From NCBI GenBank assembly GCA_964353745.1, contig CAYGWD010000002.1, positions 1 through 61,705 of the forward strand: a DNA stretch of 61,705 bases, given 5' to 3'. The notes under the pieces were generated by a model. That model did not search any database, was not told where the DNA came from, and saw only the letters and a program-made list of their open reading frames with translations. The translations under genes were made by a program, and so were the position numbers. Positions 1-61,705 of this stretch are shown piece by piece (positions within the stretch are counted from its first letter, which is position 1; each line of letters starts with the position of its first letter). The stretch comes from an uncultured archaeon (lineage in GTDB: Archaea > Aenigmatarchaeota > Aenigmatarchaeia > Aenigmatarchaeales > Aenigmatarchaeaceae).

Positions 1-158
1 AAGTGCGGTTATTCTGAGACAAGGACGAAATAATTTTTCACCGTCTTATATGAAATTTCGCTAATGTTGGATTAAATAGGTGGCGGTTAATTTCTTTAAT
101 ACTAGGAAATAAGAAATAGATAGGATTATAAAGACTAGATTATTACTTTTACTAAAAA

Positions 159-491
159 TCAAATATCTATTACCATAACTCCTCTGATTTTTGCTTCATT
201 TGGAAAGTATCGCATACCATATTGCACTCCATCTATATAAAATTTGTTTGGTTTGCCATCCCACCCACTAAGGTATTTCAGTTTTCCTTTATCAGAATAA
301 AAATCTAAACCTATAATTTGACCATTTTTCCTTACAAATTCATCAATAGCTTCAGCATCGCTTATTTTAAACTTTTTAGATTTTCGGAAACCGAGTATAG
401 TCTTATCAACAAAAACCCTTACTTTTTCTTTTAAAGTATAACCACCTTTATTTTTTAAGGTTTCCGAAACACTTCTTACAGTAACGCTCAT
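159..491 (-). CDS. hypothetical protein (110 aa)
   Basis: Open frame only; no motif recognised. Confidence 0.35.
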   Translation of the reverse strand: MSVTVRSVSETLKNKGGYTLKEKVRVFVDKTILGFRKSKKFKISDAEAIDEFVRKNGQIIGLDFYSDKGKLKYLSGWDGKPNKFYIDGVQYGMRYFPNEAKIRGVMVIDI

Positions 492-893
492 AAAAATAGT
501 ATAAAAGTAAGCAATTTAAACATATTTTTCTAGTATCACTTCCTTTAACTTATATCTATTTAACCAATTTCAACGAATATGAAAATAACCCAGTGAAACT
601 CCCGGGTGACTTTTTATAATCTTAGATTTAAATAATTCTAGAAAGTAAGGTATTATTATGAAAAATAAAAAAACTGCACCAAGAAAATCAAATCATGAGC
701 TTCATGAAGAAACAGAAGTGGATGATAGGTCAGAAGGCGAGAAGGCAGCGGATCGTGAAGTTGAAATGAGAGAAGAAGATACAAATTCATCAGATTAGAT
801 GTTCTTTTAATTATTCTTCAAACATAGGTCTTTGCCATTTTTGGATATTTTTCTCGAGGCTAGTTTTTTAAATTTCTTCTCTCTAATTAATTC

Positions 894-1499
894 ATGACAA
901 ACGAAGTCTACGAACCAAGGGAAGATTCGTTTCTGCTTGAAAAATATGTGAAAAAATTCGCAAGAGGTTTTGTTCTGGACATTGGCACAGGCTCTGGAAT
1001 ACAGGCAAAAGCTGCTGCAGAAAAAGCGGATTTTGTGATAGGTGTTGACATAAACCAAAAAGCATTAGATTTCTGCAACCGTTTCAAGTCAGACAAGATG
1101 TTATTTCTCGAATCCGACTTGTTCTCCTTTTTCGAAAAGAAATTTGTAAATCCAAGTAATGGTTCATTTAATATAGCTGACGCAAAAAGCAACTGTCTCA
1201 ATAAGTTTGACACGATAATCTTCAACCCACCATACCTTCCCGAGGACGAGAGTGACAGGAACATCGCGTTGGATGGCGGTAAAAAGGGATATGAAACTAT
1301 TGAAAGGTTCTTGAATAAAGCAAAAAAATTTCTTGCGGAAGACGGACTGATTCTTATTGTATTCTCTTCGTTAACAGATAAGGAAAAGATAGACAGATTG
1401 ATTCAGGAGAACGGTTTCATAGATGAAGAACTGGAAAGGGTTCACGTTTCCTTTGAGGATATCTATTGTTATAAGATAACCGCTAAAACATCAAAATAA
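894..1499 (+). CDS. HemK-related / Mtq2-type NPPY methyltransferase
   Basis: SAM loop DIGTGSGI and catalytic FNPPY motif; ~200 aa as in archaeal HemK-related methylases. Confidence 0.75.
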   Translation: MTNEVYEPREDSFLLEKYVKKFARGFVLDIGTGSGIQAKAAAEKADFVIGVDINQKALDFCNRFKSDKMLFLESDLFSFFEKKFVNPSNGSFNIADAKSNCLNKFDTIIFNPPYLPEDESDRNIALDGGKKGYETIERFLNKAKKFLAEDGLILIVFSSLTDKEKIDRLIQENGFIDEELERVHVSFEDIYCYKITAKTSK

Positions 1500-1515
1500 A
1501 TAATAATGAAGTTCT

Positions 1516-1995
1516 TTGCTGGGAAAGTATTTAAATTTTAGTTTTAAAACTTCTTTTATGAGGAAAAGAGCTTTTATCTGTAGCAGTTTGCGTACTCTTG
1601 AAATAAGAGAGGAAAATGAAAAAATAGCAACTGTGACAAATGAGACTGGTTTTGATTTGTATCTACCACAGAGAGGACTTCCTTATGGTGTAGTTAAAGA
1701 CCCGAAATTAATTTTTGAAACAAATTGCAGAGAAATCGATAAATCATATTTTATGATAGTGAACACAAACGGACTTTTGTATAGCGAAGAGAAAATAAAA
1801 GGAAATTCATTAAGTAGAAACATAATAGAAGGAGCAGGAGTTGAATTTGAATGGGGATATGGAAGTGGAAAAAGAAAACCAATAGTTGTTTATTCCACAG
1901 TATCGGATGCTCCATTTCCTAGAAATTTTACTACGCATACCTTGGAGGAGCTAAGACAAAAACTGCTTGAGATAGCTGAAAAAGGATTTAAATAA
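1516..1995 (+). CDS. hypothetical protein
   Basis: Open frame; start uncertain (alternative ATG near 1558). Confidence 0.4.
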   Translation: MLGKYLNFSFKTSFMRKRAFICSSLRTLEIREENEKIATVTNETGFDLYLPQRGLPYGVVKDPKLIFETNCREIDKSYFMIVNTNGLLYSEEKIKGNSLSRNIIEGAGVEFEWGYGSGKRKPIVVYSTVSDAPFPRNFTTHTLEELRQKLLEIAEKGFK

Positions 1996-2016
1996 TATCA
2001 AAATTTAATTCTGTTT

Positions 2017-2058
2017 ATGATTTGCCTAGGTTTGGAATCAACTTATAGAAGTAAATAA
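2017..2058 (+). pseudogene. decayed 5' remnant of kae1 (MICLGLE then unrelated sequence and stop)
   Basis: ATG ATT TGC CTA GGT TTG GAA encodes the canonical Kae1 N-terminus MICLGLE. TTTGCCTAGG is shared with the functional copy at 3509-3518. Homology ends after GAA (2037). Confidence 0.6.
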
Positions 2059-2075
2059 ATTATATAAAATTCTAA

Positions 2076-3503
2076 ATGCTAATATTGTCTGAAGGTGAAA
2101 AATTGTCTGAAAAGTATATAGAATTTAAATTAACCGACTTGCCAATAAATGAGTTTTGTATTCTTTTGGAACCCGATGTGCAAAGGAAGTTAATAGAAGA
2201 ATCTGCAGTTAAAATAGCTAAAAAAACAGGAAGAGAATACGGGAAAGTCAAAGATTTAGCAAGATATCTTAAGAATAGGTGTGAAAGTCTCTCTGAGATA
2301 AAAGTAGAATCGCTATGGAACCAGTACATTAGATTATGGAAAATTAATAGAATGTTTATCCCAATTGATTGCATTATTGAATTATGTAAACTGACCAATC
2401 AGAATTCTGAAAAAATTAAAAAACATATTATTAGGCTAAAGCACATAACGGGAAGAAATCATTCTTCAATATCGTTCAATTTCCTTTATGATGAGACCAT
2501 AGCTGGTTTGGGAGAATTGATAAAGTGTGAAGGTCATCTTAAGAAAAATTTAAGACAGTTTAGCTTGGAAAATGCGAGCGTAGACCTGATAAATCACTTT
2601 AAATCACTTCTAAAAGAGTTAGGCGTGAAAAATAAATATGAGTTGTTGAAGGTTGAGACGGACATACCAAAGAAGGCTATTATTAGAAAGGTTCTAATCA
2701 AAGGTAAAGAGATCAGGTTTTATACCAGGTTCAATAAATCTGGAAAAAGAAAGGTTATGTTCCATGACAAATTCAAGTATGGAACTAGAAAGGAATATGC
2801 TATAATAACTGATAGTAATGCGATAAAAGTTGCTGTAAAGATACCATTTAGATTAAACATAACGGCAGAAAGCACTTACGGAATTTCGAGTTCGTCTATC
2901 CATATAGATGTTACAAACATCACATTATCAAAAATTTTACACTTGCTTACAAATGTTCCAAGCGGAAAAAAGTCAAAGATTATTGAGTTTTGTCCGTTAC
3001 TTGGATTATCCCCTTTAATTGTGAAAAGAGAGGCTATAAATGTTATTTTTGCTTCTGAGTGCTGGTTGGAAGGAAATAGGATTCGTATATGCTTGAATAG
3101 TTTAGATTACGTTAAGGATATTTATAGCCTGCTTAAAGGGTTTGGAATGAACCCAATTTTAAGCGATTATAATTATCTTTCAATAAATACTTGGAGAGAC
3201 CTAGAGATATTTGATAAAAATTTTAATTTAATAATTAGCGAGAAGGAATTAAAACTCAAAGAGATGATATCGAATAAGAAGAACTTTAAACATGGAGAAG
3301 GGTTATCAGAAATTCTCAATTTCATAAAAGAAAAAAAATCTGTCTCTGTGAAGGAAATATCATCGAAATTTAACAAAAGTAAAGATGATATATGGCAGCA
3401 TCTCAAGAATGGCGAAAAACAGAATCTTATAGCGAAAAATACAAACTTCTGGCCGTATAGATATTCTTTAACAGAAGGAGGTGAATCATCTCTTGAAAGA
3501 TAA
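2076..3503 (+). CDS. free-standing double-motif LAGLIDADG homing-endonuclease-like protein with C-terminal winged-helix-like region
   Basis: Motifs IAGLGELIKCEGH and FASECWLEGN (acidic residue followed by Gly at the LAGLIDADG positions); C-terminal KKSVSVKEISSKFNKSKDDIWQHLKNGEKQNLI resembles a wHTH; stop overlaps the kae1 start by 11 nt. Confidence 0.6.
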   Translation: MLILSEGEKLSEKYIEFKLTDLPINEFCILLEPDVQRKLIEESAVKIAKKTGREYGKVKDLARYLKNRCESLSEIKVESLWNQYIRLWKINRMFIPIDCIIELCKLTNQNSEKIKKHIIRLKHITGRNHSSISFNFLYDETIAGLGELIKCEGHLKKNLRQFSLENASVDLINHFKSLLKELGVKNKYELLKVETDIPKKAIIRKVLIKGKEIRFYTRFNKSGKRKVMFHDKFKYGTRKEYAIITDSNAIKVAVKIPFRLNITAESTYGISSSSIHIDVTNITLSKILHLLTNVPSGKKSKIIEFCPLLGLSPLIVKREAINVIFASECWLEGNRIRICLNSLDYVKDIYSLLKGFGMNPILSDYNYLSINTWRDLEIFDKNFNLIISEKELKLKEMISNKKNFKHGEGLSEILNFIKEKKSVSVKEISSKFNKSKDDIWQHLKNGEKQNLIAKNTNFWPYRYSLTEGGESSLER

Positions 3504-4492
3504 AACGTTTTGCCTAGGCATCGAAGGTACTGCTCTAGTTTGCCTGCAGAAATACTTTTGGTGTCGGTATTGCTGATGATAAGGGAAACATTCTAGCCAA
3601 TGAAAAATCAATGTACAAACCTCCTCTAGGGAAGGGAATAATACCTCGTGATGCCGCTGACCATCATTCTGAAAATGCAATGACGGTTCTAAGAAAAGCT
3701 TTAGAGAAAGTTAATTTAAAAATGAGCGATATTGATATAATCGCCTTCTCTCAAGGGCCTGGCTTGCCACAGTCGCTTCGCGTTACCGCGGTTTTTGCTA
3801 GAACATTGTCTTTGAAAAATAATAAACCTTTAATTCCAGTTTGTCATCCTATTGGGCATATCGAAATAGGTAAGTTAACAACAGGTGTCAAAGATCCTAT
3901 AATTGTTTATCTAAGCGGTGCTAACACCCAAATAATTGCTCATCTTGAAGGTCGATATCGAATAATAGGCGAGACAGAAAATCTTCCTTTGGGCAATGCT
4001 ATTGATATGTTAGCTAGGGAATTAAATTTACCTATGCCAGGCGGACCCGAAATCGAAAAGCTGGCATTAAGAGGAAATTACATAAATCTTCCATATACTG
4101 TTAAAGGTTGTGATTTAAGTTATTCTGGTATTTTAACAGAAGCAGTAAAGAAATATAATCAAGGCGTTAAAGCAGAAGACGTTGCCTATTCTTTTCAAGA
4201 GACTTGTTTTGCCATGCTAGCAGAAGTGACAGAGAGAGCTATTGCCCATACCGATAAGGAAGAAGTTCTACTTGTAGGTGGAGTGGCTGCCAATAAAAGA
4301 CTGCAGGAGATGCTAAGGATTATGACAGAGGAGAGAGGAGCAAAGTTTTTTGTTGTTCCTCAGGAATATGCAGGCGACAACGGTTCAATGATTGCTTGGA
4401 CAGGAATTCTCGCGTATCAGAAAGGTTATAAAACCACTATCGAGGACAGTCATATCAAACAAAAATGGAGAGTAGACGAAGTGGAATGGTAA
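3493..4492 (+). CDS. kae1: tRNA N6-adenosine threonylcarbamoyltransferase Kae1 (KEOPS), interrupted by a 16-nt putative BHB intron (exon 1 3493..3535, exon 2 3552..4492)
   Basis: Exon 1 (TTG start 9 nt after GGAGGTGA) gives KDKTFCLGIEGTA; exon 2 continues (H)TFGVGIADD. Full-length similarity to archaeal Kae1 (SQGPG, VGGVAAN, GDNGSMIAW). The two parts are in different frames unless 16 nt are removed. Confidence 0.8.
3536..3551 (+). other. putative 16-nt bulge-helix-bulge (archaeal endonuclease-type) intron in kae1
   Basis: hBHBh' fold: helix 3522-3529/3553-3560, central helix 3530-3533/3546-3549, bulges 3534-3536 and 3550-3552, inner helix 3537-3538/3544-3545. The exact junction within the bulges is not determinable from sequence. 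Confidence 0.6.
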
Positions 4493-4543
4493 TGCGCATT
4501 TTAGAGTGTGCATCTCTAATATTTCAGTGTTTCTGCTGCGAAA

Positions 4544-4564
4544 GTTCAAATCCGGTCCCCTGCA
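4544..4564 (+). repeat. tRNA 3'-end-like repeat, copy A (GTTCAAATCCGGTCCCCTGCA)
   Basis: T-loop TTCAAAT plus T-stem 3' strand plus acceptor 3' strand plus discriminator A; no matching T-stem 5' strand or tRNA body upstream. Confidence 0.6.
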
Positions 4565-4600
4565 CTAATGATGTTCTTCACAGCTGACCTGGGGACGGCA

Positions 4601-5323
4601 TTAAGTTCTTATTACAGATTCAACATCAGAAGGAGAATATTTTAGAAATTTTGCTTTCATAATACATTTCAAAGCTTCAGTTGGTCTCACATTATCTTTA
4701 AACCTAAACATCCTTTCATCAAACTCTTCCAAACTATTTGCATCATAGACTAAATTAAAAGTGTAAAGAGGTTTACCGCCAGAAAATCTCAGTTTGTCTA
4801 CAGTTTCAATATAAAGCATCGTCCATTTCCTATCCTCTTCTCTGCTTTTGCTTGAATGACCCCAAATAACACAAGGACTGCCAGCAACAGTCATGTATGT
4901 TGGACAATCTGTTTTAAAACCTTCTCTGGTTAAATGAGTTTTTTCTGGGAATGGACAATTTACTAAAAGTTCTCTTTTTCCTTCATAATTTTTAGATACC
5001 TCAATCACATCATCAAAGCTATGCTCTTCTTTACAGGACAGACATGCCTTATCAGCTTCGTCTATATTATTTTCTGGTTTTGACCTTTGCTTTCTATCTC
5101 TTAACCAATAATCAAAATCCTTTTCTTCTGTTCTATCGGTTCCATATTTTAATAATGTTTGAACATCACCATACTGAAGCATGCGAAAAACATTATTACC
5201 ATTAAAAATTCCTTGTCTTTCTAATTCATCCAAAATTCTATTTCCTATTCTTTCTATAAGAAATCTATCTACAGTAACAACTAAAGTATTATTATGTTTG
5301 TAAGATTTCATAAGATGCTCCAT
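4601..5323 (-). CDS. hypothetical protein (240 aa, several Cys/His clusters)
   Basis: Long open frame; no family recognised. Confidence 0.5.
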   Translation of the reverse strand: MEHLMKSYKHNNTLVVTVDRFLIERIGNRILDELERQGIFNGNNVFRMLQYGDVQTLLKYGTDRTEEKDFDYWLRDRKQRSKPENNIDEADKACLSCKEEHSFDDVIEVSKNYEGKRELLVNCPFPEKTHLTREGFKTDCPTYMTVAGSPCVIWGHSSKSREEDRKWTMLYIETVDKLRFSGGKPLYTFNLVYDANSLEEFDERMFRFKDNVRPTEALKCIMKAKFLKYSPSDVESVIRT

Positions 5324-5354
5324 TAGATTAAGTTATTCTAAAATCTTTAAATTT

Positions 5355-5543
5355 TTGATTAGTGATATTCTAATTATGTCATATACACAAACTTTACAAC
5401 CAATAAAAGATGAAATGGCTATATTGAAAAGGGAGAGCCCTTTTGAAGCTATGAAATATGAAATGACCATGTTAAGAAAAGAGAGTCCTTTGGAAGCTCT
5501 TAGGAAATATGTAAGACAACTTAGAAAGGAGATGGAAAGATGA
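5355..5543 (+). CDS. small hypothetical protein with internal tandem repeat
   Basis: Two ~16-aa units EMAILKRESPFEAMKY / EMTMLRKESPLEALRKY. Confidence 0.3.
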   Translation: MISDILIMSYTQTLQPIKDEMAILKRESPFEAMKYEMTMLRKESPLEALRKYVRQLRKEMER

Positions 5544-5574
5544 TGAAAGAAGAAAACCGTAGGTTGTCCTTTTT

Positions 5575-5595
5575 CTTCAAATCCGGCCCTCCGCA
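5575..5595 (+). repeat. tRNA 3'-end-like repeat, copy B (CTTCAAATCCGGCCCTCCGCA)
   Basis: Same family as copies A, C and D; preceded by an 8-bp hairpin, 5549-5556/5571-5578. Confidence 0.6.
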
Positions 5596-5652
5596 CAGCG
5601 AGTGTTCTGTTTAAACTATATTTTTATCTTATAATAACATCTTATCTTAATT

Positions 5653-6345
5653 ATGAAAACATTGAATGCTGTCATAATCATACTCTTTACAACGGCTGTT
5701 CTAATGCTAGGATTGATAGAGACCTTTAACGCATTCAAGGAGAGTTCCAGAACAGATGACTTGAAAAATATTTCTATGAATCCGAAGGATTATCTGAGCA
5801 AATCGATTATGTTGATAGGCAACGTCTACCAACCAATGGTTCTTTTTGACTACAGGAACAACGGTATAAGGTATGCCATCTCCCAGGAGAATAGTCAAGG
5901 CTTTTACCACATGAACCTGAACTCGTACAACGGTGGTTGGGTAGAGCCAGGAACCTACAGGATGAGAGGCATTGTTAATTACGTCGATATCTGCATCTGC
6001 GACTATAGGTGCGTTGACTACATTGGCAACTGCGTTTACACCTATGAAAACCTTTATTCGCCGAAACTAACCGTGAGTGATTTCAAAACGAACCTAACCT
6101 CTGATGATATCAAGGACGACTGGTATCCTAACTATGACTCTTATTCCAAGGTTATTGATTACTTGTGTCCCGTTAATAGAAGGGACTATTTCGAGTGCAG
6201 CTACGATAGGAAGAACACTTTTGACGCGTTTAACTTTCAGTGGCAAAGTGCTGGCGGCATATTCTACAAGGAGTATAGATGCAGGCCTGACAGTATGGAG
6301 AGGGTCTATTACGTTGATGCCACCGGGCCGATGGTAAGGATTTAA
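5653..6345 (+). CDS. N-terminally anchored/secreted Cys- and Tyr-rich protein
   Basis: N-terminal hydrophobic helix; many Cys in the mature part. Confidence 0.5.
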   Translation: MKTLNAVIIILFTTAVLMLGLIETFNAFKESSRTDDLKNISMNPKDYLSKSIMLIGNVYQPMVLFDYRNNGIRYAISQENSQGFYHMNLNSYNGGWVEPGTYRMRGIVNYVDICICDYRCVDYIGNCVYTYENLYSPKLTVSDFKTNLTSDDIKDDWYPNYDSYSKVIDYLCPVNRRDYFECSYDRKNTFDAFNFQWQSAGGIFYKEYRCRPDSMERVYYVDATGPMVRI

Positions 6346-6370
6346 TTCTAGGATAGATTATATTATAGTT

Positions 6371-7456
6371 ATGAAAGGCGTCTCGGAGTTCGTACTAGTA
6401 TTGTTAATTTTGATTATCGCAATCGCGTCGATATTGGTGTTGTGGCTTTTTTATAACAGCATGTTTGGTTCTGTCACAATGTCGGAGGACACTTCCTCCT
6501 TGGGCGAAGCCTTATCATCCTGCATGAAGATTGACTCCGCCAGGGATAACAAAATTTATTTAAGAAACTGTGGTTCCGGAGTAATAAAAAATGACACCTT
6601 AAAAGTCTACTTTGACGAAGAACCAGTTAAATTTAGCATGGCACCGCAATCTTTAGGTAAAGGAGAGGTAGGAACTGTAAGTTTAACCAATTTAAATCTT
6701 TTTTATAAAGGTGTAGGAGAGAATTATAAGATAAGAATTACAAGTCCTTCTGGATATGTTGAAAGATATGTAAAAACTACTTTGCCAAGTTCTTGTATCC
6801 TTTATTTTAATTTTGACGAGGGCACTGGGACAATTGCTCACGATTCTTCGGGTCACGGAAACGATGGAGTTTTGCACAATGGAACTGAGGTATGTTCTAA
6901 TGGCTATTGCCCTAAGTGGGTCGATGGAAAATTTGGAAAAGCCTTAGATTTTGATGGGTTGGGAGATTTTGTAGAAGCTACAGACATTCCAAATAGTTCT
7001 TTGACTATAATGGCATGGGTTTATCCAAAACAAATTTCAGGTGCCCAAAGAGCCATAGTTTCAAAATGGAGATACCCTACTCAAAGTGATTACGAATGGA
7101 TGTTCCGCTTAGAATATAAAGGGTCTGGCATTAGCGAATTTCAATTTTTCACTGTTGATCAAGATCCAGCATGGAGAAAGTATTATATTCCATTAAATAA
7201 ATGGTCTCATTTCGCTGTTGCCTATGATAGAGAAAATGTAGATGCTGAATTTTACTCGAATCTTGAACCAATAGGTAACTATTGGAATGGTGGGAAAACT
7301 AGAAACACTACACAACCAGTTAGAGTAGGTGCACAAGGAACTGGAGGTGGCAGCGATGGAGATTATTTCAATGGAACAATAGATGAGGTAAGGATTTATA
7401 ATGAAGTTTTAACACCTGACAATGCTCTGACATTAACATTAGTAGAACTAACTTAA
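6371..7456 (+). CDS. type IV pilin-like (class III signal peptide) protein with LamG/ConA-like lectin domain
   Basis: MKG|VSEFVLVLLILIIAI prepilin-like N-terminus. LamG_3-type motifs FDEGTGTIAHDSSGHGNDG, KFGKALDFDG, FNGTIDEVRIYN. Confidence 0.6.
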   Translation: MKGVSEFVLVLLILIIAIASILVLWLFYNSMFGSVTMSEDTSSLGEALSSCMKIDSARDNKIYLRNCGSGVIKNDTLKVYFDEEPVKFSMAPQSLGKGEVGTVSLTNLNLFYKGVGENYKIRITSPSGYVERYVKTTLPSSCILYFNFDEGTGTIAHDSSGHGNDGVLHNGTEVCSNGYCPKWVDGKFGKALDFDGLGDFVEATDIPNSSLTIMAWVYPKQISGAQRAIVSKWRYPTQSDYEWMFRLEYKGSGISEFQFFTVDQDPAWRKYYIPLNKWSHFAVAYDRENVDAEFYSNLEPIGNYWNGGKTRNTTQPVRVGAQGTGGGSDGDYFNGTIDEVRIYNEVLTPDNALTLTLVELT

Positions 7457-9334
7457 TCATTTCAATCTAATGGTTTCTAATAATTTCGGTGCCATTGTCT
7501 CGCATCTGAATATGTTATGACAGGTTCTTGCAAATTCTATGCACTTGCTGCTTTCTCCGTGGTCCACTATTATCCTTTCAGGAGCCTGTTTCAATCTGGA
7601 AATATAGTTTATCAGTTGTTTATGATCAGAGTGGCCTGACAGACCGTTGATGTTTGCTATCTCTAGGTTAATTGGTATGCCCATATTTCTTCCATTCTGT
7701 TCCATTGGTATTTCCTTCCAGCCTTTCTGTATTCTCCTGCCTAGGCTACCTTCAGCCTGGTAGCTTACGAAAACCAAGCTGTTGTTTTTATTCTCTGCCA
7801 GATTCTTTAACCACCAAACAGACGGTCCGCCTACGAGCATTCCGGATGTTGCAATAATAACGCAGGGTTCTTTTGCTTCCAAAACCTTTCTCCTTTCTTC
7901 CTCAGAACCTATCCTCTTGAATATCGGATTTGTAAATGGATTTTCACCTTGTTGCAGAATTAACTTTTGCAAGTCTCTGTTAAAATATTCTGGATAGGCA
8001 GTATGTATGGCGGTTGCATCCCAAACCATTCCGTCTATATATATGGGATGTTCAAAGCCAGCCCTTGATAGTATGACCATTACGTCTTGTGAACGCTCGA
8101 CAGCAAAGCTTGGAACCAATGCTATGCCACCTCTCTCAACAGTTCTCTTGCAGACATCTACCAATTGTGCTTCTGCTTCCTGTCTTTTTGGCATTATGTC
8201 TTCACTCGATCCATACGTGCTTTCTGTTATAACAGTTTCAGCTCTTTGGAAGTTGTTGCTCGTTGGCTCGAACAAGGCTGTCTTATCAAACTTATAGTCA
8301 GATGTATAGAGGACGTTGTGCATTCCATTTCCTATGTGTACATGAACAAGAGCACCGCCAAGAACGTGCCCCGAGTTCAACAGAGTCAGTCGCATGTCCG
8401 GTGTTATGTCAGAAACCTGGTCATAATCTAGGCATATCGTATGCTTAACAGCTTCTTTGATTTCTTTTGTTGAATAAGGAGGTATCGAGCCTTCTCTCTG
8501 CGCTAATTCAACATAATCCATGCATAATAAAACCATCAGATCTCTGGTTGGTGTTGTCATATAAAGAGGGCCTTCATAGCCGATCTTATACAAGTAAGGA
8601 ACCATACCTACATGATCTAAATGAGCATGAGAAACAACAACAGCGTTCAGTTTGTTGATATCGAATTCAGGGACGTTCAAGTAAGGATACTCGTTTGTTC
8701 CAGGTTTGATACCGCAATCCAACAGAACTTTGCTCTCTGGAGTTTGCAATAATAAAGCTGACCTGCCAACTTCTCTGAAACCTCCCAAAGCAGTTAATCT
8801 AACCCAATCAGTAGACTTCCAACCGCTATGAATGTGTTTGCCGACCTTGTCCAAGAACTCTTTTCTAAATCCAGACTCCTTGTGAATCAAATCCCTTAGA
8901 ACTTTAACAACATCGGAAGGAATCACAGGAGCTCTCTTAACAATGGGCAACCATAGGGTCTGTTTCTTTATTTCCTTTAGTATCTCTCCGCCCTTTCCTA
9001 TCACCAATCCTGGTTTCTCGGCTTCTATTGTCACTGTGCCGAATTCAGGCTCATAGTCTATGTCCTTCAAGCCAGCCTCTTCGGGAACAAGCTTCTTTAT
9101 TGCTTTCGAAGCATCTTCCATGTCAATGCAAATAGAAGGATCGGGTCTAAGAATTATCCTCTTCTTTAGCTTTGAGACTAACTCTTTTATCTCGGTTGCG
9201 TCTGATGTGAATAAATCCTTGTCCTTTGTGTAAAGAACTATCTCGCATCCCTCGAACCTTATGTCAGAGATGCTCACGCCAGGCAGGCTGCTCTTTACCC
9301 TTTCAAACAATTCACTAGTTTTTTCTTCAACCAT
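7457..9334 (-). CDS. fttA: archaeal CPSF1 beta-CASP ribonuclease with KH domains (transcription termination factor FttA/aCPSF1)
   Basis: N-terminal KH region, metallo-beta-lactamase HAHLDH, beta-CASP C-terminal half, ~625 aa. Confidence 0.9.
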   Translation of the reverse strand: MVEEKTSELFERVKSSLPGVSISDIRFEGCEIVLYTKDKDLFTSDATEIKELVSKLKKRIILRPDPSICIDMEDASKAIKKLVPEEAGLKDIDYEPEFGTVTIEAEKPGLVIGKGGEILKEIKKQTLWLPIVKRAPVIPSDVVKVLRDLIHKESGFRKEFLDKVGKHIHSGWKSTDWVRLTALGGFREVGRSALLLQTPESKVLLDCGIKPGTNEYPYLNVPEFDINKLNAVVVSHAHLDHVGMVPYLYKIGYEGPLYMTTPTRDLMVLLCMDYVELAQREGSIPPYSTKEIKEAVKHTICLDYDQVSDITPDMRLTLLNSGHVLGGALVHVHIGNGMHNVLYTSDYKFDKTALFEPTSNNFQRAETVITESTYGSSEDIMPKRQEAEAQLVDVCKRTVERGGIALVPSFAVERSQDVMVILSRAGFEHPIYIDGMVWDATAIHTAYPEYFNRDLQKLILQQGENPFTNPIFKRIGSEEERRKVLEAKEPCVIIATSGMLVGGPSVWWLKNLAENKNNSLVFVSYQAEGSLGRRIQKGWKEIPMEQNGRNMGIPINLEIANINGLSGHSDHKQLINYISRLKQAPERIIVDHGESSKCIEFARTCHNIFRCETMAPKLLETIRLK

Positions 9335-9359
9335 TTAATTCACCATTAGTTAGAAATTT

Positions 9360-9590
9360 TCATACTCGAATCATATATTTACGTCTATTTTCACGTCCTA
9401 ATCTTCTCATTTCATCATGCCATTTGGGATGCTTCCAAGGTTCCTTTATTTCTGCTGCGTTTACAACTTTGAGTCCTTTAATATATTCTTTATCTTCTGG
9501 AGGCAATTCTTCGCGGTGTTCTTTCATTTCTTCTGCTAATTTCTCTATTTCTTTTTCAGTTTTGCTTTCATAATCAACCATAAAAATCAA
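9360..9590 (-). CDS. small hypothetical protein
   Basis: Charged 70-76 aa ORF; start ambiguous. Confidence 0.35.
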   Translation of the reverse strand: MIFMVDYESKTEKEIEKLAEEMKEHREELPPEDKEYIKGLKVVNAAEIKEPWKHPKWHDEMRRLGRENRRKYMIRV

Positions 9591-9801
9591 AATTAAATTT
9601 TGTTTACAGAACTATTTTCTTGGAATTTTCCTCTCGTACCAAACTTTACAGCAATCTAGTTCATCCATGTCTTCAGTATGCAGTATTTCTCCTCTTTGTA
9701 CAGGTCCTGCTTTTTCGAATTTCTTTCCGATCCTTTCGCGAAATGTTTCACGATGTGAATAATTACTTTCCATAGATATATCATCTAAAGCTAATAAAAG
9801 A

Positions 9802-10413
9802 TTACATATACTTTTTCAATTCCTGCGATGTCAAGTCTCTATAACCGTTTTTATCAATGACTGCAATCTGTATTTCCTTTCCTCCGGATCCAATGTCCCT
9901 CTCGATCGCAGTCCTAATCGCTTTGATGATCAAGGCAATGGCTTCTTCGACTGTCATGCTTTCTTTGAATTCAGATTCCAAGACGCCGTAAGCAAAAGGA
10001 GAACCAGAACCAGTTGAATAAAACTTGTCCTTTACGTCAAATCCTCCCAAAGGATCGAATGAATATAAAACAGGTTGCTTGTCATAACCCGCCAGTATGA
10101 ATTGGTTCATGAAAGGATAATACTTTGAGCCTTGCAGTATGTTTGACAACAAGGTGGCAGCGCCCCTGATTGTTATGGGGCTTCTTTCTATTTTGTATAA
10201 TTTTAACTGAGCCTTCAAGATTCTGACTATTGCTAAAGCATCGCCAACCGAGCCCGCTATTGTCAGTCCTATGTGATCGTCTATCTGAAATATCTTCTGA
10301 GCTACTTTTGAGTCTACCATATATCCCATAGTGGATTTTTGTTCTGCGCCTATGACAACAGCGTCCTTTACGATTATACCAATGGTTGTTGTTCCTTTTT
10401 TTACATCCATCAT
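9802..10413 (-). CDS. psmB: proteasome subunit beta
   Basis: Short propeptide followed by the active-site TTTIGI; Ntn-hydrolase proteasome fold similarity throughout. Confidence 0.9.
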   Translation of the reverse strand: MMDVKKGTTTIGIIVKDAVVIGAEQKSTMGYMVDSKVAQKIFQIDDHIGLTIAGSVGDALAIVRILKAQLKLYKIERSPITIRGAATLLSNILQGSKYYPFMNQFILAGYDKQPVLYSFDPLGGFDVKDKFYSTGSGSPFAYGVLESEFKESMTVEEAIALIIKAIRTAIERDIGSGGKEIQIAVIDKNGYRDLTSQELKKYM

Positions 10414-10470
10414 TTCACCAGAAACTTCACAATTATCATAATTAATAATGAATATTTATAAAGGTTATGG

Positions 10471-11913
10471 TTAATAGCTCTTGGCAAAATTAGCAACGAC
10501 CTTAGCCTTTTTACCGCAAACTATGCAATCACAGAATACTTTCTCTTGTTCGAATGGTAAGTTTATTATCTTTGCTCCAGTGTCATCCTTTACCTTGTCC
10601 TCGCACTTCCTTTCTCCGCACCAGCATGATTGAATTATTCCGCCTTTTTTCAGGGCTGTTTTGAATTCATTGTAAGTCTTCACCTTGTGAGTGTTGCTCT
10701 TTAAAAAATCTAATGCCTTGTTGAACATGTTTTTGTGTATGTCATCAATCATTTCTTTTAGCTTCGATACGACGCTATCCACCTTTACTATATCCTTTTT
10801 GTTCGTATCCCTTCTGACCAAAACAACTTGTTTGTTCTTTACATCCTTTGGTCCTATCTCTAATCTTATTGGCACGCCTTTCAACTCCCATTCATTATAC
10901 TTGAATCCTGGGGAGAACTCTTCCCTGTCATCCAGTTTTGTTCTTAAATCAGCTTTTATCTTTTTTTCAATTTCTTTTGCCTCTTTTAAAATTTCTTCTC
11001 TTGTCTTCGAATCGTAAATAGGAACTATCACTACTTGAATAGGAGCAACTTTTGGAGGCAGGACCAAACCTTTATCGTCTCCATGTATTGCAATCATCAC
11101 ACCAATCTCTCTTGTTGTCATTCCAAATGTGTTTTGCCAGGCATATTGCTTCTTCTTTTCCTTGTCCAAGAAAGTTATATCAAATGCTTTTGCAAAGTTC
11201 TGACCATCATGATGAAAGTCAGGTCCTTGTATGGCTACTCCGTCAGGCATCAGATGTTCTATGCTTGACGTGAAGACAGCGCCTGCAAATTTTTCTTTAT
11301 CAGTCTTTCTTCCAGTAATTCCTGGCAAAGCCAACAAATCTTCTGTAGTTTTACTGTAAATTCCTAAAATTTCATCCCCTTCTGCTATTGCTTCTTTTTC
11401 ATTTGCAAAAACAGTATGACCTTCTTGCCATAAGAATTCTCTGGTTCTCAAAAATGGAATAGCATGCTTGAACTCCCATCTAACGACATTGTTCCATTGA
11501 TTGTATCTCATAGGCAAGTCTCTCCAAGATCTTATCCATTTTGAATAACTAGGATACATTATTGTCTCGGATGTTGGTCTTATAGCCAGTCTTTCATCCA
11601 GTTTGCTGTTACCAGTTTGAGTAACCCATGCAACCTCTGGAGAAAAACCCTCGACGTGCTCCTTTTCCTTGTTCAAGAGCTTTTCAGGAATGAATAATGG
11701 AAAGTAAACGTTCTGAATGCCAGCCTTTTTGAACTGGTCGTCTGTGAACCTCTGTATCTGTTCCCACATAAAGTAAGCGTCAGGTCTCAGGATTATGCAG
11801 CCTGAAACAGCGCTGTAATCGGCTAAACCAGATTTTAAAATAACCTCTATATACCACTTATCAAAATCATCCTTCTTGACAGACAAACCAAGTTCTTCGG
11901 ACATTTGATTCAC
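10471..11913 (-). CDS. proS: prolyl-tRNA synthetase (archaeal/eukaryotic type)
   Basis: Class II core, C-terminal zinc-binding domain and conserved terminal Tyr; ~480 aa. Confidence 0.9.
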   Translation of the reverse strand: MNQMSEELGLSVKKDDFDKWYIEVILKSGLADYSAVSGCIILRPDAYFMWEQIQRFTDDQFKKAGIQNVYFPLFIPEKLLNKEKEHVEGFSPEVAWVTQTGNSKLDERLAIRPTSETIMYPSYSKWIRSWRDLPMRYNQWNNVVRWEFKHAIPFLRTREFLWQEGHTVFANEKEAIAEGDEILGIYSKTTEDLLALPGITGRKTDKEKFAGAVFTSSIEHLMPDGVAIQGPDFHHDGQNFAKAFDITFLDKEKKKQYAWQNTFGMTTREIGVMIAIHGDDKGLVLPPKVAPIQVVIVPIYDSKTREEILKEAKEIEKKIKADLRTKLDDREEFSPGFKYNEWELKGVPIRLEIGPKDVKNKQVVLVRRDTNKKDIVKVDSVVSKLKEMIDDIHKNMFNKALDFLKSNTHKVKTYNEFKTALKKGGIIQSCWCGERKCEDKVKDDTGAKIINLPFEQEKVFCDCIVCGKKAKVVANFAKSY

Positions 11914-11953
11914 TTTTAATTTTGTTTATTCACATTTAAATTTGTTCTTAATT

Positions 11954-12712
11954 TTATTCCTTTGCTATGTTCCAAAGGAAATTAAATATTTCTTTCATGG
12001 TATTCGCAACATCTATATCTTTAATGTGCAGAAAATAAGGATAGTTAGTATATTTCATTATAAAGCTTGAATTTCCAGCGACTGTTATGCAACTTAAAGG
12101 AATTGATTTGAGATACCGTACTTCGCTTAATGAAGTCTTTTTTAAATCATTATAATACTTTGAACCCTTCTCGCAGAAAAGGAACCTCGCTTTAATTTTA
12201 TGTTTGACCCTAAAATTTTTGTGCCACTTTAACCATAACCTGTTAAAAGACTCATTCTTGTACGAAGTTACTCCCATCGCAAGCCATTCTTTTATTTCCC
12301 CTCTTTTTACCTCATATTCAATTTCTTTAAGCATTGCCTTTAACCCGTCTGAGTTTTTGTATGTGTTTGCAAAAAGCACTTTATCTTTCGTGATTTGTTT
12401 TAAAAATGGGATTATTCTGTTTGCATCTTTATTCAGATTTTCGATTCTTTTTCTTTCATCTTCTATCAGGTCAAAAAGTTTTTCTGGATTTGATGCATAG
12501 AACTTCTTTTTGTTTTCTACAACAGCGTAAGATGCCAGACCCTTTTTGATTAGTTTTTCAAGAATTTCATAAACTATCGAGGATGACACGCCAGAATTTT
12601 TTATTATCTCGGATTTTGCGGAGCTTCCTTTGAGAAGTGCTAGATAAACCTTTGCTTCGCCTTCTGTCAGTCCAAACTTTAGAAGATTAGAAAAGACCTT
12701 TTCAGTTCTCAT
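11954..12712 (-). CDS. TrmB-family transcriptional regulator
   Basis: N-terminal wHTH LTEGEAKVYLALLKGS...SSIVYEILEKLIKKGL, ~250 aa. Confidence 0.7.
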   Translation of the reverse strand: MRTEKVFSNLLKFGLTEGEAKVYLALLKGSSAKSEIIKNSGVSSSIVYEILEKLIKKGLASYAVVENKKKFYASNPEKLFDLIEDERKRIENLNKDANRIIPFLKQITKDKVLFANTYKNSDGLKAMLKEIEYEVKRGEIKEWLAMGVTSYKNESFNRLWLKWHKNFRVKHKIKARFLFCEKGSKYYNDLKKTSLSEVRYLKSIPLSCITVAGNSSFIMKYTNYPYFLHIKDIDVANTMKEIFNFLWNIAKE

Positions 12713-12802
12713 ACTTTTAGATTGATTTTAATAGATTTATTCATTTGGTTCACTAGCGGTGGTGAGCTAACAAATTAATCGCGTCGTAAATCATGATTTT
12801 AT

Positions 12803-13780
12803 ATGAGTGATTCAGCCTGTCTGTTCTCCCAGACTTCTTCTGTTAGGGTCGTGTGGGGAGTTTATGGAAAATGCAGTTTGGACTGCAGGCATTGCTCCGT
12901 GTCAAAGGAGGATTACAAGAATCCGGAAATAGACAAATACGAGCCTGTGATAAAGGATATGAAAACTTCAGGCGTAGATACTATTTACATGTCTGGTGGA
13001 GAACCTCTACTTTGGAAGCACAGTTTAGATTTTGTGAAGTTTGTTAAGGAAAATAGGATTGCTGCGACAATGGGAACCAATGGTACTGAATTAAACAAAG
13101 GGGTTGTTGAAAAACTTTCAGATTTGGGAATAGACAAGGTCTTTCTCAGTTTGGACTCTCACAAAGAAGATGTTCACAACTACCTTAGGGGAGAAAATGT
13201 TTTTAGAAAAGCTGTGAAAGGCATGGAACTGTTAGATGAACACGATGTTTACACAAGAGTGGATTCTGTTCTATGGAGAGAAAATTATAATAATTTAGAT
13301 GATTTTGTAGAATTCTGCAAAGATAAAGGTGCAGAAGAAATAGCTTTTGCTTGGCCTGTCAGGCTTGGAAATGCAATAAAAAACCCTGACATACTGATTC
13401 CTGAAGAAAAATATTTTGAAGTCGGGCAAAATTTGAAATCCCTAAAAGAAAAGCATTCGAATGAAATAAAGATTTCTTATCACAGGTTTGAAAAATTTGA
13501 TTCGGATTGCAAGGGTTGTAACGGAGGAAGAAGAATATTCTATCTTGACTGGAAAGGCCGTCTTAGCCCTTGCTTTTGGATTTCTAACATAGATTCAGAA
13601 TTCTTTACAAAGGAGAGCGTATTCGATAAGGATTTTTCTAGGCTGAAAGAAGATGAAACAATTGAAAAATTCATAAAAATGGAAGAAAAGAGAAAAGAAG
13701 GTTTTGGTCCAGGCTGTCCGGCAATATGCAACATATGTAATAAAAAAACTTGTTCTAAAGACCCTTTATTTGAACGCTGA
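12803..13780 (+). CDS. radical SAM protein with SPASM-like C-terminal Cys clusters
   Basis: CSLDCRHC (CX3CX2C); later CKGCNGG...SPC and GPGCPAICNIC. Confidence 0.75.
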   Translation: MSDSACLFSQTSSVRVVWGVYGKCSLDCRHCSVSKEDYKNPEIDKYEPVIKDMKTSGVDTIYMSGGEPLLWKHSLDFVKFVKENRIAATMGTNGTELNKGVVEKLSDLGIDKVFLSLDSHKEDVHNYLRGENVFRKAVKGMELLDEHDVYTRVDSVLWRENYNNLDDFVEFCKDKGAEEIAFAWPVRLGNAIKNPDILIPEEKYFEVGQNLKSLKEKHSNEIKISYHRFEKFDSDCKGCNGGRRIFYLDWKGRLSPCFWISNIDSEFFTKESVFDKDFSRLKEDETIEKFIKMEEKRKEGFGPGCPAICNICNKKTCSKDPLFER

Positions 13781-13781
13781 T

Positions 13782-14501
13782 TTAAACATTTATCTTTAGG
13801 TTTTTTAACGCATTCTCTAATGATTTTGTAGCATAACTTAAACCGCACTGAAGCTCAAAAGTAAAATAAGGAAAGTCTTCATTTGTGGAATCTCCCTGGT
13901 GCTCTGTTACCTGACTCATTACTGCAGAAACAATTCTCGGCATATACGCTTTCCATAAACTAATTATTTGTTCGTATTCTGCAGGATTTTCCTTGTGAAC
14001 CATAGTGGAAGAACCTACTCGTGGGGTTCCCCAAAATTCTTTATGACTAAACTCTTCTATTTCGCTTCTAAATTGATGTCTTACATCATTGGCAATGTTT
14101 GCTTCAACGGAAAGAGCCGAAGTCGAAAAATAAGAAAGGTCTGAAATTCTTTCATTTCTTTGTGCTTCCTCTAAGGCATCTAAAGCTAAAGGAAGTTTTC
14201 TAATGCATTCGATTCTATCTGATAGTCTGCTTGCATAGCCTGCAAAAACTTTTCCAACAGTTGTTTTCCCGACATGCTTTCCATCTACGCGTTTTGGAAT
14301 TTTTTTATCGCTGTTCTCTTTAGCTATGGTTGAGACTTTAGTTTCAAGCGAATCAAGCCTAGGAACAACTAATTCTGGAACAACTCTATTTAATTTGACT
14401 AGAACATCTGAATTCCCAAGTTCTATAATTTTTTTATGAAGTTCCTCGTCACCCGGAACATATCTATAGTCAATCGGACTAACAAAACTAAACCTGTCCA
14501 T
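13782..14501 (-). CDS. shortened fumarate-lyase-superfamily (adenylosuccinate-lyase-like) protein
   Basis: N-terminal SPIDYRY (compare PurB SPxDGRY) and signature GSSTMVHKENP, but only 239 aa versus ~430-450. Confidence 0.55.
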   Translation of the reverse strand: MDRFSFVSPIDYRYVPGDEELHKKIIELGNSDVLVKLNRVVPELVVPRLDSLETKVSTIAKENSDKKIPKRVDGKHVGKTTVGKVFAGYASRLSDRIECIRKLPLALDALEEAQRNERISDLSYFSTSALSVEANIANDVRHQFRSEIEEFSHKEFWGTPRVGSSTMVHKENPAEYEQIISLWKAYMPRIVSAVMSQVTEHQGDSTNEDFPYFTFELQCGLSYATKSLENALKNLKINV

Positions 14502-14705
14502 AACAATAAGAAACAGTTAAAATATTAAAAATTATGGTTTCAATATTTTTCTTATCCTTTCTAAACCTTTATTAATTTTTCTATGTATTAATTAGTATCT
14601 GTGATTTAATGCTGATAGGCATTTAACATCCTATCAATTAGAGAAACCAACAAAACGAATACACTCTGTTTCATTATTATTAATGTGTTCAATAATAAAA
14701 AGATT

Positions 14706-14846
14706 ATGGTTAAACTTCAGCAGACAAAAGACGGTCAGTTTTTTATAACATTTCCTAAGGCTTTGGTTCAAGCTAAGAAGTGGAACAAAGGCCAGGTTCT
14801 TAAGATATCTTTTAATGAAAGAGGTCATCTAGAGATAGAAGATTAA
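14706..14846 (+). CDS. AbrB/SpoVT (MazE-like) domain protein, 46 aa
   Basis: MVKLQQTKDGQFFITFPKALVQAKKWNKGQVLKISFNERGHLEIED is a typical swapped-hairpin pattern. Below the ORF-track length cutoff; replaces the antisense ORF 14634..14828. Confidence 0.5.
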   Translation: MVKLQQTKDGQFFITFPKALVQAKKWNKGQVLKISFNERGHLEIED

Positions 14847-15331
14847 GGCTTCTTTTCCTTTAGAGCTATAGAAAAATTAGGATTCAATATCCACAGCCAT
14901 TTACCTTTCTTTAATGGATCATATCTTCTAGCTACTATACCTAGATTCTCCAAACTAAAGAGCATATTGTCTAAAGTATGATAGGAAGGAATTTTAAATC
15001 CTCTCTGCTTCAACAGTTTCTCACCAGATTTAGAGAGGTTTGGCATGAATATTATAAATGGTGGTTCTTTTTGTTTTTGTAAAGAATTTTTTGCATCTTC
15101 TTTTGGAACTGAAAGTTTTATTTTATACCTGTCAGTTAATTTAAAGATATATTTTACTCTTAATAGTTGTGTTGTTGCTGGGCTTTCCTTCAGAACATCA
15201 ATTATATCTTTTTCTACGTCTGTTAGAATGCTATCAAGAACATCAATATTATCAAGAAGTTTTTTAGATAGAGGAGTAGCTGAAATAGAAGCTGTTTCAG
15301 GTTTTTCTTGTTTATAGCCTTCAAATACCAT
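14843..15331 (-). CDS. hypothetical protein of the integrated element
   Basis: Open frame; ATG at 15331 preferred over the TTG at 15349. Confidence 0.4.
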   Translation of the reverse strand: MVFEGYKQEKPETASISATPLSKKLLDNIDVLDSILTDVEKDIIDVLKESPATTQLLRVKYIFKLTDRYKIKLSVPKEDAKNSLQKQKEPPFIIFMPNLSKSGEKLLKQRGFKIPSYHTLDNMLFSLENLGIVARRYDPLKKGKWLWILNPNFSIALKEKKP

Positions 15332-15336
15332 TTTAA

Positions 15337-15430
15337 CACCTTGCAACAATTTTCAACAACATATATTCTTTAGTATAGTATGTATTTAAATATGTTAGCC
15401 TCTTCTATTATATTGCAGGTTGTTGCAGGT
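15337..15430. promoter_or_regulatory. divergent promoter region with repeated TTGCAGGT operator-like boxes
   Basis: TTGCAGGT at 15413-15420 and 15423-15430 (10-nt spacing) and an inverted, imperfect copy ACCTTGCAA at 15338-15346. TATA-like TTTAAATA lies between. Confidence 0.35.
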
Positions 15431-15438
15431 AGCTATCA

Positions 15439-15582
15439 TGAAAAAACCAATAACAATAAGACTAAAGGAAGAAACTTTGGAGAGATTGCATAAAGTTAAA
15501 GAAGATACAGGAATTTCAATCCAAACTCTTTTAGAAAAATCTTTTGAGAGGTCTGAATTTTATGTTGAACAAAAAAATTGAT
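15439..15582 (+). CDS. ribbon-helix-helix (CopG/Arc-like) protein, 47 aa
   Basis: MKKPITIRLKEETLERLHKVKEDTGISIQTLLEKSF follows the beta-strand/helix/helix pattern. Confidence 0.5.
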
Positions 15583-15709
15583 AATCAAACTTTAGAATGG
15601 AGAGAGATCTGGTCGAAAATCACAGATGAAAAACCTTCTGAAGTATTAAAAATGTTAAGGGAGGCCACAAAACCAAAGGCCTCATAATTTCGAGATTGGG
15701 AGAATCTCT

Positions 15710-15982
15710 ATGAATAATGTAGTTGAGCAAACTAATATTAATGAAAAGAGAAAGTTTGATTTTTCTGAGATTGTCTATCAAAGGATAGCTAGTTATTTTA
15801 ATAATCAATTCTTAATCCAGCAACCGATAGAACATCGAACTCTAAGAAAGTATGTCTGTCGAGTTTTTAGGATAAGAAAGAAAGATTGTCAATTTCTATT
15901 TCGTGAGATGGATTCAAGAGGCCTATTGCATCTCAATTCAAGAGGCATTACGATTCTAAAAAAACAGGAGGCGATTGTGTGA
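15710..15982 (+). CDS. hypothetical (possible wHTH) protein
   Basis: Open frame in the element. Confidence 0.35.
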   Translation: MNNVVEQTNINEKRKFDFSEIVYQRIASYFNNQFLIQQPIEHRTLRKYVCRVFRIRKKDCQFLFREMDSRGLLHLNSRGITILKKQEAIV

Positions 15983-16064
15983 TAACAAAAATGTATGTGG
16001 TGAACACAGAGAAGATAGACCACGAAAAATTGCAGAGTTTTATCTTGAGTGGGTATGAGAAAAA

Positions 16065-16187
16065 ATGAAGAAAGAGGTTTGGAGAGTTTGTAATGATTGT
16101 GGCTATGAATTCACAGAAAATAGTAGATATTGTCCTAGCTGTGAATCTGAAGATGTAGGAGAGTTTGAAGATGAAACAACTGTTTAA
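16065..16187 (+). CDS. zinc-ribbon protein, 40 aa
   Basis: CNDCGY...CPSC pairs. Confidence 0.35.
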   Translation: MKKEVWRVCNDCGYEFTENSRYCPSCESEDVGEFEDETTV

Positions 16188-16258
16188 TCCTGATTGTTCC
16201 AGGTGTAAAAGGTTTTGGCTATTGAATTGTTCAGCCAATACTATCAGATGTAGAAAAT

Positions 16259-17551
16259 TTGTTAGAGTTGAAGTTTATGCCAAATGATTTGAAAGAATAT
16301 TTAACACAGGAAAGAATAGAGTTAGAAAAGACTCAAGATAATCCTGAGCTTATTGAAATGCTAGATGATTGGTTAGATGCTTCTAGTGAGCAAGAGATTT
16401 TAGAAAATCCTAACCTTTTAAATACTATTGTCAAAGAAATTAGCAAAAAAGTAGTCGGAGAAGAGGAAACAATCAAGACAATATTGTTATCTTGTTTTGG
16501 TTCAAAGGTCGAGAACCATCAGATAGCCTCTTATAATCTATTGATTAATTCTGAATCTGGAGCTGGTAAGGATTTTGTAGCGTATAACACGATACAGATT
16601 TTACCCAAAGAAACCTGGCTGAAGAGGACCAGGATAACTCCTAATGTCTTTACTTATTGGCATAACCCAAAGTTTGAGCCTGAATGGTCCTGGGATGGAA
16701 GAATTTGTTATCTTGAAGATATTTCTGATACTGTAATGAACGCTGAAGTTTTCAAAACTATGTGTTCTAGTGGTTCTAGTGCTACTGTCTTGATAAATCA
16801 GATACCGATAGATATAGAGATAAAAGGAAAACCTGTAATGGTCCTAACTTCTGCTAATGCCTCTCCCAATACAGAAGTTACTAGAAGATTTACTATTGTT
16901 AACTTGGATGAGAGTGTTAACCAAACAGAAGCTATCATGAAAAGACAGGCCAATCATGAAACTAACGGATTGGAAGTTGAATATAATAAAAATCTGACAA
17001 ATGCTTTGGCCAAACTGAAAAGAATAAAGGTAAAGATACCTTATGCTGAAGTTTTACCTGAATTTTTACCTAAGAACTCAATTATAATGAGAACTCATTT
17101 CCAAAGATTTTTAGATCTAATAAAATCTTCTTGTGCATTACATCAATATCAGAGAGTTCAAGACGAAAATGATTTTTATTTAGCTGATGGTCAAGATTAC
17201 GATATTGCTAGAGAGGTATTGTTGAAGCTAACTTCTAATCCTTTTATGATTCCTTTAACTCACAACGATAAGAAATTGTTAGAAATATTTGATGACCTAG
17301 TAGAACCTATTAGTGCTAAAGAGTTGGAAGCTAAGGTTAACTTTCTGTCAGTAGCTCAGATGTATAACTTACTCAACAAGCTATCAAAATATGGATTTTT
17401 AGAAAAAACTATAAAGGAGTATGAAGATAGCAGAAAAAATTCTACTGCATGGTTTAAATCGGATTCAATTAAAGTTAGTCCTTTAAAAATTCCAAAATGG
17501 TCTGAAATCAAAGAAAATCTGCTGAATAATAAGAATGGTCAGAATGATTAG
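16259..17551 (+). CDS. P-loop NTPase, putative replication (SF3-helicase-like) protein of the element
   Basis: Walker A SESGAGKD, Walker B-like ICYLEDISD; largest ORF of the element; followed directly by an iteron array. Confidence 0.45.
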   Translation: MLELKFMPNDLKEYLTQERIELEKTQDNPELIEMLDDWLDASSEQEILENPNLLNTIVKEISKKVVGEEETIKTILLSCFGSKVENHQIASYNLLINSESGAGKDFVAYNTIQILPKETWLKRTRITPNVFTYWHNPKFEPEWSWDGRICYLEDISDTVMNAEVFKTMCSSGSSATVLINQIPIDIEIKGKPVMVLTSANASPNTEVTRRFTIVNLDESVNQTEAIMKRQANHETNGLEVEYNKNLTNALAKLKRIKVKIPYAEVLPEFLPKNSIIMRTHFQRFLDLIKSSCALHQYQRVQDENDFYLADGQDYDIAREVLLKLTSNPFMIPLTHNDKKLLEIFDDLVEPISAKELEAKVNFLSVAQMYNLLNKLSKYGFLEKTIKEYEDSRKNSTAWFKSDSIKVSPLKIPKWSEIKENLLNNKNGQND

Positions 17552-17630
17552 AACAATAAGAATGATTAGAACGATTAGAATAATTCTAATGATTCTAATC
17601 GTTCTAATCGTTATTGGCCTCTAATCGTTC
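17546..17630. repeat. iteron-like array: 3 direct GATTAGAA(C/T) copies facing 4 inverted (A/G/C)TTCTAATC copies
   Basis: Direct copies at 17546, 17564 and 17573. Inverted copies at about 17584-17590, 17592-17600, 17601-17609 and 17619-17626. Confidence 0.65.
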
Positions 17631-17749
17631 TACTAACAGTAATTGATTAATAAAAAATGGTGTGAACATGGCTAAAAAAATAAGAATTGTTATTGTTGAA
17701 AACGAGTTAAAAGAGTTCCAGCTCGGTTTGAGACGTTTAATCCGACAGA

Positions 17750-17965
17750 TTGAGAAGGGAGTTTGAGATGAACGATAAATTATTGATAAACAGGCTGAAA
17801 AAATTGGATTTAATGATTTCAGCTCTTTTGAAAACTCTTAAGGAGCTGGGAGAAAATGAAAAGGAAACAAAGGAATTAACATCCTTTTCAATCAAACAAT
17901 CCAAGCTCTTTTTGAAAACATTTTATGGATCTGAAAGTCAAAAAAAATCTTCTGAGGGTTATTGA
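17750..17965 (+). CDS. hypothetical protein
   Basis: Open frame in the element. Confidence 0.3.
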   Translation: MRREFEMNDKLLINRLKKLDLMISALLKTLKELGENEKETKELTSFSIKQSKLFLKTFYGSESQKKSSEGY

Positions 17966-18209
17966 AATGAGATACTGTAAAACCTGTCAGGAATGGAGAG
18001 AAGATTTAAAGAACTGCCTTAGAAGGAATCATGATATAGATTGGAACAATTTCAGAGAGGATAAAGTTGGCATGGATGTATGCCTAAACGAATAAAACAC
18101 ATCAAAAGAATTCAATTTTATTATTTGTTATAAACATTACCTAACTGTTGTTTGTTGTTTCATTAATAATAGGATGTTAAAACAATACAATTTTTAGAGG
18201 TTGAGAAAA

Positions 18210-18392
18210 ATGCCAAGATTGATAAAACTAAATAAGTTTGGCAGTCTTTCAGTTGTAATACCTATTGGCATTGTAAGGTCTGCAAAGCTTCAAGCTGGAG
18301 AGGAAATGGATTTTGAGTTGATGAATGCCAAGCCTCTGGTTCTGAAATTGAAAAGAAAAGAAGAGCTGGAAAAAGACGAGTGGAGTCAATAA
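18210..18392 (+). CDS. AbrB/SpoVT-domain protein
   Basis: PRLIKLNKFGSLSVVIPIGIVRSAKLQAGEEMDFEL; ATG at 18210 preferred over the TTG at 18201. Confidence 0.5.
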   Translation: MPRLIKLNKFGSLSVVIPIGIVRSAKLQAGEEMDFELMNAKPLVLKLKRKEELEKDEWSQ

Positions 18393-18413
18393 AAAACTAA
18401 GGAGAATGATAAA

Positions 18414-18677
18414 ATGTCAAAGAAAACTGTTGGTTGTGATCCATACAGAACCGATGAAGAGAAAACTTTGAATTTCAAATTAAACAAGGCTGAACTGATA
18501 GCAATCGAGTCAGGCCTTCAAATGTTTGCTATAGAATGTAGAGATGATAAAAGCATGAGAGAATCAGTAGAAGATGCTCACTTTACTCTCAGGGATTTGA
18601 TAATACAGGAGCATGAGCAAAGGAAGGAAATCTCTAGCAAGGAATTAGAAGAAAAACAGGCTTTTGGTAGAGGATAA
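18414..18677 (+). CDS. hypothetical protein
   Basis: Open frame; stop overlaps the next start. Confidence 0.4.
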   Translation: MSKKTVGCDPYRTDEEKTLNFKLNKAELIAIESGLQMFAIECRDDKSMRESVEDAHFTLRDLIIQEHEQRKEISSKELEEKQAFGRG

Positions 18678-19138
18678 TGGCTGAATTAAAATCTTTGGCA
18701 GATTCAGAAAATGAAGTGATGCTCTCTAGAAAAGAGTTTGATTTCAAACTTGCTCTGATCTATCAGATAAATCGTATAGGTCAGTTGTCAGCTAGTGTTT
18801 TAAACATCAGTTCTGGTGATGCAGGTTTCAAGGAATATACTGATGAATTAAAGGTATTGTCAGCTTACTATCTGGAGAGTGCTATTTCTATTCTTGAAAA
18901 TATGTTAGCCTTCTATCTGGATGAAGAGGTAAAAAATAAATTAAAATATCTTGAAGCTGACTTTTTGTCTAGGCAGGATCATATAGATAAACAAGTTTTT
19001 GGAGGAACAGTATTTGGCTCTTACTACAATAGAAGAGATTATGCCTTGAGGAAATTTAGAATCCTGATGGAGTTCATGGGCAAGAAAGGTTTGTTATTAG
19101 AGGAGTTAGGAAATCTAGGAGAAGAAGGTTTGTTATAA
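18677..19138 (+). CDS. hypothetical protein
   Basis: Open frame, translationally coupled on both sides. Confidence 0.4.
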   Translation: MAELKSLADSENEVMLSRKEFDFKLALIYQINRIGQLSASVLNISSGDAGFKEYTDELKVLSAYYLESAISILENMLAFYLDEEVKNKLKYLEADFLSRQDHIDKQVFGGTVFGSYYNRRDYALRKFRILMEFMGKKGLLLEELGNLGEEGLL

Positions 19139-19929
19139 TGCCTAATGTTATTATCAGAGATATTCAAGACAAAATTCTAAACAAGAATCAAAACTTTATC
19201 TGTGCCATAGTTGGAGGCGTTGGGAAAGGTAAGAGTTATATCGGTTTGAGATGGTGCGAACTTATCTCTCCCAGGTTCAATCTTGATTATGTTGTATTCT
19301 CAGCCAAAGATTTTCTAGCTTTGGTCAATTCTGATAAGTTGAAAAAGGGAGATTCTATTCTTTGGGATGAAATGTCTGTTGATATGTATTCTAGGAACTT
19401 CATGGAACTTCAGAACAAATTAATAAACCATGTTCTAACAACTTTCAGAACTAAGAACATAGCCTTATTCTTTACAGCACCTTCTTTAAAATTCGTAGAC
19501 GTGGGAGTTGGTAGACTATGCCATGCTGTTATCGAGCCTGTATCTATCAACAGGGAAAGACAATCTAATATCTTCAAATTCAAATGGATACAGGCTAATC
19601 CTATCACAGGGAAAATAATATATCCTTTTCCTCACATAGTTTCTAAAGGTAGAATCAAAAGAATTGAACGAATGGAATATAAGAAATCTAAATTTGCTGA
19701 TGCTTATGAAATAAAGAGAAAGGAGTTTGCTAACAAGTTATCCAAATCAGTAGAGAAGGATATACTCAAAGCTGAATCATCCGAGAATAGAAAGAAGCAA
19801 ACTGATGAAGACATCATAGAATCAGGAATCAGGGAAGGTATTGATTGGAAGAAAACTAGAGATGTCTGTGCAAGGTTTAACATTCCAAGAGATAGAGCCT
19901 ATAGGATTCAATCTAAAGTGAGCATGTGA
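19138..19929 (+). CDS. P-loop ATPase (Zot/terminase/packaging-ATPase-like) with C-terminal HTH-like tail
   Basis: Walker A GGVGKGKS, Walker B ILWDEMS. Confidence 0.5.
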   Translation: MPNVIIRDIQDKILNKNQNFICAIVGGVGKGKSYIGLRWCELISPRFNLDYVVFSAKDFLALVNSDKLKKGDSILWDEMSVDMYSRNFMELQNKLINHVLTTFRTKNIALFFTAPSLKFVDVGVGRLCHAVIEPVSINRERQSNIFKFKWIQANPITGKIIYPFPHIVSKGRIKRIERMEYKKSKFADAYEIKRKEFANKLSKSVEKDILKAESSENRKKQTDEDIIESGIREGIDWKKTRDVCARFNIPRDRAYRIQSKVSM

Positions 19930-20010
19930 GAGAGAAGCATATCTTTCTTTCCTTATCTATTAAATTGATAATAGATTATAGAAGTATTAATATTAGCTAA
20001 CTTACTAACT

Positions 20011-21240
20011 TTATTTTGATTTGATTTCTTTCAGTTTGTTAGAAAAAGCTTTGCATAGATCAGGATATTCTTTCATCATTATCCTAACTGCTTCTTGCAT
20101 GGATATTATTTCTCTGCTTTCTTCATCCAAAGGCATGGCACAATTGCCACAGAATTTATTAGTCGGAGAGTTTGGAGTGTTGCATTTAGCACAAATAATA
20201 TAATCTAATGCTCTGTCTATGCTGGTTGTCTTTTGCTTCAGGCCTTTCTTTTCAAGCATTACATCGTCTATATCCTTTGCTGATAAGCTGATGTATATCT
20301 CAGGCATACGAGAGCTTCCTGTCCATCCAGCAAACTTTTTCAACCAAGATTCTTGATAGCCTTCTCTTGCTAATTCAGTTAGCCTAGAATGTCTAAACAG
20401 ATGTGGATGAACTCTTTTTCTTATCTCTGTTCTTTTAACAGATAGTCTTATCATTCTGTAAATTCCAGCAATAGTTAATCTGTTTCCATAATCCTTTTTA
20501 GAAAGACATATGAACATAGGAGAATCTGGATTGTCTTTGTAAGGATGGTTGTTTATCCATTCCTTCAATATCAAAGCTGAGTCTATAATCCTAATCTTTC
20601 TTTGGCCTGTCTTTCCAGAGACAGATAGAACATAACCAAAGTTATCAGAGACAGCATCCTTTATGCTCAAGTTGGTTATCTCTCCAATACGACAAGCTGA
20701 TTCATAGAGAAGCAATATGATTGCCTTGTCTCTCAAGTTATCAGTTCTGTTTGCTATCGTCAAAATTTCTTCCTTTGTCAATAGCTGGTCTGCTGGTAAG
20801 TGATTATTATTTCCTCTTCTCAAACTGATCCATTCGACAACATCAGGATAACCTTTTTTCATCTTATAGTATTTTTGAAAGAATATCTTGATTGTTGTTT
20901 TTCTTCCTATCTTTGTTGGTTCTGATAGCTTATCTATAGATAATAGGTAGCCTTCAACATCCTTTCTTGTTATCTTTTTCAAAGGCTTCCTTACTTTTAG
21001 AAAGAACAATCTTAATACAATCAGATAATTCCTTCTTGAAGATAGAGTTAATGATTTCAATACATTATCCTTATCAAATTCTCTCAAGGCTTCCAAGTGT
21101 TCAGGCAGTATTTTTTCTGATTCCTTCAGCTTCTCTGCATCTTCTCTAAGGATATTTCTCCTATCAAAAGTAGTGTTGGATAGCATGGTCTTTATATGAT
21201 TCTCCAGCTTCTCTGCATCTTTATTAATTTTTGCATCCAT
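20011..21240 (-). CDS. tyrosine recombinase/integrase with C-terminal double zinc ribbon
   Basis: HPHLFRHSRLT (HxxR), catalytic Tyr region MPEIYISL, SAM-like N-domain, CAKCNTPNSPTNKFCGNC. Confidence 0.85.
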   Translation of the reverse strand: MDAKINKDAEKLENHIKTMLSNTTFDRRNILREDAEKLKESEKILPEHLEALREFDKDNVLKSLTLSSRRNYLIVLRLFFLKVRKPLKKITRKDVEGYLLSIDKLSEPTKIGRKTTIKIFFQKYYKMKKGYPDVVEWISLRRGNNNHLPADQLLTKEEILTIANRTDNLRDKAIILLLYESACRIGEITNLSIKDAVSDNFGYVLSVSGKTGQRKIRIIDSALILKEWINNHPYKDNPDSPMFICLSKKDYGNRLTIAGIYRMIRLSVKRTEIRKRVHPHLFRHSRLTELAREGYQESWLKKFAGWTGSSRMPEIYISLSAKDIDDVMLEKKGLKQKTTSIDRALDYIICAKCNTPNSPTNKFCGNCAMPLDEESREIISMQEAVRIMMKEYPDLCKAFSNKLKEIKSK

Positions 21241-21296
21241 AATTATCTTGAGGTTATGAATCTTATTATTAATGAAACATTTGTTGGTGCATTCCC

Positions 21297-22523
21297 TTGT
21301 TAATAGGCATATTCTCTGACTGCCATTGCGGCTATAAATATGGTGAAGAAAGGTGGAAAGATAGCTTCCTAGCTCTGAACGAGGCCATGGACAAGACAGC
21401 GGACTGTGATTTGATAATAATACCAGGGGATTTATTTGACACGAGGATACCTAGGCCGGAGGTGTTCGCCAAGGTTGCAAGAATATTGAGCAAGGCGCAG
21501 ACCATACCTTCGGAGACAAAGTTCCTGGAAATAATGAACAAGGAAAAGATAGAAATGTCCCCGCTAGCATTAAGAGGTATACCGATAGTTGCTATTCATG
21601 GCACTCATGAGAAGAGGAGCAAGCACTTGATAAATCCGATACAGTCCTTGGAGCATGCAGGTCTGTTGATACACTTGCATTGCGCAACTGCTGTCTTCGA
21701 AATAGAGGGAAGAAAAATCGCTGTTCACGGCATGTCCGGCGTTCCAGACAGATATGCCAAGGATGTCTTTGAACAATGGAATCCTCAACCAGTTTCAGGT
21801 GCGATAAACATTCTAATGATTCATCAGAGCATAGAGCCTTACATATATTCTCCTTTGGAACCGCCTTCCATGAAGATAGACGACTTGCCAAAGGGTTTTG
21901 ATCTGTATTTGTTGGGCCATATGCACTGGCATGAGAGCAGAATATTGAACGACGGTCAATTGCTTGTGTGCGGTAGCACTGTTCCAACAAGCTTGCACAA
22001 GATAGAGGCTGAACAGGAAAAGTGCATCCACAAGTTTGATGGTAAGATTATAACCAGCATACCATTGGAAAATCAGAGAAAGATATTTTGGAAAGATTTT
22101 GACTTTGAGCCGAACATAAAGGAAAGCATTGAGACTTTTGTTGCTTCCATCTCGCCTTTCAAACCCAAGCCGATAATTAACATAAAGGTAAAGGGTTTGA
22201 TAAAAAAAGACCAGCTTCTTCCGAGCTTTTCCAAGATAGAAGAAAAGTTCATGGACAAGGCCATTGTTAACATAAACAAGGATTTGGAATTCGAGGGCTT
22301 TCAGGAACAATTGGAGATGCTGAATGCGTTAAAGGAGCAAAAACTTTCTCCTGAGGAGCACGGCTTGAAGATACTTCAGGAGAACCTGAAACAGGCCAAC
22401 TGCGGGATAAAGATTGAAGAGATATTCGAATACCTGGTTCAGGGAGACGTTGATTTGATGTTCAACATTCTTACTGGCAGGCAGACCACACTCAAATCAG
22501 GACTGGAGAAGTGGACTGAATGA
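21297..22523 (+). CDS. mre11: DNA double-strand break repair nuclease Mre11
   Basis: FSDCHCG, PGDLFD, HGTHE and GHMH phosphoesterase motifs; TTG start; overlaps rad50. Confidence 0.85.
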   Translation: MLIGIFSDCHCGYKYGEERWKDSFLALNEAMDKTADCDLIIIPGDLFDTRIPRPEVFAKVARILSKAQTIPSETKFLEIMNKEKIEMSPLALRGIPIVAIHGTHEKRSKHLINPIQSLEHAGLLIHLHCATAVFEIEGRKIAVHGMSGVPDRYAKDVFEQWNPQPVSGAINILMIHQSIEPYIYSPLEPPSMKIDDLPKGFDLYLLGHMHWHESRILNDGQLLVCGSTVPTSLHKIEAEQEKCIHKFDGKIITSIPLENQRKIFWKDFDFEPNIKESIETFVASISPFKPKPIINIKVKGLIKKDQLLPSFSKIEEKFMDKAIVNINKDLEFEGFQEQLEMLNALKEQKLSPEEHGLKILQENLKQANCGIKIEEIFEYLVQGDVDLMFNILTGRQTTLKSGLEKWTE

Positions 22524-24895
22524 TAACCAAAGTTAAATTAAAAAATTGGAGGTCTCACCTAGACACGGAAATAGAATTTGCAGAAGGCACTAATTGCTTT
22601 GTGGGAAACATCGGTTCCGGTAAAACGTCAATAATGGATGCAATATGCTTTGGTTTGTTTGGAACATTCTTACAATTGCAGCAGAAGAAAATCAAGTTAG
22701 AAGATATAATAATGAAAAAGCCGGCTACACAGGAAAAGGCAGAAGTGATGGTCTCGTTCGACATCGGCGATGAGAGCGATTGGACGGTCAAAAGGACAGT
22801 CACCAAAGGAAAGACGTCGGCCGAATTGAGAAAGAACGGTGAACTGATAGAGGGCCCTCAATCGACAAAGGTCACAGAGGAAGTTGAAAAGTTATTGAAG
22901 ATGAATTATGATTTGTTCTCAAGAGCTGTTTATTCGGAGCAGAACCAGCTTGACATGTTCCTGACAATACCCAAGGGACAGAGGATGAAGAAGATTGATG
23001 AGTTATTAGCGATAGACAAGTTTGAAAAAGCCAGAGCCAGCACAATGTCGTTGATAAACAAATTTTCAACTGCCTTGAACGAGAAAGAGCTGATGGCTCA
23101 GAACCTAAGGTCTGACGAGAGTTTGAAAAGGCTAGATATGGTCAAGAGAGAATTTCTCGAATTCAAGGAAAAGGAAGATAGGATGAAGGGTCAAATGGGT
23201 GAAGTCTTCAACAAGAAGATTGATATGACTAAAGAAATATTAAACCTGAAACAGCAGCAGAAAAAATTGCAGCTCATAGAGGGGGACGCAAAGAAGGTTG
23301 CAGCTCTGATAGAACTGACAGAATCAGACATAGAAAAGATAAAGGGAGATTTGGTTGAATTTTCTGAAAAGACTGACGATGGCCTGAAGATAGAGATAAA
23401 GAATAATGACGATGAGATTGCAAAGCTCAGTGCAAGTCTCAACGACGAGAAGAGGAACCTAGACGCATTAAAGGACAAGTTTGCAGAGGATAATGCTCAA
23501 ATAAATCTCCTGGAAAAGGAAAAAATGCCAGACGCAGAAAAGCTTGTGAAAGAGTTGGACGAGATGACTGAGAGCGTCAAGAAGAATCAGATTAAAAAAC
23601 TTAGTGCAGACTTGGAGGACAGTAAAAAAGAGCTGGAGAAGAACCAGCTAGGCCTTCAAAAATCCTTGGCAAGACTCTCAGAAATAGAGGATAGCATAAA
23701 CGAGTTGGGCCTGGTCGGCAGCACGTGTCCTGTTTGCGATTCTAAACTGACTGAGAACAAGAAGCTAAAGCTGATTGAGAAGAAGAAAGATATCAGAAAG
23801 GATTTGAAAAAGGACATAGAGAAGTGCGCCTCTGTTATAGAGAAGATGAAGCCTGAACTGCCTGCATTGGAGAAGAAGATAAAAGAAGTGGAAAAGATGC
23901 AGGAAAGATTCGAAGTAATAAAGGACAGTAAAAAGGAATTAAAGGCATTGGAAAGTGTTCTGAAAGATCTAAAATCGAAGAACCTTGTTTTTGAAAACCA
24001 GAAGAGGATGTTTGAAAAGAACATTGGTTTGATAGATGAGAACACAAACAAAATAAAGGAGCAACAGGAAAAGATAAAACAGATTCTTTCTAAAAAGGAA
24101 GAGGCGAACATAAAGTTAGACAGGATAAGAGAATACAGGCGGCAACTGACAGCACTTGGCTCGGAAAAGGAACTGCTGATATCATTCTCACCTTCCGTCC
24201 TTGAAAAATTAGAGATAGATTATCAATCCATCATCGGTCTGGAAGGAGAACTCCAGGCCAACCTGAGGAACCTTACCGAGATAAAGAACGATAAGCAAAA
24301 GCTTTTGGAAGAAATGGAGAACAAGAAGAATCTGCTGGAGAATTATGAGCTGGAGATAAGAAAGATAAGCGCCATCTCTGACCAATTAAGACTGCTAGAG
24401 TCTGCACTAGAAGCCACGCAGGAGCAGCTAAGAAAGGATTTTGTCACAGCTGTTAACGAGGCCATGCAATTCATCTGGTCTGAGCTATATCCGTACAAGG
24501 ACATCTACAGCATTCGTTTGGGTATCGAAGAAGGTGATTACGTTTTACAATTGCAGGATTCCACTGGTTGGATTCCTGCCGATGGTGCCGCTTCTGGCGG
24601 CGAGAGGTCAATGGCCTGCCTTGCTTTGAGAATCGCTTTTTCTTTGGTCCTTGCTCCTCAATTACGAATGTTAGTGCTAGACGAACCAACAGCTAACTTG
24701 GATGCACAATCAATAGATATTCTCGCTGATGTTCTCAGGGAAAGAATTACCAAACTGGTCGAGCAATGCTTCCTCGTGACCCATGATGAGAAATTGAAAG
24801 AGGCTGTGAGCGGTTTCTGCTACGAGTTCAGCAGGGACAAGTCCAAAGACGAAGTGACAAGTGTGATGCTCGTTAGCTCGCCTACGCAAATTTAA
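22520..24895 (+). CDS. rad50: DNA double-strand break repair ATPase Rad50
   Basis: Walker A GNIGSGKTS, long coiled coil with CPVC zinc hook, signature SGGERS, Walker B LVLDEPT. Confidence 0.9.
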   Translation: MITKVKLKNWRSHLDTEIEFAEGTNCFVGNIGSGKTSIMDAICFGLFGTFLQLQQKKIKLEDIIMKKPATQEKAEVMVSFDIGDESDWTVKRTVTKGKTSAELRKNGELIEGPQSTKVTEEVEKLLKMNYDLFSRAVYSEQNQLDMFLTIPKGQRMKKIDELLAIDKFEKARASTMSLINKFSTALNEKELMAQNLRSDESLKRLDMVKREFLEFKEKEDRMKGQMGEVFNKKIDMTKEILNLKQQQKKLQLIEGDAKKVAALIELTESDIEKIKGDLVEFSEKTDDGLKIEIKNNDDEIAKLSASLNDEKRNLDALKDKFAEDNAQINLLEKEKMPDAEKLVKELDEMTESVKKNQIKKLSADLEDSKKELEKNQLGLQKSLARLSEIEDSINELGLVGSTCPVCDSKLTENKKLKLIEKKKDIRKDLKKDIEKCASVIEKMKPELPALEKKIKEVEKMQERFEVIKDSKKELKALESVLKDLKSKNLVFENQKRMFEKNIGLIDENTNKIKEQQEKIKQILSKKEEANIKLDRIREYRRQLTALGSEKELLISFSPSVLEKLEIDYQSIIGLEGELQANLRNLTEIKNDKQKLLEEMENKKNLLENYELEIRKISAISDQLRLLESALEATQEQLRKDFVTAVNEAMQFIWSELYPYKDIYSIRLGIEEGDYVLQLQDSTGWIPADGAASGGERSMACLALRIAFSLVLAPQLRMLVLDEPTANLDAQSIDILADVLRERITKLVEQCFLVTHDEKLKEAVSGFCYEFSRDKSKDEVTSVMLVSSPTQI

Positions 24896-24920
24896 AAATT
24901 CTAAATTCTTAAGTGATATT

Positions 24921-25664
24921 ATGATAAGATTTCTATACAAACATCCAGCATTATATATTTCGAAAGAAAAGACACTCGTGATAAGCGATACTCATATAGG
25001 TATCGAATACGAAATCTATAAATCTGGAATAACAATACCTTCTCAAGTTGAAAGATTGGAAAAGAGAATAGACAAAATGATTAAAATCACTAAAGCCAAA
25101 CATTTGGTTATTTTAGGTGATGTAAAGCATCAGGTCCCTTCTATTTCTTGGCAAGAATATAGAGAAATACCAAATTTCCTAGAACATTTTAAAAATGTAA
25201 AAATAACCATAGTGAAAGGAAACCATGACGGATTTATCGAGAGACTCGCTCCAGCACATATCAACATTTACGAATCTCAAGGTTTCAAATTGGGCGATAT
25301 TCTTTTGACTCATGGTCAGGCTTGGCCTGATAAAAAATACTTAGACGCTGAATACCTAATAATCGGTCATGTACATCCAGCTATTCAGTTTTTGGTAGAA
25401 AGCTTTAGATCGATTGAGCCTTGCTGGCTGAAGTGCGAGATAGATAATAAAAAATTATTTGAGAAATTCAAGGTTAAAACCAAATTTAAACAGGGAATAA
25501 TAATGCCAGCCTTTAATCACTTGATTGGCGGCATGGCTTTTAATTCAAAAGATTTCGAGCCATTGGGACCTTTGCTTACAAATGAAATTTTGAAATGGAA
25601 AGAAGCTGAAGTTTATTTGTTGGATGGAACTTTCTTAGGAAATTTGAACAAGTTGAAAAAATAG
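24921..25664 (+). CDS. calcineurin-like metallophosphoesterase (archaeal SbcD/Mre11-related family)
   Basis: ISDTHIG, LGDVKH, GNHD, THGQ, GHVHP. Confidence 0.75.
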   Translation: MIRFLYKHPALYISKEKTLVISDTHIGIEYEIYKSGITIPSQVERLEKRIDKMIKITKAKHLVILGDVKHQVPSISWQEYREIPNFLEHFKNVKITIVKGNHDGFIERLAPAHINIYESQGFKLGDILLTHGQAWPDKKYLDAEYLIIGHVHPAIQFLVESFRSIEPCWLKCEIDNKKLFEKFKVKTKFKQGIIMPAFNHLIGGMAFNSKDFEPLGPLLTNEILKWKEAEVYLLDGTFLGNLNKLKK

Positions 25665-25695
25665 GTTTAAATCTTTAATCTCTCTATTTGTGTGC

Positions 25696-26295
25696 ATGGA
25701 AAATAAAGAAGATAAAGTATGGATTAACAACGTCTATGGCATGGATTGCGTAGGCAATGAAATAAGAGTTTTATCATATGAGGAATCGCCTGATAAGTGG
25801 GAAGGCACAAAACATAAAAAAGTTTTTGATATAGACACAGGGAAACTAAAAAGCGAAAGAACATACGAAAGTTATTCATTCTGGGACATTCCATTAAGTG
25901 TTTTAGCTATAGTACCATTAGTTCCTTTATTAGTTCCTTCTATAAGGAGAAACGTCAAAAAAAGGTTATCTAGATATAATAATTTTATTAATCATGTTCA
26001 TACAGACATTTGGTCATATGATAGAAATGCTGAAGCTAGAGTCGATAAAATTCTAGAAAAGGGAATACGAAAAATTGATGTTCATAGAAGCATGGAATCT
26101 GCCGAAAGATATTATGATAAAAAACTAGAGCCTGTAAAGATTGATTCCTCGGAAAAGTTTATTTCAGCCTATTCTAAAAGAGAGCTAAAAATAACTGCAC
26201 TTGGAATGGGAGCGGATGCAATAGTGGATTATGGCTTTTTCGTAAGCAAGGCAAAAAAGAGAGTAGTTATGGGAACACCGGTAAAATTTGAGTAG
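25696..26295 (+). CDS. hypothetical membrane-associated protein
   Basis: Open frame with one central hydrophobic helix. Confidence 0.4.
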   Translation: MENKEDKVWINNVYGMDCVGNEIRVLSYEESPDKWEGTKHKKVFDIDTGKLKSERTYESYSFWDIPLSVLAIVPLVPLLVPSIRRNVKKRLSRYNNFINHVHTDIWSYDRNAEARVDKILEKGIRKIDVHRSMESAERYYDKKLEPVKIDSSEKFISAYSKRELKITALGMGADAIVDYGFFVSKAKKRVVMGTPVKFE

Positions 26296-26338
26296 GCTAA
26301 AAAATAGATTTAAATTTTTAACCTTTTAATTAATTAAA

Positions 26339-26869
26339 ATGTCTATTAAACCACATAACAAAACAGAAGCTTGTTTCTTAAAACTAAGAAAAGTATTAAG
26401 AAAATATAAAATAGAAGATCGTGAACATCCTGATATTGAATTATTTGATTTGAAAAACGGAATTATAATAGCAAGAGAAGATGATGGTGCTGATTATTTT
26501 GGCAAAGTATATACTATAATTAAAGATTTGAAACCTGTAAAAATAGAAGAGGCTAGAAACATATTAGGTCAGTTAACTAAAGTGGAAGTACCTAAAAGAT
26601 TAAATTGCGAATATAACGCCTTAACGAAGGTTGATGCGGCATGTCTTTCAGCTGAGCATATTGGTGAATCAGAATATGATATGCTTCCTTGGAGAGAAAG
26701 GGTTGTAACAAGCCAAAGAGGTTATTCAGACATATTCCATAAATACGAAGGTCAACCTGATAAAAAACAAGTAGAGAAAAGTTTAGATAAGTTTGAAGAT
26801 CATTTTGGATTAAAACTTCCATATAAAAGGAGAGCAGTTAAAGTTCCTAAAGTAACTATTACGCTCTAA
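26339..26869 (+). CDS. hypothetical protein
   Basis: Open frame. Confidence 0.4.
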   Translation: MSIKPHNKTEACFLKLRKVLRKYKIEDREHPDIELFDLKNGIIIAREDDGADYFGKVYTIIKDLKPVKIEEARNILGQLTKVEVPKRLNCEYNALTKVDAACLSAEHIGESEYDMLPWRERVVTSQRGYSDIFHKYEGQPDKKQVEKSLDKFEDHFGLKLPYKRRAVKVPKVTITL

Positions 26870-27153
26870 ACAACCTTTATAGAACCTTTTCTTCCTAGTC
26901 CCAATTGCAATTCTTCTCTAAATTCCTTGGTAAATCCGTCAGTTATCTCAACTTCTTGCCCACTCTCCAGACCGTCGGACTGCTTGCCCCATAGAGTCAA
27001 CTTTATGGTGCCAGAATCATCTTCCAGAGTTGCTTCTGTTAATGTAGTCGCAGTTCCAAACTTTGTCATAATTTCTCTAGGCTCTTTCAGTTCTGCTATC
27101 TTTGCTTTTATTTTTACGTCATTCATTCCTGCTTTAAGTTCGTTTATTTGCAT
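26866..27153 (-). CDS. OB-fold ssDNA-binding (RPA/SSB-like) protein, 95 aa
   Basis: MQINELKAGMNDVKIKAKI...LEDDSGTIKLTLWGKQ...GQEVEITDG is a typical RPA-type OB pattern. The track ORF is extended upstream only by read-through of repeat copy C. Confidence 0.6.
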   Translation of the reverse strand: MQINELKAGMNDVKIKAKIAELKEPREIMTKFGTATTLTEATLEDDSGTIKLTLWGKQSDGLESGQEVEITDGFTKEFREELQLGLGRKGSIKVV

Positions 27154-27193
27154 TAAATCACTCTTAAATAATGTTATAACAAGTTTATAAATT

Positions 27194-27227
27194 AAATGAT
27201 TCGCTAGTTCAAATCCTGCCCTCCGCA
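27194..27227 (+). repeat. tRNA 3'-end-like repeat, copy C (34-nt block shared with copy D)
   Basis: AAATGATTCGCTAGTTCAAATCCTGCCCTCCGCA; 33/34 identical to 41528-41561. Confidence 0.7.
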
Positions 27228-27287
27228 TTACATATTCCTCACGCAGAGGCTGCAAGGTTAATAAACCAGAATTAATAAATTGATAAT

Positions 27288-27668
27288 ATGAATTGGAAGC
27301 AATTTCTGAAACCAGACTGGAGAAAGTTTTTTTTGTTTTGTTTGGTTTCGATTATACTTCTAAGCGTTTCAAAGGGAGCAAATATTTTAGATTTAATTAC
27401 AATAGTATTTGCAATTCCAGCATTTATTGTAATAGGAGGTTACATGATTGAAGGTGGACTTCTACCATCGCCTACTAATCGTAAGGCGTTTGTAGTAGTC
27501 TTTCAGACAATTATAGTCATTTTTTATGCTATACTAGTCTTTTTATTTTACTTGCGATATTGGAATGAAAATTGGTTTTATGGCATTCCTCTAATAGTTC
27601 TACTCATACCGTCTTTTATAATATCTTGGTCGTTAGTATGGATTTACGATAAATTGAAGAAGAAATGA
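27288..27668 (+). CDS. integral membrane protein
   Basis: Four hydrophobic segments. Confidence 0.5.
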   Translation: MNWKQFLKPDWRKFFLFCLVSIILLSVSKGANILDLITIVFAIPAFIVIGGYMIEGGLLPSPTNRKAFVVVFQTIIVIFYAILVFLFYLRYWNENWFYGIPLIVLLIPSFIISWSLVWIYDKLKKK

Positions 27669-27720
27669 CTAAAGTAAGCAGATGAAAAGTGGAATGCTAG
27701 TAGGGTTCCTGCCCTCCAAT

Positions 27721-28137
27721 TTATATCATGGTTCCAACCAAATAAATCATCAGCAACAAAACCAGAACAATCAGATATTCTCCCAACCCACCAGTTTTTA
27801 TTGGTCCATTGAACTTTGGTTTCTTTATTGGCCATAGGGGCATTATGCCTTTGTGCGTTAGCGAGTCCCCTATCAGATGAGAAATAAATCCGATGGAAAA
27901 TATTATACCGACTTCTCTGCTAAAAAATATGCCGGAGCTAAAACCTAGAAACAAAAATATTATCATGACCCATATGTTGTGCAAAAGTTTTCTGTGATAT
28001 CTCCTTGACTTTACATCCAGGTCTGGTATCAGAACGCCTACGAAGGCAAAAACCGCCATATAGATAGGGAAGTTTAGAACAAATCCGAATAGCAAGAGAA
28101 TGAGAAAGGCCAATATAAGGTGCGTCATTTTTTCCAT
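27721..28137 (-). CDS. membrane-bound metal-dependent hydrolase (YdjM/DUF457-like)
   Basis: IPDLD...HRKLLHN...HLIGDSLTHKG within TM helices. Confidence 0.6.
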   Translation of the reverse strand: MEKMTHLILAFLILLLFGFVLNFPIYMAVFAFVGVLIPDLDVKSRRYHRKLLHNIWVMIIFLFLGFSSGIFFSREVGIIFSIGFISHLIGDSLTHKGIMPLWPIKKPKFNGPIKTGGLGEYLIVLVLLLMIYLVGTMI

Positions 28138-28155
28138 AAGTAAAACTTATTAACC

Positions 28156-28818
28156 ATGTTATATAATTCTTTACTTATGAGACCCAAGGCAATATTCTTC
28201 GACGTAGACGGTACGATGATTTCTTTAGATGTTGCAATTAAAACTTTTCAAGACACTTGCAGACATTTTAAAATTGGTGTCCTAGCCAATGAAAAATTAT
28301 TAAAAAAAGCAATAGGCTATAGACTGTCCGAAACAATAGAAAATATAATTCCGGAAGCAGTACCCATTGTAAAAGATTTCATGAAGTATTTTGAAGAAAA
28401 ACAGATTGAAAACATAAAAAAACATTCTACACTCTTACCGTTCGTCAAGCTTACTATTGATTTTTTGTATAAAAGTGGAATAAAGATAGGAATTGTAACA
28501 ACCAAGAAAAGAAGTGAGGCTCTAGCTGTTTTAGAAAGATTCAAATTGCATTATAACACGTTAGTTGCAGGAGATGATGTTAGAAATAGGAAACCGCATC
28601 CTGAACCAATCTTGAAAGCCTGTGAAAACTTAGAATTAAATCCTAGATACTGTGTATTCGTTGGCGACCATCCATTCGATATGCAAGCTGCGGTTGCTGC
28701 TGGTTGCCTTCCAATAGGAGTTCTAACAGGTTGGGGAAACACAAAAAATCTTAAAGATGCAGGCGCAAAGTATATTATAAAAAATTTAAAGGAACTAATT
28801 AAATTAATAGATAGGTGA
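28156..28818 (+). CDS. HAD-superfamily phosphatase (phosphoglycolate-phosphatase-like)
   Basis: FFDVDGTM, VTTK, GDHPFDMQAA motifs. Confidence 0.75.
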   Translation: MLYNSLLMRPKAIFFDVDGTMISLDVAIKTFQDTCRHFKIGVLANEKLLKKAIGYRLSETIENIIPEAVPIVKDFMKYFEEKQIENIKKHSTLLPFVKLTIDFLYKSGIKIGIVTTKKRSEALAVLERFKLHYNTLVAGDDVRNRKPHPEPILKACENLELNPRYCVFVGDHPFDMQAAVAAGCLPIGVLTGWGNTKNLKDAGAKYIIKNLKELIKLIDR

Positions 28819-30305
28819 TAAACTTCAAGAGATTTTATGTAACCACTCCAATTTATTATGTAAATGACGTTCCCCATATCGGACATGCTTACACAACAAT
28901 AGCTGCCGACATTCTTGCTAGATGGCACAGGATGAAAGGAGAAAAAGTATTCTTCTTAACAGGTCTGGACGAGCACGGGCAGAAAATAGAAGAGGCTGCC
29001 CTGGAAATGGGACTTACACCCCAAGAACTTGTGAATTCTTTGGCGCCAAAGTTCAAGAAGACTTGGGAGAACTTGAACATAAGCAACGACGATTTCATAA
29101 GAACGACGGAAGAGAGGCATGCAGAGGTTGTTACAGAGATAATCAAGAGAATTTACAACAATGGCGACATCTACAAAGGCGAGTACGAGGGTTGGTATTG
29201 CGTGCCTTGTGAAAGTTTCTGGACAGAATTGCAGTTGGTTAATGGTAAGTGTCCTGAGTGCGGAAGAGACGTAAAGAAAATAAAAGAGGAAACCTACTTT
29301 TTCAAGTTGAGCAAATATCAACAAAAGCTCTTGGACTTCTACAACCAGAATCCAGAATTTATTTCTCCTGAGACTAGAAAGAATGAGATGGTTAACAGAG
29401 TAAAGGAAGGTTTGAAAGACATCAGCATAACAAGGACAACAGTCAAATGGGCAATTCCATTTCCCTTTAACGAGGACCATTACTTGTATGTCTGGATAGA
29501 GGCTCTTATCAACTATATAAGCGCTCTAGGCTTTACTGGAGAAAAATTCGAAACTTTCTGGCCGCCTGACGTTGAGTTGATGAGCAAGGAGATCAATTGG
29601 TTCCACAGCGTGGTATGGCCTGCAATGCTCTTTTCCGCAGGGTTAGAAACTCCAAAGAAGAATTTCATACACGGCTGGTGGACTGTTGAAGGCAGAAGAA
29701 TGGCAAAGTCTGTTGGAAATGTTGTGGACCCGAATAAGATGGTAGAGAAGTATGGAGCAGACGCTTTAAGATATTATTTGTTCAGAGAAGTTCCTTTCGG
29801 GCAGGACGGAGACTTTTCAGAGAACTCGTTGATAAGGAGATATAACACTGAGTTGGCAGATTCTCTAGGAAATTTGGTAAACAGAGTCTTGGTTTTAGTT
29901 GAGAAGAATTTTGAAGGCTTTGTACCAAAACCCTTTGAAACTAAGGTAGAAAAGCTTGCCTTGAACATTGTCAAAGCCTTTGAAGATTCTATGGAGAGGT
30001 TCGAGTTTAACAATGCTTTGAACGATATTTTCTTTTTTGTGAACGAGCTGAACAAATACGTCAACGAGCAAATGCCTTGGAAAATAAAAGACAAGGAACA
30101 ATTGTGTGGAATTCTCTATTCCCTCCTAGAGGGCTTGAGAATAATCTCTATTCTAATCTATCCGTTTATGCCAGAGAGTGCTGGCAAAATTATGACACAG
30201 TTAGGATTAGAAAAAGAATTTTCTTTTGATAAATTGAAATGGGGAGTTTTAAAATCTGGAACAAAGACTAAAAGAGACCAAGTTTTGTTCAATAAAATCA
30301 AATAA
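28815..30305 (+). CDS. metG: methionyl-tRNA synthetase (core, no C-terminal tRNA-binding domain)
   Basis: PHIGHAYT (HIGH), RMAKSVGN (KMSKS-like), CVPC...CPEC zinc knuckle. Confidence 0.9.
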   Translation: MINFKRFYVTTPIYYVNDVPHIGHAYTTIAADILARWHRMKGEKVFFLTGLDEHGQKIEEAALEMGLTPQELVNSLAPKFKKTWENLNISNDDFIRTTEERHAEVVTEIIKRIYNNGDIYKGEYEGWYCVPCESFWTELQLVNGKCPECGRDVKKIKEETYFFKLSKYQQKLLDFYNQNPEFISPETRKNEMVNRVKEGLKDISITRTTVKWAIPFPFNEDHYLYVWIEALINYISALGFTGEKFETFWPPDVELMSKEINWFHSVVWPAMLFSAGLETPKKNFIHGWWTVEGRRMAKSVGNVVDPNKMVEKYGADALRYYLFREVPFGQDGDFSENSLIRRYNTELADSLGNLVNRVLVLVEKNFEGFVPKPFETKVEKLALNIVKAFEDSMERFEFNNALNDIFFFVNELNKYVNEQMPWKIKDKEQLCGILYSLLEGLRIISILIYPFMPESAGKIMTQLGLEKEFSFDKLKWGVLKSGTKTKRDQVLFNKIK

Positions 30306-30309
30306 TTTA

Positions 30310-30663
30310 CTATCTTGCTATGTGCGCGAATGATGGTGTCATTATTACCCAATCTTCGTCAATCCCTGCAATGTCTCCGTTTGTTGCTATGCACGTTTTT
30401 CTTAGTTTGTCTATAGCTCTCTTCAATTCTGAAATATCCTTGCCTCTCAAGGCCTTTATCTTTACGAGAACTATGTTGCCGTCTCTTATCTGTTTCTGAA
30501 TTCTGTCAGTGTCTGAAAAATCTTCTAGCTTGTCAACCTTTATTGGAACCTTTCCGCTTGGTGTTTCTACGTCTTGCGTGTCCAGTTCTATAAACTCTTC
30601 TTCGTTTAATTCTTTAAAGCCCTTTCCAAAAAGTTTTTCAAAAACCATTTTCTTTACCTCCAA
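30310..30663 (-). CDS. sepF: cell division protein SepF (DUF552)
   Basis: GNIVLVKIKALRGKDISELKRAIDKLRK...GDIAGIDEDWVIMTP; alternative start at 30648. Confidence 0.75.
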   Translation of the reverse strand: MEVKKMVFEKLFGKGFKELNEEEFIELDTQDVETPSGKVPIKVDKLEDFSDTDRIQKQIRDGNIVLVKIKALRGKDISELKRAIDKLRKTCIATNGDIAGIDEDWVIMTPSFAHIAR

Positions 30664-30702
30664 AATTATTATAATCTTAATTATATTCTAACATATAAAT
30701 AG

Positions 30703-30945
30703 CTATTTCTGTGCGCTCTCCAGTATCGAAACTATGTTCCATATCTGCGTTCTAGTGTAAGTTGGTATGTTAGGATCATTAGAAATCTCATCCATGTTCG
30801 ATATAACTGTGTTGACTCTTATGGCAATGTCCTGCTTCTCGTCCTTTAGTATGTTAATCGATTCTTCGCACTTAGTTCTGATATTCCTAGGGACAGACCT
30901 GTCGCTAACAACTTGTTCAATGATAGGGATAACATTTTCAAACAT
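30703..30945 (-). CDS. UPF0147 family protein
   Basis: DRSVPRNIR and ISNDPNIPTYTRTQIWNIVSILE are characteristic of archaeal UPF0147. Confidence 0.7.
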   Translation of the reverse strand: MFENVIPIIEQVVSDRSVPRNIRTKCEESINILKDEKQDIAIRVNTVISNMDEISNDPNIPTYTRTQIWNIVSILESAQK

Positions 30946-31049
30946 TCAAAACACCATGCCATAAGCATCATACTTCAAATACCTTGTCCTTAAGAATTTA
31001 AATATTTAATTGATTTGACCCTTTTTCTGCACTTTACGTGTAATAAGTT

Positions 31050-31790
31050 GTGAATGAAGCAAAAATAACTTTAAATCTTTTTCTTTATATTATTAGTTTT
31101 ATGGAAGTAGCAAACGGAGTAAAGGTTCTAGAAGATGGAAAAGTATATGCACCTATAAAATTTTTTGGTGAGGAATTTAAATACCAAGGGAAAGATATTG
31201 TTCCTGATATAAATAAGGTTGTTGAACAAACTATAGAGGAATTCCCAGATTTTGCTAATAAAAATCTCGCTTTTGTGCTTTATGAGTGCTCGCACAATAA
31301 TGGTTTTGCAACAACGAATACGCAAGTAAGAAAAACTGCCATCAAAAATAATCAGCACTGGGTTTGTGGCGGGGTAAATGTTAGTCCTGCTGTTGGAGGA
31401 ACTGAGGAAGTTGAAAAACAGATTCCAAGATTCGAAGAACTTTTAGACAAAGAGGGATTCGTTCACAAAGAACTTAAACCAGATGAAATAAGCTTAAATA
31501 TGAAAATGGAAAAAGAAAGAAACAAAATGCTTTCATGCATGGAAATTTGTCCAGATTATAGATTCGCTTTGTTTAGAAGTGATATGCGACCTGAATATTT
31601 CATTTATGGTCACCATGCTTATGCCGAAGGTCCGAAGAGGAATTTCCCATCGTTAGAAAAAGTTAAAGCCGATGCTTTAAATGTCGCAGCAATTACTCAA
31701 GCTATGAATGATGCTTTTAGAAATACATTTTTAGAATTAGAAATGCCTAAAGATAACCCTGAAGATGACATCAAGGATTACTGTGTTTGA
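31050..31790 (+). CDS. hypothetical protein
   Basis: Open frame; start uncertain (GTG 31050 or ATG 31101). Confidence 0.4.
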   Translation: MNEAKITLNLFLYIISFMEVANGVKVLEDGKVYAPIKFFGEEFKYQGKDIVPDINKVVEQTIEEFPDFANKNLAFVLYECSHNNGFATTNTQVRKTAIKNNQHWVCGGVNVSPAVGGTEEVEKQIPRFEELLDKEGFVHKELKPDEISLNMKMEKERNKMLSCMEICPDYRFALFRSDMRPEYFIYGHHAYAEGPKRNFPSLEKVKADALNVAAITQAMNDAFRNTFLELEMPKDNPEDDIKDYCV

Positions 31791-31809
31791 ATAATTTACT
31801 AATTAGATT

Positions 31810-32175
31810 TTACTCAGCACTAGCTTTTTCCTGCCCTTTGAATATCTCTTCAAACCTTTCCTGCGATTCCTTCAGCTTGTCCTTTAGTCTAGCTTCCTGC
31901 TTTTGCAAACTTTTGATTCTAAGGTCTATAGTTTCTTTCTTTTCGTTCAATTCCTTGGTTAAATCTTTTTTTGTTGACTTTATAAGAATAGGACCAACAG
32001 CCTTGTAGACATCGTCATGTTCGCTCTTGCCCAATTCCTCCAAGGCCTTTTCAATATCCATGTTCTGCATGCTTAGGCTTTCCTTCTGCATAAGCACTGT
32101 CTGCATCTGTTGTTGAAACGTCTGCAACTCCATCAAGACTTGTTGCGCTTCAGGACTTAATTTTATCTCAGCCAT
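31810..32175 (-). CDS. pfdB: prefoldin subunit beta
   Basis: MAEIKLSPEAQQVLMELQTFQQQMQ coiled-coil/beta-hairpin pattern; position in the superoperon. Confidence 0.8.
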   Translation of the reverse strand: MAEIKLSPEAQQVLMELQTFQQQMQTVLMQKESLSMQNMDIEKALEELGKSEHDDVYKAVGPILIKSTKKDLTKELNEKKETIDLRIKSLQKQEARLKDKLKESQERFEEIFKGQEKASAE

Positions 32176-32176
32176 T

Positions 32177-32395
32177 TTATGCCTCCAAACCATCTATCGA
32201 TGTTTTAATCAGTCTCATATACGAATTAATGCCGGCTAACAGGCCTGACACATCTTCTGCTTCTAATTTTAGTTTTAATCTGTCCTTGCCTGCCTCTATT
32301 TTAACAGTAAATTTTTTCGTTTCCTCTGTCTCCGGCTTCAGCGCTTTGACGACTATGTCGGGTCTTTCGCATTCTATCTCTATCTCAGCCTTCAT
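32177..32395 (-). CDS. pcc1: KEOPS complex subunit Pcc1
   Basis: 72-aa CTAG/Pcc1-like sequence (SGLLAGINSYMRLIKT); conserved position next to pfdB. Confidence 0.7.
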   Translation of the reverse strand: MKAEIEIECERPDIVVKALKPETEETKKFTVKIEAGKDRLKLKLEAEDVSGLLAGINSYMRLIKTSIDGLEA

Positions 32396-32396
32396 T

Positions 32397-32531
32397 TTAA
32401 TCTGCTTTTACTTTCTTGATTGTTTTAGGGGTGTCTTTGTATATGATCCTATAACCGCAATAAGGACATCTTATCTTGTCCTTTACTCTCTCCATCTCAA
32501 TATCCTTTCCGCATTTAAGACATTTATACAT
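32397..32531 (-). CDS. rpoP: DNA-directed RNA polymerase subunit P (Rpo12)
   Basis: MYKCLKCGK...RCPYCGYRI zinc ribbon, 44 aa; the track ORF is extended upstream. Confidence 0.8.
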   Translation of the reverse strand: MYKCLKCGKDIEMERVKDKIRCPYCGYRIIYKDTPKTIKKVKAD

Positions 32532-32757
32532 TTTGCTCACTCTTTGGAAAGTATGCAGCGCCTGCGAACTTTGACTTGCACTTTTTGCAATACCATACTC
32601 CTGCTGCAATTCTTTTCAGCGCAGGCCTTTCGCAATAAGGGCAAACCTTTTCTTTTTTCATTCTGCCTTCTATTTCCCTTATTGCTTTTTTTGTTTTGTT
32701 TCCGTATCTCACTCCATATCTGCCGGTCGAACCAACCTTCAGTGTTTTCTTTGCCAT
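32524..32757 (-). CDS. rpl37ae: 50S ribosomal protein L37Ae (eL43)
   Basis: GSTGRYGVRYG...CPYC...WYCKKC. Confidence 0.9.
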   Translation of the reverse strand: MAKKTLKVGSTGRYGVRYGNKTKKAIREIEGRMKKEKVCPYCERPALKRIAAGVWYCKKCKSKFAGAAYFPKSEQNV

Positions 32758-32758
32758 A

Positions 32759-33541
32759 TCATCCCTTTACCATATTCCTAATTTCTTTACCTTTTAATAT
32801 TGATAAATCTACTGCTTTCTCCAGCTCCTCTGTAGTTAAATAGCCGTCACCGCCTTTTTGGGCAGCGCATAAATCTCCCTTTTCATTTGTGGTTAGAGTT
32901 ATTCTCGCGTCCAAGGCGTTCTCTTCTTCAACCGTAGAGTCTATTAAAAGTTTGTCAGATATCTTAACAGTGGTTATCGCTATTGGGACATCTCTCACCG
33001 GAAGGTCCCTGTCTTTTGCTTCAAGATTTATTTTTCCATTCTCATACTTTGGAACTTTTGTGTTTAGCAGAGCTGCTATCGCTCCTATTGCGCTTGCGTC
33101 GATCAAGTTTCCGTCATGGTCCAGAACATATATGTCAACGTTTATCATCCAAACCTTTTTTCCTTCTTCTATGCATAATGACTCCAAGTCAATGCACTTG
33201 CTCTCTCTTATGCCTCTGTCAACCACTCTTGCCAACTCAATGGCGTTTTCGTTTGGTGGTCCTGATTCAAAGGTGGGCGATGCTACTGGAACCAGTTCTG
33301 CATTGACAATCAGCACGCCTTCATTGGGCATATCCGGATAAGGTTCTCCCACGCTCATTTTCACACCGACCAAAACATGCGTGTTGCCTATCAATACTCT
33401 GGCAGAACCTTCGGCAGTCTTAATAACATTCTTCTCTATTTTTATTGGTCTGAACTCATCAAATTTTCTCTCGTCAACTCTCATTTCCTCTTCTACCAAT
33501 TTTCTAACGTAACTTTCACTGGTCTTCAACATTTTCTTCAC
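32759..33541 (-). CDS. rrp42: exosome complex component Rrp42
   Basis: RNase PH-like fold; third gene of the rrp4-rrp41-rrp42 order. Confidence 0.85.
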   Translation of the reverse strand: MKKMLKTSESYVRKLVEEEMRVDERKFDEFRPIKIEKNVIKTAEGSARVLIGNTHVLVGVKMSVGEPYPDMPNEGVLIVNAELVPVASPTFESGPPNENAIELARVVDRGIRESKCIDLESLCIEEGKKVWMINVDIYVLDHDGNLIDASAIGAIAALLNTKVPKYENGKINLEAKDRDLPVRDVPIAITTVKISDKLLIDSTVEEENALDARITLTTNEKGDLCAAQKGGDGYLTTEELEKAVDLSILKGKEIRNMVKG

Positions 33542-34262
33542 CTGTTTTATATTTTTCTCTTAAAGCACTAACCTGCTTTTCATAAACCGTAGCGCAGCCT
33601 TTTTTAGCCAAGTTAATCAATTGCAGAAACTCTTCTCTGGTTATTATTCCATCCAACTGTAATAGAACTATCTTGTCTTCGTTACCAATAGTTGCGACCG
33701 CCATATCTACCTCACCTTCGCAGTCCTCATCACCTGCAACGTCCAACACGATTTGTCCGTCGACCTTTCCAGCGCTGCAAGAGCTTATCAAATTTTTCAT
33801 TGAAACTCCTGCTTCTGCCAAGGCAAGTGATGCAGCGTTCAATCCTGCGCATCTTGTTGAGGCATTGGCTTGCAATATTTCTACGAAAACATCGATCGCA
33901 GTTTTTGGATAGTCTTCAAAGAAGATTACGTTTGATAATGCTTCTTTTATTACCTTTGATATTTCAATGCTTCTTCTGTTTGTTCCAGGTCTTCCCCTTT
34001 CTGTTGTTGCAAAAGGAGCCATGGAATATCTGCATCTTAAGAATGCTTTTTGAGGGTCTTGAAGATGCTTTGGATGCATTGTCTTAGGTCCGAATACGGC
34101 TGACAAAGCGTACGTATCTCCGAATTTGAAAACAGCAGAGCCGTTAGCTCTTTTTAACACACCGACCTCCAAGCTTATAGGTCTGAAATCTTCAAAGCCT
34201 CTTCCGTCCATTCTTTTTCCGTCAATAATCATTTTTATTTTTTCTTCTGTCATATTAATCAC
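33516..34262 (-). CDS. rrp41: exosome complex exonuclease Rrp41
   Basis: RNase PH domain, DGRGFEDFRPI, ~245 aa. Confidence 0.85.
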   Translation of the reverse strand: MINMTEEKIKMIIDGKRMDGRGFEDFRPISLEVGVLKRANGSAVFKFGDTYALSAVFGPKTMHPKHLQDPQKAFLRCRYSMAPFATTERGRPGTNRRSIEISKVIKEALSNVIFFEDYPKTAIDVFVEILQANASTRCAGLNAASLALAEAGVSMKNLISSCSAGKVDGQIVLDVAGDEDCEGEVDMAVATIGNEDKIVLLQLDGIITREEFLQLINLAKKGCATVYEKQVSALREKYKTGEENVEDQ

Positions 34263-34947
34263 CTTTCTCCAATAACTGTGATACCTTGTCCGTCAAACCA
34301 ACAATGTGCGACTCGGCATTGATTGTCAAGACAGCTTTTGCAGCCAAACCTTCCTTCTCGCCTTTTATCCAGACTACACCGTTCTGTCCGACTATTATCT
34401 GGCATTTTGTTTGGTTCTTTATCTGTTCAATCATCGAGCCGTCCTTTCCTATTAGCCTTGGAACTTTGGAAGGTGTGATATTTAACAGTCGTCCACCTAT
34501 CAGTTTCCTTGATCTGTGATCGTTCATCGTTAATTGAACCTGCTTGGATTTTGAAACATTTAAAACCTTTGCGTATATCAAATCTCCGATATCATAGTAA
34601 ACAGATATATCCGTTTTCGTCAAATCGACATACTCTCCCACAGCCTCGCCTAAGGTCAGTATGGCATCGTATGGTGAGTTTATATCGACTATCCACATGG
34701 TAGTTTGCATATCCTCTACGAATCCTATAATTCCGTCGCCTTGTCTTGGTATGTAAACTCCTGCCAAAGGAACGACTCCTAAAAATCTTTCCTTTATCTT
34801 TACCAAGCCCATTAACTTTGCTTTTATTCTGTTGTTCTCTCTAAAGCATCCTGAAGACGGTAAAAAGTCTAAACCTGTCGCTAGCGTTTCTCCAGGAATT
34901 ACGAATTGCCTTTCATTAACCAACAATTCCGATTTTATATTATCCAT
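34255..34947 (-). CDS. rrp4: exosome complex RNA-binding protein Rrp4 (S1 + KH)
   Basis: S1 and KH (LIGKDGSMIEQIK) domains; ATG at 34947 avoids overlap with the SBDS gene. Confidence 0.85.
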   Translation of the reverse strand: MDNIKSELLVNERQFVIPGETLATGLDFLPSSGCFRENNRIKAKLMGLVKIKERFLGVVPLAGVYIPRQGDGIIGFVEDMQTTMWIVDINSPYDAILTLGEAVGEYVDLTKTDISVYYDIGDLIYAKVLNVSKSKQVQLTMNDHRSRKLIGGRLLNITPSKVPRLIGKDGSMIEQIKNQTKCQIIVGQNGVVWIKGEKEGLAAKAVLTINAESHIVGLTDKVSQLLEKGD

Positions 34948-34957
34948 TTTAATCACC

Positions 34958-35659
34958 TTAAATTTTTTTAAACACCTTAACTTCGACCTGACCATGAGTC
35001 AAGTCATTCAACCTATTGTAAACGTCTGGTTGCATTCCAGCCGGTATTTCTATCAAGCAAATATAACTTCCATCTTTTGCCCACTCTTCCCTAATGATTG
35101 TTCCTAGACTTCTTACAACGCTACCAGCCTTTCCGGCAAAAGAAGGAGGAATCTTGATTGCTAGTTGTACTTTTTCAAATTTTATTGGTATGATAGTCTG
35201 TATCTTAGTTAACACCTCGTCAATCTGTTCCTCGACTCTTTTTTCCAAGTCAATTCTAACCTTTGACTGCTCCATTGCCCTGAGTATTCTGTCAGCAGGA
35301 TGAGGAAAATTTGTTTGAGGATTGACCCCTCTTTTGGATATTGTGTTCGCGATTGCCCTGGTCTTTTCGTCGAGCATAGCCTTCCTCTGTTCCGTAGTTA
35401 TCTGAACGTCACCTTCTTTAATAATGGTGAAGACTATCTTCTTGAGATCATTTGTTCCAAAGGCTTGGCTTATATTTACGGCAGAAGCTCTCAGTCCTTT
35501 TTTTGAGTCTTCGAATATCTCCTCAGAGGCTATCAATTCTTCTAGGGCAATTTCTTTTCCAGTTCTCAAATCCATTGCTTTTACAGGATCAACCAATATT
35601 TCGAATTTTAATCCATTCTTTGTTAATTTGGCTATAACAGCCTTCTCTAAAGAAATCAA
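34958..35659 (-). CDS. ribosome maturation protein SBDS/Sdo1
   Basis: FEILVDP...KGLRAS pattern, ~233 aa; canonical superoperon position. Confidence 0.85.
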   Translation of the reverse strand: MISLEKAVIAKLTKNGLKFEILVDPVKAMDLRTGKEIALEELIASEEIFEDSKKGLRASAVNISQAFGTNDLKKIVFTIIKEGDVQITTEQRKAMLDEKTRAIANTISKRGVNPQTNFPHPADRILRAMEQSKVRIDLEKRVEEQIDEVLTKIQTIIPIKFEKVQLAIKIPPSFAGKAGSVVRSLGTIIREEWAKDGSYICLIEIPAGMQPDVYNRLNDLTHGQVEVKVFKKI

Positions 35660-35686
35660 GTAATCTACCTTCTAAATTAATAAGTA

Positions 35687-36382
35687 TCACCAAAATTTCT
35701 TAATGAACTTCAAGCCCTCGTCACCATAAAATTTCTTGAAACCTTTACTGTTGATAACAGCTAACTCAACCTCTGTTGCCTTTACTCCCTTTTCTCCTGA
35801 TTTCAGAGCCTTTATCGCAATCTTAATCGCATCCTCTTCTGCCATATTATCTTTCCATTCTTTCCTCAAAATCTTCAAAGCCTCTGGTGCTCCTCTTCCT
35901 ATTGCATGCGCTTTCCAGCCATAAAATGTGGAAGAAGGATCTATCTCAAATAATTGCGGTCCTTTTTCATCGATTCCACCAAGCAAGAAGGCGACACCGA
36001 AAGGTCTAACACCACCATATTGAGAATATAGTTGCATGATATCAGAAATCTCTTTAACAACTCCTAACACGTCTAAAGGTTCGTCGTAAGTTAATCTATA
36101 TATCTGTGCCTTAATTCTTCCTCTGTCAACCAATATTCTTCCATCTGCTAAAAATCCAGATATTGCGGCTCCTAAATTGTCGTCTATTTGGAATACTTTT
36201 TCTCCGCCTGCGTTCGGTACTGCCAGTTCCATCAATGGTCTTGTTCCTGCGAGAACTATTCCATTAGCAAATATTACACCTATGGATGTGGTTCCGCGCT
36301 TAACAGCCTCTCTGGCGTACTCTATCTGGAACAATCTTCCGTCAGGAGAAAATGTTACTATTGCTCTATCATAACCCATCAT
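35687..36382 (-). CDS. psmA: proteasome subunit alpha
   Basis: YDRAIVTFSPDGRLFQIEYA N-terminus. Confidence 0.9.
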   Translation of the reverse strand: MMGYDRAIVTFSPDGRLFQIEYAREAVKRGTTSIGVIFANGIVLAGTRPLMELAVPNAGGEKVFQIDDNLGAAISGFLADGRILVDRGRIKAQIYRLTYDEPLDVLGVVKEISDIMQLYSQYGGVRPFGVAFLLGGIDEKGPQLFEIDPSSTFYGWKAHAIGRGAPEALKILRKEWKDNMAEEDAIKIAIKALKSGEKGVKATEVELAVINSKGFKKFYGDEGLKFIKKFW

Positions 36383-36450
36383 TTCTGGTATTGCTTGAAT
36401 AAAATCACCTATAATTTATAATTTTTAATGTAGTTCTAAATTTATAAAGG

Positions 36451-36849
36451 TTATTCAATGAACTCGTTTAGCCTAGATTCTCCAAAGAATTTCATTTTCG
36501 TTGCTTTTATAGAACCGGAAATTCCCAGAACCCTGAAAACAACTCTCACATCGCCTATCCTTTGAATCAAGGCTAGAGAAGCTCTGATCTGTTCCACGTC
36601 GTTGTGGGAGCATCTCAATATTCCCATCTGCCTTTTCTCATCGTATGCGTCCTTGATAACTTTTATATTGGCCTTGGACGTGCCCATCTCTCCTATGAAG
36701 TTTAAGATAGAGTGCCATATCGTGTTGATCAAGTCTTGCAAAAATATATTCTGTTCAGAGATTACATGGAAAGCTAGATATCTTGTTCTTCCTCTAAGAC
36801 TAGGAGGCAATATTTTCGGTCTTTTTTCTTCTTCCATAAAATCACTCAA
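36451..36849 (-). CDS. rnp2: RNase P protein component 2 (Pop5)
   Basis: PPSLRGRTRYLAF... pattern, 132 aa, next to Rpp30. Confidence 0.75.
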   Translation of the reverse strand: MSDFMEEEKRPKILPPSLRGRTRYLAFHVISEQNIFLQDLINTIWHSILNFIGEMGTSKANIKVIKDAYDEKRQMGILRCSHNDVEQIRASLALIQRIGDVRVVFRVLGISGSIKATKMKFFGESRLNEFIE

Positions 36850-37570
36850 CTATCTCAACCCCATCAGTTATCTTCTTTCCTTCCAAAGTCTTTTTGTTCT
36901 CATTAATGATCTCCAAAGGAACAGAACTCATCGACAAGAAAGCCTTTCCTATGTCCATCTCAAGAGCATTGGCTATTGATATCAAATCTCTCGGAGCTCT
37001 CATGTCCCAGACAGTTTGCGCGCCAGAGCATATAACCATAGGGGTCCTGAAATGGTTGCACAGCCTGATGTTCTGAGCAATGTGGTCTAGTATGTAGGAT
37101 CTAGGTTTCCTGAAGCTGTTCAGTATCTCTCTAAAGTTTATCTCAATGGCAACATTATTCTGCGTTGCTAATTGCAGGCAAGGCTCGTCCAAGCCATTGT
37201 CATACCTACCAAACTCAGGATGAGATAAGATATCAACTCTTGGATCCTCGCAGGCAGCTCTGTTAATGGTGTAATCTCCGCCGCTAACAGCAACTATCAT
37301 AACCTTTTCCCTGACCCTGCTTATAACCTCTTTTAATTCTGTCACATTCTTTGCTTGAATCTTTACTCCTAGATAAACTTCCAAGTCTGTTTTGAACTTG
37401 TCTATCTCATTCTTTAATTCATTCAGTTTTTCCAAGCCTTGATAATTATCACATATGGCTATTCCTGCGTATCCCAATCTCTTGGCAAAGTCTATTATAT
37501 GCTCTACACCACTCTCTCCGCCTGACAAATTGCTTTGGGTGTGCAAATCGTAAAATTTCATCGCTTTCAC
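36842..37570 (-). CDS. rnp3: RNase P protein component 3 (Rpp30)
   Basis: PHP/TIM-barrel-like protein, FYDLH N-terminus, ~240 aa, conserved position. Confidence 0.8.
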   Translation of the reverse strand: MKAMKFYDLHTQSNLSGGESGVEHIIDFAKRLGYAGIAICDNYQGLEKLNELKNEIDKFKTDLEVYLGVKIQAKNVTELKEVISRVREKVMIVAVSGGDYTINRAACEDPRVDILSHPEFGRYDNGLDEPCLQLATQNNVAIEINFREILNSFRKPRSYILDHIAQNIRLCNHFRTPMVICSGAQTVWDMRAPRDLISIANALEMDIGKAFLSMSSVPLEIINENKKTLEGKKITDGVEIVE

Positions 37571-37690
37571 CGTTAAATGTTACCATTAATTATTGGTAGT
37601 TATCTTTAAAATATTGGATTTTTTGATAAGTTTTTATTGTAGGTTTTATTAATTCAGGACATGAAAGATTAGGGAAAAGACAGAATGGGT

Positions 37691-38173
37691 TTATTTACCC
37701 TTCATCAATTCTTTTATTGGAGTTGTGAAATCTAAAAAATGATCTTTTGAAATTGGAACCAAAAAACTTTCGTGAAAAGCTTTAACACCTTTACATTTTG
37801 TTCTAATATTTGCTATAAAATCTATGTAGTCTTTATAAATTTTATGGAAAGCGATTATTAAACAATTTTTTCCCATTCCCTCGCCTGAGGCTGCGAACGC
37901 AATTTCAGGGTAAGTTTCCTTCAATAGCTTCAAACAAGTTTCCATGTGTTTCTTTGAAGTTTCACATCTTCCAAAATTAAAAGAAACTAAATTAATTCCT
38001 ATTTCTGGAAATGCCGGCATTACTGTGTAAGTTTTAATAACGTTTTTTTCTAGTTTTTTCCTAATTCTTGTTATTGTAGGTTGAGACAAGTTTAATGTTT
38101 TTGCTATGTCCCTATCGCTTTTTTTGGAGTTTTTAACTAATTCGATAAACACATCTTTAACTCTTTTTTTCAT
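37691..38173 (-). CDS. Lrp/AsnC-type HTH transcriptional regulator
   Basis: KKSDRDIAKTLNLSQPTITRIRKKLEKNVIK. Confidence 0.65.
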   Translation of the reverse strand: MKKRVKDVFIELVKNSKKSDRDIAKTLNLSQPTITRIRKKLEKNVIKTYTVMPAFPEIGINLVSFNFGRCETSKKHMETCLKLLKETYPEIAFAASGEGMGKNCLIIAFHKIYKDYIDFIANIRTKCKGVKAFHESFLVPISKDHFLDFTTPIKELMKGK

Positions 38174-38224
38174 GAATTAAATAATGATTAGAAATATTTA
38201 AAGTTAAATTAATAGTTAATGATG

Positions 38225-38407
38225 CTTTCTTTATCATGCGTCACTTTTAAATGTTTGGTCAGAGAATCCATTCGAGAGAGCATTCCACGTTCAACTCGAT
38301 GGAAGTCGTAAACCCTTTGTAAAGTATTTTAGGCTAAAAATGCCATCTTTTGGCTAAAATGCCAAAAATCGATGCAAACTCAAAACCCTGGCCAGTTTTT
38401 GATTTTT
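38225..38407 (+). other. structured non-coding stretch (candidate small RNA; strand and family unassigned)
   Basis: 9-bp hairpin 38267-38276/38295-38303; duplicated GGCTAAAA(A)TGCC hairpins at 38332-38344 and 38350-38365; palindrome CTGGCCAG followed by two T5 runs (38388-38407). No ORF. Confidence 0.3.
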
Positions 38408-38466
38408 GTTTGATTTATAGAGTTTCCTAAAATATGTAAAGTATCATAAAGTATGGCGTAAAGTAA

Positions 38467-38712
38467 TTATAACTTCTCTTTCTTCTTTATTTTTTTCAAT
38501 CTAAAATTCTTTGACCCGGTTTCAAAGTCTTTGGCATAATAATAGGGTGCAAGTATTATTGCGATTAAAGCAATTCCTATGAAAATTATTAATAAGGCGA
38601 TATAAATTGTAAAGGTTATCAGGCCAATCACAATAAAAACTACTATTCCTAAAAGCATCAAAGCTAGCAAAAGACCTAAACCTCTTAGATAAGTTTTTAA
38701 TTTGTTTTCCAT
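38467..38712 (-). CDS. small membrane protein
   Basis: Two long hydrophobic helices. Confidence 0.5.
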   Translation of the reverse strand: MENKLKTYLRGLGLLLALMLLGIVVFIVIGLITFTIYIALLIIFIGIALIAIILAPYYYAKDFETGSKNFRLKKIKKKEKL

Positions 38713-38714
38713 GA

Positions 38715-39446
38715 TTATCTTTTCCCTAGCATGCCGGTAGCCAAGCCCATACCAATGCCAGCAGCGAGCGCGCCTCTATGCTTGAGGTAAGGTTCAAGTT
38801 CTGCAGCTAGTTTTTCTGCAGTCATGCTTTGAAGCACAACCTTTCCAGGTCCTGTTAGTCTCGCTAAAAATATTCCCTGACCTGCAAACAAAGAGGTTTT
38901 AATTCCGCCAGGTCTTTGTATGTCATAAGTTACTGTCGGATCAAAACCTACTATATGGCTTGTCGCTACCTGTATAGTCTGTCCTTGACTAAGATTATAC
39001 TCTACCAAGTCTCCGACCGCATGCACAAAAACATTTCCAGGTCCTGTTAATTTTTGCAATATAAATCCTTCTCCTCCAAAGAAGGCAGCACCTATCTTGG
39101 CGAATTGAAAGTCTATGTTCACTCCAGGTTCTGCGCACAGGAAAGCTCCCCTTTCAGCAATAAAGCTTTTTCCGGCAGGTATTGAAATAACTTTTATTTT
39201 TCCTGGAAGTGTGCCGGCAAAGCCAATCAGCCCTGTTCCAGATTCACAAGTAAATTTTGCAAGAAAGAAACTTTCTTTGGTCATAACTCTTTTTATCGCA
39301 CCCGTTAGTCCGCCTTTCATTTCAGCGTCTATTCTAACGTTCTCGGATTTGTAAACAAGCCTTCCAGCCTCAGAATAGACATATTCGCCTTTAGCTAACT
39401 CAATGTTTACAATCTGCAAGTTGTCTCCGATTATCTTGTATTTCAT
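38715..39446 (-). CDS. AIM24/DUF124 (TIGR00266) family protein
   Basis: MKYKIIGDNLQIVNIELAKGE...; repeated beta-rich halves ending in a Gly-rich tail. Confidence 0.7.
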   Translation of the reverse strand: MKYKIIGDNLQIVNIELAKGEYVYSEAGRLVYKSENVRIDAEMKGGLTGAIKRVMTKESFFLAKFTCESGTGLIGFAGTLPGKIKVISIPAGKSFIAERGAFLCAEPGVNIDFQFAKIGAAFFGGEGFILQKLTGPGNVFVHAVGDLVEYNLSQGQTIQVATSHIVGFDPTVTYDIQRPGGIKTSLFAGQGIFLARLTGPGKVVLQSMTAEKLAAELEPYLKHRGALAAGIGMGLATGMLGKR

Positions 39447-39448
39447 AA

Positions 39449-39958
39449 TTATAATCCTCTAGATTTCTTTCCTGCGGATGTCAAGCCTCTGAATACCCTT
39501 CCTCTGTTGGCAGGAAGACATATCCAGTTTAACTTGGTATCGTTCTTTATGCAAGGATGCTCGGGGTCGACCATTATGATCTCGAACCATATGTGCTTTC
39601 CATCCTCGGCAATATAATAGCTGTTTAGGACTTCCAAGTTAGGGAACTTTCTCGCGACTCTCGCCTCCGCTATATGCTGCAGATTCATGGCAGGCGTCAT
39701 TGAGGTCATTCCTGCGTGCAAGGGCTTTCTTCCACCGACAAAGTGCTCTCTTTTGCTAGAACCTTTGCCAATTCTCGTTCTTGCCAAGACAAAACCCTGC
39801 TTTGCCTTGTATCCGAGTGAATGGGCCCTGTCTAGTTTTGTTGGCCTTTCTATTCTCAATGTGACAGGCTCTCTTCTCCAAGAAATTAGTCTTTCCTTGA
39901 TCATCTTTTCGTATTCAGGACTCTTCCTAAATTGTTTAAGGTACTTTGCATAACCCAT
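39449..39958 (-). CDS. rpl15e: 50S ribosomal protein L15e (eL15)
   Basis: YKAKQGFVLARTRIGKG...GGRKP...RGLTSAGKKSRGL. Confidence 0.9.
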   Translation of the reverse strand: MGYAKYLKQFRKSPEYEKMIKERLISWRREPVTLRIERPTKLDRAHSLGYKAKQGFVLARTRIGKGSSKREHFVGGRKPLHAGMTSMTPAMNLQHIAEARVARKFPNLEVLNSYYIAEDGKHIWFEIIMVDPEHPCIKNDTKLNWICLPANRGRVFRGLTSAGKKSRGL

Positions 39959-40303
39959 CTCACATCACCATAAGGTTTCAAGCTTTATTAAGTATAAGCA
40001 CAAGTGTTTTTATTCTTTTTGGTTTCAGAAATTTTCATCTATAGTTTTGCATAGAACTTTCCAGGTCACGCAAGAATAATCTAAATTTTTCTTCTTCAGT
40101 TACCTTCGTTGGTTTGGCTACTAATCTGTCGCTTATGCTAGCTATCCTTATGCCTTCAGAGATGAAATGCTCCCCAATCTTCCTTGGTTTGTTTGGCGAT
40201 TCTAAGGACATAAAAAAGATATCAACAGAAAAAGATTTAAAGCTGAATTTGCAGGCTAAGTTATTTATATTAAAAAATTTATAAGAGATGTAGGTGAAAA
40301 TTA

Positions 40304-40534
40304 ATGGGAGTAGAAAAAATCATACTAGGAATAATATTAGTGATAATAGGGTTGTTGCTTATATTGCCAGTCACTTGGTGCCAGAGCATTTCACTGCCTT
40401 GCTTTAGTTTGTGGCAGGATCTATGGCTAGTTCTCAAGGGTATTGTGCCGGCGTTTCTGATATTCATTGGAGCGATTTTAGTTTGGATAGAATCGGAAGA
40501 ACTGAAAATAGAGAGACCCAAGAGAAGAAGATAA
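40304..40534 (+). CDS. small membrane protein
   Basis: Two TM helices and a basic C-terminus. Confidence 0.45.
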   Translation: MGVEKIILGIILVIIGLLLILPVTWCQSISLPCFSLWQDLWLVLKGIVPAFLIFIGAILVWIESEELKIERPKRRR

Positions 40535-41500
40535 TCATACCCTTAGCTTATTTATTTCATCCAATTGTAAAATAGAGACGGTTAAACTTTTTATTAGTTT
40601 TTTGTTGCCGTATTTTACAATTGTTTTATTATCTTTTGCGTCAGAGTATCTGGCGGTCAACTGAGCCGCTTTCTCAATCGAGTCGTTTTTCTTAGGGCCT
40701 TGCAGGATTGTCAAGGGACTCCCTATGTCAGGAACTTCAAAGATGTAGTCTGTTCTTTGTTTTAACTCTAGCAACTTTTTGTTTTCTTCCTCGTTCCTGC
40801 CAACGATTATCTTGTTGTTCTTGTATCGGAAGTGCCTGCCTACCTTTAAGATTTCTAAATCTTCTTTCCTTATATTCTTCTTATGCATCAACAGGTCCCT
40901 GGTCTTATTGGCAAACTCCCTGTAAGTTAACAGGCAACCGCCAGCAGGTGAAGGGTACTCTTTTATTCCAAACTTCCTTGCCAATTTGAATTGCCTTTCC
41001 CTTTTCCTGCCGCTGATATCAAGCAGCCTGTTTCTATCAACCCATTTTTTCTCAGCCTCTGTTATTGGAAGCAGCTTGGCTGACAGAGGCCTTAGCAATC
41101 TTCCCTTCAAACCAGCTTCCTTCTCTATCAATTCCAAAGCATTCTTGTTCTGACTCATTGGCCTTTCTCCAAGAACCTCTCCTGTAAAAATGAATTTTGC
41201 TCCAATCTTTTTTGCATAATTCTTTGCTTTTTTAAACATGAATATCTTGCAGTCTATGCAAGGGTTCATCTCAGATCCATAGCCATGCTTGGGTTTCCTT
41301 AACATCTTCAGATAGTCTTTGGTAACGCCAATTTCCTTTAATGGAATTTTTATTTGCTCTGCCATTCTAATTGCATTTTTAGGCGGAAAGAAAGGCGTAT
41401 AGAAATTTACTAGTTCAACTTCTATTCCTTGTTCTTGAATCAGTTTTGCGGCTATTATAGAATCCAAACCGCCTGAAAACAAGCCTAACGCCTTAATCAT
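40535..41500 (-). CDS. PP-loop ATPase (ThiI/MnmA-like tRNA thiolation family)
   Basis: FSGGLDS PP-loop, CIDCK, GEVLGERPMSQ, AGGCLLT. Confidence 0.65.
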   Translation of the reverse strand: MIKALGLFSGGLDSIIAAKLIQEQGIEVELVNFYTPFFPPKNAIRMAEQIKIPLKEIGVTKDYLKMLRKPKHGYGSEMNPCIDCKIFMFKKAKNYAKKIGAKFIFTGEVLGERPMSQNKNALELIEKEAGLKGRLLRPLSAKLLPITEAEKKWVDRNRLLDISGRKRERQFKLARKFGIKEYPSPAGGCLLTYREFANKTRDLLMHKKNIRKEDLEILKVGRHFRYKNNKIIVGRNEEENKKLLELKQRTDYIFEVPDIGSPLTILQGPKKNDSIEKAAQLTARYSDAKDNKTIVKYGNKKLIKSLTVSILQLDEINKLRV

Positions 41501-41527
41501 AATAGAGATTGCTTTTGATAATTTTAA

Positions 41528-41561
41528 AAATGATGCGCTAGTTCAAATCCTGCCCTCCGCA
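41528..41561 (+). repeat. tRNA 3'-end-like repeat, copy D
   Basis: AAATGATGCGCTAGTTCAAATCCTGCCCTCCGCA. The downstream GATGTTCTTC is shared with copy A. Confidence 0.7.
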
Positions 41562-41643
41562 CATCTGATGTTCTTCGCTAATTGACATGTAGAATGGCAA
41601 TAAGCATTTAAAGATTATTTTCTTATTTAATAAAACTGATTAA

Positions 41644-42114
41644 ATGACTACACTTTATACACTTGACATGGATTTGATAGACAGAAGTAAGGAGAACAAC
41701 CCTTCATTACATAAGATATATGTTCTAGAAAATCCTGAGAATCCTTGGAAAGATGAATGTAATGAGATTGCTAAAATGAAAAACGATTTGCAAAAATCTA
41801 GATTGTTGCAAAGAAGTCATTATGGAACTTTTGTTTGTCACTCTGATTTAGGTGGTGGCTATACTCTTTTGTCCGAATTTAATCCAAAAAATTATTTCTT
41901 GAAATTGCCTATACTTCTTAGAAACATCAACTTAGAAACACCAAAATTGCATGAAAGAGCATTTCCTATTGCTTCTGAAGCTAATATAGTGCCTTCACTG
42001 AATATTGCAGGAAGTGCTATTGCCAGCTTTGATCAAGAAATATTATTCGAGCAGGGTCCAGAAGCTTTTAGGGAAGAATGGTATCCTGAAACTGTGTTTA
42101 AAATTAAAAAATAA
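41644..42114 (+). CDS. hypothetical protein
   Basis: Open frame. Confidence 0.4.
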   Translation: MTTLYTLDMDLIDRSKENNPSLHKIYVLENPENPWKDECNEIAKMKNDLQKSRLLQRSHYGTFVCHSDLGGGYTLLSEFNPKNYFLKLPILLRNINLETPKLHERAFPIASEANIVPSLNIAGSAIASFDQEILFEQGPEAFREEWYPETVFKIKK

Positions 42115-42139
42115 ATAATAGTAAATACAAATTCATAAG

Positions 42140-42517
42140 ATGATAGAGATACGAAAAGTAAGTGCTGACTCGAGAGGAAAACTGTTTGTTCTAAACGAGG
42201 ATGGCGTGGAATTTGCTCACATAGCCACAATAAAAAAGGGCGCATCCAGAGGCGGGCATTTTCACACCAAACCTGAAAAAATAATTGTCCTAGACGGGGA
42301 AGTGGAGTGCTGGCTCGCAAGGACCGAGAACAAAAACAAAGAAACAAAAGGTTCTCTGCACGAAGGCGAGGCTTTGGTAGTGGAGGCAGGAGCGGCCCAT
42401 CTGCTAAAAGCAAAAACAGACTCTGTAATAATAGGAGTTATAGGCGAGGCCGAGACGACCAACTACGAGCCTTACAGAAAAGTGGTTGAGGAATTTCTAG
42501 CTAAAGACAGCTCGTAA
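42140..42517 (+). CDS. cupin-fold protein (WxcM/FdtA-like)
   Basis: DSRGKLFVL...ASRGGHFH...IIVLDGEV. Confidence 0.55.
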   Translation: MIEIRKVSADSRGKLFVLNEDGVEFAHIATIKKGASRGGHFHTKPEKIIVLDGEVECWLARTENKNKETKGSLHEGEALVVEAGAAHLLKAKTDSVIIGVIGEAETTNYEPYRKVVEEFLAKDSS

Positions 42518-42575
42518 AAGATAAGAATTTAAATCTAATTTTATAATTATTTTTTAGTAGTAAAAATGTGATGCC

Positions 42576-43097
42576 ATGAGAGAAATTGTGGAATCCTTAA
42601 AGAGAGCTTTGGAGAAGAAAGATTTCTATAGAACTGTTGAAAAGACAGGAGAACTTTTCGTAAGAGGTATGGGTTACTCTCTTGTTGAAGAATTTGATCC
42701 TGTAGCTAACAGTGCTGAAAAAGCTTTGTCAGGCCGTTTTCCTAAAACATCTGTAAAATCTTTCAAGGGAACCCTTAGGGAAGCTTATCAAGAACCTATC
42801 GGTAGTTCTCTCAATGTTAGTCACTATGCAAATCCTTCAGCAGAAAAAACTGAAGGGTCTGTTTGTAGCATATGCTATTATGGCGGATACCCAGACGCTC
42901 TTAAACTGAGTAAAACAGAATTCTTTCCTTATGGTGTTCTGTGGACAGAAGCTCTTCCTAGCAAGGAACAATTCCCAAGCAGCCAAATACAGCACGTAGA
43001 AATACTGAAACTGCCGAAAACTCAATTTATTCAACTGAACTCTGAAGAATTTTTAGAAGCTATTGAAAAAGTCTTTGAAAAATCAAAAAATAAATAA
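42576..43097 (+). CDS. hypothetical protein
   Basis: Open frame. Confidence 0.4.
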   Translation: MREIVESLKRALEKKDFYRTVEKTGELFVRGMGYSLVEEFDPVANSAEKALSGRFPKTSVKSFKGTLREAYQEPIGSSLNVSHYANPSAEKTEGSVCSICYYGGYPDALKLSKTEFFPYGVLWTEALPSKEQFPSSQIQHVEILKLPKTQFIQLNSEEFLEAIEKVFEKSKNK

Positions 43098-43117
43098 TTC
43101 TAGAAACAATTTCTAGC

Positions 43118-43297
43118 ATGGAAATTTTTTCTTCTGATACGGCATCCTTATGCGCGAAATGCAAGGGTAGGCTATGGTGTGGCAAGGACGGATGTCCTAT
43201 TCTTGTCAAGTTCTATACGCAGACAAAAGTCAAACCATTGATAGACTCGACATACATGGAAGGTTCTTCACCACCCTCAGTATTCATTAACCTCTAA
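43118..43297 (+). pseudogene. 5' fragment (59 codons) of an Nre-like gene, duplicate of the start of 45630..46856
   Basis: CAKCKGRLWCGKDGCPILVKFYTQTKVKPLIDSTYMEGSSPPSVFI aligns with CALCKGRLWCGKGRCSLLIKFYSYTKAKPLIDSTMLSGSSPPSCFI; it then diverges and stops. Confidence 0.7.
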
Positions 43298-43355
43298 GCG
43301 TTAAGTTTAAATCTCTTTACTTCTTAGTAATAATTGATAAAAAATAAATCAAAAT

Positions 43356-44129
43356 ATGATTGTTATGAATCAACTGACAACATATGTTATGCCGGAACCT
43401 CGCGTAAAGATTGTAGGCAGAGAATTTGGATTTGTAGGACAAGCTATTCCTGTAGAGGTTGAAGGCAACGTATTAGATTATCTAAGAGCAGCTGGCGTAT
43501 ATAATTCTGATGCGGATGTCCACAACGACTATGTTCATTTTGACGATAAATTTTCTGTGTCAGAAAGATTAGGAGAAGTTGATGAAGTATTAGCTATAAT
43601 TGATGGACCTAGACTGAAAAAAGATTTGGAGAGAAAGGGACATGCATTTTTGATGGCTAAAGGAGATGCCGGCAAGTTCAGAGATGATAAGGACAAAGGA
43701 TTTATAACATGCATAAACAGAGTAATTGAGGATTTAGTTTATCAGAAAATACCTAAAGAACTTAAGTTAGATTCTGAAGTAAGACATCTAAAATTGCAGG
43801 AGGCAGTTGAGCTAATGCTTTCTGACAAAGAAGTCAGAGATACAATGTGTGATTATTGGCAGAAAAATTTAGAAGTTTTTATTAGTTTATATAAACCAAA
43901 CAAGTCTTCTTATACATCGAAAGATGGGAAATTAGATATTGTACAAACTGAATCTGAATCTTTAAGTCCACTTATGGCTGCTTCTGTTGGGTCTAGGTGG
44001 AACGATTCCTATCCTCATCGTCGTCCCGTTGCTGGTACAGGCGGGTTGATAGGTAGGTCGGAAAATGGATCGTTGTACGGTTATGGCTCTACTGTCGCCA
44101 GTTTGAAAATGTCTCAAGTAAAAGAATAA
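43356..44129 (+). CDS. hypothetical protein (cargo of the LAGLIDADG cassette)
   Basis: Open frame. Confidence 0.45.
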   Translation: MIVMNQLTTYVMPEPRVKIVGREFGFVGQAIPVEVEGNVLDYLRAAGVYNSDADVHNDYVHFDDKFSVSERLGEVDEVLAIIDGPRLKKDLERKGHAFLMAKGDAGKFRDDKDKGFITCINRVIEDLVYQKIPKELKLDSEVRHLKLQEAVELMLSDKEVRDTMCDYWQKNLEVFISLYKPNKSSYTSKDGKLDIVQTESESLSPLMAASVGSRWNDSYPHRRPVAGTGGLIGRSENGSLYGYGSTVASLKMSQVKE

Positions 44130-44416
44130 AAAAATTGTTTTCTAAAATAAATTATGCAAGAACATTCTTTCCTTCTCTTCAAGTTAGAGGAGACTTGAGA
44201 ATATTCTATGATTACAAACTTCCAAGAAAAAGCAACATGGGAAAGTTTGAAAAGAAGTTAAGATACTAATTAAATATTATAAGGAAAATAAAATTACTAA
44301 AGAAAAATTAATGAAATCAGTAGAAAGATGGTTTGCTCATGCTAAATGTGGAAACATATATAAATATAGAAAAAATTTATGAAAATAATAAATAATACCA
44401 CCAACAATATTTAGTT

Positions 44417-45652
44417 ATGGGTAATGGGATTGTTAGTCTTTGGTCCTTACCAGAAGATAAAATTTATTTAGGTTTGGAAAAAGAATTCAAAGAAAAAATT
44501 TTCAATTCAGCAAAAGAATATGCAGGAACATGGGACAATCTTGGTAAAGAACTTAATTTAAAGGTAAATAAGTACGGTAATTGCAAAATTATAGAAAGTG
44601 CAAGATGTAAAAGATTTAGTCTTTCATTACTCAATAAAATTATAGATTATTTGAATTCTAAGGGTATAAGCATAGATAAAAGCCTCATAGAAAGAAAGGT
44701 AAATGTTATTTCTTCTAAACGTGGAGGATCGAACAAATTGGCTAACAGCATTTTCAATCCAAAATTGCCTTTTAATTTCGATACAATTGATGGGTCTACT
44801 GTAATATCCTCTATTTTTCACGATGGTGGAATCAATAGTAGAAGATTGCCTCATTACAGTAATCCTGAGAATCTAGAGTTAAGGCAAAAAGTTTACAAAG
44901 CTTTTACAAACGTTTTTGGAGAATTTGTGTCTAAAAAGAGCAATCCTATAGAAAATCAACAGTTATACTTTCCAAAAATAGTTGGGATTGTTCTAACTTA
45001 TGGATTAGGCATACCTTGTGGGAGAAGAGTTATAAACAATCCATCTATTCCTGAATTCATATTTAATTCTTCAGATGATATCAAATCAGCATTCATTCAA
45101 CAAGCTTTTGATGACGAGTCTCATGTTCATAGAACTGAGAGAAATATAAGCTTGAAATTATCGTCCGGATCAAAAAATCCTTCAAGCCTCATCATTGGCA
45201 TAAAAGACCTTTTAGAGGATTTGGGAATAGAGGCTAGCGGTCCTCATTATATCGATTACTATGAAACCAAAAAAAGTGTCAGAGCTTACAGATGGTATAT
45301 ATTAATAACACACCAGGATAATCTAAAAAGGTTCTATGAGAAAGTAGGGTTTCATTCGGCATACAAGCAAAAGAGACTTCAAGAGATAGTTCAGACCATC
45401 AAATGCCATCATTATTCTACTAAGAAAACGCATGAAATATATCAAATTGCTTGTAGAAATCTCCAAAAAAGATATGAATTTATAACCAGTAGAGAACTTG
45501 CTATAGAGTTAGGTAGGAGTCAAGAATTAGCCAAGAAAATTATTCAGAAACTTGTGAACAATAAAATTCTATTAGTTAAAGAATGCCGTCATGGAAACAG
45601 AGGAGCTAAATATGTTTTAGGTGATAAACATGAATCAGTGTGCATTGTGTAA
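44417..45652 (+). CDS. free-standing double-motif LAGLIDADG homing-endonuclease-like protein with C-terminal wHTH
   Basis: VISSIFHDGG and AFIQQAFDDES motifs ~92 aa apart; C-terminal ITSRELAIELGRSQELAKKIIQKLVNNKILL; stop overlaps the nre start by 23 nt. Confidence 0.65.
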   Translation: MGNGIVSLWSLPEDKIYLGLEKEFKEKIFNSAKEYAGTWDNLGKELNLKVNKYGNCKIIESARCKRFSLSLLNKIIDYLNSKGISIDKSLIERKVNVISSKRGGSNKLANSIFNPKLPFNFDTIDGSTVISSIFHDGGINSRRLPHYSNPENLELRQKVYKAFTNVFGEFVSKKSNPIENQQLYFPKIVGIVLTYGLGIPCGRRVINNPSIPEFIFNSSDDIKSAFIQQAFDDESHVHRTERNISLKLSSGSKNPSSLIIGIKDLLEDLGIEASGPHYIDYYETKKSVRAYRWYILITHQDNLKRFYEKVGFHSAYKQKRLQEIVQTIKCHHYSTKKTHEIYQIACRNLQKRYEFITSRELAIELGRSQELAKKIIQKLVNNKILLVKECRHGNRGAKYVLGDKHESVCIV

Positions 45653-46856
45653 AGGTAGATTATGGTGTGGAAAAGGTCGTTGCTCACTTTTGATTAAGTT
45701 TTACTCTTATACAAAAGCAAAACCTCTCATTGATTCAACCATGCTTAGCGGTTCGAGCCCTCCATCGTGCTTTATTGGTTCCTACGGCTATCCCAAGGTA
45801 TTCGTAGGTCCAATGCTTCCTCCTCAACACGGCGATACGAGCATAATGGACACGCCTGAACTATGGGCTAACAAATCAATACAAGAGATAGTTGACTTTA
45901 GATTCCAGTTGGTGAGAGGAAAATACCTGACCAACATAAAGAATTTTGATGGAAAGATAGTTGAGATAACAAGAGAAATAGCTCTTGCAGAGAATTCGCC
46001 AGACGCGGAGGTCGAGTTCAAGACGAAACCCACTGGAAGAATTATTCTAAATGACGAGGTCCAACCATTCGGTCCTTCTGCATCAATGATTAAACTAGAT
46101 GTGGGAAATTATACGTACAATAAGAGAGTGGAAAAAGCGTTTTATGATACTGATTTGAAAGCCAAGGATGCTGTCATTAATTTGTATAAGGATGGTTTGC
46201 TGGTCTCTAAGATACAGAAAGCATTTTCAGTCGGCGCCTTTGGCTTGGAAAAGAACAGGAAATTCGTTCCAACTCGTTGGAGCATTACTGCTGTTGATGA
46301 TACGTTAGGTAAGAATATGATTGAATACACCAAAACCTATCCTATAATAAATGATTTCAAAATTTATGAGCATAACCAACTAGACAATAAATGGATTGTC
46401 CTTATGATTCCGAGGGAATGGTCTTACGAATTGATAGAGGCTTGGTATCCAAAGACATTGTGGAATCCTGATAGCGTGAGAACAGAGATTTTTTCTGACC
46501 ATGAATTTTATGACGGTAGAAAGACTTATGCAGAGATAGGCGGATGTTACTATGCAGCCAGACTTGCGGCCAACGAGTTGTTGAACAAGGAGAGAAGACA
46601 GGCAGGAGTCGTAATAATGAGAGAGGCTCATCCAGGATACATCATGCCCGTAGGAGTGTGGAATGTGAGGGAAGCCGTCAGACAGGCCGTTAAAAAGGAA
46701 CCAATGAGTTTTTCAACTTTGAACGAGTCACTAGCATATATCTCTAAGAAGATGGATATTCCTGTTAAGAAATGGATAGAGCATAGTGCTGTATTGAGAG
46801 ACACTCTGCAGCAAAAAAGATTGGTAGACTTTTTGAAGGTGAAAGAATGGAAGTAA
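45630..46856 (+). CDS. nre: Nre-family (archaeal DNA-repair-associated, DUF650/651-like) protein
   Basis: N-terminal CxxCKGxxWCGxxxC, ~408 aa; the family call is from memory of the N-terminal Cys motif and size. Confidence 0.5.
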   Translation: MNQCALCKGRLWCGKGRCSLLIKFYSYTKAKPLIDSTMLSGSSPPSCFIGSYGYPKVFVGPMLPPQHGDTSIMDTPELWANKSIQEIVDFRFQLVRGKYLTNIKNFDGKIVEITREIALAENSPDAEVEFKTKPTGRIILNDEVQPFGPSASMIKLDVGNYTYNKRVEKAFYDTDLKAKDAVINLYKDGLLVSKIQKAFSVGAFGLEKNRKFVPTRWSITAVDDTLGKNMIEYTKTYPIINDFKIYEHNQLDNKWIVLMIPREWSYELIEAWYPKTLWNPDSVRTEIFSDHEFYDGRKTYAEIGGCYYAARLAANELLNKERRQAGVVIMREAHPGYIMPVGVWNVREAVRQAVKKEPMSFSTLNESLAYISKKMDIPVKKWIEHSAVLRDTLQQKRLVDFLKVKEWK

Positions 46857-47641
46857 AAGAAGTAAAATGCAAGACGATAATGAGCAAGTCAGGGCTTCAT
46901 GACAGCGATTTTTCTATAAACCCATACAGGGGCTGCGAGCATAATTGCTTTTATTGTTACGCTCCCTTTGTGCTCAGAGAGAAGAGGCCATGGGGTACAT
47001 TCCTCGATGTCAAGACCAATGCAGCTGACGTCTTATCCAGAGAGATCTTGAAGAACAAGAGCGGAAACATTCTGATAAGCAGTGTCACAGACCCTTACCA
47101 GAGCTTAGAGAAGAAGTACAAGATAACTAGAGAATTGCTGAAGAAATTAAACAAGAATTTCTTTGTTTCAATACTGACCAAATCTGCTTTGGTCCTAAGG
47201 GATTTGGATTTGTTCAGGAAATTGAACTGCGAGGTCGGCATGACAATAACTACCCTAGACGATAATATAGCAAAAATATTCGAGCCCAATTCTTCTCCTC
47301 CCGAGGAAAGGCTTGATGCTTTGAGTTACATCAAAGTTTCAGGCATAAAGACTTACATATTTTTCGGTCCTCTGTTGCCTTTCATGAGCGATGTTAATCT
47401 AGAGAAATCAATCAGCAGGTTTTCAATGGCAAAGCCTGACAAAATATACGTTGATAAATTAAACATAAAAAGAAAGGACCATTGGGAAAAGATTAAAGCT
47501 GCGCTTGCGGCCAATTATCCTGACATGGTTGACAAGTGGGAAAAGGTTCTGTTTTCCGAGAATGATTATTATGAAAAGTTGAAGCAGCGGATAGTAGAAT
47601 TGTTCCAGAAATATGATTTGAAATACGAGTTATGCTATTAA
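46847..47641 (+). CDS. radical SAM protein (SplB / DNA-repair-photolyase-like, COG1533-type)
   Basis: CEHNCFYCYA cluster near the N-terminus, ~264 aa; overlaps the nre stop. Confidence 0.6.
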   Translation: MEVKEVKCKTIMSKSGLHDSDFSINPYRGCEHNCFYCYAPFVLREKRPWGTFLDVKTNAADVLSREILKNKSGNILISSVTDPYQSLEKKYKITRELLKKLNKNFFVSILTKSALVLRDLDLFRKLNCEVGMTITTLDDNIAKIFEPNSSPPEERLDALSYIKVSGIKTYIFFGPLLPFMSDVNLEKSISRFSMAKPDKIYVDKLNIKRKDHWEKIKAALAANYPDMVDKWEKVLFSENDYYEKLKQRIVELFQKYDLKYELCY

Positions 47642-47689
47642 GTTCACTTTCAAATTCGAGTAAAATAGTTAGATTTAAATCCTTAACTG

Positions 47690-48088
47690 ATGAACTTATT
47701 TTTCATGGAAGAACGTTTGTATAGTGCATTGGACGTTTTTAGAGGAAACGACTTGGTAGAGATGGACTTGACAGTACCTTCTGGGAAGGAAAATGAAGTT
47801 AAAGGCATGCTATATGACATGTCAGGCACAAAGAATGGAATGTTCCAGAATGGTTGTTGGCAGTCAAAAAACCCTCAGACTAATACAGTCACTTTTTGGT
47901 CTCCAACTCTAACAGTAGAAAAAGCAAAAATAATATGTAAAGATTGCCCAGAATACGTTGGAATAAAGTTAAGCGCTGTTTATCCTGTCGGTTCCGAAGA
48001 AGCTGTTTACGAAGGGCCATTAACATTGGCTAGAAAAGAGTTCAGGTCTCTTCAGAGAAAGTTTAGGAAATTGATAGGAAAGACCTAG
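47690..48088 (+). CDS. hypothetical protein
   Basis: Open frame. Confidence 0.4.
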   Translation: MNLFFMEERLYSALDVFRGNDLVEMDLTVPSGKENEVKGMLYDMSGTKNGMFQNGCWQSKNPQTNTVTFWSPTLTVEKAKIICKDCPEYVGIKLSAVYPVGSEEAVYEGPLTLARKEFRSLQRKFRKLIGKT

Positions 48089-48158
48089 ATTTTTAAAAAA
48101 CAATAATTTATCAACACATTCGTAAACTAAATTAATAAGGTAAGACAATATTCTTTCT

Positions 48159-49541
48159 ATGAAATTGTCAAAGAAAAAGCTAAACCAGGCATTAAACAAT
48201 TCAATAAAAGACGGTGCAGCCTACTCTGCGATGGATGGCATAACCAGCACTTACACCACGCCATTCGCTTTGGCTCTGGGAGCCAATGACGCTGAGGTAG
48301 GAATATTGAGCTCTATTCCCAATCTCTTTATCACTTTGTCTCAGATATTTGCAGGAAAATACATAGAAAAAAGGGGCGGAAAAAAAGTAGCCGTAAGCCT
48401 TTCGTTAGCGCAAAGGTTAAGTTGGTTGCTCATCGCCTTCATACCTTTGTTTATTTTTCAAGGCAGTTTATTCTTGTTCATATTTCTAATAGTTCTGATA
48501 CAGGTTATCCTAAGTTTTGCTTCAACCGCATGGTCGGCTTGGATGGGTAATCTTGTTCCTGAGAACATCAGGGGCAGTTATTTTGGAAAGAGGAATGCGA
48601 TAGTAGGCATTTTTAGTTTTGCCACGGCACTGATTGCAGGATGGCTGCTAGGATTGATAAACGGCTTGATAGGATTCTCGTTGGTGTTTTTCCTTGCTTT
48701 TATCTTTGGTTTGATTTCCTACTTTTATCTAACAAAAATACCAGACACAGGATATAGACAGGAGAATAAGTCAAATAATAATTTCAATGCTTTCAAATTC
48801 ATCAAGGATTTTAAGAAATATAGCAACTTCCGTCCATTTACCGTTCACATGTCTTTGTTAAGTTTTGCGGTAAATATAGCGTCGCCTTTCTTTACAGTCT
48901 ACATGCTCAGCGTCATGAAAATAGGCTATGAATGGTACGGCATAGTTGTCGCAACAGAAATTTTCGCAAGGATTCTGATGCAGAGATATTGGGGTAGGCT
49001 GTCTGACAAATTCGGAGACAGGACAATAATGTGCTTGTGCAACATCCTCATAGTATTCTATCCGTTGCTGTTTTTGTTTGCTGTCAATACCTTCCAATTA
49101 ATTTTGATAAGCATATTCTCGGGCATTGCTTGGAGCGGTTTTGATCTTACATCCTTCAACTACCTATTAGACATTACACCGCCTGAAAAGAGGCCTTCCT
49201 ATATTGCAAACTATAAAATATACGTTGGCTTTGCCTTGTTTCTAGGACCTCTGGCAGGGGGTTTTCTGTCCCAATATTTTGCTAATACAACCTTTTTATG
49301 GCTGAGCGGTTTGCAAGTTATATTTTTGCTGTCCTTTATCCTGAGAGGCGCAGTAACTGCTTATGGTATTCCTAGGATAAAGGAGGTTAGGGCCAAAAAG
49401 ATTTTGCCGGTGAGCGATGTTTTCCTCAAAGCCTTCGCAATCTATCCTGTCAGGGGGATAACGCATGAGTTAGTCTATGTTCAGAACAGATTCGAGCAAT
49501 GGGAAGATGGCATTAGAAAGAAATTTAAAAGTCTAAAATAA
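48159..49541 (+). CDS. MFS-type transporter
   Basis: ~12 hydrophobic segments, 460 aa. Confidence 0.65.
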   Translation: MKLSKKKLNQALNNSIKDGAAYSAMDGITSTYTTPFALALGANDAEVGILSSIPNLFITLSQIFAGKYIEKRGGKKVAVSLSLAQRLSWLLIAFIPLFIFQGSLFLFIFLIVLIQVILSFASTAWSAWMGNLVPENIRGSYFGKRNAIVGIFSFATALIAGWLLGLINGLIGFSLVFFLAFIFGLISYFYLTKIPDTGYRQENKSNNNFNAFKFIKDFKKYSNFRPFTVHMSLLSFAVNIASPFFTVYMLSVMKIGYEWYGIVVATEIFARILMQRYWGRLSDKFGDRTIMCLCNILIVFYPLLFLFAVNTFQLILISIFSGIAWSGFDLTSFNYLLDITPPEKRPSYIANYKIYVGFALFLGPLAGGFLSQYFANTTFLWLSGLQVIFLLSFILRGAVTAYGIPRIKEVRAKKILPVSDVFLKAFAIYPVRGITHELVYVQNRFEQWEDGIRKKFKSLK

Positions 49542-49560
49542 ATAGCATAGAGGTGATTCT

Positions 49561-50175
49561 TTGAAAAAATTAGTTGTAATTGCGTTAGTAGCTATGGTCT
49601 TGACAGCTACGATAGTATTCGCACTGCCAAAGCCCTTGCAGAACAATAAGGATGCATTCAAAACAATGCTAAAGGATTATCTGAGTCCGGTTTTGCACGG
49701 TTATGGGATAGGCTTTACACAAGACAACTACATCACAGCAAAATGGCACATCACTAATATAAAAATATTAAACAAGACTGAGATAAAAGATGTGATACAG
49801 AAAGCAAAATCAGAAAACGTGGCAGACTGGAACACTATGCTGGTAAGGATAAAGTCCGAATTGGATACAAATGGAATGATCGCAAAGAAAGGAAGAATCA
49901 GGATGGAAGGTAAAGATTATCTTTTGACAACAATTCAAGTTTCTGATGCAAACGCTACCGCAGAAATAAGGGAGATGCCTGACTGGAACGCTTGCAAACA
50001 GCAGAATGTCTCGGCAGAAGATTGCGAGGAAAATGCAACAAATATTGGTAACATATCATTAACTAAGAAAACAAGAGCAAACCAAGAAATATCTGGCGAG
50101 CCAAGAGTTTGGGCAGGAACACTGAATTTCAATAATACCGCTTATACGTTCGTTACACTGGTTTATCCGAGGTGA
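49561..50175 (+). CDS. secreted/anchored hypothetical protein
   Basis: N-terminal signal-like helix; TTG start. Confidence 0.45.
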   Translation: MKKLVVIALVAMVLTATIVFALPKPLQNNKDAFKTMLKDYLSPVLHGYGIGFTQDNYITAKWHITNIKILNKTEIKDVIQKAKSENVADWNTMLVRIKSELDTNGMIAKKGRIRMEGKDYLLTTIQVSDANATAEIREMPDWNACKQQNVSAEDCEENATNIGNISLTKKTRANQEISGEPRVWAGTLNFNNTAYTFVTLVYPR

Positions 50176-50179
50176 TGCT

Positions 50180-50440
50180 ATGAATTCAAAATTGATAATA
50201 GTCGCAGTCGTTATAGCAATAGCGATAGCATTTATGGCCTTTATTAGTTCACAGAAAGTTTCATCTGGAACATCCACGAGTGGAACCACAGTTACAAGCG
50301 AGGAAAGTTCTATTGTAGACGATCAGGTAAACAGCATATCCGAGGAGCAATTGAAGGCTGTTTCAGCAGAAGACCCTAACTTTATAGCAGATTCTCAGAA
50401 CAGCATAGTAGCTGATGCAAGCATATTTTATTATGAGTGA
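50180..50440 (+). CDS. small N-terminally anchored protein
   Basis: N-terminal TM, Ser/Thr-rich linker. Confidence 0.4.
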   Translation: MNSKLIIVAVVIAIAIAFMAFISSQKVSSGTSTSGTTVTSEESSIVDDQVNSISEEQLKAVSAEDPNFIADSQNSIVADASIFYYE

Positions 50441-50483
50441 TTTTCCCTTTTGATTATTAATCCAGAATATATTTGTTGAAATA

Positions 50484-50615
50484 TTATACTATTAATCTTA
50501 ATCTCCTGACAGCGTCCCTGACAGCCTCGGACCTGTTGGGATAAAAGCCTTTTTCTATAAAGCCATCAAGCTTTTCGATAAGCTCTCTTGTCAGCCTTAT
50601 TTGAATTGGGTGCAT
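50484..50615 (-). CDS. CopG/RHH-family protein (43 aa)
   Basis: MHPIQIRLTRELIEKLDGFIEKGFYPNRSEAVRDAVRRL. Confidence 0.6.
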   Translation of the reverse strand: MHPIQIRLTRELIEKLDGFIEKGFYPNRSEAVRDAVRRLRLIV

Positions 50616-50851
50616 AACTAAATTAAAGACAGAAAAGGATTTATATGTGAATTCCTTTAAAAAGGTTTCTTTCTTCGATACACCCGTGTTATTTCTGTAA
50701 TTCTCATGCAATTTAATTCGTAGAACTTATCAATGTGACTGATAGAAAAGGATTTAACTTAATTTTTCCACTGAAGTGGTAATTTTTATTAACACTATAA
50801 AGAGTTAAATATATCTGTATTTCTGATAATTTTTATATTTTCAATTGAAAA

Positions 50852-51259
50852 TTATCTTTCAATATAGCTCTTTATTTCTTTTATAAACATCCTAACATCT
50901 ATAAGGCTATTTTTAATTATTTCTTTCAAATGCTCAACTTTAATCCCAGCATACCTATGAACTAGAAGATTACGAAATTTTGCCATTTCAGCTAATCTTT
51001 TTCCAAGCGTTTCAGATATAACTTTGTTTTCTATAAGTATTGTAAACATTCTTGAATATTCCTCAGCTCTTTCAAAACCCTTTGCTGATATTATGTGATT
51101 GGCTATATCTATACAAGCTTCTGTTATTTCAAACAAAGAATATTTTACAGCTTGAATATCTCTATATTCCTTTAATTCTTTCCCCTTATAATTTTCAAGG
51201 AACTTTAAATCATCTTCTATTATATCAAACTTTGCTTCTATTAGATCTTTATCTATCAT
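50852..51259 (-). CDS. hepT: HEPN-domain toxin HepT (DUF86)
   Basis: RNLLVHRY (Rx4H) motif, 135 aa; overlaps the upstream MNT gene. Confidence 0.8.
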   Translation of the reverse strand: MIDKDLIEAKFDIIEDDLKFLENYKGKELKEYRDIQAVKYSLFEITEACIDIANHIISAKGFERAEEYSRMFTILIENKVISETLGKRLAEMAKFRNLLVHRYAGIKVEHLKEIIKNSLIDVRMFIKEIKSYIER

Positions 51260-51651
51260 ACGCCTAACCTTTCTGTTCTCATTTTATCATATTCCTTATA
51301 AAATGGCTTAAAATCTATATATTTACGTATCATGAGTGTTTCAAATCTTATCCTTTTACTTTCATCTCTTGAAAATATTAACTTTCCATATTTTAAAACT
51401 TGATTAACAAAGCGTAAGGGTTTGTCATTTAAAACAACAACCTCAACATTTTTTAAATTTGCTTTATTCTCTATTTCTAAAGCCAACTTAACCTCATAAA
51501 AGATATTTTTTTTAAATTTTTCTTTTAAAACTATTCCAATATCAATATCACTACTTTTTCTCATCTGACCCCTTGCTAAAGAGCCGTACAAGTAACTAAA
51601 AGCAATTTCTTTATGTTTTTCTAGTATTTTGGATATGCCTTTTAATTCCAT
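51256..51651 (-). CDS. mntA: minimal nucleotidyltransferase antitoxin MntA
   Basis: GSLARGQ...SDIDIGIV. Confidence 0.8.
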   Translation of the reverse strand: MELKGISKILEKHKEIAFSYLYGSLARGQMRKSSDIDIGIVLKEKFKKNIFYEVKLALEIENKANLKNVEVVVLNDKPLRFVNQVLKYGKLIFSRDESKRIRFETLMIRKYIDFKPFYKEYDKMRTERLGV

Positions 51652-51738
51652 ATCTTCTAATTAAGTTTGTTAGAATTTATATATTTGTAATTAATATACA
51701 AATTTATATCGAAAAATTTATATATTATTGGTTCAATA

Positions 51739-51882
51739 ATGGTGCACATGGTTCAAAATAAAGACAATATCGATTTGGAGGCAGTATTACTTTTGCTCAG
51801 GGACGAAAATCACCTAAGAGGCATAGCTAAGCAGTTGAATGAGCCGGTTTATTTCATAGAATTTATAAAACAGCCAAACTGA
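51739..51882 (+). pseudogene. orphan N-terminal wHTH fragment of an HTH-nucleotidyltransferase gene
   Basis: AVLLLLRDENHLRGIAKQLNEP resembles the wHTH of 52287..52808-type proteins but stops after 47 codons. Confidence 0.4.
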
Positions 51883-52296
51883 TCATAACTTTACATATTT
51901 TTTTATTAAATTTCTTTTCATAATGAAAATTTTGTTTATTATTTCTTTTCCCTGCTTGAATTCTACCTTGGTTCCATAATAATTTATGCTGTTCCTTATC
52001 CATCTAAGCCTGTCGAATTCCTCGTACTCAAATTCCTTAAATAGATTTTTCAGCAGTTCTCCGATGCAGATGTGAGATAAAACTTTATAACCCTTATAAA
52101 TGCAAATCGCTTCCATCGCCTCCCTTAAAGAATCGTATGCAAGAGAGACATATGCTGAGATGTTAACGCTATCCACGGACGCCTTCCTTACAGCATCCTC
52201 TTTTATCTTGGACATTTCTATCAAAGATTTGATGAGATTTTCATCCACTTCTGTTTTCTTTATCAAACCTTTTTGGAAGCATTCCTCTATGTCCAT
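51883..52296 (-). CDS. HEPN-domain protein
   Basis: All-helical 137 aa, RWIRNSINYYG region; paired with the upstream NTase. Confidence 0.6.
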   Translation of the reverse strand: MDIEECFQKGLIKKTEVDENLIKSLIEMSKIKEDAVRKASVDSVNISAYVSLAYDSLREAMEAICIYKGYKVLSHICIGELLKNLFKEFEYEEFDRLRWIRNSINYYGTKVEFKQGKEIINKIFIMKRNLIKKYVKL

Positions 52297-52808
52297 TTTA
52301 CATTACCTTGCACAACAATGCCGTTTAAAACATTGTTAATAAGATACTCGTTCTTCAGCTCTTTAACATTATTTACAACGAAGAGTTGTAATTTTCTGTT
52401 GATTTTTTCCTCAAACCTTTTTGTGTCAAAGCTATCTGTCTTTTCAGAGATTATAAGCAAGTCAAAGTCGCTTGTTTCTGTGTCAAGGCCGCGAGCAGCG
52501 GAGCCGAACAGTGTTATTGCCGGTTTCAGATAGAAGATGTTCAAGGCATCGAGCAGACCAGATTCTCTCAGCTTTCTTAAATTATAATATAATTTTAAAT
52601 CTCTGTAGTCATTGCTTTCTAGGTTTGCCTTGTACAAAATGAAAATTCTTTCCTTCCTTTCTTTCAAGAAATTCCCCTTTGCCAATTCCTTAAGCTCCTT
52701 GCTTGCCGTGGCCGGAGAGACTTTTAGAACTCTGGAAGCCTCCCTTACGTTAAATTCTCTGCTCGGCTCCTCAAAGAATATTCTCAACATCTCAAATATT
52801 TCGAACAT
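52287..52808 (-). CDS. wHTH + nucleotidyltransferase (MNT-type) protein
   Basis: GSAARGLDTETSDFDLLI; N-terminal wHTH REASRVLKVSPATASKELKEL. Confidence 0.75.
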   Translation of the reverse strand: MFEIFEMLRIFFEEPSREFNVREASRVLKVSPATASKELKELAKGNFLKERKERIFILYKANLESNDYRDLKLYYNLRKLRESGLLDALNIFYLKPAITLFGSAARGLDTETSDFDLLIISEKTDSFDTKRFEEKINRKLQLFVVNNVKELKNEYLINNVLNGIVVQGNVKWT

Positions 52809-53212
52809 ATATTGTACACCGTTCCTCTCTTGACTCCTGTCTTTTTAGCGATTTGTCTATAGCTAAGGCCTTCTCTTCTTAATTTAAGAATTTCTTCTAT
52901 CTCTGTCTCGTTTACAATATGTGAAGAGTACGAATCTATCAATTCCGTCATTTGCTTTCCTTTGACATCAAAATTCGATCCAACTAATTCATGAAATTTG
53001 CGTATATTATGATACCCCAATATTTTCAATCTATAACAATTTTTATCTTTGTATAAACGGCTGATTATTCCAATGTTTTTTAATTTTTCACGTATTCTTT
53101 TCATGATGAGGATATTCTGGTTTGTTATGATTATTTGTTTGCCTTTGACCGATACGCAACCCTCTCCATCGAAAAATCCACGAATATACTCCAAAGTAAT
53201 TTGATTGTTCAT
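52784..53212 (-). CDS. single-motif LAGLIDADG endonuclease-like protein with C-terminal HTH
   Basis: YIRGFFDGEGC canonical motif; LRREGLSYRQIAKKTGVKRGTVYNI HTH; stop overlaps the downstream gene start by 25 nt. Confidence 0.75.
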   Translation of the reverse strand: MNNQITLEYIRGFFDGEGCVSVKGKQIIITNQNILIMKRIREKLKNIGIISRLYKDKNCYRLKILGYHNIRKFHELVGSNFDVKGKQMTELIDSYSSHIVNETEIEEILKLRREGLSYRQIAKKTGVKRGTVYNICSKYLRC

Positions 53213-53571
53213 TTTATCTTACTATTGTTTAAATATATGAACAACTGTTTAAATAGCTTTCTATTATGAGATTTTCTGAAGATTCATCTAAGGATGAAAC
53301 ATCTTTAACACATAATGATTTTTACGCGTTTTCGTAATTGCTGTGCAATTCAATTCATAGTGCTCCCCAATCACGAATGTAAACCGATTTCAGATAAAAA
53401 TAAATAATATAATTAACAATTATCTTATGAAAGTGAGTTCATTTTTTAAGTAAAACTTATCAATTACTTATGTAATGACTGCGTAATGGGAGATAGGTAT
53501 TAATATTTTTGTTTCCTATTGTAAGTTATGTTTCGCTTAAAAAAGAAACAAAAAATAGGGGGTGTGTAGTT

Positions 53572-56500
53572 GTGAAAGGTTTATTAGGTAAAGCAAAAAT
53601 ACCAATAACAATTTTTTCCGTGATATTATTAGCAATTTTCGTGATTAATTTTGTTCTACCCTCTATCGCTGTAAGCAGCAGCGCTGTCATTACAACTGAT
53701 AAAGGAGATTATTCACCTGAAGAGACCGTACTGATTTCTGGAAGCGGATTTGCGCCGAGTTCTCCGTTAACTCTTTCTGTTACAAGGCCTACTTTACCAG
53801 ATTATACTGTTGATTCATGTTCTGTTTCCTCTTGTGATTTATCAATATTTTTAAACGGCCCTTTAACCTCTGATGAGGAAGGTTCGTTCTTCAACTATCC
53901 TTACAAGTTAGACGGTATCACAGGTGCGTACACTGTTGATGTGAGTGACGGAACAATATCGGCTCAGACAACTTTCACAGATTCTAGAACAATAAACTGG
54001 GTAGCTTTGGATGGTGGCACACATTGGACACCTCCTTCACCAAGTTCAAACGGAGATGCTGTAACTGTTGTACCTGGTGCTAATATCAATGCTGAGTTAT
54101 CAGTTACAACAAGTGGAAGTAATGATTATGATGACTGGAGATGTACGGAATACAGAATAGAAGGCTATAGCACAGTAGAAGTAGACCATGGTAATCATAA
54201 TGGAGATGGTACATACACAGATACTATTTCTATAACTGCTCCTCCTACTCCAGGAGTTTATGATGTAAGATTTGAAGCATATGAAGATGATAATTGTGAT
54301 GGGGGTGATAGTACAACATTAACATTAACAGACGCTATAACTGTTGAAAATCCTCAACCATTCTGCGGCGATGGTATAATTAATGGTAACGATGTATGTG
54401 ACGATGGAAATCAAAACAATGGAGATGGTTGTAGTTATCCAGCATGCCAAGTAGAATCAGGTTGGTCATGTACGAGTACAAATCCAAGTGTTTGCAAAAC
54501 TATTAACCCAACACTTCCAAGTTCTTGTGGAATAGACATGGTTCTTATAATAGACAGTTCTGGAAGTATTAGCAGCAGTGAATTAACCCAAATGAAAGAC
54601 GCATTCAAGGGATTTGTAGATGCGTTTTTGCCAAACACGCCGACACAGATAGCTGTTGTTGACTTTGATAGTCTTGGACATTTGGTTCAAGATTATACAA
54701 GCGATATTGATGATATAAAAAGTGCGATTGATTCTGCAACTAGTGGTGGAAATACTAACTGGGAAGATGGATTGAAAGAAGCCCATGATGAATTTAATAA
54801 TAGAGCTGATAAACCTGATTTGTATGTATTTGCTTCTGATGGAAATCCAAATACAGTTGGAGACACCTCTCCGTCTTCAGTTAGTGAAAGTGTAGCAGTT
54901 GCAGCGGCTGTAGCTAAAGCTAATATAATCAAATTAGCTGGTGTTAGAGTAATCACGCTCGGAATTGCGATTGGGAGCGGTGGTGCTACTAACTTAAAAG
55001 CAATATCAAGTGATGATGCTTATTATGACTCAGATTTTGAAACACTTGCAGATACTCTTGCTCAAATTGCAGAAGAACTTTGTGGAGGAACAATAACTGT
55101 TAAAAAATTAGTTGATGGAAGTCCAGCAAGCGGTTGGACATTTACTACATCTGTAACAGGAGGAAGTTCAGTTCCAACATCCTCAACAACAGGTGGAGAC
55201 GGTTTCATAAATCCTGTATTTGATATAGATATAGATGATACAACAGCAACTGTTGACGTAACAGAAACTCCAAAAGGTGGATATTTCTTTGTTAGTGCTA
55301 ATTGTATTGATCAGAATCAAAATCCTGTTGGAACACCCGGACAAGGAACAGTTACTGGAATAACTATCGAAAAGAATGATGCTATTTACTGCGAGTTCCA
55401 AAATACAGAACATGAATGCGAAGTAGATGAAGATTGTACACCAACTCAAGATCCTTGTTATGAAACACACTGTATGAAGGGTGAGTGTGTTGATGTATTT
55501 GCTGATAACGATGGTCCAGACACATCAAATATTGTTGTCGATCCTTATTACAATAATGGTATTTTTAATTTGACTGCAACAACACAAGACCAATGTTCTG
55601 TTATAAAAACAGCTGAATATTTTGTCGGTTTTGTTAATGGTGGTGTAGGTTCTTGTGATCCAGATGCACCTGTAAAAGGAACAATCTATCCTGCAGACGA
55701 TGGAAGTTTTGATTTAGATAAATTACTTGAAAATCTTTTGAAAAAGAATATAGTTTTCCGCAGTGACGGTGTTAACTGGGCATGTGTAAAAGCTCAGGAC
55801 AATGCAAACAACTGGGGTAACTGCAAATGTGTTAACTTTGAAACTGATGTATTACCACCAGATTGTCCTTATGACATTTATTTAGACAATGTTTTGTATC
55901 CAGATGAATACCTTATATGTGGAAACAATGCTTGGTTGAATGCAACAGTTTGCGACCAAGAGTCAAAAATGCAGGGTGGAGAATACTTCTTAGACATAAC
56001 AATTCCACCAGTTCCAACACCTTGGTCTGGTTTCTGGATGAATACTCTATATAACTTCACAAGACAAGACTCTTGGAAATGCTCTATAATTGGAGCTTTA
56101 GTTGATACGAGCAATTTGGCAGATGGAACTCATTATATAAAACTTAGAGGTAAAGACACTGCAGAGAACTGGGGCAAGATTTCAGAATGTTTGGGCGTTT
56201 CTTTCGTAAGGGACACAACAGCACCATCAACAACAAAGAATGTTGATGAAACAAAGATTAGGTGCGGCATAACAAGCGACGATGAAAAAGGGAATAGTAT
56301 TGAGCAATGTTGGTACATACAGCAAGGTACTCACATTCATCTAACTGCTTCAGATCCAGACCCCCAACAAACAGGAGAATTTTCTGGTTTGGACAAGATA
56401 ATGTGCCAGTTCAGATGGAAATTGAACTGGGAAGATGATTGGAGTGCATGGTCTGCACCAGCAGAATGTCCGAACCCAATAGTTTTTAATGAAGATTCTT

Positions 56501-59067
56501 ATCACGAGATAAAGTACTGGGCGGTCGATAACTGCGGCAACGCAGAGGCACCGCACTATGAGATAGATATTGTTGATACTCAGGCGCCTTTGGTTACAAA
56601 ATCTGTTGGACAACCGCAGCATGTATGCGGAGAAGGAGAGAATTGCGATTATTATATAACAGGTCAAACACCGATTACACTCGACTGCGTAGACCAAGGA
56701 CCTCATCCAGTTGATAATGTAAAGATATACTACAGATACTACTTGGATGGTCAGACAGAACTACCACTGTTTACAGAAGATAGTGACCATGTGGTATTCA
56801 CAATACCTCAAGATTCAAGGCATATTGTTGAATACTACTGTGTTGATGCATTAGGAAACAGTGATGGAACCATGCAAACACCGTACCACGAAGTGGACAT
56901 TGTCGATAACAAACCACCAATCGTAAGCAAAGACGTTGGTACACCAAAGGTAGAATCCACAGGAATGACACAATATCAGGTTCCAGATAAATTCGATGTA
57001 AAGGATACAGCGTGGTTCATAACTCAAAACACAGAAATAACACTAAGCTGTCAAGACGATGAACCGCACCCATCTGATCACGTGAAAATTTATTACAAGT
57101 ATTATGTCGACGGCGTATTACACACTGATTGGACAGAATACACCGGAACACCTATAAAATACGATGAAGACACATATCACGAACTTTATTATTATTGCGA
57201 AGACATTCTAGGCAACAAAGGATTGACTCATTATGAATTGGATATAGTTGATACCCAATCACCTCATACAACTAAAACAGTTGGTAATCCAAAAGTTGAA
57301 GGAACTGGAGAAGTAGATTGGTGGATAACTCAACAAACTCAGATAACGCTTGATTGTACAGACCAAGGACCTCATCCAGTTGATGATGTCGCACTATATT
57401 ACAGAATTTATAACGATAGCATATTGATTCAAGATTGGACATTATACACAGGCACATTCCACTTCACAGAGGACTGCAAGCACAGATTAGAATGGTACTG
57501 TGTTGACGCTTTAGGAAATTCAGAAGGAAGCGCAGAACAACCTATAGTAGAAATAGACCAAGTAGATACTGCACCACCGGAAATCGTAAAGTGGGTTGAC
57601 GACAGCACAGTCCAGCAAGGCGATACTGTCAGGATATGTGCTAACGTAACAGACAAGAAACTTACAGGAGACCCTGGAGTTGGCGTTGCTTGGGTAAAGG
57701 CAAAATTAGTTTTAGGGGACGACCCCATATACATAAACTTGGTTAATACCGAGGGCGACACATACTGCGGCGACTGGCAAGTACCTGACATCAAGGATTG
57801 CTACTGGTGCCACGGTCTTCACTGCGAATATAGATGCGTTTGGGAACTTTGGGTAAAGTCAGAGGACTTGCTTGGCAATTTCAATAAAACAGACGGCATA
57901 CAGATAATAGTTGATAATGCAGATCCAAAAATACAAGCAGTGTTATGGCCATCAAAAGACAAATACTATAGAGACGGAAAGAAATTTGAAGTAAAGGCAT
58001 TGGCAATAGATTTTGGCGGCGATTCGAATATACTTAACTCAGATAATTGCAAGGCAAGCGAAGTCAAGGAATGCAGATTCTATGCAATAAAGTATGATTT
58101 TGAATCAGTAGATCAATCTGAAATAAAGAATTTGTGGGATTATTTGCACTGGCTAGAAGAGACTACAGGAACACCGATAGAAACAGTTTACTTAGGTTCA
58201 GTTCCTTGGGTCGATGGTTACTGCAAAGGTTCATTACAATTCCCAGTTGATAGCGGCTTGAATCACGAAGATATCTTATTCCTAGCATATGAGATAGAGG
58301 ACAATTCAGGAAATATGAAATCTGGATTGGCAGAAGACTGGGACGGAGACAAAGTAACAATGAAAATGGACCAAGTAGGACCGAGTGTTGTGATTACTGA
58401 GGGTGGAAATTTACCAGGTCCATTTACAACAGGTGATCTCGTGCAAGTGTTTGCCACTTTAGAAGATATTGATTCTGGACCTGCTGATTGCTGGGCAGAT
58501 ATTTACAAGTGCATAGGAGAAGAAGGTTGTGAAGAAAGTGTAGATACTGGTTATAACTTAAATGGATATGTCTATGATTTCACCTGTGAGATAAGTGATG
58601 GACTACCAGCAGGACTTGCTTCAGGAGATTATGAAATTAGAGTAGTTACTACTGACAATGAACTTAATACAGGAACAGCTTGGGATTATTTAATTGTTGA
58701 TAACACGCCACCAATAGCAGAACTCCTTCAACCAGAACCAGAAGGTACCTATGACGAAGAGATTCCAATAGAGATAGGCATAACAGATGCAACAGGCATA
58801 GAAGATTCAACAGTCCAATACAGAATATTTGAACCATCAGCATGGTATAGCGGACTTTTGTGTCTTTTCGGTTATTGTCCATACGATAGCACTTGGCAGA
58901 CAGCAATTTGGAATAGCACAACAGAGACATACCAAGATACATTTGATGCAAGTGAATTAGTAGAAGGTAAGACTTACTTCCTTGCAATAAGAGGTTGTGA
59001 CGTCCTCTACGATTCAATGTTGTTTACAGATAATACTGTAGATTTGTATCACTGTGTTATGAGGTAA
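53572..59067 (+). CDS. giant secreted adhesin-like protein (Cys-rich repeat + vWA + Cna-B-like + multiple Ig-like modules)
   Basis: GTG start after AGGGGGTG; signal/TM helix; CGDGIINGNDVCDDGNQNNGDGC (DUF4215-type); vWA MIDAS DSSGS; GGTITVKKLVDG; at least 7 modules delimited by (I/V)DxVDxxxP. Confidence 0.8.
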   Translation: MKGLLGKAKIPITIFSVILLAIFVINFVLPSIAVSSSAVITTDKGDYSPEETVLISGSGFAPSSPLTLSVTRPTLPDYTVDSCSVSSCDLSIFLNGPLTSDEEGSFFNYPYKLDGITGAYTVDVSDGTISAQTTFTDSRTINWVALDGGTHWTPPSPSSNGDAVTVVPGANINAELSVTTSGSNDYDDWRCTEYRIEGYSTVEVDHGNHNGDGTYTDTISITAPPTPGVYDVRFEAYEDDNCDGGDSTTLTLTDAITVENPQPFCGDGIINGNDVCDDGNQNNGDGCSYPACQVESGWSCTSTNPSVCKTINPTLPSSCGIDMVLIIDSSGSISSSELTQMKDAFKGFVDAFLPNTPTQIAVVDFDSLGHLVQDYTSDIDDIKSAIDSATSGGNTNWEDGLKEAHDEFNNRADKPDLYVFASDGNPNTVGDTSPSSVSESVAVAAAVAKANIIKLAGVRVITLGIAIGSGGATNLKAISSDDAYYDSDFETLADTLAQIAEELCGGTITVKKLVDGSPASGWTFTTSVTGGSSVPTSSTTGGDGFINPVFDIDIDDTTATVDVTETPKGGYFFVSANCIDQNQNPVGTPGQGTVTGITIEKNDAIYCEFQNTEHECEVDEDCTPTQDPCYETHCMKGECVDVFADNDGPDTSNIVVDPYYNNGIFNLTATTQDQCSVIKTAEYFVGFVNGGVGSCDPDAPVKGTIYPADDGSFDLDKLLENLLKKNIVFRSDGVNWACVKAQDNANNWGNCKCVNFETDVLPPDCPYDIYLDNVLYPDEYLICGNNAWLNATVCDQESKMQGGEYFLDITIPPVPTPWSGFWMNTLYNFTRQDSWKCSIIGALVDTSNLADGTHYIKLRGKDTAENWGKISECLGVSFVRDTTAPSTTKNVDETKIRCGITSDDEKGNSIEQCWYIQQGTHIHLTASDPDPQQTGEFSGLDKIMCQFRWKLNWEDDWSAWSAPAECPNPIVFNEDSYHEIKYWAVDNCGNAEAPHYEIDIVDTQAPLVTKSVGQPQHVCGEGENCDYYITGQTPITLDCVDQGPHPVDNVKIYYRYYLDGQTELPLFTEDSDHVVFTIPQDSRHIVEYYCVDALGNSDGTMQTPYHEVDIVDNKPPIVSKDVGTPKVESTGMTQYQVPDKFDVKDTAWFITQNTEITLSCQDDEPHPSDHVKIYYKYYVDGVLHTDWTEYTGTPIKYDEDTYHELYYYCEDILGNKGLTHYELDIVDTQSPHTTKTVGNPKVEGTGEVDWWITQQTQITLDCTDQGPHPVDDVALYYRIYNDSILIQDWTLYTGTFHFTEDCKHRLEWYCVDALGNSEGSAEQPIVEIDQVDTAPPEIVKWVDDSTVQQGDTVRICANVTDKKLTGDPGVGVAWVKAKLVLGDDPIYINLVNTEGDTYCGDWQVPDIKDCYWCHGLHCEYRCVWELWVKSEDLLGNFNKTDGIQIIVDNADPKIQAVLWPSKDKYYRDGKKFEVKALAIDFGGDSNILNSDNCKASEVKECRFYAIKYDFESVDQSEIKNLWDYLHWLEETTGTPIETVYLGSVPWVDGYCKGSLQFPVDSGLNHEDILFLAYEIEDNSGNMKSGLAEDWDGDKVTMKMDQVGPSVVITEGGNLPGPFTTGDLVQVFATLEDIDSGPADCWADIYKCIGEEGCEESVDTGYNLNGYVYDFTCEISDGLPAGLASGDYEIRVVTTDNELNTGTAWDYLIVDNTPPIAELLQPEPEGTYDEEIPIEIGITDATGIEDSTVQYRIFEPSAWYSGLLCLFGYCPYDSTWQTAIWNSTTETYQDTFDASELVEGKTYFLAIRGCDVLYDSMLFTDNTVDLYHCVMR

Positions 59068-59072
59068 TTCCT

Positions 59073-59993
59073 ATGAATAAAAAAATAATTTTGGTTTGCA
59101 GCATATTTTCTTTTATTTTGTTAGTTAGCAATGTATATGCATTTTGTATAGACAGGACTCCGCCTTCAGCCCCTGGAAACTTGGTAATTCATGACAGTCC
59201 ATATGATGCAGACGGGAACATGACTTTAACTTGGACAGCGGCTACTGATGGTCCATGTCCATCTTCTGCTGTATTATATTACAAGATTTACAGAAGTAAC
59301 GACAGCGTTAATTTCACTTTGATAGGAAATACTGCATCAGTCAGTTTTGATGATTTTTCTTCTCTGCCAAATGGAAAATATTATTATCATGTGACAGCCG
59401 TTGACAATGTAATAGACAATCCTCACGAAGGGCCTGCAGTCGAGGGATCAACAACTGTTGGCGAGGCACCATCGACACCATCTCCACCATCTAGCGGAGG
59501 CGGCGGAGGAACTACTAGCGGAGGCGGCAGTTTCAGTGGCGGTGGATTACCACCAACTTGCACAGAGAAATGGAATTGTACAGACTGGTCTGAATGCATA
59601 GCAGGAACGCAGACAAGGGCATGCAAGGACGATAACAAGTGCGGAACAACCATAAACAAGCCAACAGAATCGCAAACATGTTCCATATCAACTGGCGGAG
59701 CAATAGGTGGAACAACAACCCCAGAGTGCACTGAAGATTGGTTATGTTCAGAATGGTCTGATTGCATAGAAGGAACAAGAACCAAAACCTGCGTTGATAA
59801 GAACAATTGCGGAACAGCCATAAGCAAGCCGACAGAGGCCGAGACATGTACGGTTTCACCTGCAACAGGACTCTTCCTATCCATGAACACTCCAGTAGGA
59901 TACGGAATTGCAGCTTTGATATTAGCAGCGATAGTTGCAATAATTTATTTCTTCTTCAAGAAGAGAAAGGCATACAGGCACAGAACAAAGTAA
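59073..59993 (+). CDS. membrane-anchored surface protein (signal peptide, FN3-like domain, G/S/P linker, two Cys-rich TSP1-like repeats, C-terminal TM)
   Basis: PPSAPGNLV...LTWTAATDG...YYKIYRS; repeats CTEKWNCTDWSECIAGTQTRACKDDNKCGT / CTEDWLCSEWSDCIEGTRTKTCVDKNNCGT; C-terminal hydrophobic helix plus KKRK. Confidence 0.7.
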   Translation: MNKKIILVCSIFSFILLVSNVYAFCIDRTPPSAPGNLVIHDSPYDADGNMTLTWTAATDGPCPSSAVLYYKIYRSNDSVNFTLIGNTASVSFDDFSSLPNGKYYYHVTAVDNVIDNPHEGPAVEGSTTVGEAPSTPSPPSSGGGGGTTSGGGSFSGGGLPPTCTEKWNCTDWSECIAGTQTRACKDDNKCGTTINKPTESQTCSISTGGAIGGTTTPECTEDWLCSEWSDCIEGTRTKTCVDKNNCGTAISKPTEAETCTVSPATGLFLSMNTPVGYGIAALILAAIVAIIYFFFKKRKAYRHRTK

Positions 59994-60054
59994 AACTTGT
60001 AATGTTTTAGTAGTGTTAAATAAGCATTTAAATTTTAGTTTCTAAAAAGATAAT

Positions 60055-60471
60055 ATGGAAAGATTTTCTCTGAGGCTTATTCAAAAAACAAATAAAGAAG
60101 ATGAAATTTTGGTTTTATCTCAATTTTTACCTCAGATACACGAGATATGCTCCAATAAAATAAGGGCAGGCATAATTCATTTATTGATATCTTGTCCGGA
60201 GACTATACACAGCATGAAGGTCGAGGATATATGCTTTAGATTGGGAATAAGGCCAACCATATGCATTTATCACCTGGAAAAATTGAAAGAGTGCGAGCTT
60301 GTTGATGTCAAGAAGAATCAGAAGTATGGCAGAAAGACCAGAAGAAGCATCTGGGGTTTGAACTTGAGTTATCCGAGTTGGATTTCAGAATGCTATAAAA
60401 TGACCAGGAGTTATTTCTTTTCTGAAAGAGATCTTAACAACATCATTAATATCAACAAGAGCGCAAGATAA
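60055..60471 (+). CDS. ArsR-like winged-helix regulator
   Basis: IRAGIIHLL...MKVEDICFRLGIRPTICIYHLEKLKECELV. Confidence 0.55.
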   Translation: MERFSLRLIQKTNKEDEILVLSQFLPQIHEICSNKIRAGIIHLLISCPETIHSMKVEDICFRLGIRPTICIYHLEKLKECELVDVKKNQKYGRKTRRSIWGLNLSYPSWISECYKMTRSYFFSERDLNNIININKSAR

Positions 60472-60626
60472 AATTTGTCATAATCTTGTCATGTTTTTGT
60501 AATATGTATGTTCAGTCGTTGTTCTATTTTTGTATCGTATTTGTTTCAAAGGTCTTTAAGCCAATATTTCCTTCTTAATAACTCTTAATGAATTCGATTT
60601 CTTTAGCGCCGAGGAGGGGCGGTTAA

Positions 60627-60665
60627 CAAGACAGTTCTTTGAACAAGTCTTGCTCGATTTTTTTT
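60627..60665 (+). terminator. hairpin followed by T8 run
   Basis: CAAGAC-A-GTTC-TTT-GAAC-AA-GTCTTG, then CTCGA and TTTTTTTT (60658-60665). Confidence 0.45.
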
Positions 60666-60714
60666 GAGAGTAAATACCCAAATAGGAAAATAATTTGAAA
60701 AATAGGTGAAAAAT

Positions 60715-61638
60715 ATGAATACAAAAATTTTAGCTAGTTTAGTATTGATAGGAATAGCTATTTCAGGAATAACAATGGGAACAGTTGCATACTTTAGCGA
60801 CGTAGAAACATCAACAGGCAACACATTCACTGCAGGTGAATTGGATTTATTAGTAGATAGCAAATGTTCTTACAATGGTGTATCACAATTACCCTGTACT
60901 TGGAGTGCAAAGGATTTAACAGGTGATCTATTCTTCAACTTTATCGATGTTAAGCCAGGAGACTATGGAGAAGACACTGTAAGTCTACATGTGGTTAATA
61001 ATCCATCATGTGGATTTGTTAAAATTACAAAAACTGCAGATAGTGATGTGAGTTGTAATGAACCAGAATTAGCAGCAGAGCCATTATGCACACCTAGTGG
61101 AGACGGAGAATTGGATGAATACCTCGTTATTAAAGTCTATAAAGATTTAGATTGTGATAACGTAATAGATGCAGATGATACGGAATTAATAGGAATAATT
61201 GATGGTGAAAGATATTGGGCATTAGGAGATTTATCTACAAATCCAGCTCTTAAAACATGTATTCAATTCCATTGGAACTTACCTAGTAGCGTAGGAAATA
61301 TTGTTCAAAGCGATTCATTTACAGCTGATGTAATATTCTATGCAGAACAAAAGAGAAGTCAATTTGCTACTTGCCCTGTAGGATTGGTACGTGTAGAAAG
61401 CTCAACGCAGAATTTTAGTCCGACTGGATGGGCAGGATGGTCTTGTCCCACAGGCACAATTGTAGTCGGAGGCGGAACCACATGCACTTTACCGTTGGCA
61501 ATCTCGAAGGCAGCAAAGCCAGGCGACCCGCAATATCCCGTATATCCTCACCACATTTACACTCCTCCTGAAACCGGATGGGTAGTGCAGAACGGCGGTA
61601 CTTCGCAGTCTTGTAAGATCTACGTTATCTGTGCTTAG
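60715..61638 (+). CDS. TasA/camelysin-family (SipW-type signal peptide) fibre-subunit-like protein with Cys-rich C-terminal extension
   Basis: ATG 7 nt after AGGTGA; AYFSDVETSTGNTFTAGELDL signature after the signal helix. Confidence 0.7.
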   Translation: MNTKILASLVLIGIAISGITMGTVAYFSDVETSTGNTFTAGELDLLVDSKCSYNGVSQLPCTWSAKDLTGDLFFNFIDVKPGDYGEDTVSLHVVNNPSCGFVKITKTADSDVSCNEPELAAEPLCTPSGDGELDEYLVIKVYKDLDCDNVIDADDTELIGIIDGERYWALGDLSTNPALKTCIQFHWNLPSSVGNIVQSDSFTADVIFYAEQKRSQFATCPVGLVRVESSTQNFSPTGWAGWSCPTGTIVVGGGTTCTLPLAISKAAKPGDPQYPVYPHHIYTPPETGWVVQNGGTSQSCKIYVICA

Positions 61639-61664
61639 TAGTCCTTTAACTCAGTGGTGACAAA

Positions 61665-61705
61665 ATGAAAAAACAGATATTGCTATCGATATTAGTAGTT
61701 AGTAC
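61665..61705 (+). CDS. partial CDS (N-terminal signal-like MKKQILLSILVVS), runs off the window
   Basis: ATG after GGTGA; truncated by the window end. Confidence 0.3.
   Translation, partial: MKKQILLSILVVS

What the first reader, a model, noticed from the sequence alone, without database searches (positions are those of the whole stretch)
2017..3535. LAGLIDADG-wHTH cassette inserted after codon 7 of kae1, leaving the old start behind and supplying a new 5' end
At 2017-2037 the sequence ATG ATT TGC CTA GGT TTG GAA encodes MICLGLE, the canonical Kae1 N-terminus. It sits behind an AT-rich promoter-like stretch, then degenerates (STYRSK, stop). The 475-aa LAGLIDADG-like ORF starts 18 nt later. Its last codons contain a perfect GGAGGTGA and overlap a second kae1 start (3493), which re-encodes ...TFCLGIE GTA and runs into the full gene. 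Homology between the two copies (TTTGCCTAGG.....GAA) stops exactly at 2037/3525. So the endonuclease gene sits between a dead and a live 5' end of an essential gene. It is transcribed from what looks like the original kae1 promoter and is translationally coupled to kae1. I do not know this as a described mode of homing-endonuclease residence: it is neither intron nor intein nor intergenic. Instead the 5' end is replaced, analogous to integrative elements that carry a substitute tRNA 3' end.
Basis: partly seen in the sequence, partly recalled or inferred. Interest (0 to 1): 0.85.

Follow-up and report, generated by a model that had tools for sequence, protein, structure and literature searches.

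The report
Endonuclease gene plus mini-intron in kae1
An essential archaeal tRNA-modification gene (kae1) is interrupted here by a 16-base intron of the tRNA type, has a homing-endonuclease gene parked directly in front of it, and keeps a dead copy of its old start further upstream; this looks like a previously undescribed way for a selfish gene and a tiny intron to invade an essential gene together.

Summary
ORF 2076-3503 is a two-motif LAGLIDADG endonuclease with a C-terminal winged helix. Positions 2017-2043 are a relic of the native kae1 start: leader and codons 1-9 are orthologous to relatives, so the break is after codon 9, not 7. A second 5' end starts at 3493 behind GGAGGTGA. It does NOT run into the gene: that frame stops at 3574-3576.

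[quoted passage not shown] Removing it restores ...GIEGTAHTFGVGI... and a full-length Kae1. The same insert (12-24 nt) sits at the same codon phase in 44 kae1 loci, including 31 species-representative genomes (30 by the pattern scan plus L062), with compensatory changes.

Two LAGLIDADG families with no detectable pairwise similarity, and possibly a third, sit 14-47 nt upstream of this intron. A second, independent relic exists (L098).

Best reading: a free-standing endonuclease gene and an ORF-less BHB mini-intron form one cassette that replaced the 5' end of an intron-less kae1. This is an archaeal analogue of 'collaborative homing'. Splicing and DNA cleavage are inferred, not shown.

The parts
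1987..1994 (+). TATA-like box (TTTAAATA) of the ancestral kae1 promoter, centred about 26 nt upstream of the relic ATG
   Evidence: Read from the sequence. The leader 1989-2016 is conserved in native alleles L001, L002, L003, L081 and L073. Function not tested.
2017..2043 (+). Relic of the native kae1 5' end: codons 1-9, MICLGLEST. It uses the TCA Ser codon typical of intron-less alleles.
   Evidence: 91% identical, together with its leader, to native alleles. Homology ends at ACT|, 4 nt before the intron insertion site GCN C^AT. TCN occurs in 24 of 56 intron-less alleles and 0 of 41 intron-bearing alleles.
2044..2075 (+). Left junction of the cassette. Contains an out-of-homology tail (YRSK, stop at 2056-2058) and a TATA-like TTATATAAAA at 2060-2069 that may serve the endonuclease gene.
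   Evidence: Identical junction in L073 and partly in L072. The promoter role is inferred only.
2076..3503 (+). Free-standing LAGLIDADG endonuclease gene, 475 aa: N-terminal helical domain, two LAGLIDADG-type motifs (E152-G153, E328), C-terminal winged helix (about aa 408-470).
   Evidence: Pfam LAGLIDADG_3, 24 bits against a cut-off of 22.5. Profile hit to TliVMA intein endonuclease 7qsu/7qss, E 1e-11. AF2 model pLDDT 92.5. Foldseek hits to WhiA, TliVMA intein, I-Tsp061I and I-DmoI. E152 and E328 are conserved in at least 90% of 31 family members.
3476..3483 (+). Shine-Dalgarno-like GGAGGTGA inside the last codons of the endonuclease ORF, 9 nt before the kae1 start TTG at 3493
   Evidence: Read from the sequence. 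A GGTGA core is kept at the equivalent place in L072-L077 and L087. Translational coupling is inferred.
3493..3535 (+). Live kae1 exon 1 (MKDKTFCLGIEGTA + first base of the His codon)
3520..3562 (+). Bulge-helix-bulge motif. Outer exon-exon helix 3520-3529 / 3553-3562. Central 4-bp helix 3530-3533 / 3546-3549. 3-nt bulges 3534-3536 and 3550-3552. Inner 2-bp helix 3537-3538 / 3544-3545 with loop 3539-3543.
   Evidence: This is the minimum-free-energy fold. Covariation: 98.6% of cells paired, 0 of 500 shuffles reach it, slid controls 31-43%. The central helix is CUGC/GCAG in 32 sequences and CCGC/GCGG in 9, with no mismatch.
3536..3551 (+). 16-nt BHB mini-intron (TAGTTTGCCTGCAGAA), with predicted cuts after the second nucleotide of each bulge
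   Evidence: Removal gives GCT C|AT ACT = ...EGTAHTFG... and an open 327-codon frame. Homologous inserts of 12-24 nt lie at the same phase in 44 loci.
3552..4492 (+). kae1 exon 2, through the stop codon
   Evidence: The spliced product matches NCBIfam arch_KAE1 (TIGR03722) over profile positions 1-320 of 323, 467.9 bits. The unspliced ORF covers only 30-320.

Best explanation
The locus is a composite mobile cassette sitting in the 5' end of the essential gene kae1.

(1) kae1 is a split gene: exon 1 (3493-3535), a 16-nt bulge-helix-bulge intron (3536-3551), and exon 2 (3552-4492). After transcription, the archaeal tRNA-splicing endonuclease would cut between the 2nd and 3rd nucleotide of each 3-nt bulge. 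An RtcB-type ligase would then join the exons, giving an mRNA for a complete 327-aa Kae1.

(2) Directly upstream lies a free-standing, probably active, two-motif LAGLIDADG homing endonuclease gene with a winged-helix tail. Its stop codon is 32 nt before the intron, and its last codons supply the ribosome-binding site for kae1.

(3) Endonuclease gene, new exon 1 and mini-intron travel as one tightly linked unit. In the ancestor of this genome the unit entered an intron-less kae1 allele through a double-strand break at or next to the intron insertion site. The right side was repaired by homology within kae1. That stranded the recipient's own promoter and codons 1-9 as the relic at 2017-2043.

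(4) The mini-intron splits the conserved sequence that the endonuclease presumably recognises, so carrier alleles are immune. This is the logic of 'collaborative homing', here with a BHB intron instead of a group I intron.

Shown: the anatomy, the fold, the RNA covariation, frame restoration, orthology of the relic, recurrence in other lineages, and the statistical link between endonuclease and intron.
Inferred: the splicing itself, nuclease activity and its target, and the order of events.
For: Intron:
- The minimum-free-energy fold is a strict hBHBh'.
- 41 pattern-matched sequences plus 3 pattern-independent ones carry inserts of 12, 13, 14, 16, 17, 18, 19 or 24 nt at the identical codon phase. 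Removal always restores E(G/S/C)TAHT(F/L/S)G.
- The in-frame lengths (12, 18, 24) all contain stop codons.
- 98.6% of pair cells are paired, 0 of 500 shuffles reach this, and slid controls give 31-43%.
- The central-helix Y/R pair was left free in the scan pattern and is Watson-Crick in 41 of 41 sequences.
- The would-be outer helix is only 5.2/10 paired in 56 intron-less alleles.
- The frame-restoring cut equals the published cleavage position, between the 2nd and 3rd bulge residues (PMC2738675).
- The spliced protein matches arch_KAE1 end to end.

Endonuclease:
-.

Linkage:
- All 6 database homologues plus L087 sit directly upstream of kae1.
- 5 of 7 of those kae1 genes carry the intron, against 3 of 71 in the background; Fisher p = 5e-5, or 4e-4 counting independent lineages.
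- A second family with no BLASTP similarity occupies the same position in 11 loci.
- A third LAGLIDADG-like ORF occupies it in L102.

Invasion:
- The relic plus leader is orthologous to native alleles and ends 4 nt before the intron insertion site.
- L098 has an independent relic, with a TATA box and MNCLGIES, ending 6-7 nt before that site, upstream of the other endonuclease family.
- Both relics use TCA, a codon seen only in intron-less alleles.
- L081 has the same synteny with the intron but no endonuclease gene, and L001-L003 have neither. So presence is patchy among close relatives.
- Kae1 residues 1-37 share EGTA, a one-residue insertion and KPPLGKG with endonuclease-linked alleles. From residue 37 onwards it groups with native alleles, 74-81% against 44-53% identity.
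Against: - There are no RNA data: splicing is predicted only.
- No nuclease assay exists, and the recognition site is unknown.
- About 26 of 41 intron-bearing loci have no endonuclease gene upstream.
- Two endonuclease-bearing loci (L075, L077) have an uninterrupted kae1 with apparently intact catalytic residues. So the intron is neither necessary nor sufficient for coexistence with the endonuclease.
- The best structural match is WhiA, a non-cleaving LAGLIDADG+HTH regulator.
- The co-conversion signal in Kae1 residues 1-37 is short and mixed: some positions favour native alleles.
- The second-family loci were mostly found with an intron-based pattern, which is an ascertainment bias. Only L117 and L118 are pattern-independent.
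- Distant members of that family sit next to another gene.
- EndA and RtcB were not looked for in this genome.
Confidence: 0.68

Rival explanations
1. One reading: the endonuclease cassette replaced the 5' end and the new start at 3493 reads straight into an intact kae1. No intron is involved.
For: Dead and live 5' ends, the SD-like sequence and the LAGLIDADG fold are all real.
Against: The 3493 frame stops at 3574-3576 and the body of kae1 is in another frame. A conserved, covarying 12-24-nt insert occupies this spot in 44 loci.
Confidence: 0.03
2. The mini-intron and the endonuclease genes are independent residents. The intron would be an old, mostly vertically inherited feature of DPANN kae1. 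The LAGLIDADG genes would be free-standing elements that home to the region upstream of kae1, or to its very start, for reasons unrelated to the intron.
For: Most intron-bearing loci lack the endonuclease gene. Two endonuclease loci lack the intron. The intron is spread over several phylum-level lineages.
Against: The intron is 5/7 next to the window-type endonuclease against 3/71 in the background. Two or three unrelated endonuclease families end 14-47 nt from the same intron. Both relics break off 4-7 nt from the intron insertion site, not at the start codon. Both relics come from intron-less-type alleles.
Confidence: 0.17
3. The LAGLIDADG-wHTH protein is a domesticated, non-cleaving DNA- or RNA-binding factor (WhiA-like regulator or maturase-like helper). 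It would be co-expressed with kae1 to regulate it or to help process its mini-intron.
For: The top Foldseek hit is WhiA, with the same LAGLIDADG + C-terminal HTH layout. The operon-like arrangement and overlap with the kae1 start are conserved. LAGLIDADG maturases are known for group I introns (general knowledge).
Against: Both motif acidic residues and a Lys are conserved across members 21-87% identical to the window ORF, unlike WhiA. Presence is patchy among close relatives, relics exist, and unrelated families replace one another at the same site. BHB splicing needs no maturase (established knowledge of EndA).
Confidence: 0.1
4. kae1 here is a frameshifted pseudogene or an assembly error, or it is decoded by programmed ribosomal frameshifting or bypassing rather than by RNA splicing.
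For: Unspliced, the gene is interrupted. No transcript data are available.
Against: The insert recurs in 44 independent assemblies with covariation. Its lengths fall in all three frame classes, and the in-frame ones carry stops, which no single frameshift rule explains. Exon 2 is intact and matches the Kae1 equivalog model. The geometry is exactly two 3-nt bulges around a 4-bp helix.
Confidence: 0.02

Closest known systems
Archaeal BHB intron in the cbf5 pre-mRNA of Crenarchaeota (Watanabe 2002; Yokobori 2009, PMC2738675)
   Same: A short ORF-less intron inside a protein-coding gene for an RNA-modification enzyme. It sits at a codon for a conserved active-site region, is flanked by a BHB-like structure, has predicted cuts between the 2nd and 3rd bulge residues, and shows lineage-specific presence and absence.
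   Different: - A different gene (kae1) and different lineages (DPANN, a Baldrarchaeota MAG, others).
- Much shorter: 12-24 nt, while the only cbf5 intron sizes quoted in the passages read were 36 nt.
- The window's motif is a strict hBHBh', whereas most predicted cbf5 structures are described as unconventional BHB.
- It is physically linked to homing-endonuclease genes, which has not been found for cbf5. The authors explicitly noted that no ORF-containing version was known.
- The accessible literature lists cbf5 as the only coding-region case (PMC7714728).
[quoted passage not shown] 2009 psbA/F-CphI; Bonocora & Shub 2009; summarised in PMC3984707)
   Same: The endonuclease gene lies outside, but right next to, an intron-containing gene. 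The intron has no ORF. The intron insertion site lies in a highly conserved coding sequence. Linkage allows co-conversion of both.
   Different: - The intron is a protein-spliced BHB intron, not a self-splicing group I ribozyme.
- The endonuclease is LAGLIDADG, whereas F-CphI is described as an Endo VII-motif enzyme (PMC6083498).
- The host is a cellular archaeal chromosome, not a phage.
- The endonuclease gene is upstream of the start codon, so invasion replaces the gene's 5' end and can leave a relic.
- That the target is the insertion site is not shown here.
Archaeal rRNA/tRNA BHB introns encoding LAGLIDADG endonucleases (I-DmoI, I-Tsp061I, I-PorI)
   Same: The same endonuclease superfamily and fold (Foldseek hits to 2dch and 2vs8), and the same splicing chemistry is expected.
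   Different: There the ORF is inside the intron and the host gene is an RNA gene. Here the ORF is outside a minimal intron and the host gene encodes a protein. This ORF also has an extra N-terminal domain and a C-terminal winged helix.
Integrative elements that restore the 3' end of a tRNA gene
   Same: The outcome is alike: the incoming DNA carries a substitute end of the target gene, and the displaced end remains as a relic.
   Different: No integrase or att-type recombination is involved. The mechanism is inferred to be break repair. The 5' end of a protein gene is replaced rather than the 3' end of a tRNA gene.

Membership tests
Archaeal bulge-helix-bulge (BHB) intron | Two 3-nt bulges on opposite strands separated by a 4-bp helix (definition in PMC5829648) | tested here: met
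   The MFE fold of 3520-3565 shows bulges 3534-3536 and 3550-3552 around the helix CUGC/GCAG. The helix is 100% paired in 37 distinct sequences, with a U-A to C-G exchange.
Archaeal bulge-helix-bulge (BHB) intron | Flanking helices h and h' that position the bulges | tested here: met
   A 10-bp exon-exon helix is paired in at least 38 of 41 sequences at every position. Intron-less alleles give only 5.2/10. The inner helix is 2 bp in the window and 0-1 bp in the 12-14-nt variants, i.e. relaxed bulge-helix-loop forms.
Archaeal bulge-helix-bulge (BHB) intron | Cleavage between the 2nd and 3rd bulge nucleotides, followed by ligation, yields a functional product | tested here: met
   In silico only. 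This cut, and no neighbouring one, restores the conserved His codon and a full-length Kae1 in all loci. The cleavage position is taken from PMC2738675.
Archaeal bulge-helix-bulge (BHB) intron | Actual excision by EndA and exon ligation in vivo or in vitro | not testable with these tools
   No transcript data. EndA and RtcB genes were not searched for in this genome.
LAGLIDADG homing endonuclease | One or two LAGLIDADG helices ending in a catalytic acidic residue | tested here: met
   LGELIKCEG (E152-G153) and VIFASEC (E328). Both acidic residues are at least 90% conserved in 31 sequences, and K299 is invariant.
LAGLIDADG homing endonuclease | The LAGLIDADG fold and profile-level homology | tested here: met
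   Pfam PF14528, 24.0 bits against a cut-off of 22.5. PDB profile hit 7qsu/7qss, E 1e-11. AF2 pLDDT 92.5 and Foldseek hits to I-Tsp061I (TM 0.64) and I-DmoI.
LAGLIDADG homing endonuclease | Site-specific double-strand cleavage of an allele lacking the element | not testable with these tools
   Indirect evidence only: the relics end 4-7 nt from the intron insertion site and derive from intron-less-type alleles.
Intron- or intein-encoded endonuclease (classical residence) | The ORF lies inside a self-splicing intron, a BHB intron or an intein | tested here: not met
   The ORF lies upstream of the kae1 start, outside the 16-nt intron. There is no in-frame fusion with Kae1 in the window and no group I/II model hit. 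It is therefore free-standing.
Collaborative homing system | A free-standing endonuclease gene adjacent to a gene that carries an ORF-less intron | tested here: met
   The stop of the ORF is 32 nt before the intron. The same arrangement is seen in 17 further loci with two or three endonuclease families.
Collaborative homing system | The endonuclease target is the intron insertion site of intron-less alleles, and the intron confers immunity | not testable with these tools
   Inferred. The counter-examples L075 and L077 (endonuclease gene present, no intron) show that immunity can also be achieved in another way, or that the inference is incomplete.
Collaborative homing system | The intron is a self-splicing group I intron, as in the described phage cases | tested here: not met
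   The intron is 16 nt with a BHB structure, and there is no Rfam group I hit. Hence a variant, not a member in the strict sense.
KEOPS Kae1 (host gene) | A full-length match to the curated Kae1 equivalog model | tested here: met
   The spliced product scores 467.9 bits against TIGR03722 (cut-off 375), covering profile positions 1-320 of 323.

The most novel reading that the evidence does not exclude
Free-standing LAGLIDADG endonucleases and 12-24-nt BHB mini-introns form a cooperative mobile cassette. It invades an essential protein-coding gene by replacing its 5' end and spreads between archaeal phyla. This would be the first archaeal, protein-spliced counterpart of collaborative homing. It would also offer a concrete route by which BHB introns enter and persist in protein genes, or by which endonuclease genes end up inside BHB introns.
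Probability: 0.5. Interest if true: 0.88.

Novelty: new variant of a known kind. Interest (0 to 1): 0.8.

Why it matters
1. Coding-region BHB introns in archaea have so far been documented for one gene, cbf5. kae1 would be a second case, far more widespread: at least 31 species-level genomes, mostly DPANN (Aenigmatarchaeota, Woesearchaeota, Nanoarchaeia, Iainarchaeum) plus a Baldrarchaeota MAG and some 'Methanosarcinales' bins. At 12-24 nt it is close to the physical minimum for such an intron.

2. It links such mini-introns to homing endonucleases. The cbf5 authors named this as the missing evidence for how these introns arise.

3. It extends collaborative homing from phage group I introns to cellular archaeal genes with a different splicing chemistry.

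4. There is a practical consequence. Gene callers truncate or split kae1 in these genomes, for example 252-283-aa calls in L072, L076 and L117. This affects completeness estimates and inferences about loss of t6A synthesis in reduced archaea.

5. The endonucleases target a nearly universal, highly conserved motif, so they could be useful as specific nucleases.

Tried and rejected
- Tested whether the 1.5-kb segment is itself an intron. There is no Rfam family hit at gathering or at E <= 1. The relic offers no CUGC-type partner for a long-range BHB (by eye). Rejected.
- My first two collection scans used a 6-nt loop by mistake; the window has 5 nt. They missed the window's own length class but exposed the 17-nt class. 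This was corrected with a length-tolerant pattern.
- The search for related loci with the 31-sequence alignment failed because no stretch was conserved enough. The 13-sequence alignment gave one locus, L087.
- The first AF2 model, from 7 sequences, was poor (pLDDT 66) and was not used. The 31-sequence model replaced it.
- A generic BHB-plus-open-frame scan of the rest of the window gave 9 candidates against 4 in reversed-sequence controls. By design it also could not recover the kae1 case. It is uninformative.
- Tested kae1 for a mosaic (co-conversion tract). The result is suggestive for residues 1-37 but mixed, so it is not used as a main argument.
- BLASTP between the two endonuclease families shows no similarity. 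One protein (P0041) matches both searches, hinting at a shared module. Not pursued.
- The viral contig scan found nothing.
- The tRNA-like 21-mer at 4544-4564 has no second copy in the window and no match in the fetched loci.
Full report
**1. Checking the observation**

- ATG ATT TGC CTA GGT TTG GAA at 2017-2037, followed by STYRSK and a stop at 2056-2058.
- A 475-codon ORF at 2076-3503.
- GGAGGTGA at 3476-3483.
- A TTG at 3493 that re-encodes KDKTFCLGIEGTA.

The direct repeat 2021-2037 / 3509-3525 is real. As bare DNA, though, it is no better than many chance repeats in this AT-rich stretch.

One central statement is wrong. The 3493 frame does not continue into kae1. It ends at TGA 3574-3576, and the body of the gene (NTFGVGIADD... 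to 4492) lies in the +1 frame.

**2. The upstream copy is the ancestral start**

The window comes from a DPANN archaeon near Aenigmatarchaeota. In its closest relatives (L001-L003, L081, L083, L086) kae1 begins ...AAATAAATAAT..TTAATTCTGTTT ATG ATT TGY YTR GGT ... GAR TCA/AGT ACN GCN CAT ACN TTT GG, which translates to MICLG(I/L)ESTAHTFG.

Window 1989-2043 aligns to this at 91% (blastn E 2e-15), including the TATA-like leader. Homology runs through TCA ACT (codon 9, position 2043) and then stops. So the break is after codon 9, not codon 7.

**3. The ORF is a LAGLIDADG endonuclease with a winged helix**

- Pfam LAGLIDADG_3 scores just above its cut-off.
- A profile of 31 family members hits the endonuclease domain of the TliVMA intein (7qsu/7qss, E 1e-11).
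- An AlphaFold model built on that alignment is confident (pLDDT 92.5, pTM 0.87).
- The model matches WhiA, the TliVMA intein, I-Tsp061I (TM 0.64) and I-DmoI. Its C-terminus matches winged-helix proteins.
- Both motifs keep their acidic residue (E152, E328; at least 90% conserved) and K299 is invariant.
- The family has 36 cluster representatives at E <= 1e-30.

**4. The missing piece is a 16-nt bulge-helix-bulge intron**

Positions 3520-3562 fold, as the minimum-free-energy structure, into:
- a 10-bp exon-exon helix;
- a 3-nt bulge (AAA);
- a 4-bp helix (CUGC/GCAG);
- a 3-nt bulge (UCU) on the other strand;
- a 2-bp helix capped by a 5-nt loop.

This is the definition of the archaeal BHB splicing motif. 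Cutting between the 2nd and 3rd bulge nucleotide is the published position. It removes 3536-3551 and joins GCT C|AT ACT. That restores the conserved His and gives a 327-aa protein. The protein matches the curated archaeal Kae1 model over positions 1-320 of 323. The unspliced ORF covers only 30-320.

**5. The intron is conserved, variable in length and covarying**

- All six database homologues of the ORF lie directly upstream of kae1. Four of them carry the same 16-nt insert.
- Collection scans then found the insert at the same codon phase in 30 species-representative genomes and 8 metagenome contigs.
- Three further cases were found without the pattern: L062, L117 and L118.
- Observed lengths are 12, 13, 14, 16, 17, 18, 19 and 24 nt. 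Removal always restores E(G/S/C)TAHT(F/L/S)G. The in-frame lengths contain stop codons. This excludes sequencing error, pseudogenisation and any single frameshift rule.
- On 37 distinct sequences, 98.6% of pair cells are paired. None of 500 shuffles reaches this, and slid controls give 31-43%.
- The central-helix Y/R pair was left free in the pattern. It is CUGC/GCAG in 32 sequences and CCGC/GCGG in 9, with no mismatch or wobble.
- Intron-less alleles have only 5.2 of 10 pairs in the would-be outer helix.
- Nothing was found on viral contigs.

**6. Endonuclease genes and the intron go together**

- Next to window-type endonuclease genes, which were found by protein homology only, 5 of 7 kae1 genes carry the intron. 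The homology-based background is 3 of 71. Fisher p = 5e-5, or 4e-4 counting independent lineages.
- A second LAGLIDADG family has no BLASTP similarity to the first. It occupies the same position in 11 loci, including a Baldrarchaeota MAG.
- L102 has a third LAGLIDADG-like ORF there.
- The ORFs end 14-47 nt before the intron.
- Distant members of the second family (31-33% identity) sit next to a radical-SAM gene instead. This is expected if specificity diversifies within a homing-endonuclease family.
- About 26 intron-bearing loci have no endonuclease gene. L075 and L077 have the endonuclease gene but no intron.

**7. The relics show how the cassette arrived**

- The window's relic ends at ACT|, 4 nt before the intron insertion site GCN C^AT. 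L073 shares the same junction.
- L098 carries the other endonuclease family in another lineage. It has an independent relic: a TATA box, then ATG AAT TGT TTG GGT ATA GAA TCA, then junk. This relic ends 6-7 nt before the insertion site.
- Both relics use TCA for the Ser codon. TCN is found in 24 of 56 intron-less alleles and in none of 41 intron-bearing alleles, which need NGT for the outer helix.
- So the recipients were intron-less alleles, broken at or next to the insertion site.
- L081 has the window's synteny (methyltransferase, then kae1) with the intron but no endonuclease gene.
- Kae1 residues 1-37 share several derived characters with endonuclease-linked alleles. The rest groups with native alleles. 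This suggests a short co-conversion tract but does not prove one.

**8. Mechanism proposed**

A free-standing LAGLIDADG gene, a substitute kae1 exon 1 and a BHB mini-intron form one unit.

- The endonuclease is inferred to cut intron-less kae1 within the conserved GIE(S/G)TAHTFG coding sequence.
- Repair copies the unit from a donor. Homology is available only on the 3' side.
- The 5' side is therefore joined illegitimately, and the recipient's promoter and first codons can remain as a relic.
- The intron splits the presumed target and makes the carrier immune.
- kae1 function is kept because the host tRNA-splicing machinery removes the intron.
- The cassette supplies an SD-like site for kae1 and possibly its own TATA box (2060-2069).

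Whether transcription starts at the old promoter (TATA at 1987-1994) is untested.

**9. Comparison with known systems**

- The accessible literature lists cbf5 of Crenarchaeota as the only coding-region BHB intron, plus a 5'-UTR case in Haloferax.
- No paper combining Kae1 with archaeal introns or LAGLIDADG was found.
- Collaborative homing has been described for phage group I introns with free-standing endonucleases.
- This system works like collaborative homing. It fails strict membership on intron type, and its target specificity is untested.
- It is therefore best called a new variant of known kinds.

**10. Limits**

- No RNA or enzymatic data are available.
- The sequence pattern introduces ascertainment bias for the second endonuclease family.
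- The rest of the genome was not examined for EndA, RtcB or a second kae1.
- The WhiA-like architecture leaves room for a domesticated, non-cleaving role.

Noticed in passing
window 1506-1988 (ORF 1516-1995, 159 aa): This ORF has a weak hit to nucleoside 2-deoxyribosyltransferase (20.5 bits, below the cut-off). It is absent from the otherwise syntenic L073 and L081, where the methyltransferase gene abuts the kae1 leader. It therefore looks like a separate insertion, flanked by AAATAATA-type sequence.
   Followed up: partly
window 4494-5630 (ORF 4601-5323, minus strand, 240 aa): This segment, directly after the kae1 stop, is absent in L081, where homology resumes at window 5631. The ORF has no significant Pfam match. 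It may be a further insertion, or part of a larger imported block.
   Followed up: partly
window 4544-4564: GTTCAAATCCGGTCCCCTGCA resembles the T-loop-to-acceptor 3' end of a tRNA and lies at the start of the extra segment. ARAGORN and Rfam find no tRNA there. There is no second copy in the window and no match in the fetched loci. It could be an attachment-site remnant.
   Followed up: partly
L104 (Ca. Iainarchaeum MAG), reverse-oriented coordinates 3923-5197: The reading frame of the second-family endonuclease stays open right into kae1 exon 1, with no stop before the intron. After splicing, an endonuclease-Kae1 fusion protein would be possible.
   Followed up: no
L119 (Thaumarchaeota MAG) and L120: Distant members of the second endonuclease family (31-33% identity) lie tail-to-tail with a radical-SAM / Zn-ribbon HMPTM gene instead of kae1. 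This may be another target gene for this endonuclease family.
   Followed up: no
protein P0041 (561 aa): It matches the N-terminal 130 residues of the window-type profile and is also 47% identical to the second-family endonuclease over 90% of that query. This suggests that the two families share or exchange a module.
   Followed up: no
L076 and L117, downstream of kae1: In these endonuclease-bearing loci kae1 is followed by a PRC-barrel gene, a LigT / 2H-phosphoesterase (2'-5' RNA ligase family) gene and a Toprim gene. An RNA-end-processing enzyme next to a spliced gene may be a coincidence.
   Followed up: no
L072, L074, L076, L117 (public gene calls): Automatic gene calls for kae1 in intron-bearing loci start downstream of the intron (193-283 aa instead of about 325). 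The gene is therefore systematically truncated in annotations of these genomes.
   Followed up: partly
window 1-61705: No tRNA gene and no Rfam family at gathering threshold in 61.7 kb.
   Followed up: no

What the first reader, a model, noticed from the sequence alone, without database searches (positions are those of the whole stretch)
3522..3560. Textbook hBHBh' motif predicts a 16-nt spliceosome-independent intron inside the kae1 ORF
The Kae1 frame breaks between GIEGTA (frame of 3508) and TFGVGIADD (frame of 3551). Sixteen nt sit where a single codon is expected, and each frame then hits a stop (TAG 3536-3538; TGA 3574-3576). The RNA around the break folds into the substrate of the archaeal splicing endonuclease. 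The outer helix is 3522-3529/3553-3560 (8 bp, two G-U). The central 4-bp helix is CUGC 3530-3533 / GCAG 3546-3549. The 3-nt bulges UCU (3534-3536) and AAA (3550-3552) lie on opposite strands. The inner helix is AG/CU 3537-3538/3544-3545 with a 5-nt loop. Any symmetric cut in the two bulges removes exactly 16 nt and restores the frame. A cut after the second bulge nucleotide (the position I recall for BHB substrates) yields GIEGTA-H-TFGVGI, and His is the usual residue there in Kae1/OSGEP. BHB introns in protein-coding genes are rare (best known from crenarchaeal cbf5). This one is as short as the shortest tRNA introns and lies in an essential KEOPS gene.
Basis: partly seen in the sequence, partly recalled or inferred. 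Interest (0 to 1): 0.85.

Follow-up and report, generated by a model that had tools for sequence, protein, structure and literature searches.

The report
Mini-intron splits an essential archaeal gene
A 16-base insert that breaks the reading frame of the essential tRNA-modification gene kae1 in this DPANN archaeon is almost certainly a real intron cut out by the tRNA-splicing enzyme, and the same intron recurs in at least 20 different relatives; as far as I could find, only one other archaeal protein-coding sequence was known to be interrupted this way.

Summary
The kae1 frame breaks at 3535/3552. The RNA folds into a 13-bp outer helix, a 4-bp central helix and a 3-nt AAA bulge (dG -19.5, z -3.9). 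Removing 3536-3551 gives a full-length Kae1 (327 aa, 468 bits to TIGR03722) with the conserved His.

- The same codon (C|AT of His15) carries an insert in 20 distinct kae1 loci from independent assemblies. These are Aenigmatarchaeota-like MAGs and one Woesearchaeota MAG.
- Insert lengths are 12, 13, 16, 17, 18 and 21 nt, and loop sequence varies freely.
- The central helix is paired in 20/20, with U-A to C-G covariation and one U.G intermediate.
- Cutting after the second bulge nucleotide gives His in 20/20. Every unspliced reading hits a stop.
- Intron-less relatives lack the outer helix (8/13 pairs against 12/13), because they use other codons.
- dN/dS of the spliced gene is about 0.1.

One correction: the motif is relaxed (hBH-loop, or HBh' in two loci), not a textbook hBHBh'.

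I found no paper describing this intron. The known cases are crenarchaeal cbf5 and a Haloferax 5'-UTR intron. It is a new member of a known kind. Splicing itself is still untested.

The parts
3477..3484 (+). Shine-Dalgarno-like GGAGGTGA, 10 nt upstream of the proposed TTG start of kae1
   Evidence: Read directly. Conserved as GGGGGTGA in L002. Its function is inferred.
3493..3535 (+). kae1 exon 1: TTG start, 14 codons (M)KDKTFCLGIEGTA, plus C, the first base of the His15 codon. An alternative GTG start lies at 3481.
   Evidence: tblastn of the spliced protein places residues 1-14 at 3493-3534. The exon-1 coding motif LGIE[GS]TA with an upstream start is present in all 20 intron-bearing loci.
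3536..3551 (+). 16-nt intron UAGUUUGCCUGCAGAA. It runs from the third nt of the 5' bulge through the second nt of the 3' bulge.
   Evidence: Its removal restores the frame and the His codon CAU. Inserts at the homologous site in 19 other loci are 12-21 nt.
3552..4492 (+). kae1 exon 2: AT (second and third bases of the His15 codon), then TFGVGIADD... to stop TAA 4490-4492
   Evidence: The spliced 327-aa product scores 468 bits on TIGR03722 arch_KAE1 (cut-off 375), covering profile positions 1-320/323. E = 9.5e-113 to P. abyssi Kae1 2ivn.
3517..3529 (+). Outer helix h, 5' strand (codons G-I-E-G and the first base of T). Pairs with 3553-3565.
   Evidence: MFE fold. Across 20 loci, 92.7% of cells are paired and 4 pairs change on both sides. 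The same positions pair at only 8.0/13 in 42 intron-less homologues.
3530..3533 (+). Central 4-bp helix H, 5' strand CUGC
   Evidence: Paired in 20/20 loci. The second pair is U-A in 11 loci, C-G in 8 and U.G in 1.
3534..3536 (+). 5' cleavage-site trinucleotide UCU, with the cut predicted between 3535 and 3536. It is a bulge only if the 2-bp helix 3537-3538/3544-3545 forms. Otherwise it is the start of a 12-nt terminal loop.
   Evidence: [quoted passage not shown] It is the only position that gives His in all 20 loci.
3537..3545 (+). Variable loop region AGUUUGCCU, with a possible 2-bp inner helix AG/CU around UUUGC
   Evidence: Not paired in the MFE structure. The sequence is unconstrained among homologues, and the 12- and 13-nt variants cannot form an inner helix.
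3546..3549 (+). Central helix H, 3' strand GCAG
3550..3552 (+). 3' bulge AAA, with the cut predicted between 3551 and 3552
   Evidence: A 3-nt bulge in the MFE fold. It is AAA in 17 loci, AUA in 2 and AGA in 1.
3553..3565 (+). Outer helix h, 3' strand (third base of the His codon, then codons T-F-G-V)

Best explanation
kae1 of this DPANN archaeon carries a 16-nt archaeal-type (bulge-helix-bulge class) intron at 3536-3551, after the first base of the His15 codon.

Proposed mechanism:
- In the transcript, the coding sequence for G-I-E-G-T pairs with the coding sequence for (H)-T-F-G-V to form a 13-bp outer helix.
- The next four bases, CUGC, pair with the intron's GCAG to form the 4-bp central helix.
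- A 3-nt AAA bulge presents the 3' splice site. The 5' splice site lies at the symmetric position, at the start of the terminal loop. This is the relaxed hBH-loop form of the motif.
- The tRNA-splicing endonuclease EndA cuts between the second and third nucleotide on each side. An RtcB-type ligase joins the exons.
- The product is an mRNA for a normal 327-aa Kae1 that reads ...GIEGTA-H-TFGVGI....
- Unspliced mRNA can give only a 27-aa (TTG start; 31-aa from GTG 3481) peptide, or an N-terminally truncated protein lacking the GIEGTAH nucleotide-binding motif.

What is shown: the structure, its conservation and covariation, the exact restoration of the frame, and purifying selection on the spliced gene.

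What is inferred: that EndA and RtcB do the cutting and joining, and that splicing is efficient.
For: 1. The frame break and the fold are real.
2. The spliced product is a full-length Kae1 above the curated cut-off, with His where the crystallised Kae1 has it.
3. Twenty distinct sequences from NCBI, JGI, ENA and Logan assemblies carry an insert at exactly the same codon position. Lengths are 12, 13, 16, 17, 18 and 21 nt, and the loop sequence varies freely.
4. Covariation: the central helix is 100% paired, with U-A 11, C-G 8 and U.G 1. The whole structure is 94.4% paired, against 33-44% for slid controls. 0 of 500 shuffles reach the observed pairing or covariation score.
5. In L034 and L041 the outer helix is lost, but a 5-bp inner helix appears, with a compensatory C-G to A-U change.
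6. The 42 intron-less homologues that also have His at this position pair at only 8.0 of the same 13 positions, with at most 1 consecutive pair from the junction. They mostly use TCN Ser codons (29/42), where most intron-bearing genes (18/20) use GGN or AGU. The helix is therefore maintained by codon choice only where the intron is present.
7. A cut after the second bulge nucleotide gives His in 20/20. Other cuts give Asn, Asp, Tyr or Leu in many loci. Every unspliced reading ends in a stop, including the in-frame 12-, 18- and 21-nt variants.
8. That cut position is the published convention (PMC2738675).
9. dN/dS of the spliced CDS is 0.09 against L002 and 0.13 against L001.
10. There is no second kae1 in the window. 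No second kae1 locus appeared for any of the seven intron-bearing GTDB genomes in the genome scan.
Against: - There is no RNA-level evidence. A search of 5.8 billion proteins for a spliced (cDNA-derived) full-length form of the L084 lineage found only the truncated genomic gene calls.
- No EndA or RtcB gene lies in the 61-kb window. Their presence in this genome is assumed from general knowledge that archaea encode them.
- The motif is relaxed. The inner helix is 2 bp at best and is not in the MFE fold. According to the literature, such motifs need an endonuclease of broad specificity (PMC5829648). The EndA type of this lineage was not determined.
- Part of the outer helix is imposed by the conserved protein motif, since intron-less genes already pair at 8/13 positions. 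Not all of its complementarity is evidence for RNA-level selection.
Confidence: 0.88

Rival explanations
1. Translational recoding. The ribosome gets past the insert by programmed frameshifting or by bypassing (hopping), as in phage T4 gene 60, with the hairpin acting as the stimulatory structure.
For: A stable hairpin sits at the frame break. The 13- and 16-nt inserts both shift the frame by +1.
Against: Homologous inserts of 17 nt (+2) and of 12, 18 and 21 nt (in frame, but each with a stop codon) cannot be handled by one frameshift rule.

The junction splits the His codon (C|AU), so no matched take-off and landing codons can regenerate His. In the window the only GCN codon downstream of the take-off GCU (GCA 3546-3548) leaves the ribosome out of frame (read).

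The invariant 4-bp helix plus 3-nt bulge geometry, with covariation, is the endonuclease's recognition motif. It is not a known recoding signal.
Confidence: 0.04
2. Pseudogene. kae1 was inactivated by a small insertion and is decaying, with the function supplied by another copy or by a host.
For: DPANN archaea have reduced genomes and are often host-dependent (general knowledge). Gene callers treat the gene as truncated, at 293-306 aa.
Against: dN/dS is 0.09-0.13 over the whole spliced CDS, including exon 1. The profile match is full-length. The insert sits at the same nucleotide position in 20 diverged loci, with compensatory changes that keep the helix. Codon choice is tuned to the helix. 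No second copy was seen in the window or in the seven intron-bearing GTDB genomes.
Confidence: 0.03
3. Sequencing or assembly artefact: a spurious 16-nt indel.
For: Metagenome assemblies do contain indel errors (general knowledge).
Against: The near-identical insert is in an independent Logan assembly (L002). Related inserts occur in 18 further distinct sequences from NCBI, JGI and ENA assemblies. Three of these sequences were each recovered from two or more contigs or data sets: L084/L086/L087, L005/L012 and L009/L039.
Confidence: 0.01
4. The insert is not removed. The cell uses the 293-aa product that starts at ATG 3611, and exon 1 is a relic.
For: ORF 3611-4492 is the product that gene callers report.
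Against: That product would lack the N-terminal strand-turn-strand carrying GIEGTAH-TFGVGI, which is matched from profile position 1 in TIGR03722 and aligns to residues 3-20 of the crystallised enzyme. Exon 1, its start codon and the region between the insert and ATG 3611 are conserved as coding sequence in all 20 loci.
Confidence: 0.03

Closest known systems
cbf5 pre-mRNA intron of Crenarchaeota (Desulfurococcales and Sulfolobales; Watanabe et al. 2002; Yokobori et al. 2009, PMC2738675)
   Same: - A short intron lies inside the coding sequence of an RNA-modification enzyme.
- It is recognised through a BHB-like, often relaxed, structure formed between exon and intron sequence.
- The predicted cuts lie between the second and third bulge residues.
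- Its phylogenetic distribution is patchy, implying gain and loss.
- Gene callers mis-annotate the gene as frameshifted or truncated.
   Different: - The gene is different: kae1 (tRNA t6A37 synthase) rather than cbf5 (pseudouridine synthase).
- The superphylum is different: DPANN (Aenigmatarchaeota-like and Woesearchaeota MAGs) rather than Crenarchaeota.
- The intron lies 14 codons from the start.
- Splicing of cbf5 was shown by cDNA sequencing and by in vitro cleavage. Here it is only inferred.
Haloferax volcanii HVO_1309 mRNA intron (Schwarz et al. 2020, PMC7714728)
   Same: An mRNA substrate of the archaeal splicing endonuclease outside Crenarchaeota.
   Different: It lies in the 5' UTR, not in the ORF, so it does not interrupt a reading frame. 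It was verified in vivo and in vitro.
Archaeal pre-tRNA BHB introns, including the relaxed hBH, HBh' and BHL forms
   Same: The geometry is the same: a 4-bp helix flanked by 3-nt single-stranded cleavage sites. Both relaxed forms occur among the kae1 variants. The size falls at the low end of the tRNA-intron range, 11-175 nt (PMC2738675).
   Different: The host RNA is an mRNA with no tRNA body. The outer helix is made of protein-coding sequence and is kept by synonymous-codon choice.
IRE1-dependent unconventional splicing of HAC1/XBP1 mRNA in eukaryotes
   Same: This is spliceosome-independent removal of a very short intron whose excision shifts the reading frame. XBP1's intron is 26 nt, and in metazoa the exons are joined by the RtcB ligase (general knowledge; RtcB's role in XBP1 splicing is also stated in the PMC8718801 abstract). 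The resemblance is in how it works only.
   Different: The endonuclease is different (IRE1 kinase/RNase) and so is the motif (twin 7-nt stem-loops). That splicing is a regulated stress switch. No regulation is shown here.

Membership tests
Archaeal splicing-endonuclease (BHB-class) intron | A 4-bp central helix between the two cleavage sites | tested here: met
   CUGC 3530-3533 / GCAG 3546-3549 is in the MFE fold. It is paired in 20/20 homologous loci, with U-A / C-G / U.G covariation.
Archaeal splicing-endonuclease (BHB-class) intron | A 3-nt bulge on the 3' side, closed by an outer helix | tested here: met
   The AAA bulge sits between the central helix and a 13-bp outer helix. A 3-nt A[AUG]A is present in 20/20. 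The outer helix is present in 18/20.
Archaeal splicing-endonuclease (BHB-class) intron | A 3-nt bulge on the 5' side, closed by an inner helix h' (the strict hBHBh' form) | tested here: inconclusive
   In the window h' could be only 2 bp and is not in the MFE fold. The 12- and 13-nt variants cannot form it. L034 and L041 have a 5-bp h' but no outer helix. The element therefore fits the relaxed forms (hBH-loop, HBh'), not the strict one.
Archaeal splicing-endonuclease (BHB-class) intron | Cuts between the second and third residue of each bulge give a precise, functional junction | tested here: met
   The convention is quoted from PMC2738675. This cut restores the frame and the conserved His in 20/20 loci, and the neighbouring positions do not.
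Archaeal splicing-endonuclease (BHB-class) intron | The RNA is cleaved by EndA and the exons are ligated (RtcB); spliced RNA exists | not testable with these tools
   No transcript data are available. The protein-database search for a spliced-form product found none.
Archaeal splicing-endonuclease (BHB-class) intron | The genome encodes a splicing endonuclease able to cut relaxed motifs | not tested
   No EndA or RtcB was found among about 60 ORFs of the window, and the rest of the genome is not available. The literature reports loop-bearing alpha4 EndAs in several DPANN lineages (PMC5829648).
Programmed ribosomal frameshift or bypass site | A single consistent frame change, or matched take-off and landing codons, across homologues | tested here: not met
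   Insert lengths of 12, 13, 16, 17, 18 and 21 nt give three different frame relations. The in-frame inserts carry stop codons. The junction splits a codon.
Group I / group II self-splicing intron, or intein | A catalytic RNA core of hundreds of nt, or an in-frame protein-splicing domain | tested here: not met
   The insert is 12-21 nt and contains or causes stop codons. There is no Rfam match in the window.

The most novel reading that the evidence does not exclude
The intron may be more than a passive passenger. It may act as a gate that ties synthesis of the t6A37 enzyme Kae1 to the capacity of the tRNA-splicing machinery (EndA/RtcB). In function this would be an archaeal counterpart of IRE1-XBP1 frame-switch splicing. 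The only other ORF-interrupting BHB intron, in cbf5, also sits in an RNA-modification enzyme.

A second non-excluded reading is that the intron-bearing allele is mobile. In this window it lies in a roughly 3.5-kb cassette with a LAGLIDADG-like ORF directly upstream, between flanks that are 91-97% identical to an intron-less relative whose kae1 is only 77% identical. This would fit 'collaborative homing', in which the mini-intron protects the endonuclease's target site.
Probability: 0.15. Interest if true: 0.9.

Novelty: new member of a known kind. Interest (0 to 1): 0.78.

Why it matters
In the literature I could search, BHB introns inside archaeal protein-coding sequences were known from a single gene, crenarchaeal cbf5, found in 2002. 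A 2020 paper still calls it the only example. A 2023 review counts two mRNA substrates in total and expects more.

This finding adds a second interrupted ORF. It is in a different superphylum (DPANN) and in a universally conserved, essential gene. Natural variation across 20 loci already maps which parts of the RNA matter. The consequences are these:
1. mRNA splicing by the tRNA endonuclease is not a crenarchaeal oddity.
2. Gene callers systematically truncate kae1 in these genomes. Public entries of 293-306 aa lack the nucleotide-binding N-terminus, which affects annotation and completeness estimates.
3. The variants, which include both relaxed motif forms, are a ready-made substrate panel for testing the specificity of DPANN splicing endonucleases.
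4. The recurrence in RNA-modification enzymes raises a testable question about coupling between tRNA splicing and tRNA modification.

Tried and rejected
- **Other introns in the window.** A BHB scanner on both strands found 805 loose matches, against about 690 in shuffles, so the motif alone is not rare. The candidates that fused neighbouring ORFs turned out to join complete, separate genes: proteasome beta with ProRS, and the two RNase PH-domain exosome genes (Rrp41/Rrp42-type). Short-intron candidates with outer helices of 7 bp or more showed nothing comparable to kae1.
- **tRNA introns from the same genome, as comparators.** ARAGORN found no tRNA, with or without intron mode. There were no Rfam hits.
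- **Direct evidence of splicing.** I searched 5.8 billion proteins for a full-length, near-identical (cDNA-derived) product of the L084 lineage. Only the truncated genomic calls are 100% identical, and the next hit is 85%.
- **EndA or RtcB in the window.** None was found among the ORFs scanned against Pfam.
- **Four pattern hits.** L004, L008, L014 and L015 were chance matches outside kae1 and were discarded.
- **The LAGLIDADG-like ORF upstream as the cause of the intron.** This was rejected as a general explanation. The ORF is present only in the window and L002, whereas the intron occurs in loci where the methyltransferase gene abuts kae1 directly. The ORF has no PDB sequence match and no similarity to the window's other LAGLIDADG-like ORF.
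- **Literature.** Six searches found no paper linking a BHB intron to kae1 or to protein-coding genes of DPANN.

Full report
**1. The observation**

The sequence is as described.
- From TTG 3493 (or GTG 3481) one frame reads (M)KDKTFCLGIEGTA and ends at TGA 3574-3576.
- A second frame, open just after TAG 3536-3538, reads NTFGVGIADD... to TAA 4490-4492.
- Nineteen nucleotides lie where one codon is expected.

RNAfold of 3515-3567 gives a 13-bp outer helix (3517-3529/3553-3565), a 4-bp central helix (CUGC 3530-3533 / GCAG 3546-3549) and a 3-nt AAA bulge (3550-3552). The energy is -19.5 kcal/mol, z = -3.87, and none of 200 shuffles folds as well.

Its 2-bp inner helix (AG/CU) is possible but is not predicted. 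A loose BHB scan of both strands finds 805 matches (about 690 in shuffles), so the motif alone is common. The kae1 element has the longest outer helix of them all.

**2. What splicing would produce**

Removing 3536-3551 (a cut after the second nucleotide of each 3-nt site) gives a 327-aa protein reading GIEGTA-H-TFGVGI. Cuts one position to either side give Asn or Leu.
- The product matches TIGR03722 arch_KAE1 over profile positions 1-320/323 at 468 bits (cut-off 375).
- It matches P. abyssi Kae1 (2ivn) at E = 9.5e-113, and that protein reads GIEGTAHTLGIGI at this point.

**3. Related sequences**

The closest database proteins are 293-aa truncated gene calls (P0001, P0002, P0104), and their contigs carry an insert at the same place. 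I then collected more loci by three routes: a degenerate DNA pattern run against metagenome contigs, a protein-guided scan of GTDB species genomes, and further look-ups.

In total there are 20 distinct intron-bearing sequences, all interrupted after the C of the His codon.

| Insert length | Loci |
|---|---|
| 12 nt | L011 |
| 13 nt | L001, L003, L005/L012, L007, L009/L039, L013 |
| 16 nt | window, L002, L035, L046, L051, L075, L084/86/87, L088, L089 |
| 17 nt | L006 |
| 18 nt | L010 |
| 21 nt | L034, L041 |

They come from NCBI, JGI, ENA and Logan assemblies. The named genomes are Aenigmatarchaeota MAGs and one Woesearchaeota MAG (L075). The window itself is a DPANN chromosome segment, and its best matches are uncultured-archaeon and Aenigmatarchaeota-labelled MAGs.

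**4. Covariation**

On the 20-sequence alignment, pairing is as follows.
- The central helix is paired in every sequence. Its second pair is U-A in 11, C-G in 8 and U.G in 1.
- The whole structure is 94.4% paired, against 33-44% when the partner strand is slid by 1-3 columns.
- 0 of 500 shuffles reach the observed pairing, double-sided changes or covariation score.

Every variant keeps the central helix in its own MFE fold, gives His with the canonical cut, and meets a stop codon if read unspliced. That includes the in-frame 12-, 18- and 21-nt variants.

There are two structural classes.
- 18/20 have a strong outer helix and present the 5' site in a terminal loop (hBH-loop).
- L034 and L041 have lost the outer helix, because their Ser codon is TCG. 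They have a 5-bp inner helix instead, with a compensatory C-G to A-U change between them (HBh').

**5. Control for coding constraint**

The outer helix is made of codons for G-I-E-G-T and (H)-T-F-G-V, so I measured the same 13 positions in intron-less homologues.
- The 42 intron-less homologues with His pair at only 8.0/13, with at most one consecutive pair from the junction.
- They mostly encode the residue before Thr as TCN Ser (29/42).
- Most intron-bearing genes (18/20) use GGN or AGU there, which pairs with the Thr codon, and reach about 12/13.

So part of the complementarity is a by-product of the protein motif, which may be why this site could host an intron. The rest is maintained only where the intron is present.

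**6. Rival explanations**
- An artefact is excluded by the recurrence in independent assemblies.
- A pseudogene is excluded by three results. dN/dS is 0.09-0.13 over the spliced CDS. The helices are maintained by compensatory changes. No second kae1 was found in the window or in the seven intron-bearing GTDB genomes.
- Frameshifting or bypassing cannot serve six insert lengths with three frame relations and a split codon.
- Use of the 293-aa product from ATG 3611 would discard the conserved N-terminal motif.

**7. What is not shown**

Splicing itself is not shown. No spliced-form protein exists in the 5.8-billion-protein collection for the best-sampled lineage.

The window holds no EndA or RtcB and no tRNA gene to compare with. 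The endonuclease must accept relaxed motifs. The literature assigns that ability to (alpha-beta)2 and epsilon2 enzymes, and reports loop-bearing alpha4 enzymes in DPANN lineages that have many disrupted tRNA genes (PMC5829648). I did not determine which type this lineage has.

**8. Evolution**

On a neighbour-joining tree of Kae1, intron-bearing and intron-less genes are interleaved. There are sister pairs of each kind in several clades, including the Woesearchaeota pair L075/L072. This implies repeated loss, gain or transfer, as described for cbf5.

Recombination is visible in two comparisons.
- Identity between the window and L001 runs 70% at the 5' end, then 97-100% in the middle (alignment positions 270-540), then about 80%.
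- Against L090 (intron-less), the flanks are 91% and 97% identical, while kae1 is 77%. The window also has extra DNA at 2038-3560 and 4566-5575.

**9. Comparison with what is known**

The closest case is the cbf5 intron of Desulfurococcales and Sulfolobales. The only other mRNA substrate I found is the Haloferax HVO_1309 5'-UTR intron. A 2020 paper states that cbf5 is the only other BHB intron reported in an mRNA, and a 2023 review counts 'at least two archaeal genes'.

Six full-text searches found nothing on kae1 or on DPANN protein-coding BHB introns. The library lacks most subscription journals, so prior description cannot be fully excluded.

**10. Verdict**

This is a real feature, and its mechanism is of a known kind. 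It is new in three ways: the gene, the lineage, and the depth of natural variation supporting it. Both ORF-interrupting cases (cbf5, kae1) lie in RNA-modification enzymes. That is suggestive but is not evidence of regulation.

Noticed in passing
window 2076-3503 (+), with 2038-3560 and 4566-5575: A 475-aa ORF with a weak LAGLIDADG_3 hit (24 bits) and a C-terminal winged-helix-like region ends inside the kae1 start region (stop 3501-3503). It occurs only here and in L002.

Compared with the intron-less relative L090, the flanks are 91% and 97% identical but kae1 is only 77%. The window also has extra DNA on both sides of kae1. This looks like replacement of the kae1 allele as part of a cassette. 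It could be homing-endonuclease-driven, but that is untested.
   Followed up: partly
window 3517-4489 versus L001: Nucleotide identity along kae1 is mosaic: about 70-76% in the first 180 nt after the intron region, 97-100% at alignment positions 270-540, then about 80-88%. This indicates recombination between intron-bearing lineages. L001 carries the 13-nt intron type but a window-like gene body.
   Followed up: partly
window 44417-45652 (+) and 52784-53212 (-): There are two more free-standing LAGLIDADG_3-like ORFs. One (27 bits) overlaps the start of the Nre gene (45621-46856) by 32 nt, the same arrangement as at kae1. The other (52.6 bits) carries a C-terminal HTH. The first shows no detectable similarity to ORF 2076-3503; the second was not compared.
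   Followed up: partly
P0001, P0002, P0104, P0037, P0040, P0052, P0055 (loci L001-L003, L084-L089): Public gene calls for intron-bearing kae1 are N-terminally truncated (293-306 aa instead of about 322-330) because the intron is not modelled. Where a source gives a name, it is the ordinary full-length enzyme name.
   Followed up: yes
L034:2017-2086 and L041:1999-2068: Two GTDB genomes carry a 21-nt version in which the outer helix is gone (Ser codon TCG). A 5-bp inner helix closed by a 4-nt loop takes over, with a compensatory C-G to A-U change between the two. This is the opposite relaxed form (HBh') of the same intron.
   Followed up: yes
window 17552-18413: This is an 862-nt stretch with no ORF of 80 aa or more on either strand. 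It has no Rfam match and no tRNA, and its content is unexplained.
   Followed up: no
window 53509-59067 (+) and 59073-59993 (+): A 1852-aa ORF is followed 5 nt later by a 306-aa ORF in another frame with no Pfam hit. A weak BHB-like match (6-bp outer helix with 3 G.U) could fuse them, but it is no better than chance. The giant ORF was not scanned against Pfam.
   Followed up: partly
window 50852-51651 (-) and 51883-52808 (-): A HepT-like / nucleotidyltransferase (MNT) toxin-antitoxin pair is followed by a second nucleotidyltransferase-HTH ORF, next to the LAGLIDADG-HTH ORF. This may be a small accessory island.
   Followed up: no
window 20011-21240 (-): A tyrosine recombinase (Phage_integrase, 79 bits) with a C-terminal zinc ribbon lies next to three ORFs with no Pfam match (16259-19929). 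This may be an integrated element.
   Followed up: no

Follow-up and report, generated by a model that had tools for sequence, protein, structure and literature searches.

Layout of the kae1 locus and the site of the break

The window analysed here, by which we mean the whole stretch of DNA with its length of 61,705 nt, belongs to contig CAYGWD010000002.1 of assembly GCA_964353745.1 and comes from an Aenigmatarchaeaceae archaeon whose genome we label G000. On its forward (+) strand lies kae1, an essential tRNA-modification gene, whose native start is found stranded upstream of a free-standing endonuclease gene, and whose live copy has a replacement start and is interrupted by a 16-nt insert. 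The locus opens with the native kae1 5' flank, a promoter region (1991..2016, + strand) that is kept just before the ATG in the intronless relatives G009 and G001. The stranded native start follows at 2017..2043 (+) and consists of 27 nt, i.e., nine codons (ATG ATT TGC CTA GGT TTG GAA TCA ACT), which encode MICLGLEST, match the MICLG[IL]EST of relatives, and include the TCA serine codon that is typical of intronless alleles. Beyond 2043, the frame enters unrelated sequence and reaches a TAA stop codon at 2056-2058. The free-standing LAGLIDADG endonuclease gene, which we call HEG-A, occupies 2076..3503 (+) and encodes a product of 475 aa with a C-terminal winged helix.

As the first-pass annotation of this DNA had proposed, a replacement kae1 5' end follows the endonuclease ORF. 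Frame analysis places this replacement 5' exon at 3493..3535 (+), where it consists of MKDKTFCLGIEGTA plus the first base of a His codon; its start is either TTG 3493 or GTG 3481, both of which are in frame within the last HEG-A codons, and the exon overlaps the HEG-A stop codon (3501-3503). The replacement frame reads FCLGIEGTA from 3508 and runs (...KDKTFCLGIEGTA) up to 3535, and its N-terminal extension resembles those of other intron-bearing alleles. Within the end of the HEG-A ORF, at 3477..3484 (+), the sequence GGAGGTGA reads as a Shine-Dalgarno-like motif, and GGTGA-type motifs like it are also found upstream of the kae1 start in several other cassette loci. The 16-nt mini-intron at 3536..3551 (+), with predicted cuts at 3535|3536 and 3551|3552, breaks the frame of the gene, and kae1 exon 2 (3552..4492, +) continues in another frame as a member of the TsaD/Kae1 family (Pfam TsaD PF00814, 268.5 bits). 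The gene is single-copy, with one match in the G000 genome, and its identity to the kae1 of relatives is 52-74%.

The same annotation had placed the cassette junction after GAA 3523-3525 and the mini-intron about 10 nt away from it. The mini-intron does lie near the junction, but both the position of the junction and the distance needed correction. The native N-terminus of intronless relatives reads MICLG[IL]ESTAHTFG, and because the native protein of relatives in the clade has E-S-T, the stranded start is native through ACT 2041-2043. In addition, a contig from run X4 spans 1992-2043 and then continues with native GCTCACACATTTGG... (GCTCAC...), i.e., it carries an uninterrupted empty-site allele. 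Taken together, the continuation of the empty site and the E-S-T of the relatives place the junction after the ACT codon, at 2043|2044, which is equal to 3531|3532, and the intron therefore starts 4 nt further on. The replacement covers only 27 nt of kae1, and right of the junction the sequence has kept a native-like form. The replacement and native exons differ at three bases, located 8-10 nt left of the intron site.

The environmental comparison covered contigs of four DNA runs (X1-X4). Contigs from X1, X2, and X3, which are other metagenome runs, cover the end of the endonuclease gene, and those from X1 and X2 also span the mini-intron with at most 17 differences and without indels, so that an assembly artefact does not account for the arrangement. 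Both allele forms, the empty site and the cassette, exist in environmental DNA. Separately, an X1 contig of a relative matches the window up to 2031 and again from 3594, which is the sole hint of a co-conversion tract. A comparison of segmental protein identity for such a tract in exon 2 gave values that were too noisy, with many loci failing the motif filter.

The bulge-helix-bulge mini-intron and its distribution

The mini-intron sits within a motif of the bulge-helix-bulge (BHB) type at 3517..3565 (+), which we describe from its minimum free energy (MFE) structure and from pair counts on 21 alleles. In the available text of PMC4090602, the BHB motif is defined by a 4-bp helix, two 3-nt bulges on opposite strands, and flanking helices. 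The insert at 3536-3551 fits this definition and is a canonical BHB, in line with what the first-pass annotation had claimed. Its central helix pairs CTGC 3530-3533 with GCAG 3546-3549, the 3-nt bulges lie at 3534-3536 and 3550-3552 (3-4-3 geometry), the outer helix of 13 bp is formed by 3517-3529/3553-3565, and the inner helix has only 2 bp, around a 5-nt loop. The predicted cuts fall two bases into each bulge, which we take to be the BHB cutting rule and which is consistent with the motif as defined. Removal of 3536-3551 by this rule yields GCT C|AT ACT, i.e., Ala-His-Thr, as in intronless relatives, and the same cuts restore GCN-CAT-ACN (Ala-His-Thr) in 23 of 23 intron-bearing alleles.

The fold of the G000 sequence by itself is moderately unusual, with an MFE of -24.3 kcal/mol and a z-score of -2.58 (4 of 200 shuffles fold as well). 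Since this single-sequence z-score is modest, the weight of the evidence comes from the 21 aligned alleles. Across these, 95.8% of cells are paired, compared to 33-45% when the partner columns are slid, although 20 of the 21 alleles came from a search pattern that fixes part of the helices, and the columns fixed in this way carry no weight. Six helix pairs change on both sides, and the second central-helix pair is U-A in 16 alleles, C-G in five, and a mismatch in none; only this Y/R pair and the outer-helix columns 7-16/62-71 provide free covariation evidence. Judging from the alignment, the BHB structure is kept by compensatory change across relatives. G000 encodes both a splicing endonuclease, EndA (PF01974, 93.3 bits, a 181-aa open frame on contig C30), and an RtcB ligase (PF01139, 532.9 bits), and we infer from the sequence that the mini-intron is spliced from kae1 mRNA. 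A search for RNA runs containing 3300-3900 found none. A different parsing of the locus, in which one large BHB intron spans 2044-3531 with the endonuclease gene inside, was rejected after a check by hand because no 4-bp central helix can be formed in any register around the two ACT codons.

Among 41 genomes searched in the order, kae1 was found in 37, and the N-termini of all 37 were read. Eight of these genes are interrupted at the same position of the His codon, while the other 29 are uninterrupted. The intron is 16 nt long in G000, G013, G015, and G025, 14 nt in G005, 13 nt in G010 and G040, and 30 nt in G037, and the eight genomes represent eight genera, four of which also hold intronless members. 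The survey of the class took in 371 genomes of this DPANN lineage, with kae1 found in 333 of them. A pattern built from the flanks matches 20 of the 371 genomes, compared to 0 of 371 for the reversed-pattern control; it missed the intron alleles of G238 (28 nt), G065 (17 nt), and G266 (46 nt) because their central helix has a wobble or a mismatch. The same intron site is occupied in at least 23 of the 333 kae1-bearing genomes of the class, with lengths of 12-46 nt, a count that is a lower bound since the class census by protein-alignment start covered the 150 listed of 344 kae1 matches. A DNA pattern scan of the whole collection returned at least 120 stretches and was uninformative: among the 80 listed, nearly all were bacterial chance matches, and four had archaeal titles.

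In its variable part, the intron shows 80-90% identity across G000 and G013 (family f1), G025 (f6), and G108, G118, and G123 (f15), while identity between gene bodies is about 60% for all pairs of this set sharing near-identical introns. Intron likeness hardly tracks gene-body likeness (r = 0.23) or family, its median being 0.47 within families and 0.40 between them. On the strength of these comparisons, the intron appears to move between lineages. The 23 intron-bearing alleles have a median of nine residues before the LG motif, compared to three in 29 intronless alleles, as counted with a crude start-codon rule and an intronless set from one order only. Several intron-bearing alleles also have a GGTGA-type ribosome-binding motif, and native alleles look leaderless. 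The combination of the ribosome-binding motif and the extended N-terminus suggests that many of the intron alleles now without an endonuclease descend from cassettes.

Endonuclease genes beside kae1 and in related cassettes

The product of 2076..3503 had been read in the first-pass annotation as a LAGLIDADG-type protein, and both profile searches and structural comparison bear this out. HEG-A passes the threshold of Pfam LAGLIDADG_3 (PF14528) marginally, at 24.0 bits with a cut-off of 22.5, and its six homologues, which are 47-87% identical, all have PF14528. Across the seven sequences, E152/G153 and E328/E332 are invariant, and E152 and E332 are, as judged by eye, candidates for the acidic catalytic residue that ends each LAGLIDADG helix. 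We compared a HEG-A structure model of moderate quality (pLDDT 65) to known endonucleases with VIA-align, which gave Z-scores of 12.7 for PI-PfuI (105 aligned, rmsd 3.0, model residues 136-403), 10.6 for I-CreI, 9.4 for I-Vdi141I, and 8.7 for I-DmoI. In the same analysis, residues 406-470 match wHTH regulators and form the winged helix. On this model, HEG-A has the two-domain LAGLIDADG fold. A Foldseek search of the model against the PDB gave no match at E <= 0.001, with WhiA as the best relevant row (E 0.026). A metagenome scan for HEG-A relatives yielded two loci, both of which end at the contig edge before the downstream gene.

A different ORF, HEG-B, is found at the same place in G013 and G015. 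The two copies are 62% identical to each other and show no BLASTP similarity to HEG-A; that of G015 passes Pfam Hom_end narrowly (21.8 bits, cut-off 21.1). Searching PDB chains by sequence gave no match for the HEG-A profile and no meaningful one for HEG-B. HEG-B homologues at 44-100% identity occur in five of the 371 genomes (G013, G015, G090, G108, and G238), and all five end 26-40 nt upstream of an intron-bearing kae1. With HEG-A in G000, the 371 genomes hold six intact endonuclease genes adjacent to kae1, and six of six lie beside an intron-bearing allele. This co-occurrence of cassette and mini-intron, for which the first-pass annotation had proposed a survey, extends to decayed copies: G005 retains only the last 34 residues of HEG-B beside an intron-bearing kae1, and G065 retains the two ends of HEG-A, with the core deleted, upstream of another. 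A possible further remnant is seen in G123, which keeps only an 89-aa companion ORF beside its intron allele. The same companion ORF precedes HEG-A in G065 and at locus L200 and HEG-B in G108. Because the companion ORF is shared and the intron is of nearly the same type, the associations of HEG-A and HEG-B are not fully independent and may reflect a single cassette scaffold in which the endonuclease has been exchanged.

In stretches of up to 1.5 kb upstream of the order's 29 intronless alleles (shorter for G029, 272 nt; G033, 551 nt; and G039, 982 nt), tblastn found no endonuclease gene, and 0 of 73 frames upstream of intronless alleles matched a LAGLIDADG family. Large unnamed frames found there look like surface proteins. 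The earlier annotation had held that a mini-intron widespread in lineages lacking the cassette would refute its proposal, and, taken literally, this is what we found, with at least 14 of 23 intron genomes lacking any endonuclease gene. The presence of the intron therefore does not require the endonuclease.

A second break point is preserved in G015, where a stranded native start, MICLGIES, lies at L034:4026-4049, about 700 nt upstream of HEG-B and with a cargo ORF between. The stranded native start of G000 stops 4 nt short of the intron site and that of G015 stops 7 nt short of it, which places the break in the recipient gene at this site. As read from these two loci, two separate insertions with two different endonucleases each appear to have broken kae1 there. 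For the HEG-B loci of G013, G090, G108, and G238, no stranded native start was found in the available upstream sequence. LAGLIDADG enzymes are described in PMC3943268, as far as its available text goes, as always leaving 4-base 3' overhangs, and the 4 nt (GCTC) that separate the stranded start from the intron site in G000 would match the four central bases of such a cut.

Two further settings bear on how these cassettes work. The same window contains a cassette at nre (43118-46856), with a stranded start at 43118-43297, a LAGLIDADG ORF at 44417..45652 (27.2 bits), and the live nre from 45621. This cassette has a replaced start and no intron, and identity between the stranded copy and the live one is only about 70%, so that recoding by itself can plausibly give immunity; recoding alone may protect a carrier. 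Meanwhile, more distant relatives of HEG-B lie directly upstream of the aEF-2 gene in G105 and G106, where the P-loop codons are interrupted by 33 nt and 20 nt, respectively, with a BHB-like fold. The theme of an endonuclease plus a mini-intron may thus be general.

A homing model and its alternatives

With a probability of roughly 60%, we take the kae1 locus to be a two-part mobile element in an essential tRNA-modification gene of a DPANN archaeon, and as such an archaeal BHB version of collaborative homing. The observations behind this reading are the anatomy of the locus, the BHB with its covariation, the strict association of endonuclease with intron, the two break points, and the presence of the splicing enzymes. 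Part one of the element would be the free-standing endonuclease gene upstream of kae1, bringing a ribosome-binding site, a new start, and the replacement first nine codons, and part two would be the 16-nt BHB mini-intron, 4 nt past the break in the recipient gene. The endonuclease would cleave the intronless kae1 allele in its conserved ...EST-AHT... codons, either exactly where the intron inserts or no more than a few bases away, and repair from the cassette-bearing copy would import the endonuclease gene, the new 5' exon, and the intron together. In the carrier, the intron would shift the right half of the approximately 20-bp target 16 bp away, and the stranded native start would retain only the left half of the target, leaving neither copy cuttable. 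The host tRNA-splicing endonuclease and RtcB ligase would then excise the intron from the mRNA and restore Ala-His-Thr. Homing-cycle models hold that an endonuclease is lost following fixation; in the same way, the endonuclease gene of the kae1 element would decay and be lost after fixation in a lineage while the intron persists, which would explain the at least 14 intron-only genomes.

The linkage could also exist with no protection involved. The mini-intron would then be an independent and older resident of kae1, immunity would come from the recoded exon, as in intronless homing, and cassettes would insert beside the intron, or co-convert it, for no other reason than its position within 30 nt of the gene start. 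The intron is indeed more widespread than the endonuclease genes, which are missing from at least 14 of 23 intron loci; the nre cassette of the same window works without an intron, on copies about 70% identical; and the three bases at which the G000 replacement exon differs fall in the presumed left half-site. We nevertheless consider this account unlikely, if a serious contender. The replacement at kae1 is confined to 27 nt, and without the intron the right half-site would be intact because the sequence right of the junction stays native-like; in the kae1 carrier, the intron is a larger change than three recoded bases. The distances of only 4 and 7 nt between the ends of the stranded starts and the intron site put the break at that site and not at the start codon, and none of the order's 29 intronless alleles was seen with an intact endonuclease gene next to it.

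A looser tie still is assumed if the intron belongs to the host as a regulatory or neutral feature, e.g., one coupling Kae1 synthesis to tRNA-splicing capacity, with no functional connection to endonucleases and with a co-occurrence that is an accident of a recombination hot spot. The precedent would be cbf5, whose pre-mRNA BHB introns in Crenarchaeota are similarly short (16-44 bp) and, in the available text of PMC2738675, have no linked endonuclease; Kae1 is, like Cbf5, an RNA-modification enzyme. The sporadic distribution of the kae1 intron over eight genera of the order, four with intronless congeners, makes such a role improbable in our view, as do the near-identical introns across orders, the strict endonuclease-to-intron association, and the recurrence of the same theme at aEF-2 in G105 and G106. 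That the 16 nt are not an intron at all, and instead reflect a pseudogene, an assembly error, or programmed frameshifting, seems to us very improbable. It is true that splicing is predicted from sequence and that the single-sequence fold has a z-score of only -2.58, but contigs of other runs (X1 and X2) contain the insert with no indels, and it sits in the only kae1 copy of the genome. Furthermore, at least 23 genomes have inserts of 12-46 nt at the exact codon position, with a 3-4-3 BHB and compensatory changes, and lengths of 13, 14, 16, 17, 18 nt and more misfit one frameshift mechanism.

Collaborative homing, the reading we prefer for kae1, is described for F-CphI, a free-standing endonuclease encoded beside the psbA group I intron of cyanophage S-PM2 (Zeng, Bonocora and Shub 2009; PMC6083498). 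As reported in the part of that work available, F-CphI is specific for intronless psbA, and the adjacent intron blocks self-cleavage and is carried along. The trans homing of T4 mobE and I-TevIII is presented as a related case (PMC2790892, available in part). As with F-CphI and psbA, a free-standing endonuclease gene at kae1 adjoins an intron-bearing gene. Specificity for the intronless allele at the intron site has been demonstrated for F-CphI and would apply to the kae1 endonucleases by analogy; likewise, the intron would prevent self-cleavage and be carried along, which at kae1 is argued from geometry. The two systems differ in several ways: the kae1 intron, of 12-46 nt, is of the protein-spliced BHB type and that of psbA is a self-splicing group I intron, an archaeon takes the place of the phage as host, and the endonuclease is of the LAGLIDADG type whereas F-CphI is Endo VII-like. 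The kae1 cassette also replaces the start of the gene, unlike the F-CphI system.

LAGLIDADG genes are also carried by BHB introns of archaeal rRNA and tRNA, according to the available text of PMC8598171 and PMC2738675; examples are those of I-DmoI, I-Vdi141I, and I-Tsp061I, whose structures were all matched by the HEG-A model. The class of intron and the fold of the endonuclease are the same as at kae1, and we propose the same homing logic, in which the intronless allele is cut and the intron-bearing copy repairs it. In the rRNA and tRNA case, however, a large intron of a stable RNA houses the endonuclease gene, while at kae1 this gene lies outside, upstream of the start codon, and the kae1 intron is in an mRNA and too small to hold a gene. 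The cbf5 introns resemble that of kae1 in being short BHB introns in the gene of an RNA-modification enzyme with lineage-specific presence and absence, but they are found in another gene and another phylum and, as far as the available text of PMC2738675 goes, look vertically inherited with losses. In contrast, the intron of kae1 has a scattered distribution and is linked with endonuclease cassettes.

The exchange of gene ends also has a parallel. At kae1, as at nre, the endonuclease gene travels with a replacement gene end and the original is stranded; in fungal mitochondria, e.g., at Allomyces atp6, mobile endonuclease ORFs reportedly swap the gene end in this way and strand the displaced end. 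Cassettes of the Allomyces atp6 type and the nre cassette carry no intron, and their immunity is ascribed to divergence of the replaced part. Among archaeal mRNA introns, cbf5 is the only gene with confirmed splicing in the literature searched (PMC2738675), and the origin of such introns has no explanation there. Our full-text search of the literature, covering listings and abstracts, turned up neither a description of an intron in kae1 nor one of a BHB intron coupled to an endonuclease encoded outside it. The parts are known, namely mRNA BHB introns, intron-borne LAGLIDADG enzymes, collaborative homing in phages, and endonuclease ORFs that swap gene ends; the combination is new.

At the kae1 locus, the mRNA mini-intron of a universal essential gene is tied to a selfish endonuclease, and natural empty, filled, and decayed kae1 alleles are available for comparison. 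If the homing model is correct, collaborative homing would no longer be confined to group I introns of phages but would include protein-spliced introns of archaea, the presence of a mini-intron among the best-conserved codons of an essential gene would have a concrete reason, and in DPANN genomes gene callers would mis-annotate kae1 systematically, as they apparently would aEF-2. A broader and still tentative possibility is that BHB mini-introns of essential protein genes in archaea arise and spread as spliceable resistance alleles against homing endonucleases. An insertion in a conserved target would normally be lethal, but a short BHB-forming insert would be removed by the ever-present tRNA-splicing enzymes, and such a spliceable insert would both protect the site and hitch-hike with the endonuclease. 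If true, this logic would explain the 20-33 nt inserts in the aEF-2 P-loop near related endonuclease genes in G105 and G106, and it would provide a general origin for archaeal mRNA introns.

Sequence and companion ORFs around kae1

The window opens with the end of a zinc-ribbon gene (...KCGYSE..., positions 1-33), which in many relatives is the immediate 5' neighbour of the tRNA-modification gene kae1. In the genome of the window, G000, the two genes lie ~2 kb apart, and the sequence between them carries ORFs at 159-491 (minus strand), 658-798 and 1516-1995, as well as a methyltransferase at 894-1499. The stretch 1482-1988 is absent from one contig of the metagenome DNA run X1.

An 89-aa companion ORF (L222:1464-1730, L200:1567-1803, L182:1584-1820 on the reverse strand, and L180:169-429) is found just 5' of cassettes carrying either LAGLIDADG endonuclease type, HEG-A or HEG-B. 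It belongs to no family in Pfam, and in one related genome (G123) it stands alone ahead of a kae1 allele bearing the bulge-helix-bulge (BHB) mini-intron.

Other ORFs were seen near intron-bearing kae1. A 392-aa ORF in G005 (L043:1379-2557, minus strand) lies ~700 nt 5' of the gene and on the opposite strand from it, with a tRNA_edit-domain gene separating the two. Its C-terminus matches a helix-turn-helix domain (Pfam HTH_5, 22.2 bits), and two LAGLIDADG-like motifs can be picked out by eye. In G013, a 179-aa ORF on the minus strand (L033:12-551) overlaps the 3' end of kae1; it matched nothing in Pfam, and to the eye only, its sequence is endonuclease-like.

LAGLIDADG ORFs ahead of other genes

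The window holds a second start-swapping cassette, at nre (43118-46856). Here an nre start of 59 codons is left stranded, and the cassette further holds cargo, a LAGLIDADG ORF (411 aa, 27.2 bits) and the live nre, the GTG start of which overlaps this ORF's 3' end. The stranded and live copies are ~70% identical, and this cassette is without an intron.

Full-length relatives of HEG-A were found at L203 (G005:C5:17243-18484; E 2.9e-54 against the profile) and L204 (G285:C9:26643-27995; E 5.8e-41). Where each of them ends, a gene for a class I aminoacyl-tRNA synthetase, which by eye is ValRS-like, has its start codon. A frame break was seen in neither synthetase gene. A 531-aa relative of HEG-B (L194, G110:C12:8579-9721) lies directly 5' of an aEF-1alpha gene that apparently starts with GTG, preceded by GGTGAT, and in which no insert was seen.

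LAGLIDADG ORFs of 555 aa (G105, locus L195) and 540 aa (G106, locus L193), 28-32% identical to HEG-B, also lie just 5' of aEF-2; the former scores 28.2 bits against Pfam LAGLIDADG_3. At both loci, which are on the reverse strand, inserts of ~33 nt (G105) and ~20 nt (G106) disrupt the aEF-2 frame ~95 nt into the gene, separating ...HVHHG from KTTLTD. In the G105 insert, CCAC and GTGG form a central helix of 4 bp flanked by 3-nt bulges, and the motif in G106 is looser.

RtcB in the genome of the window

The ligase RtcB, the predicted partner in BHB intron splicing, is shared in G000 between two contig ends (C27:3-1223 and C11:31728-31862), with profile positions 29-426 on one contig and 1-43 on the other. 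The split is probably an assembly break at the RtcB gene.
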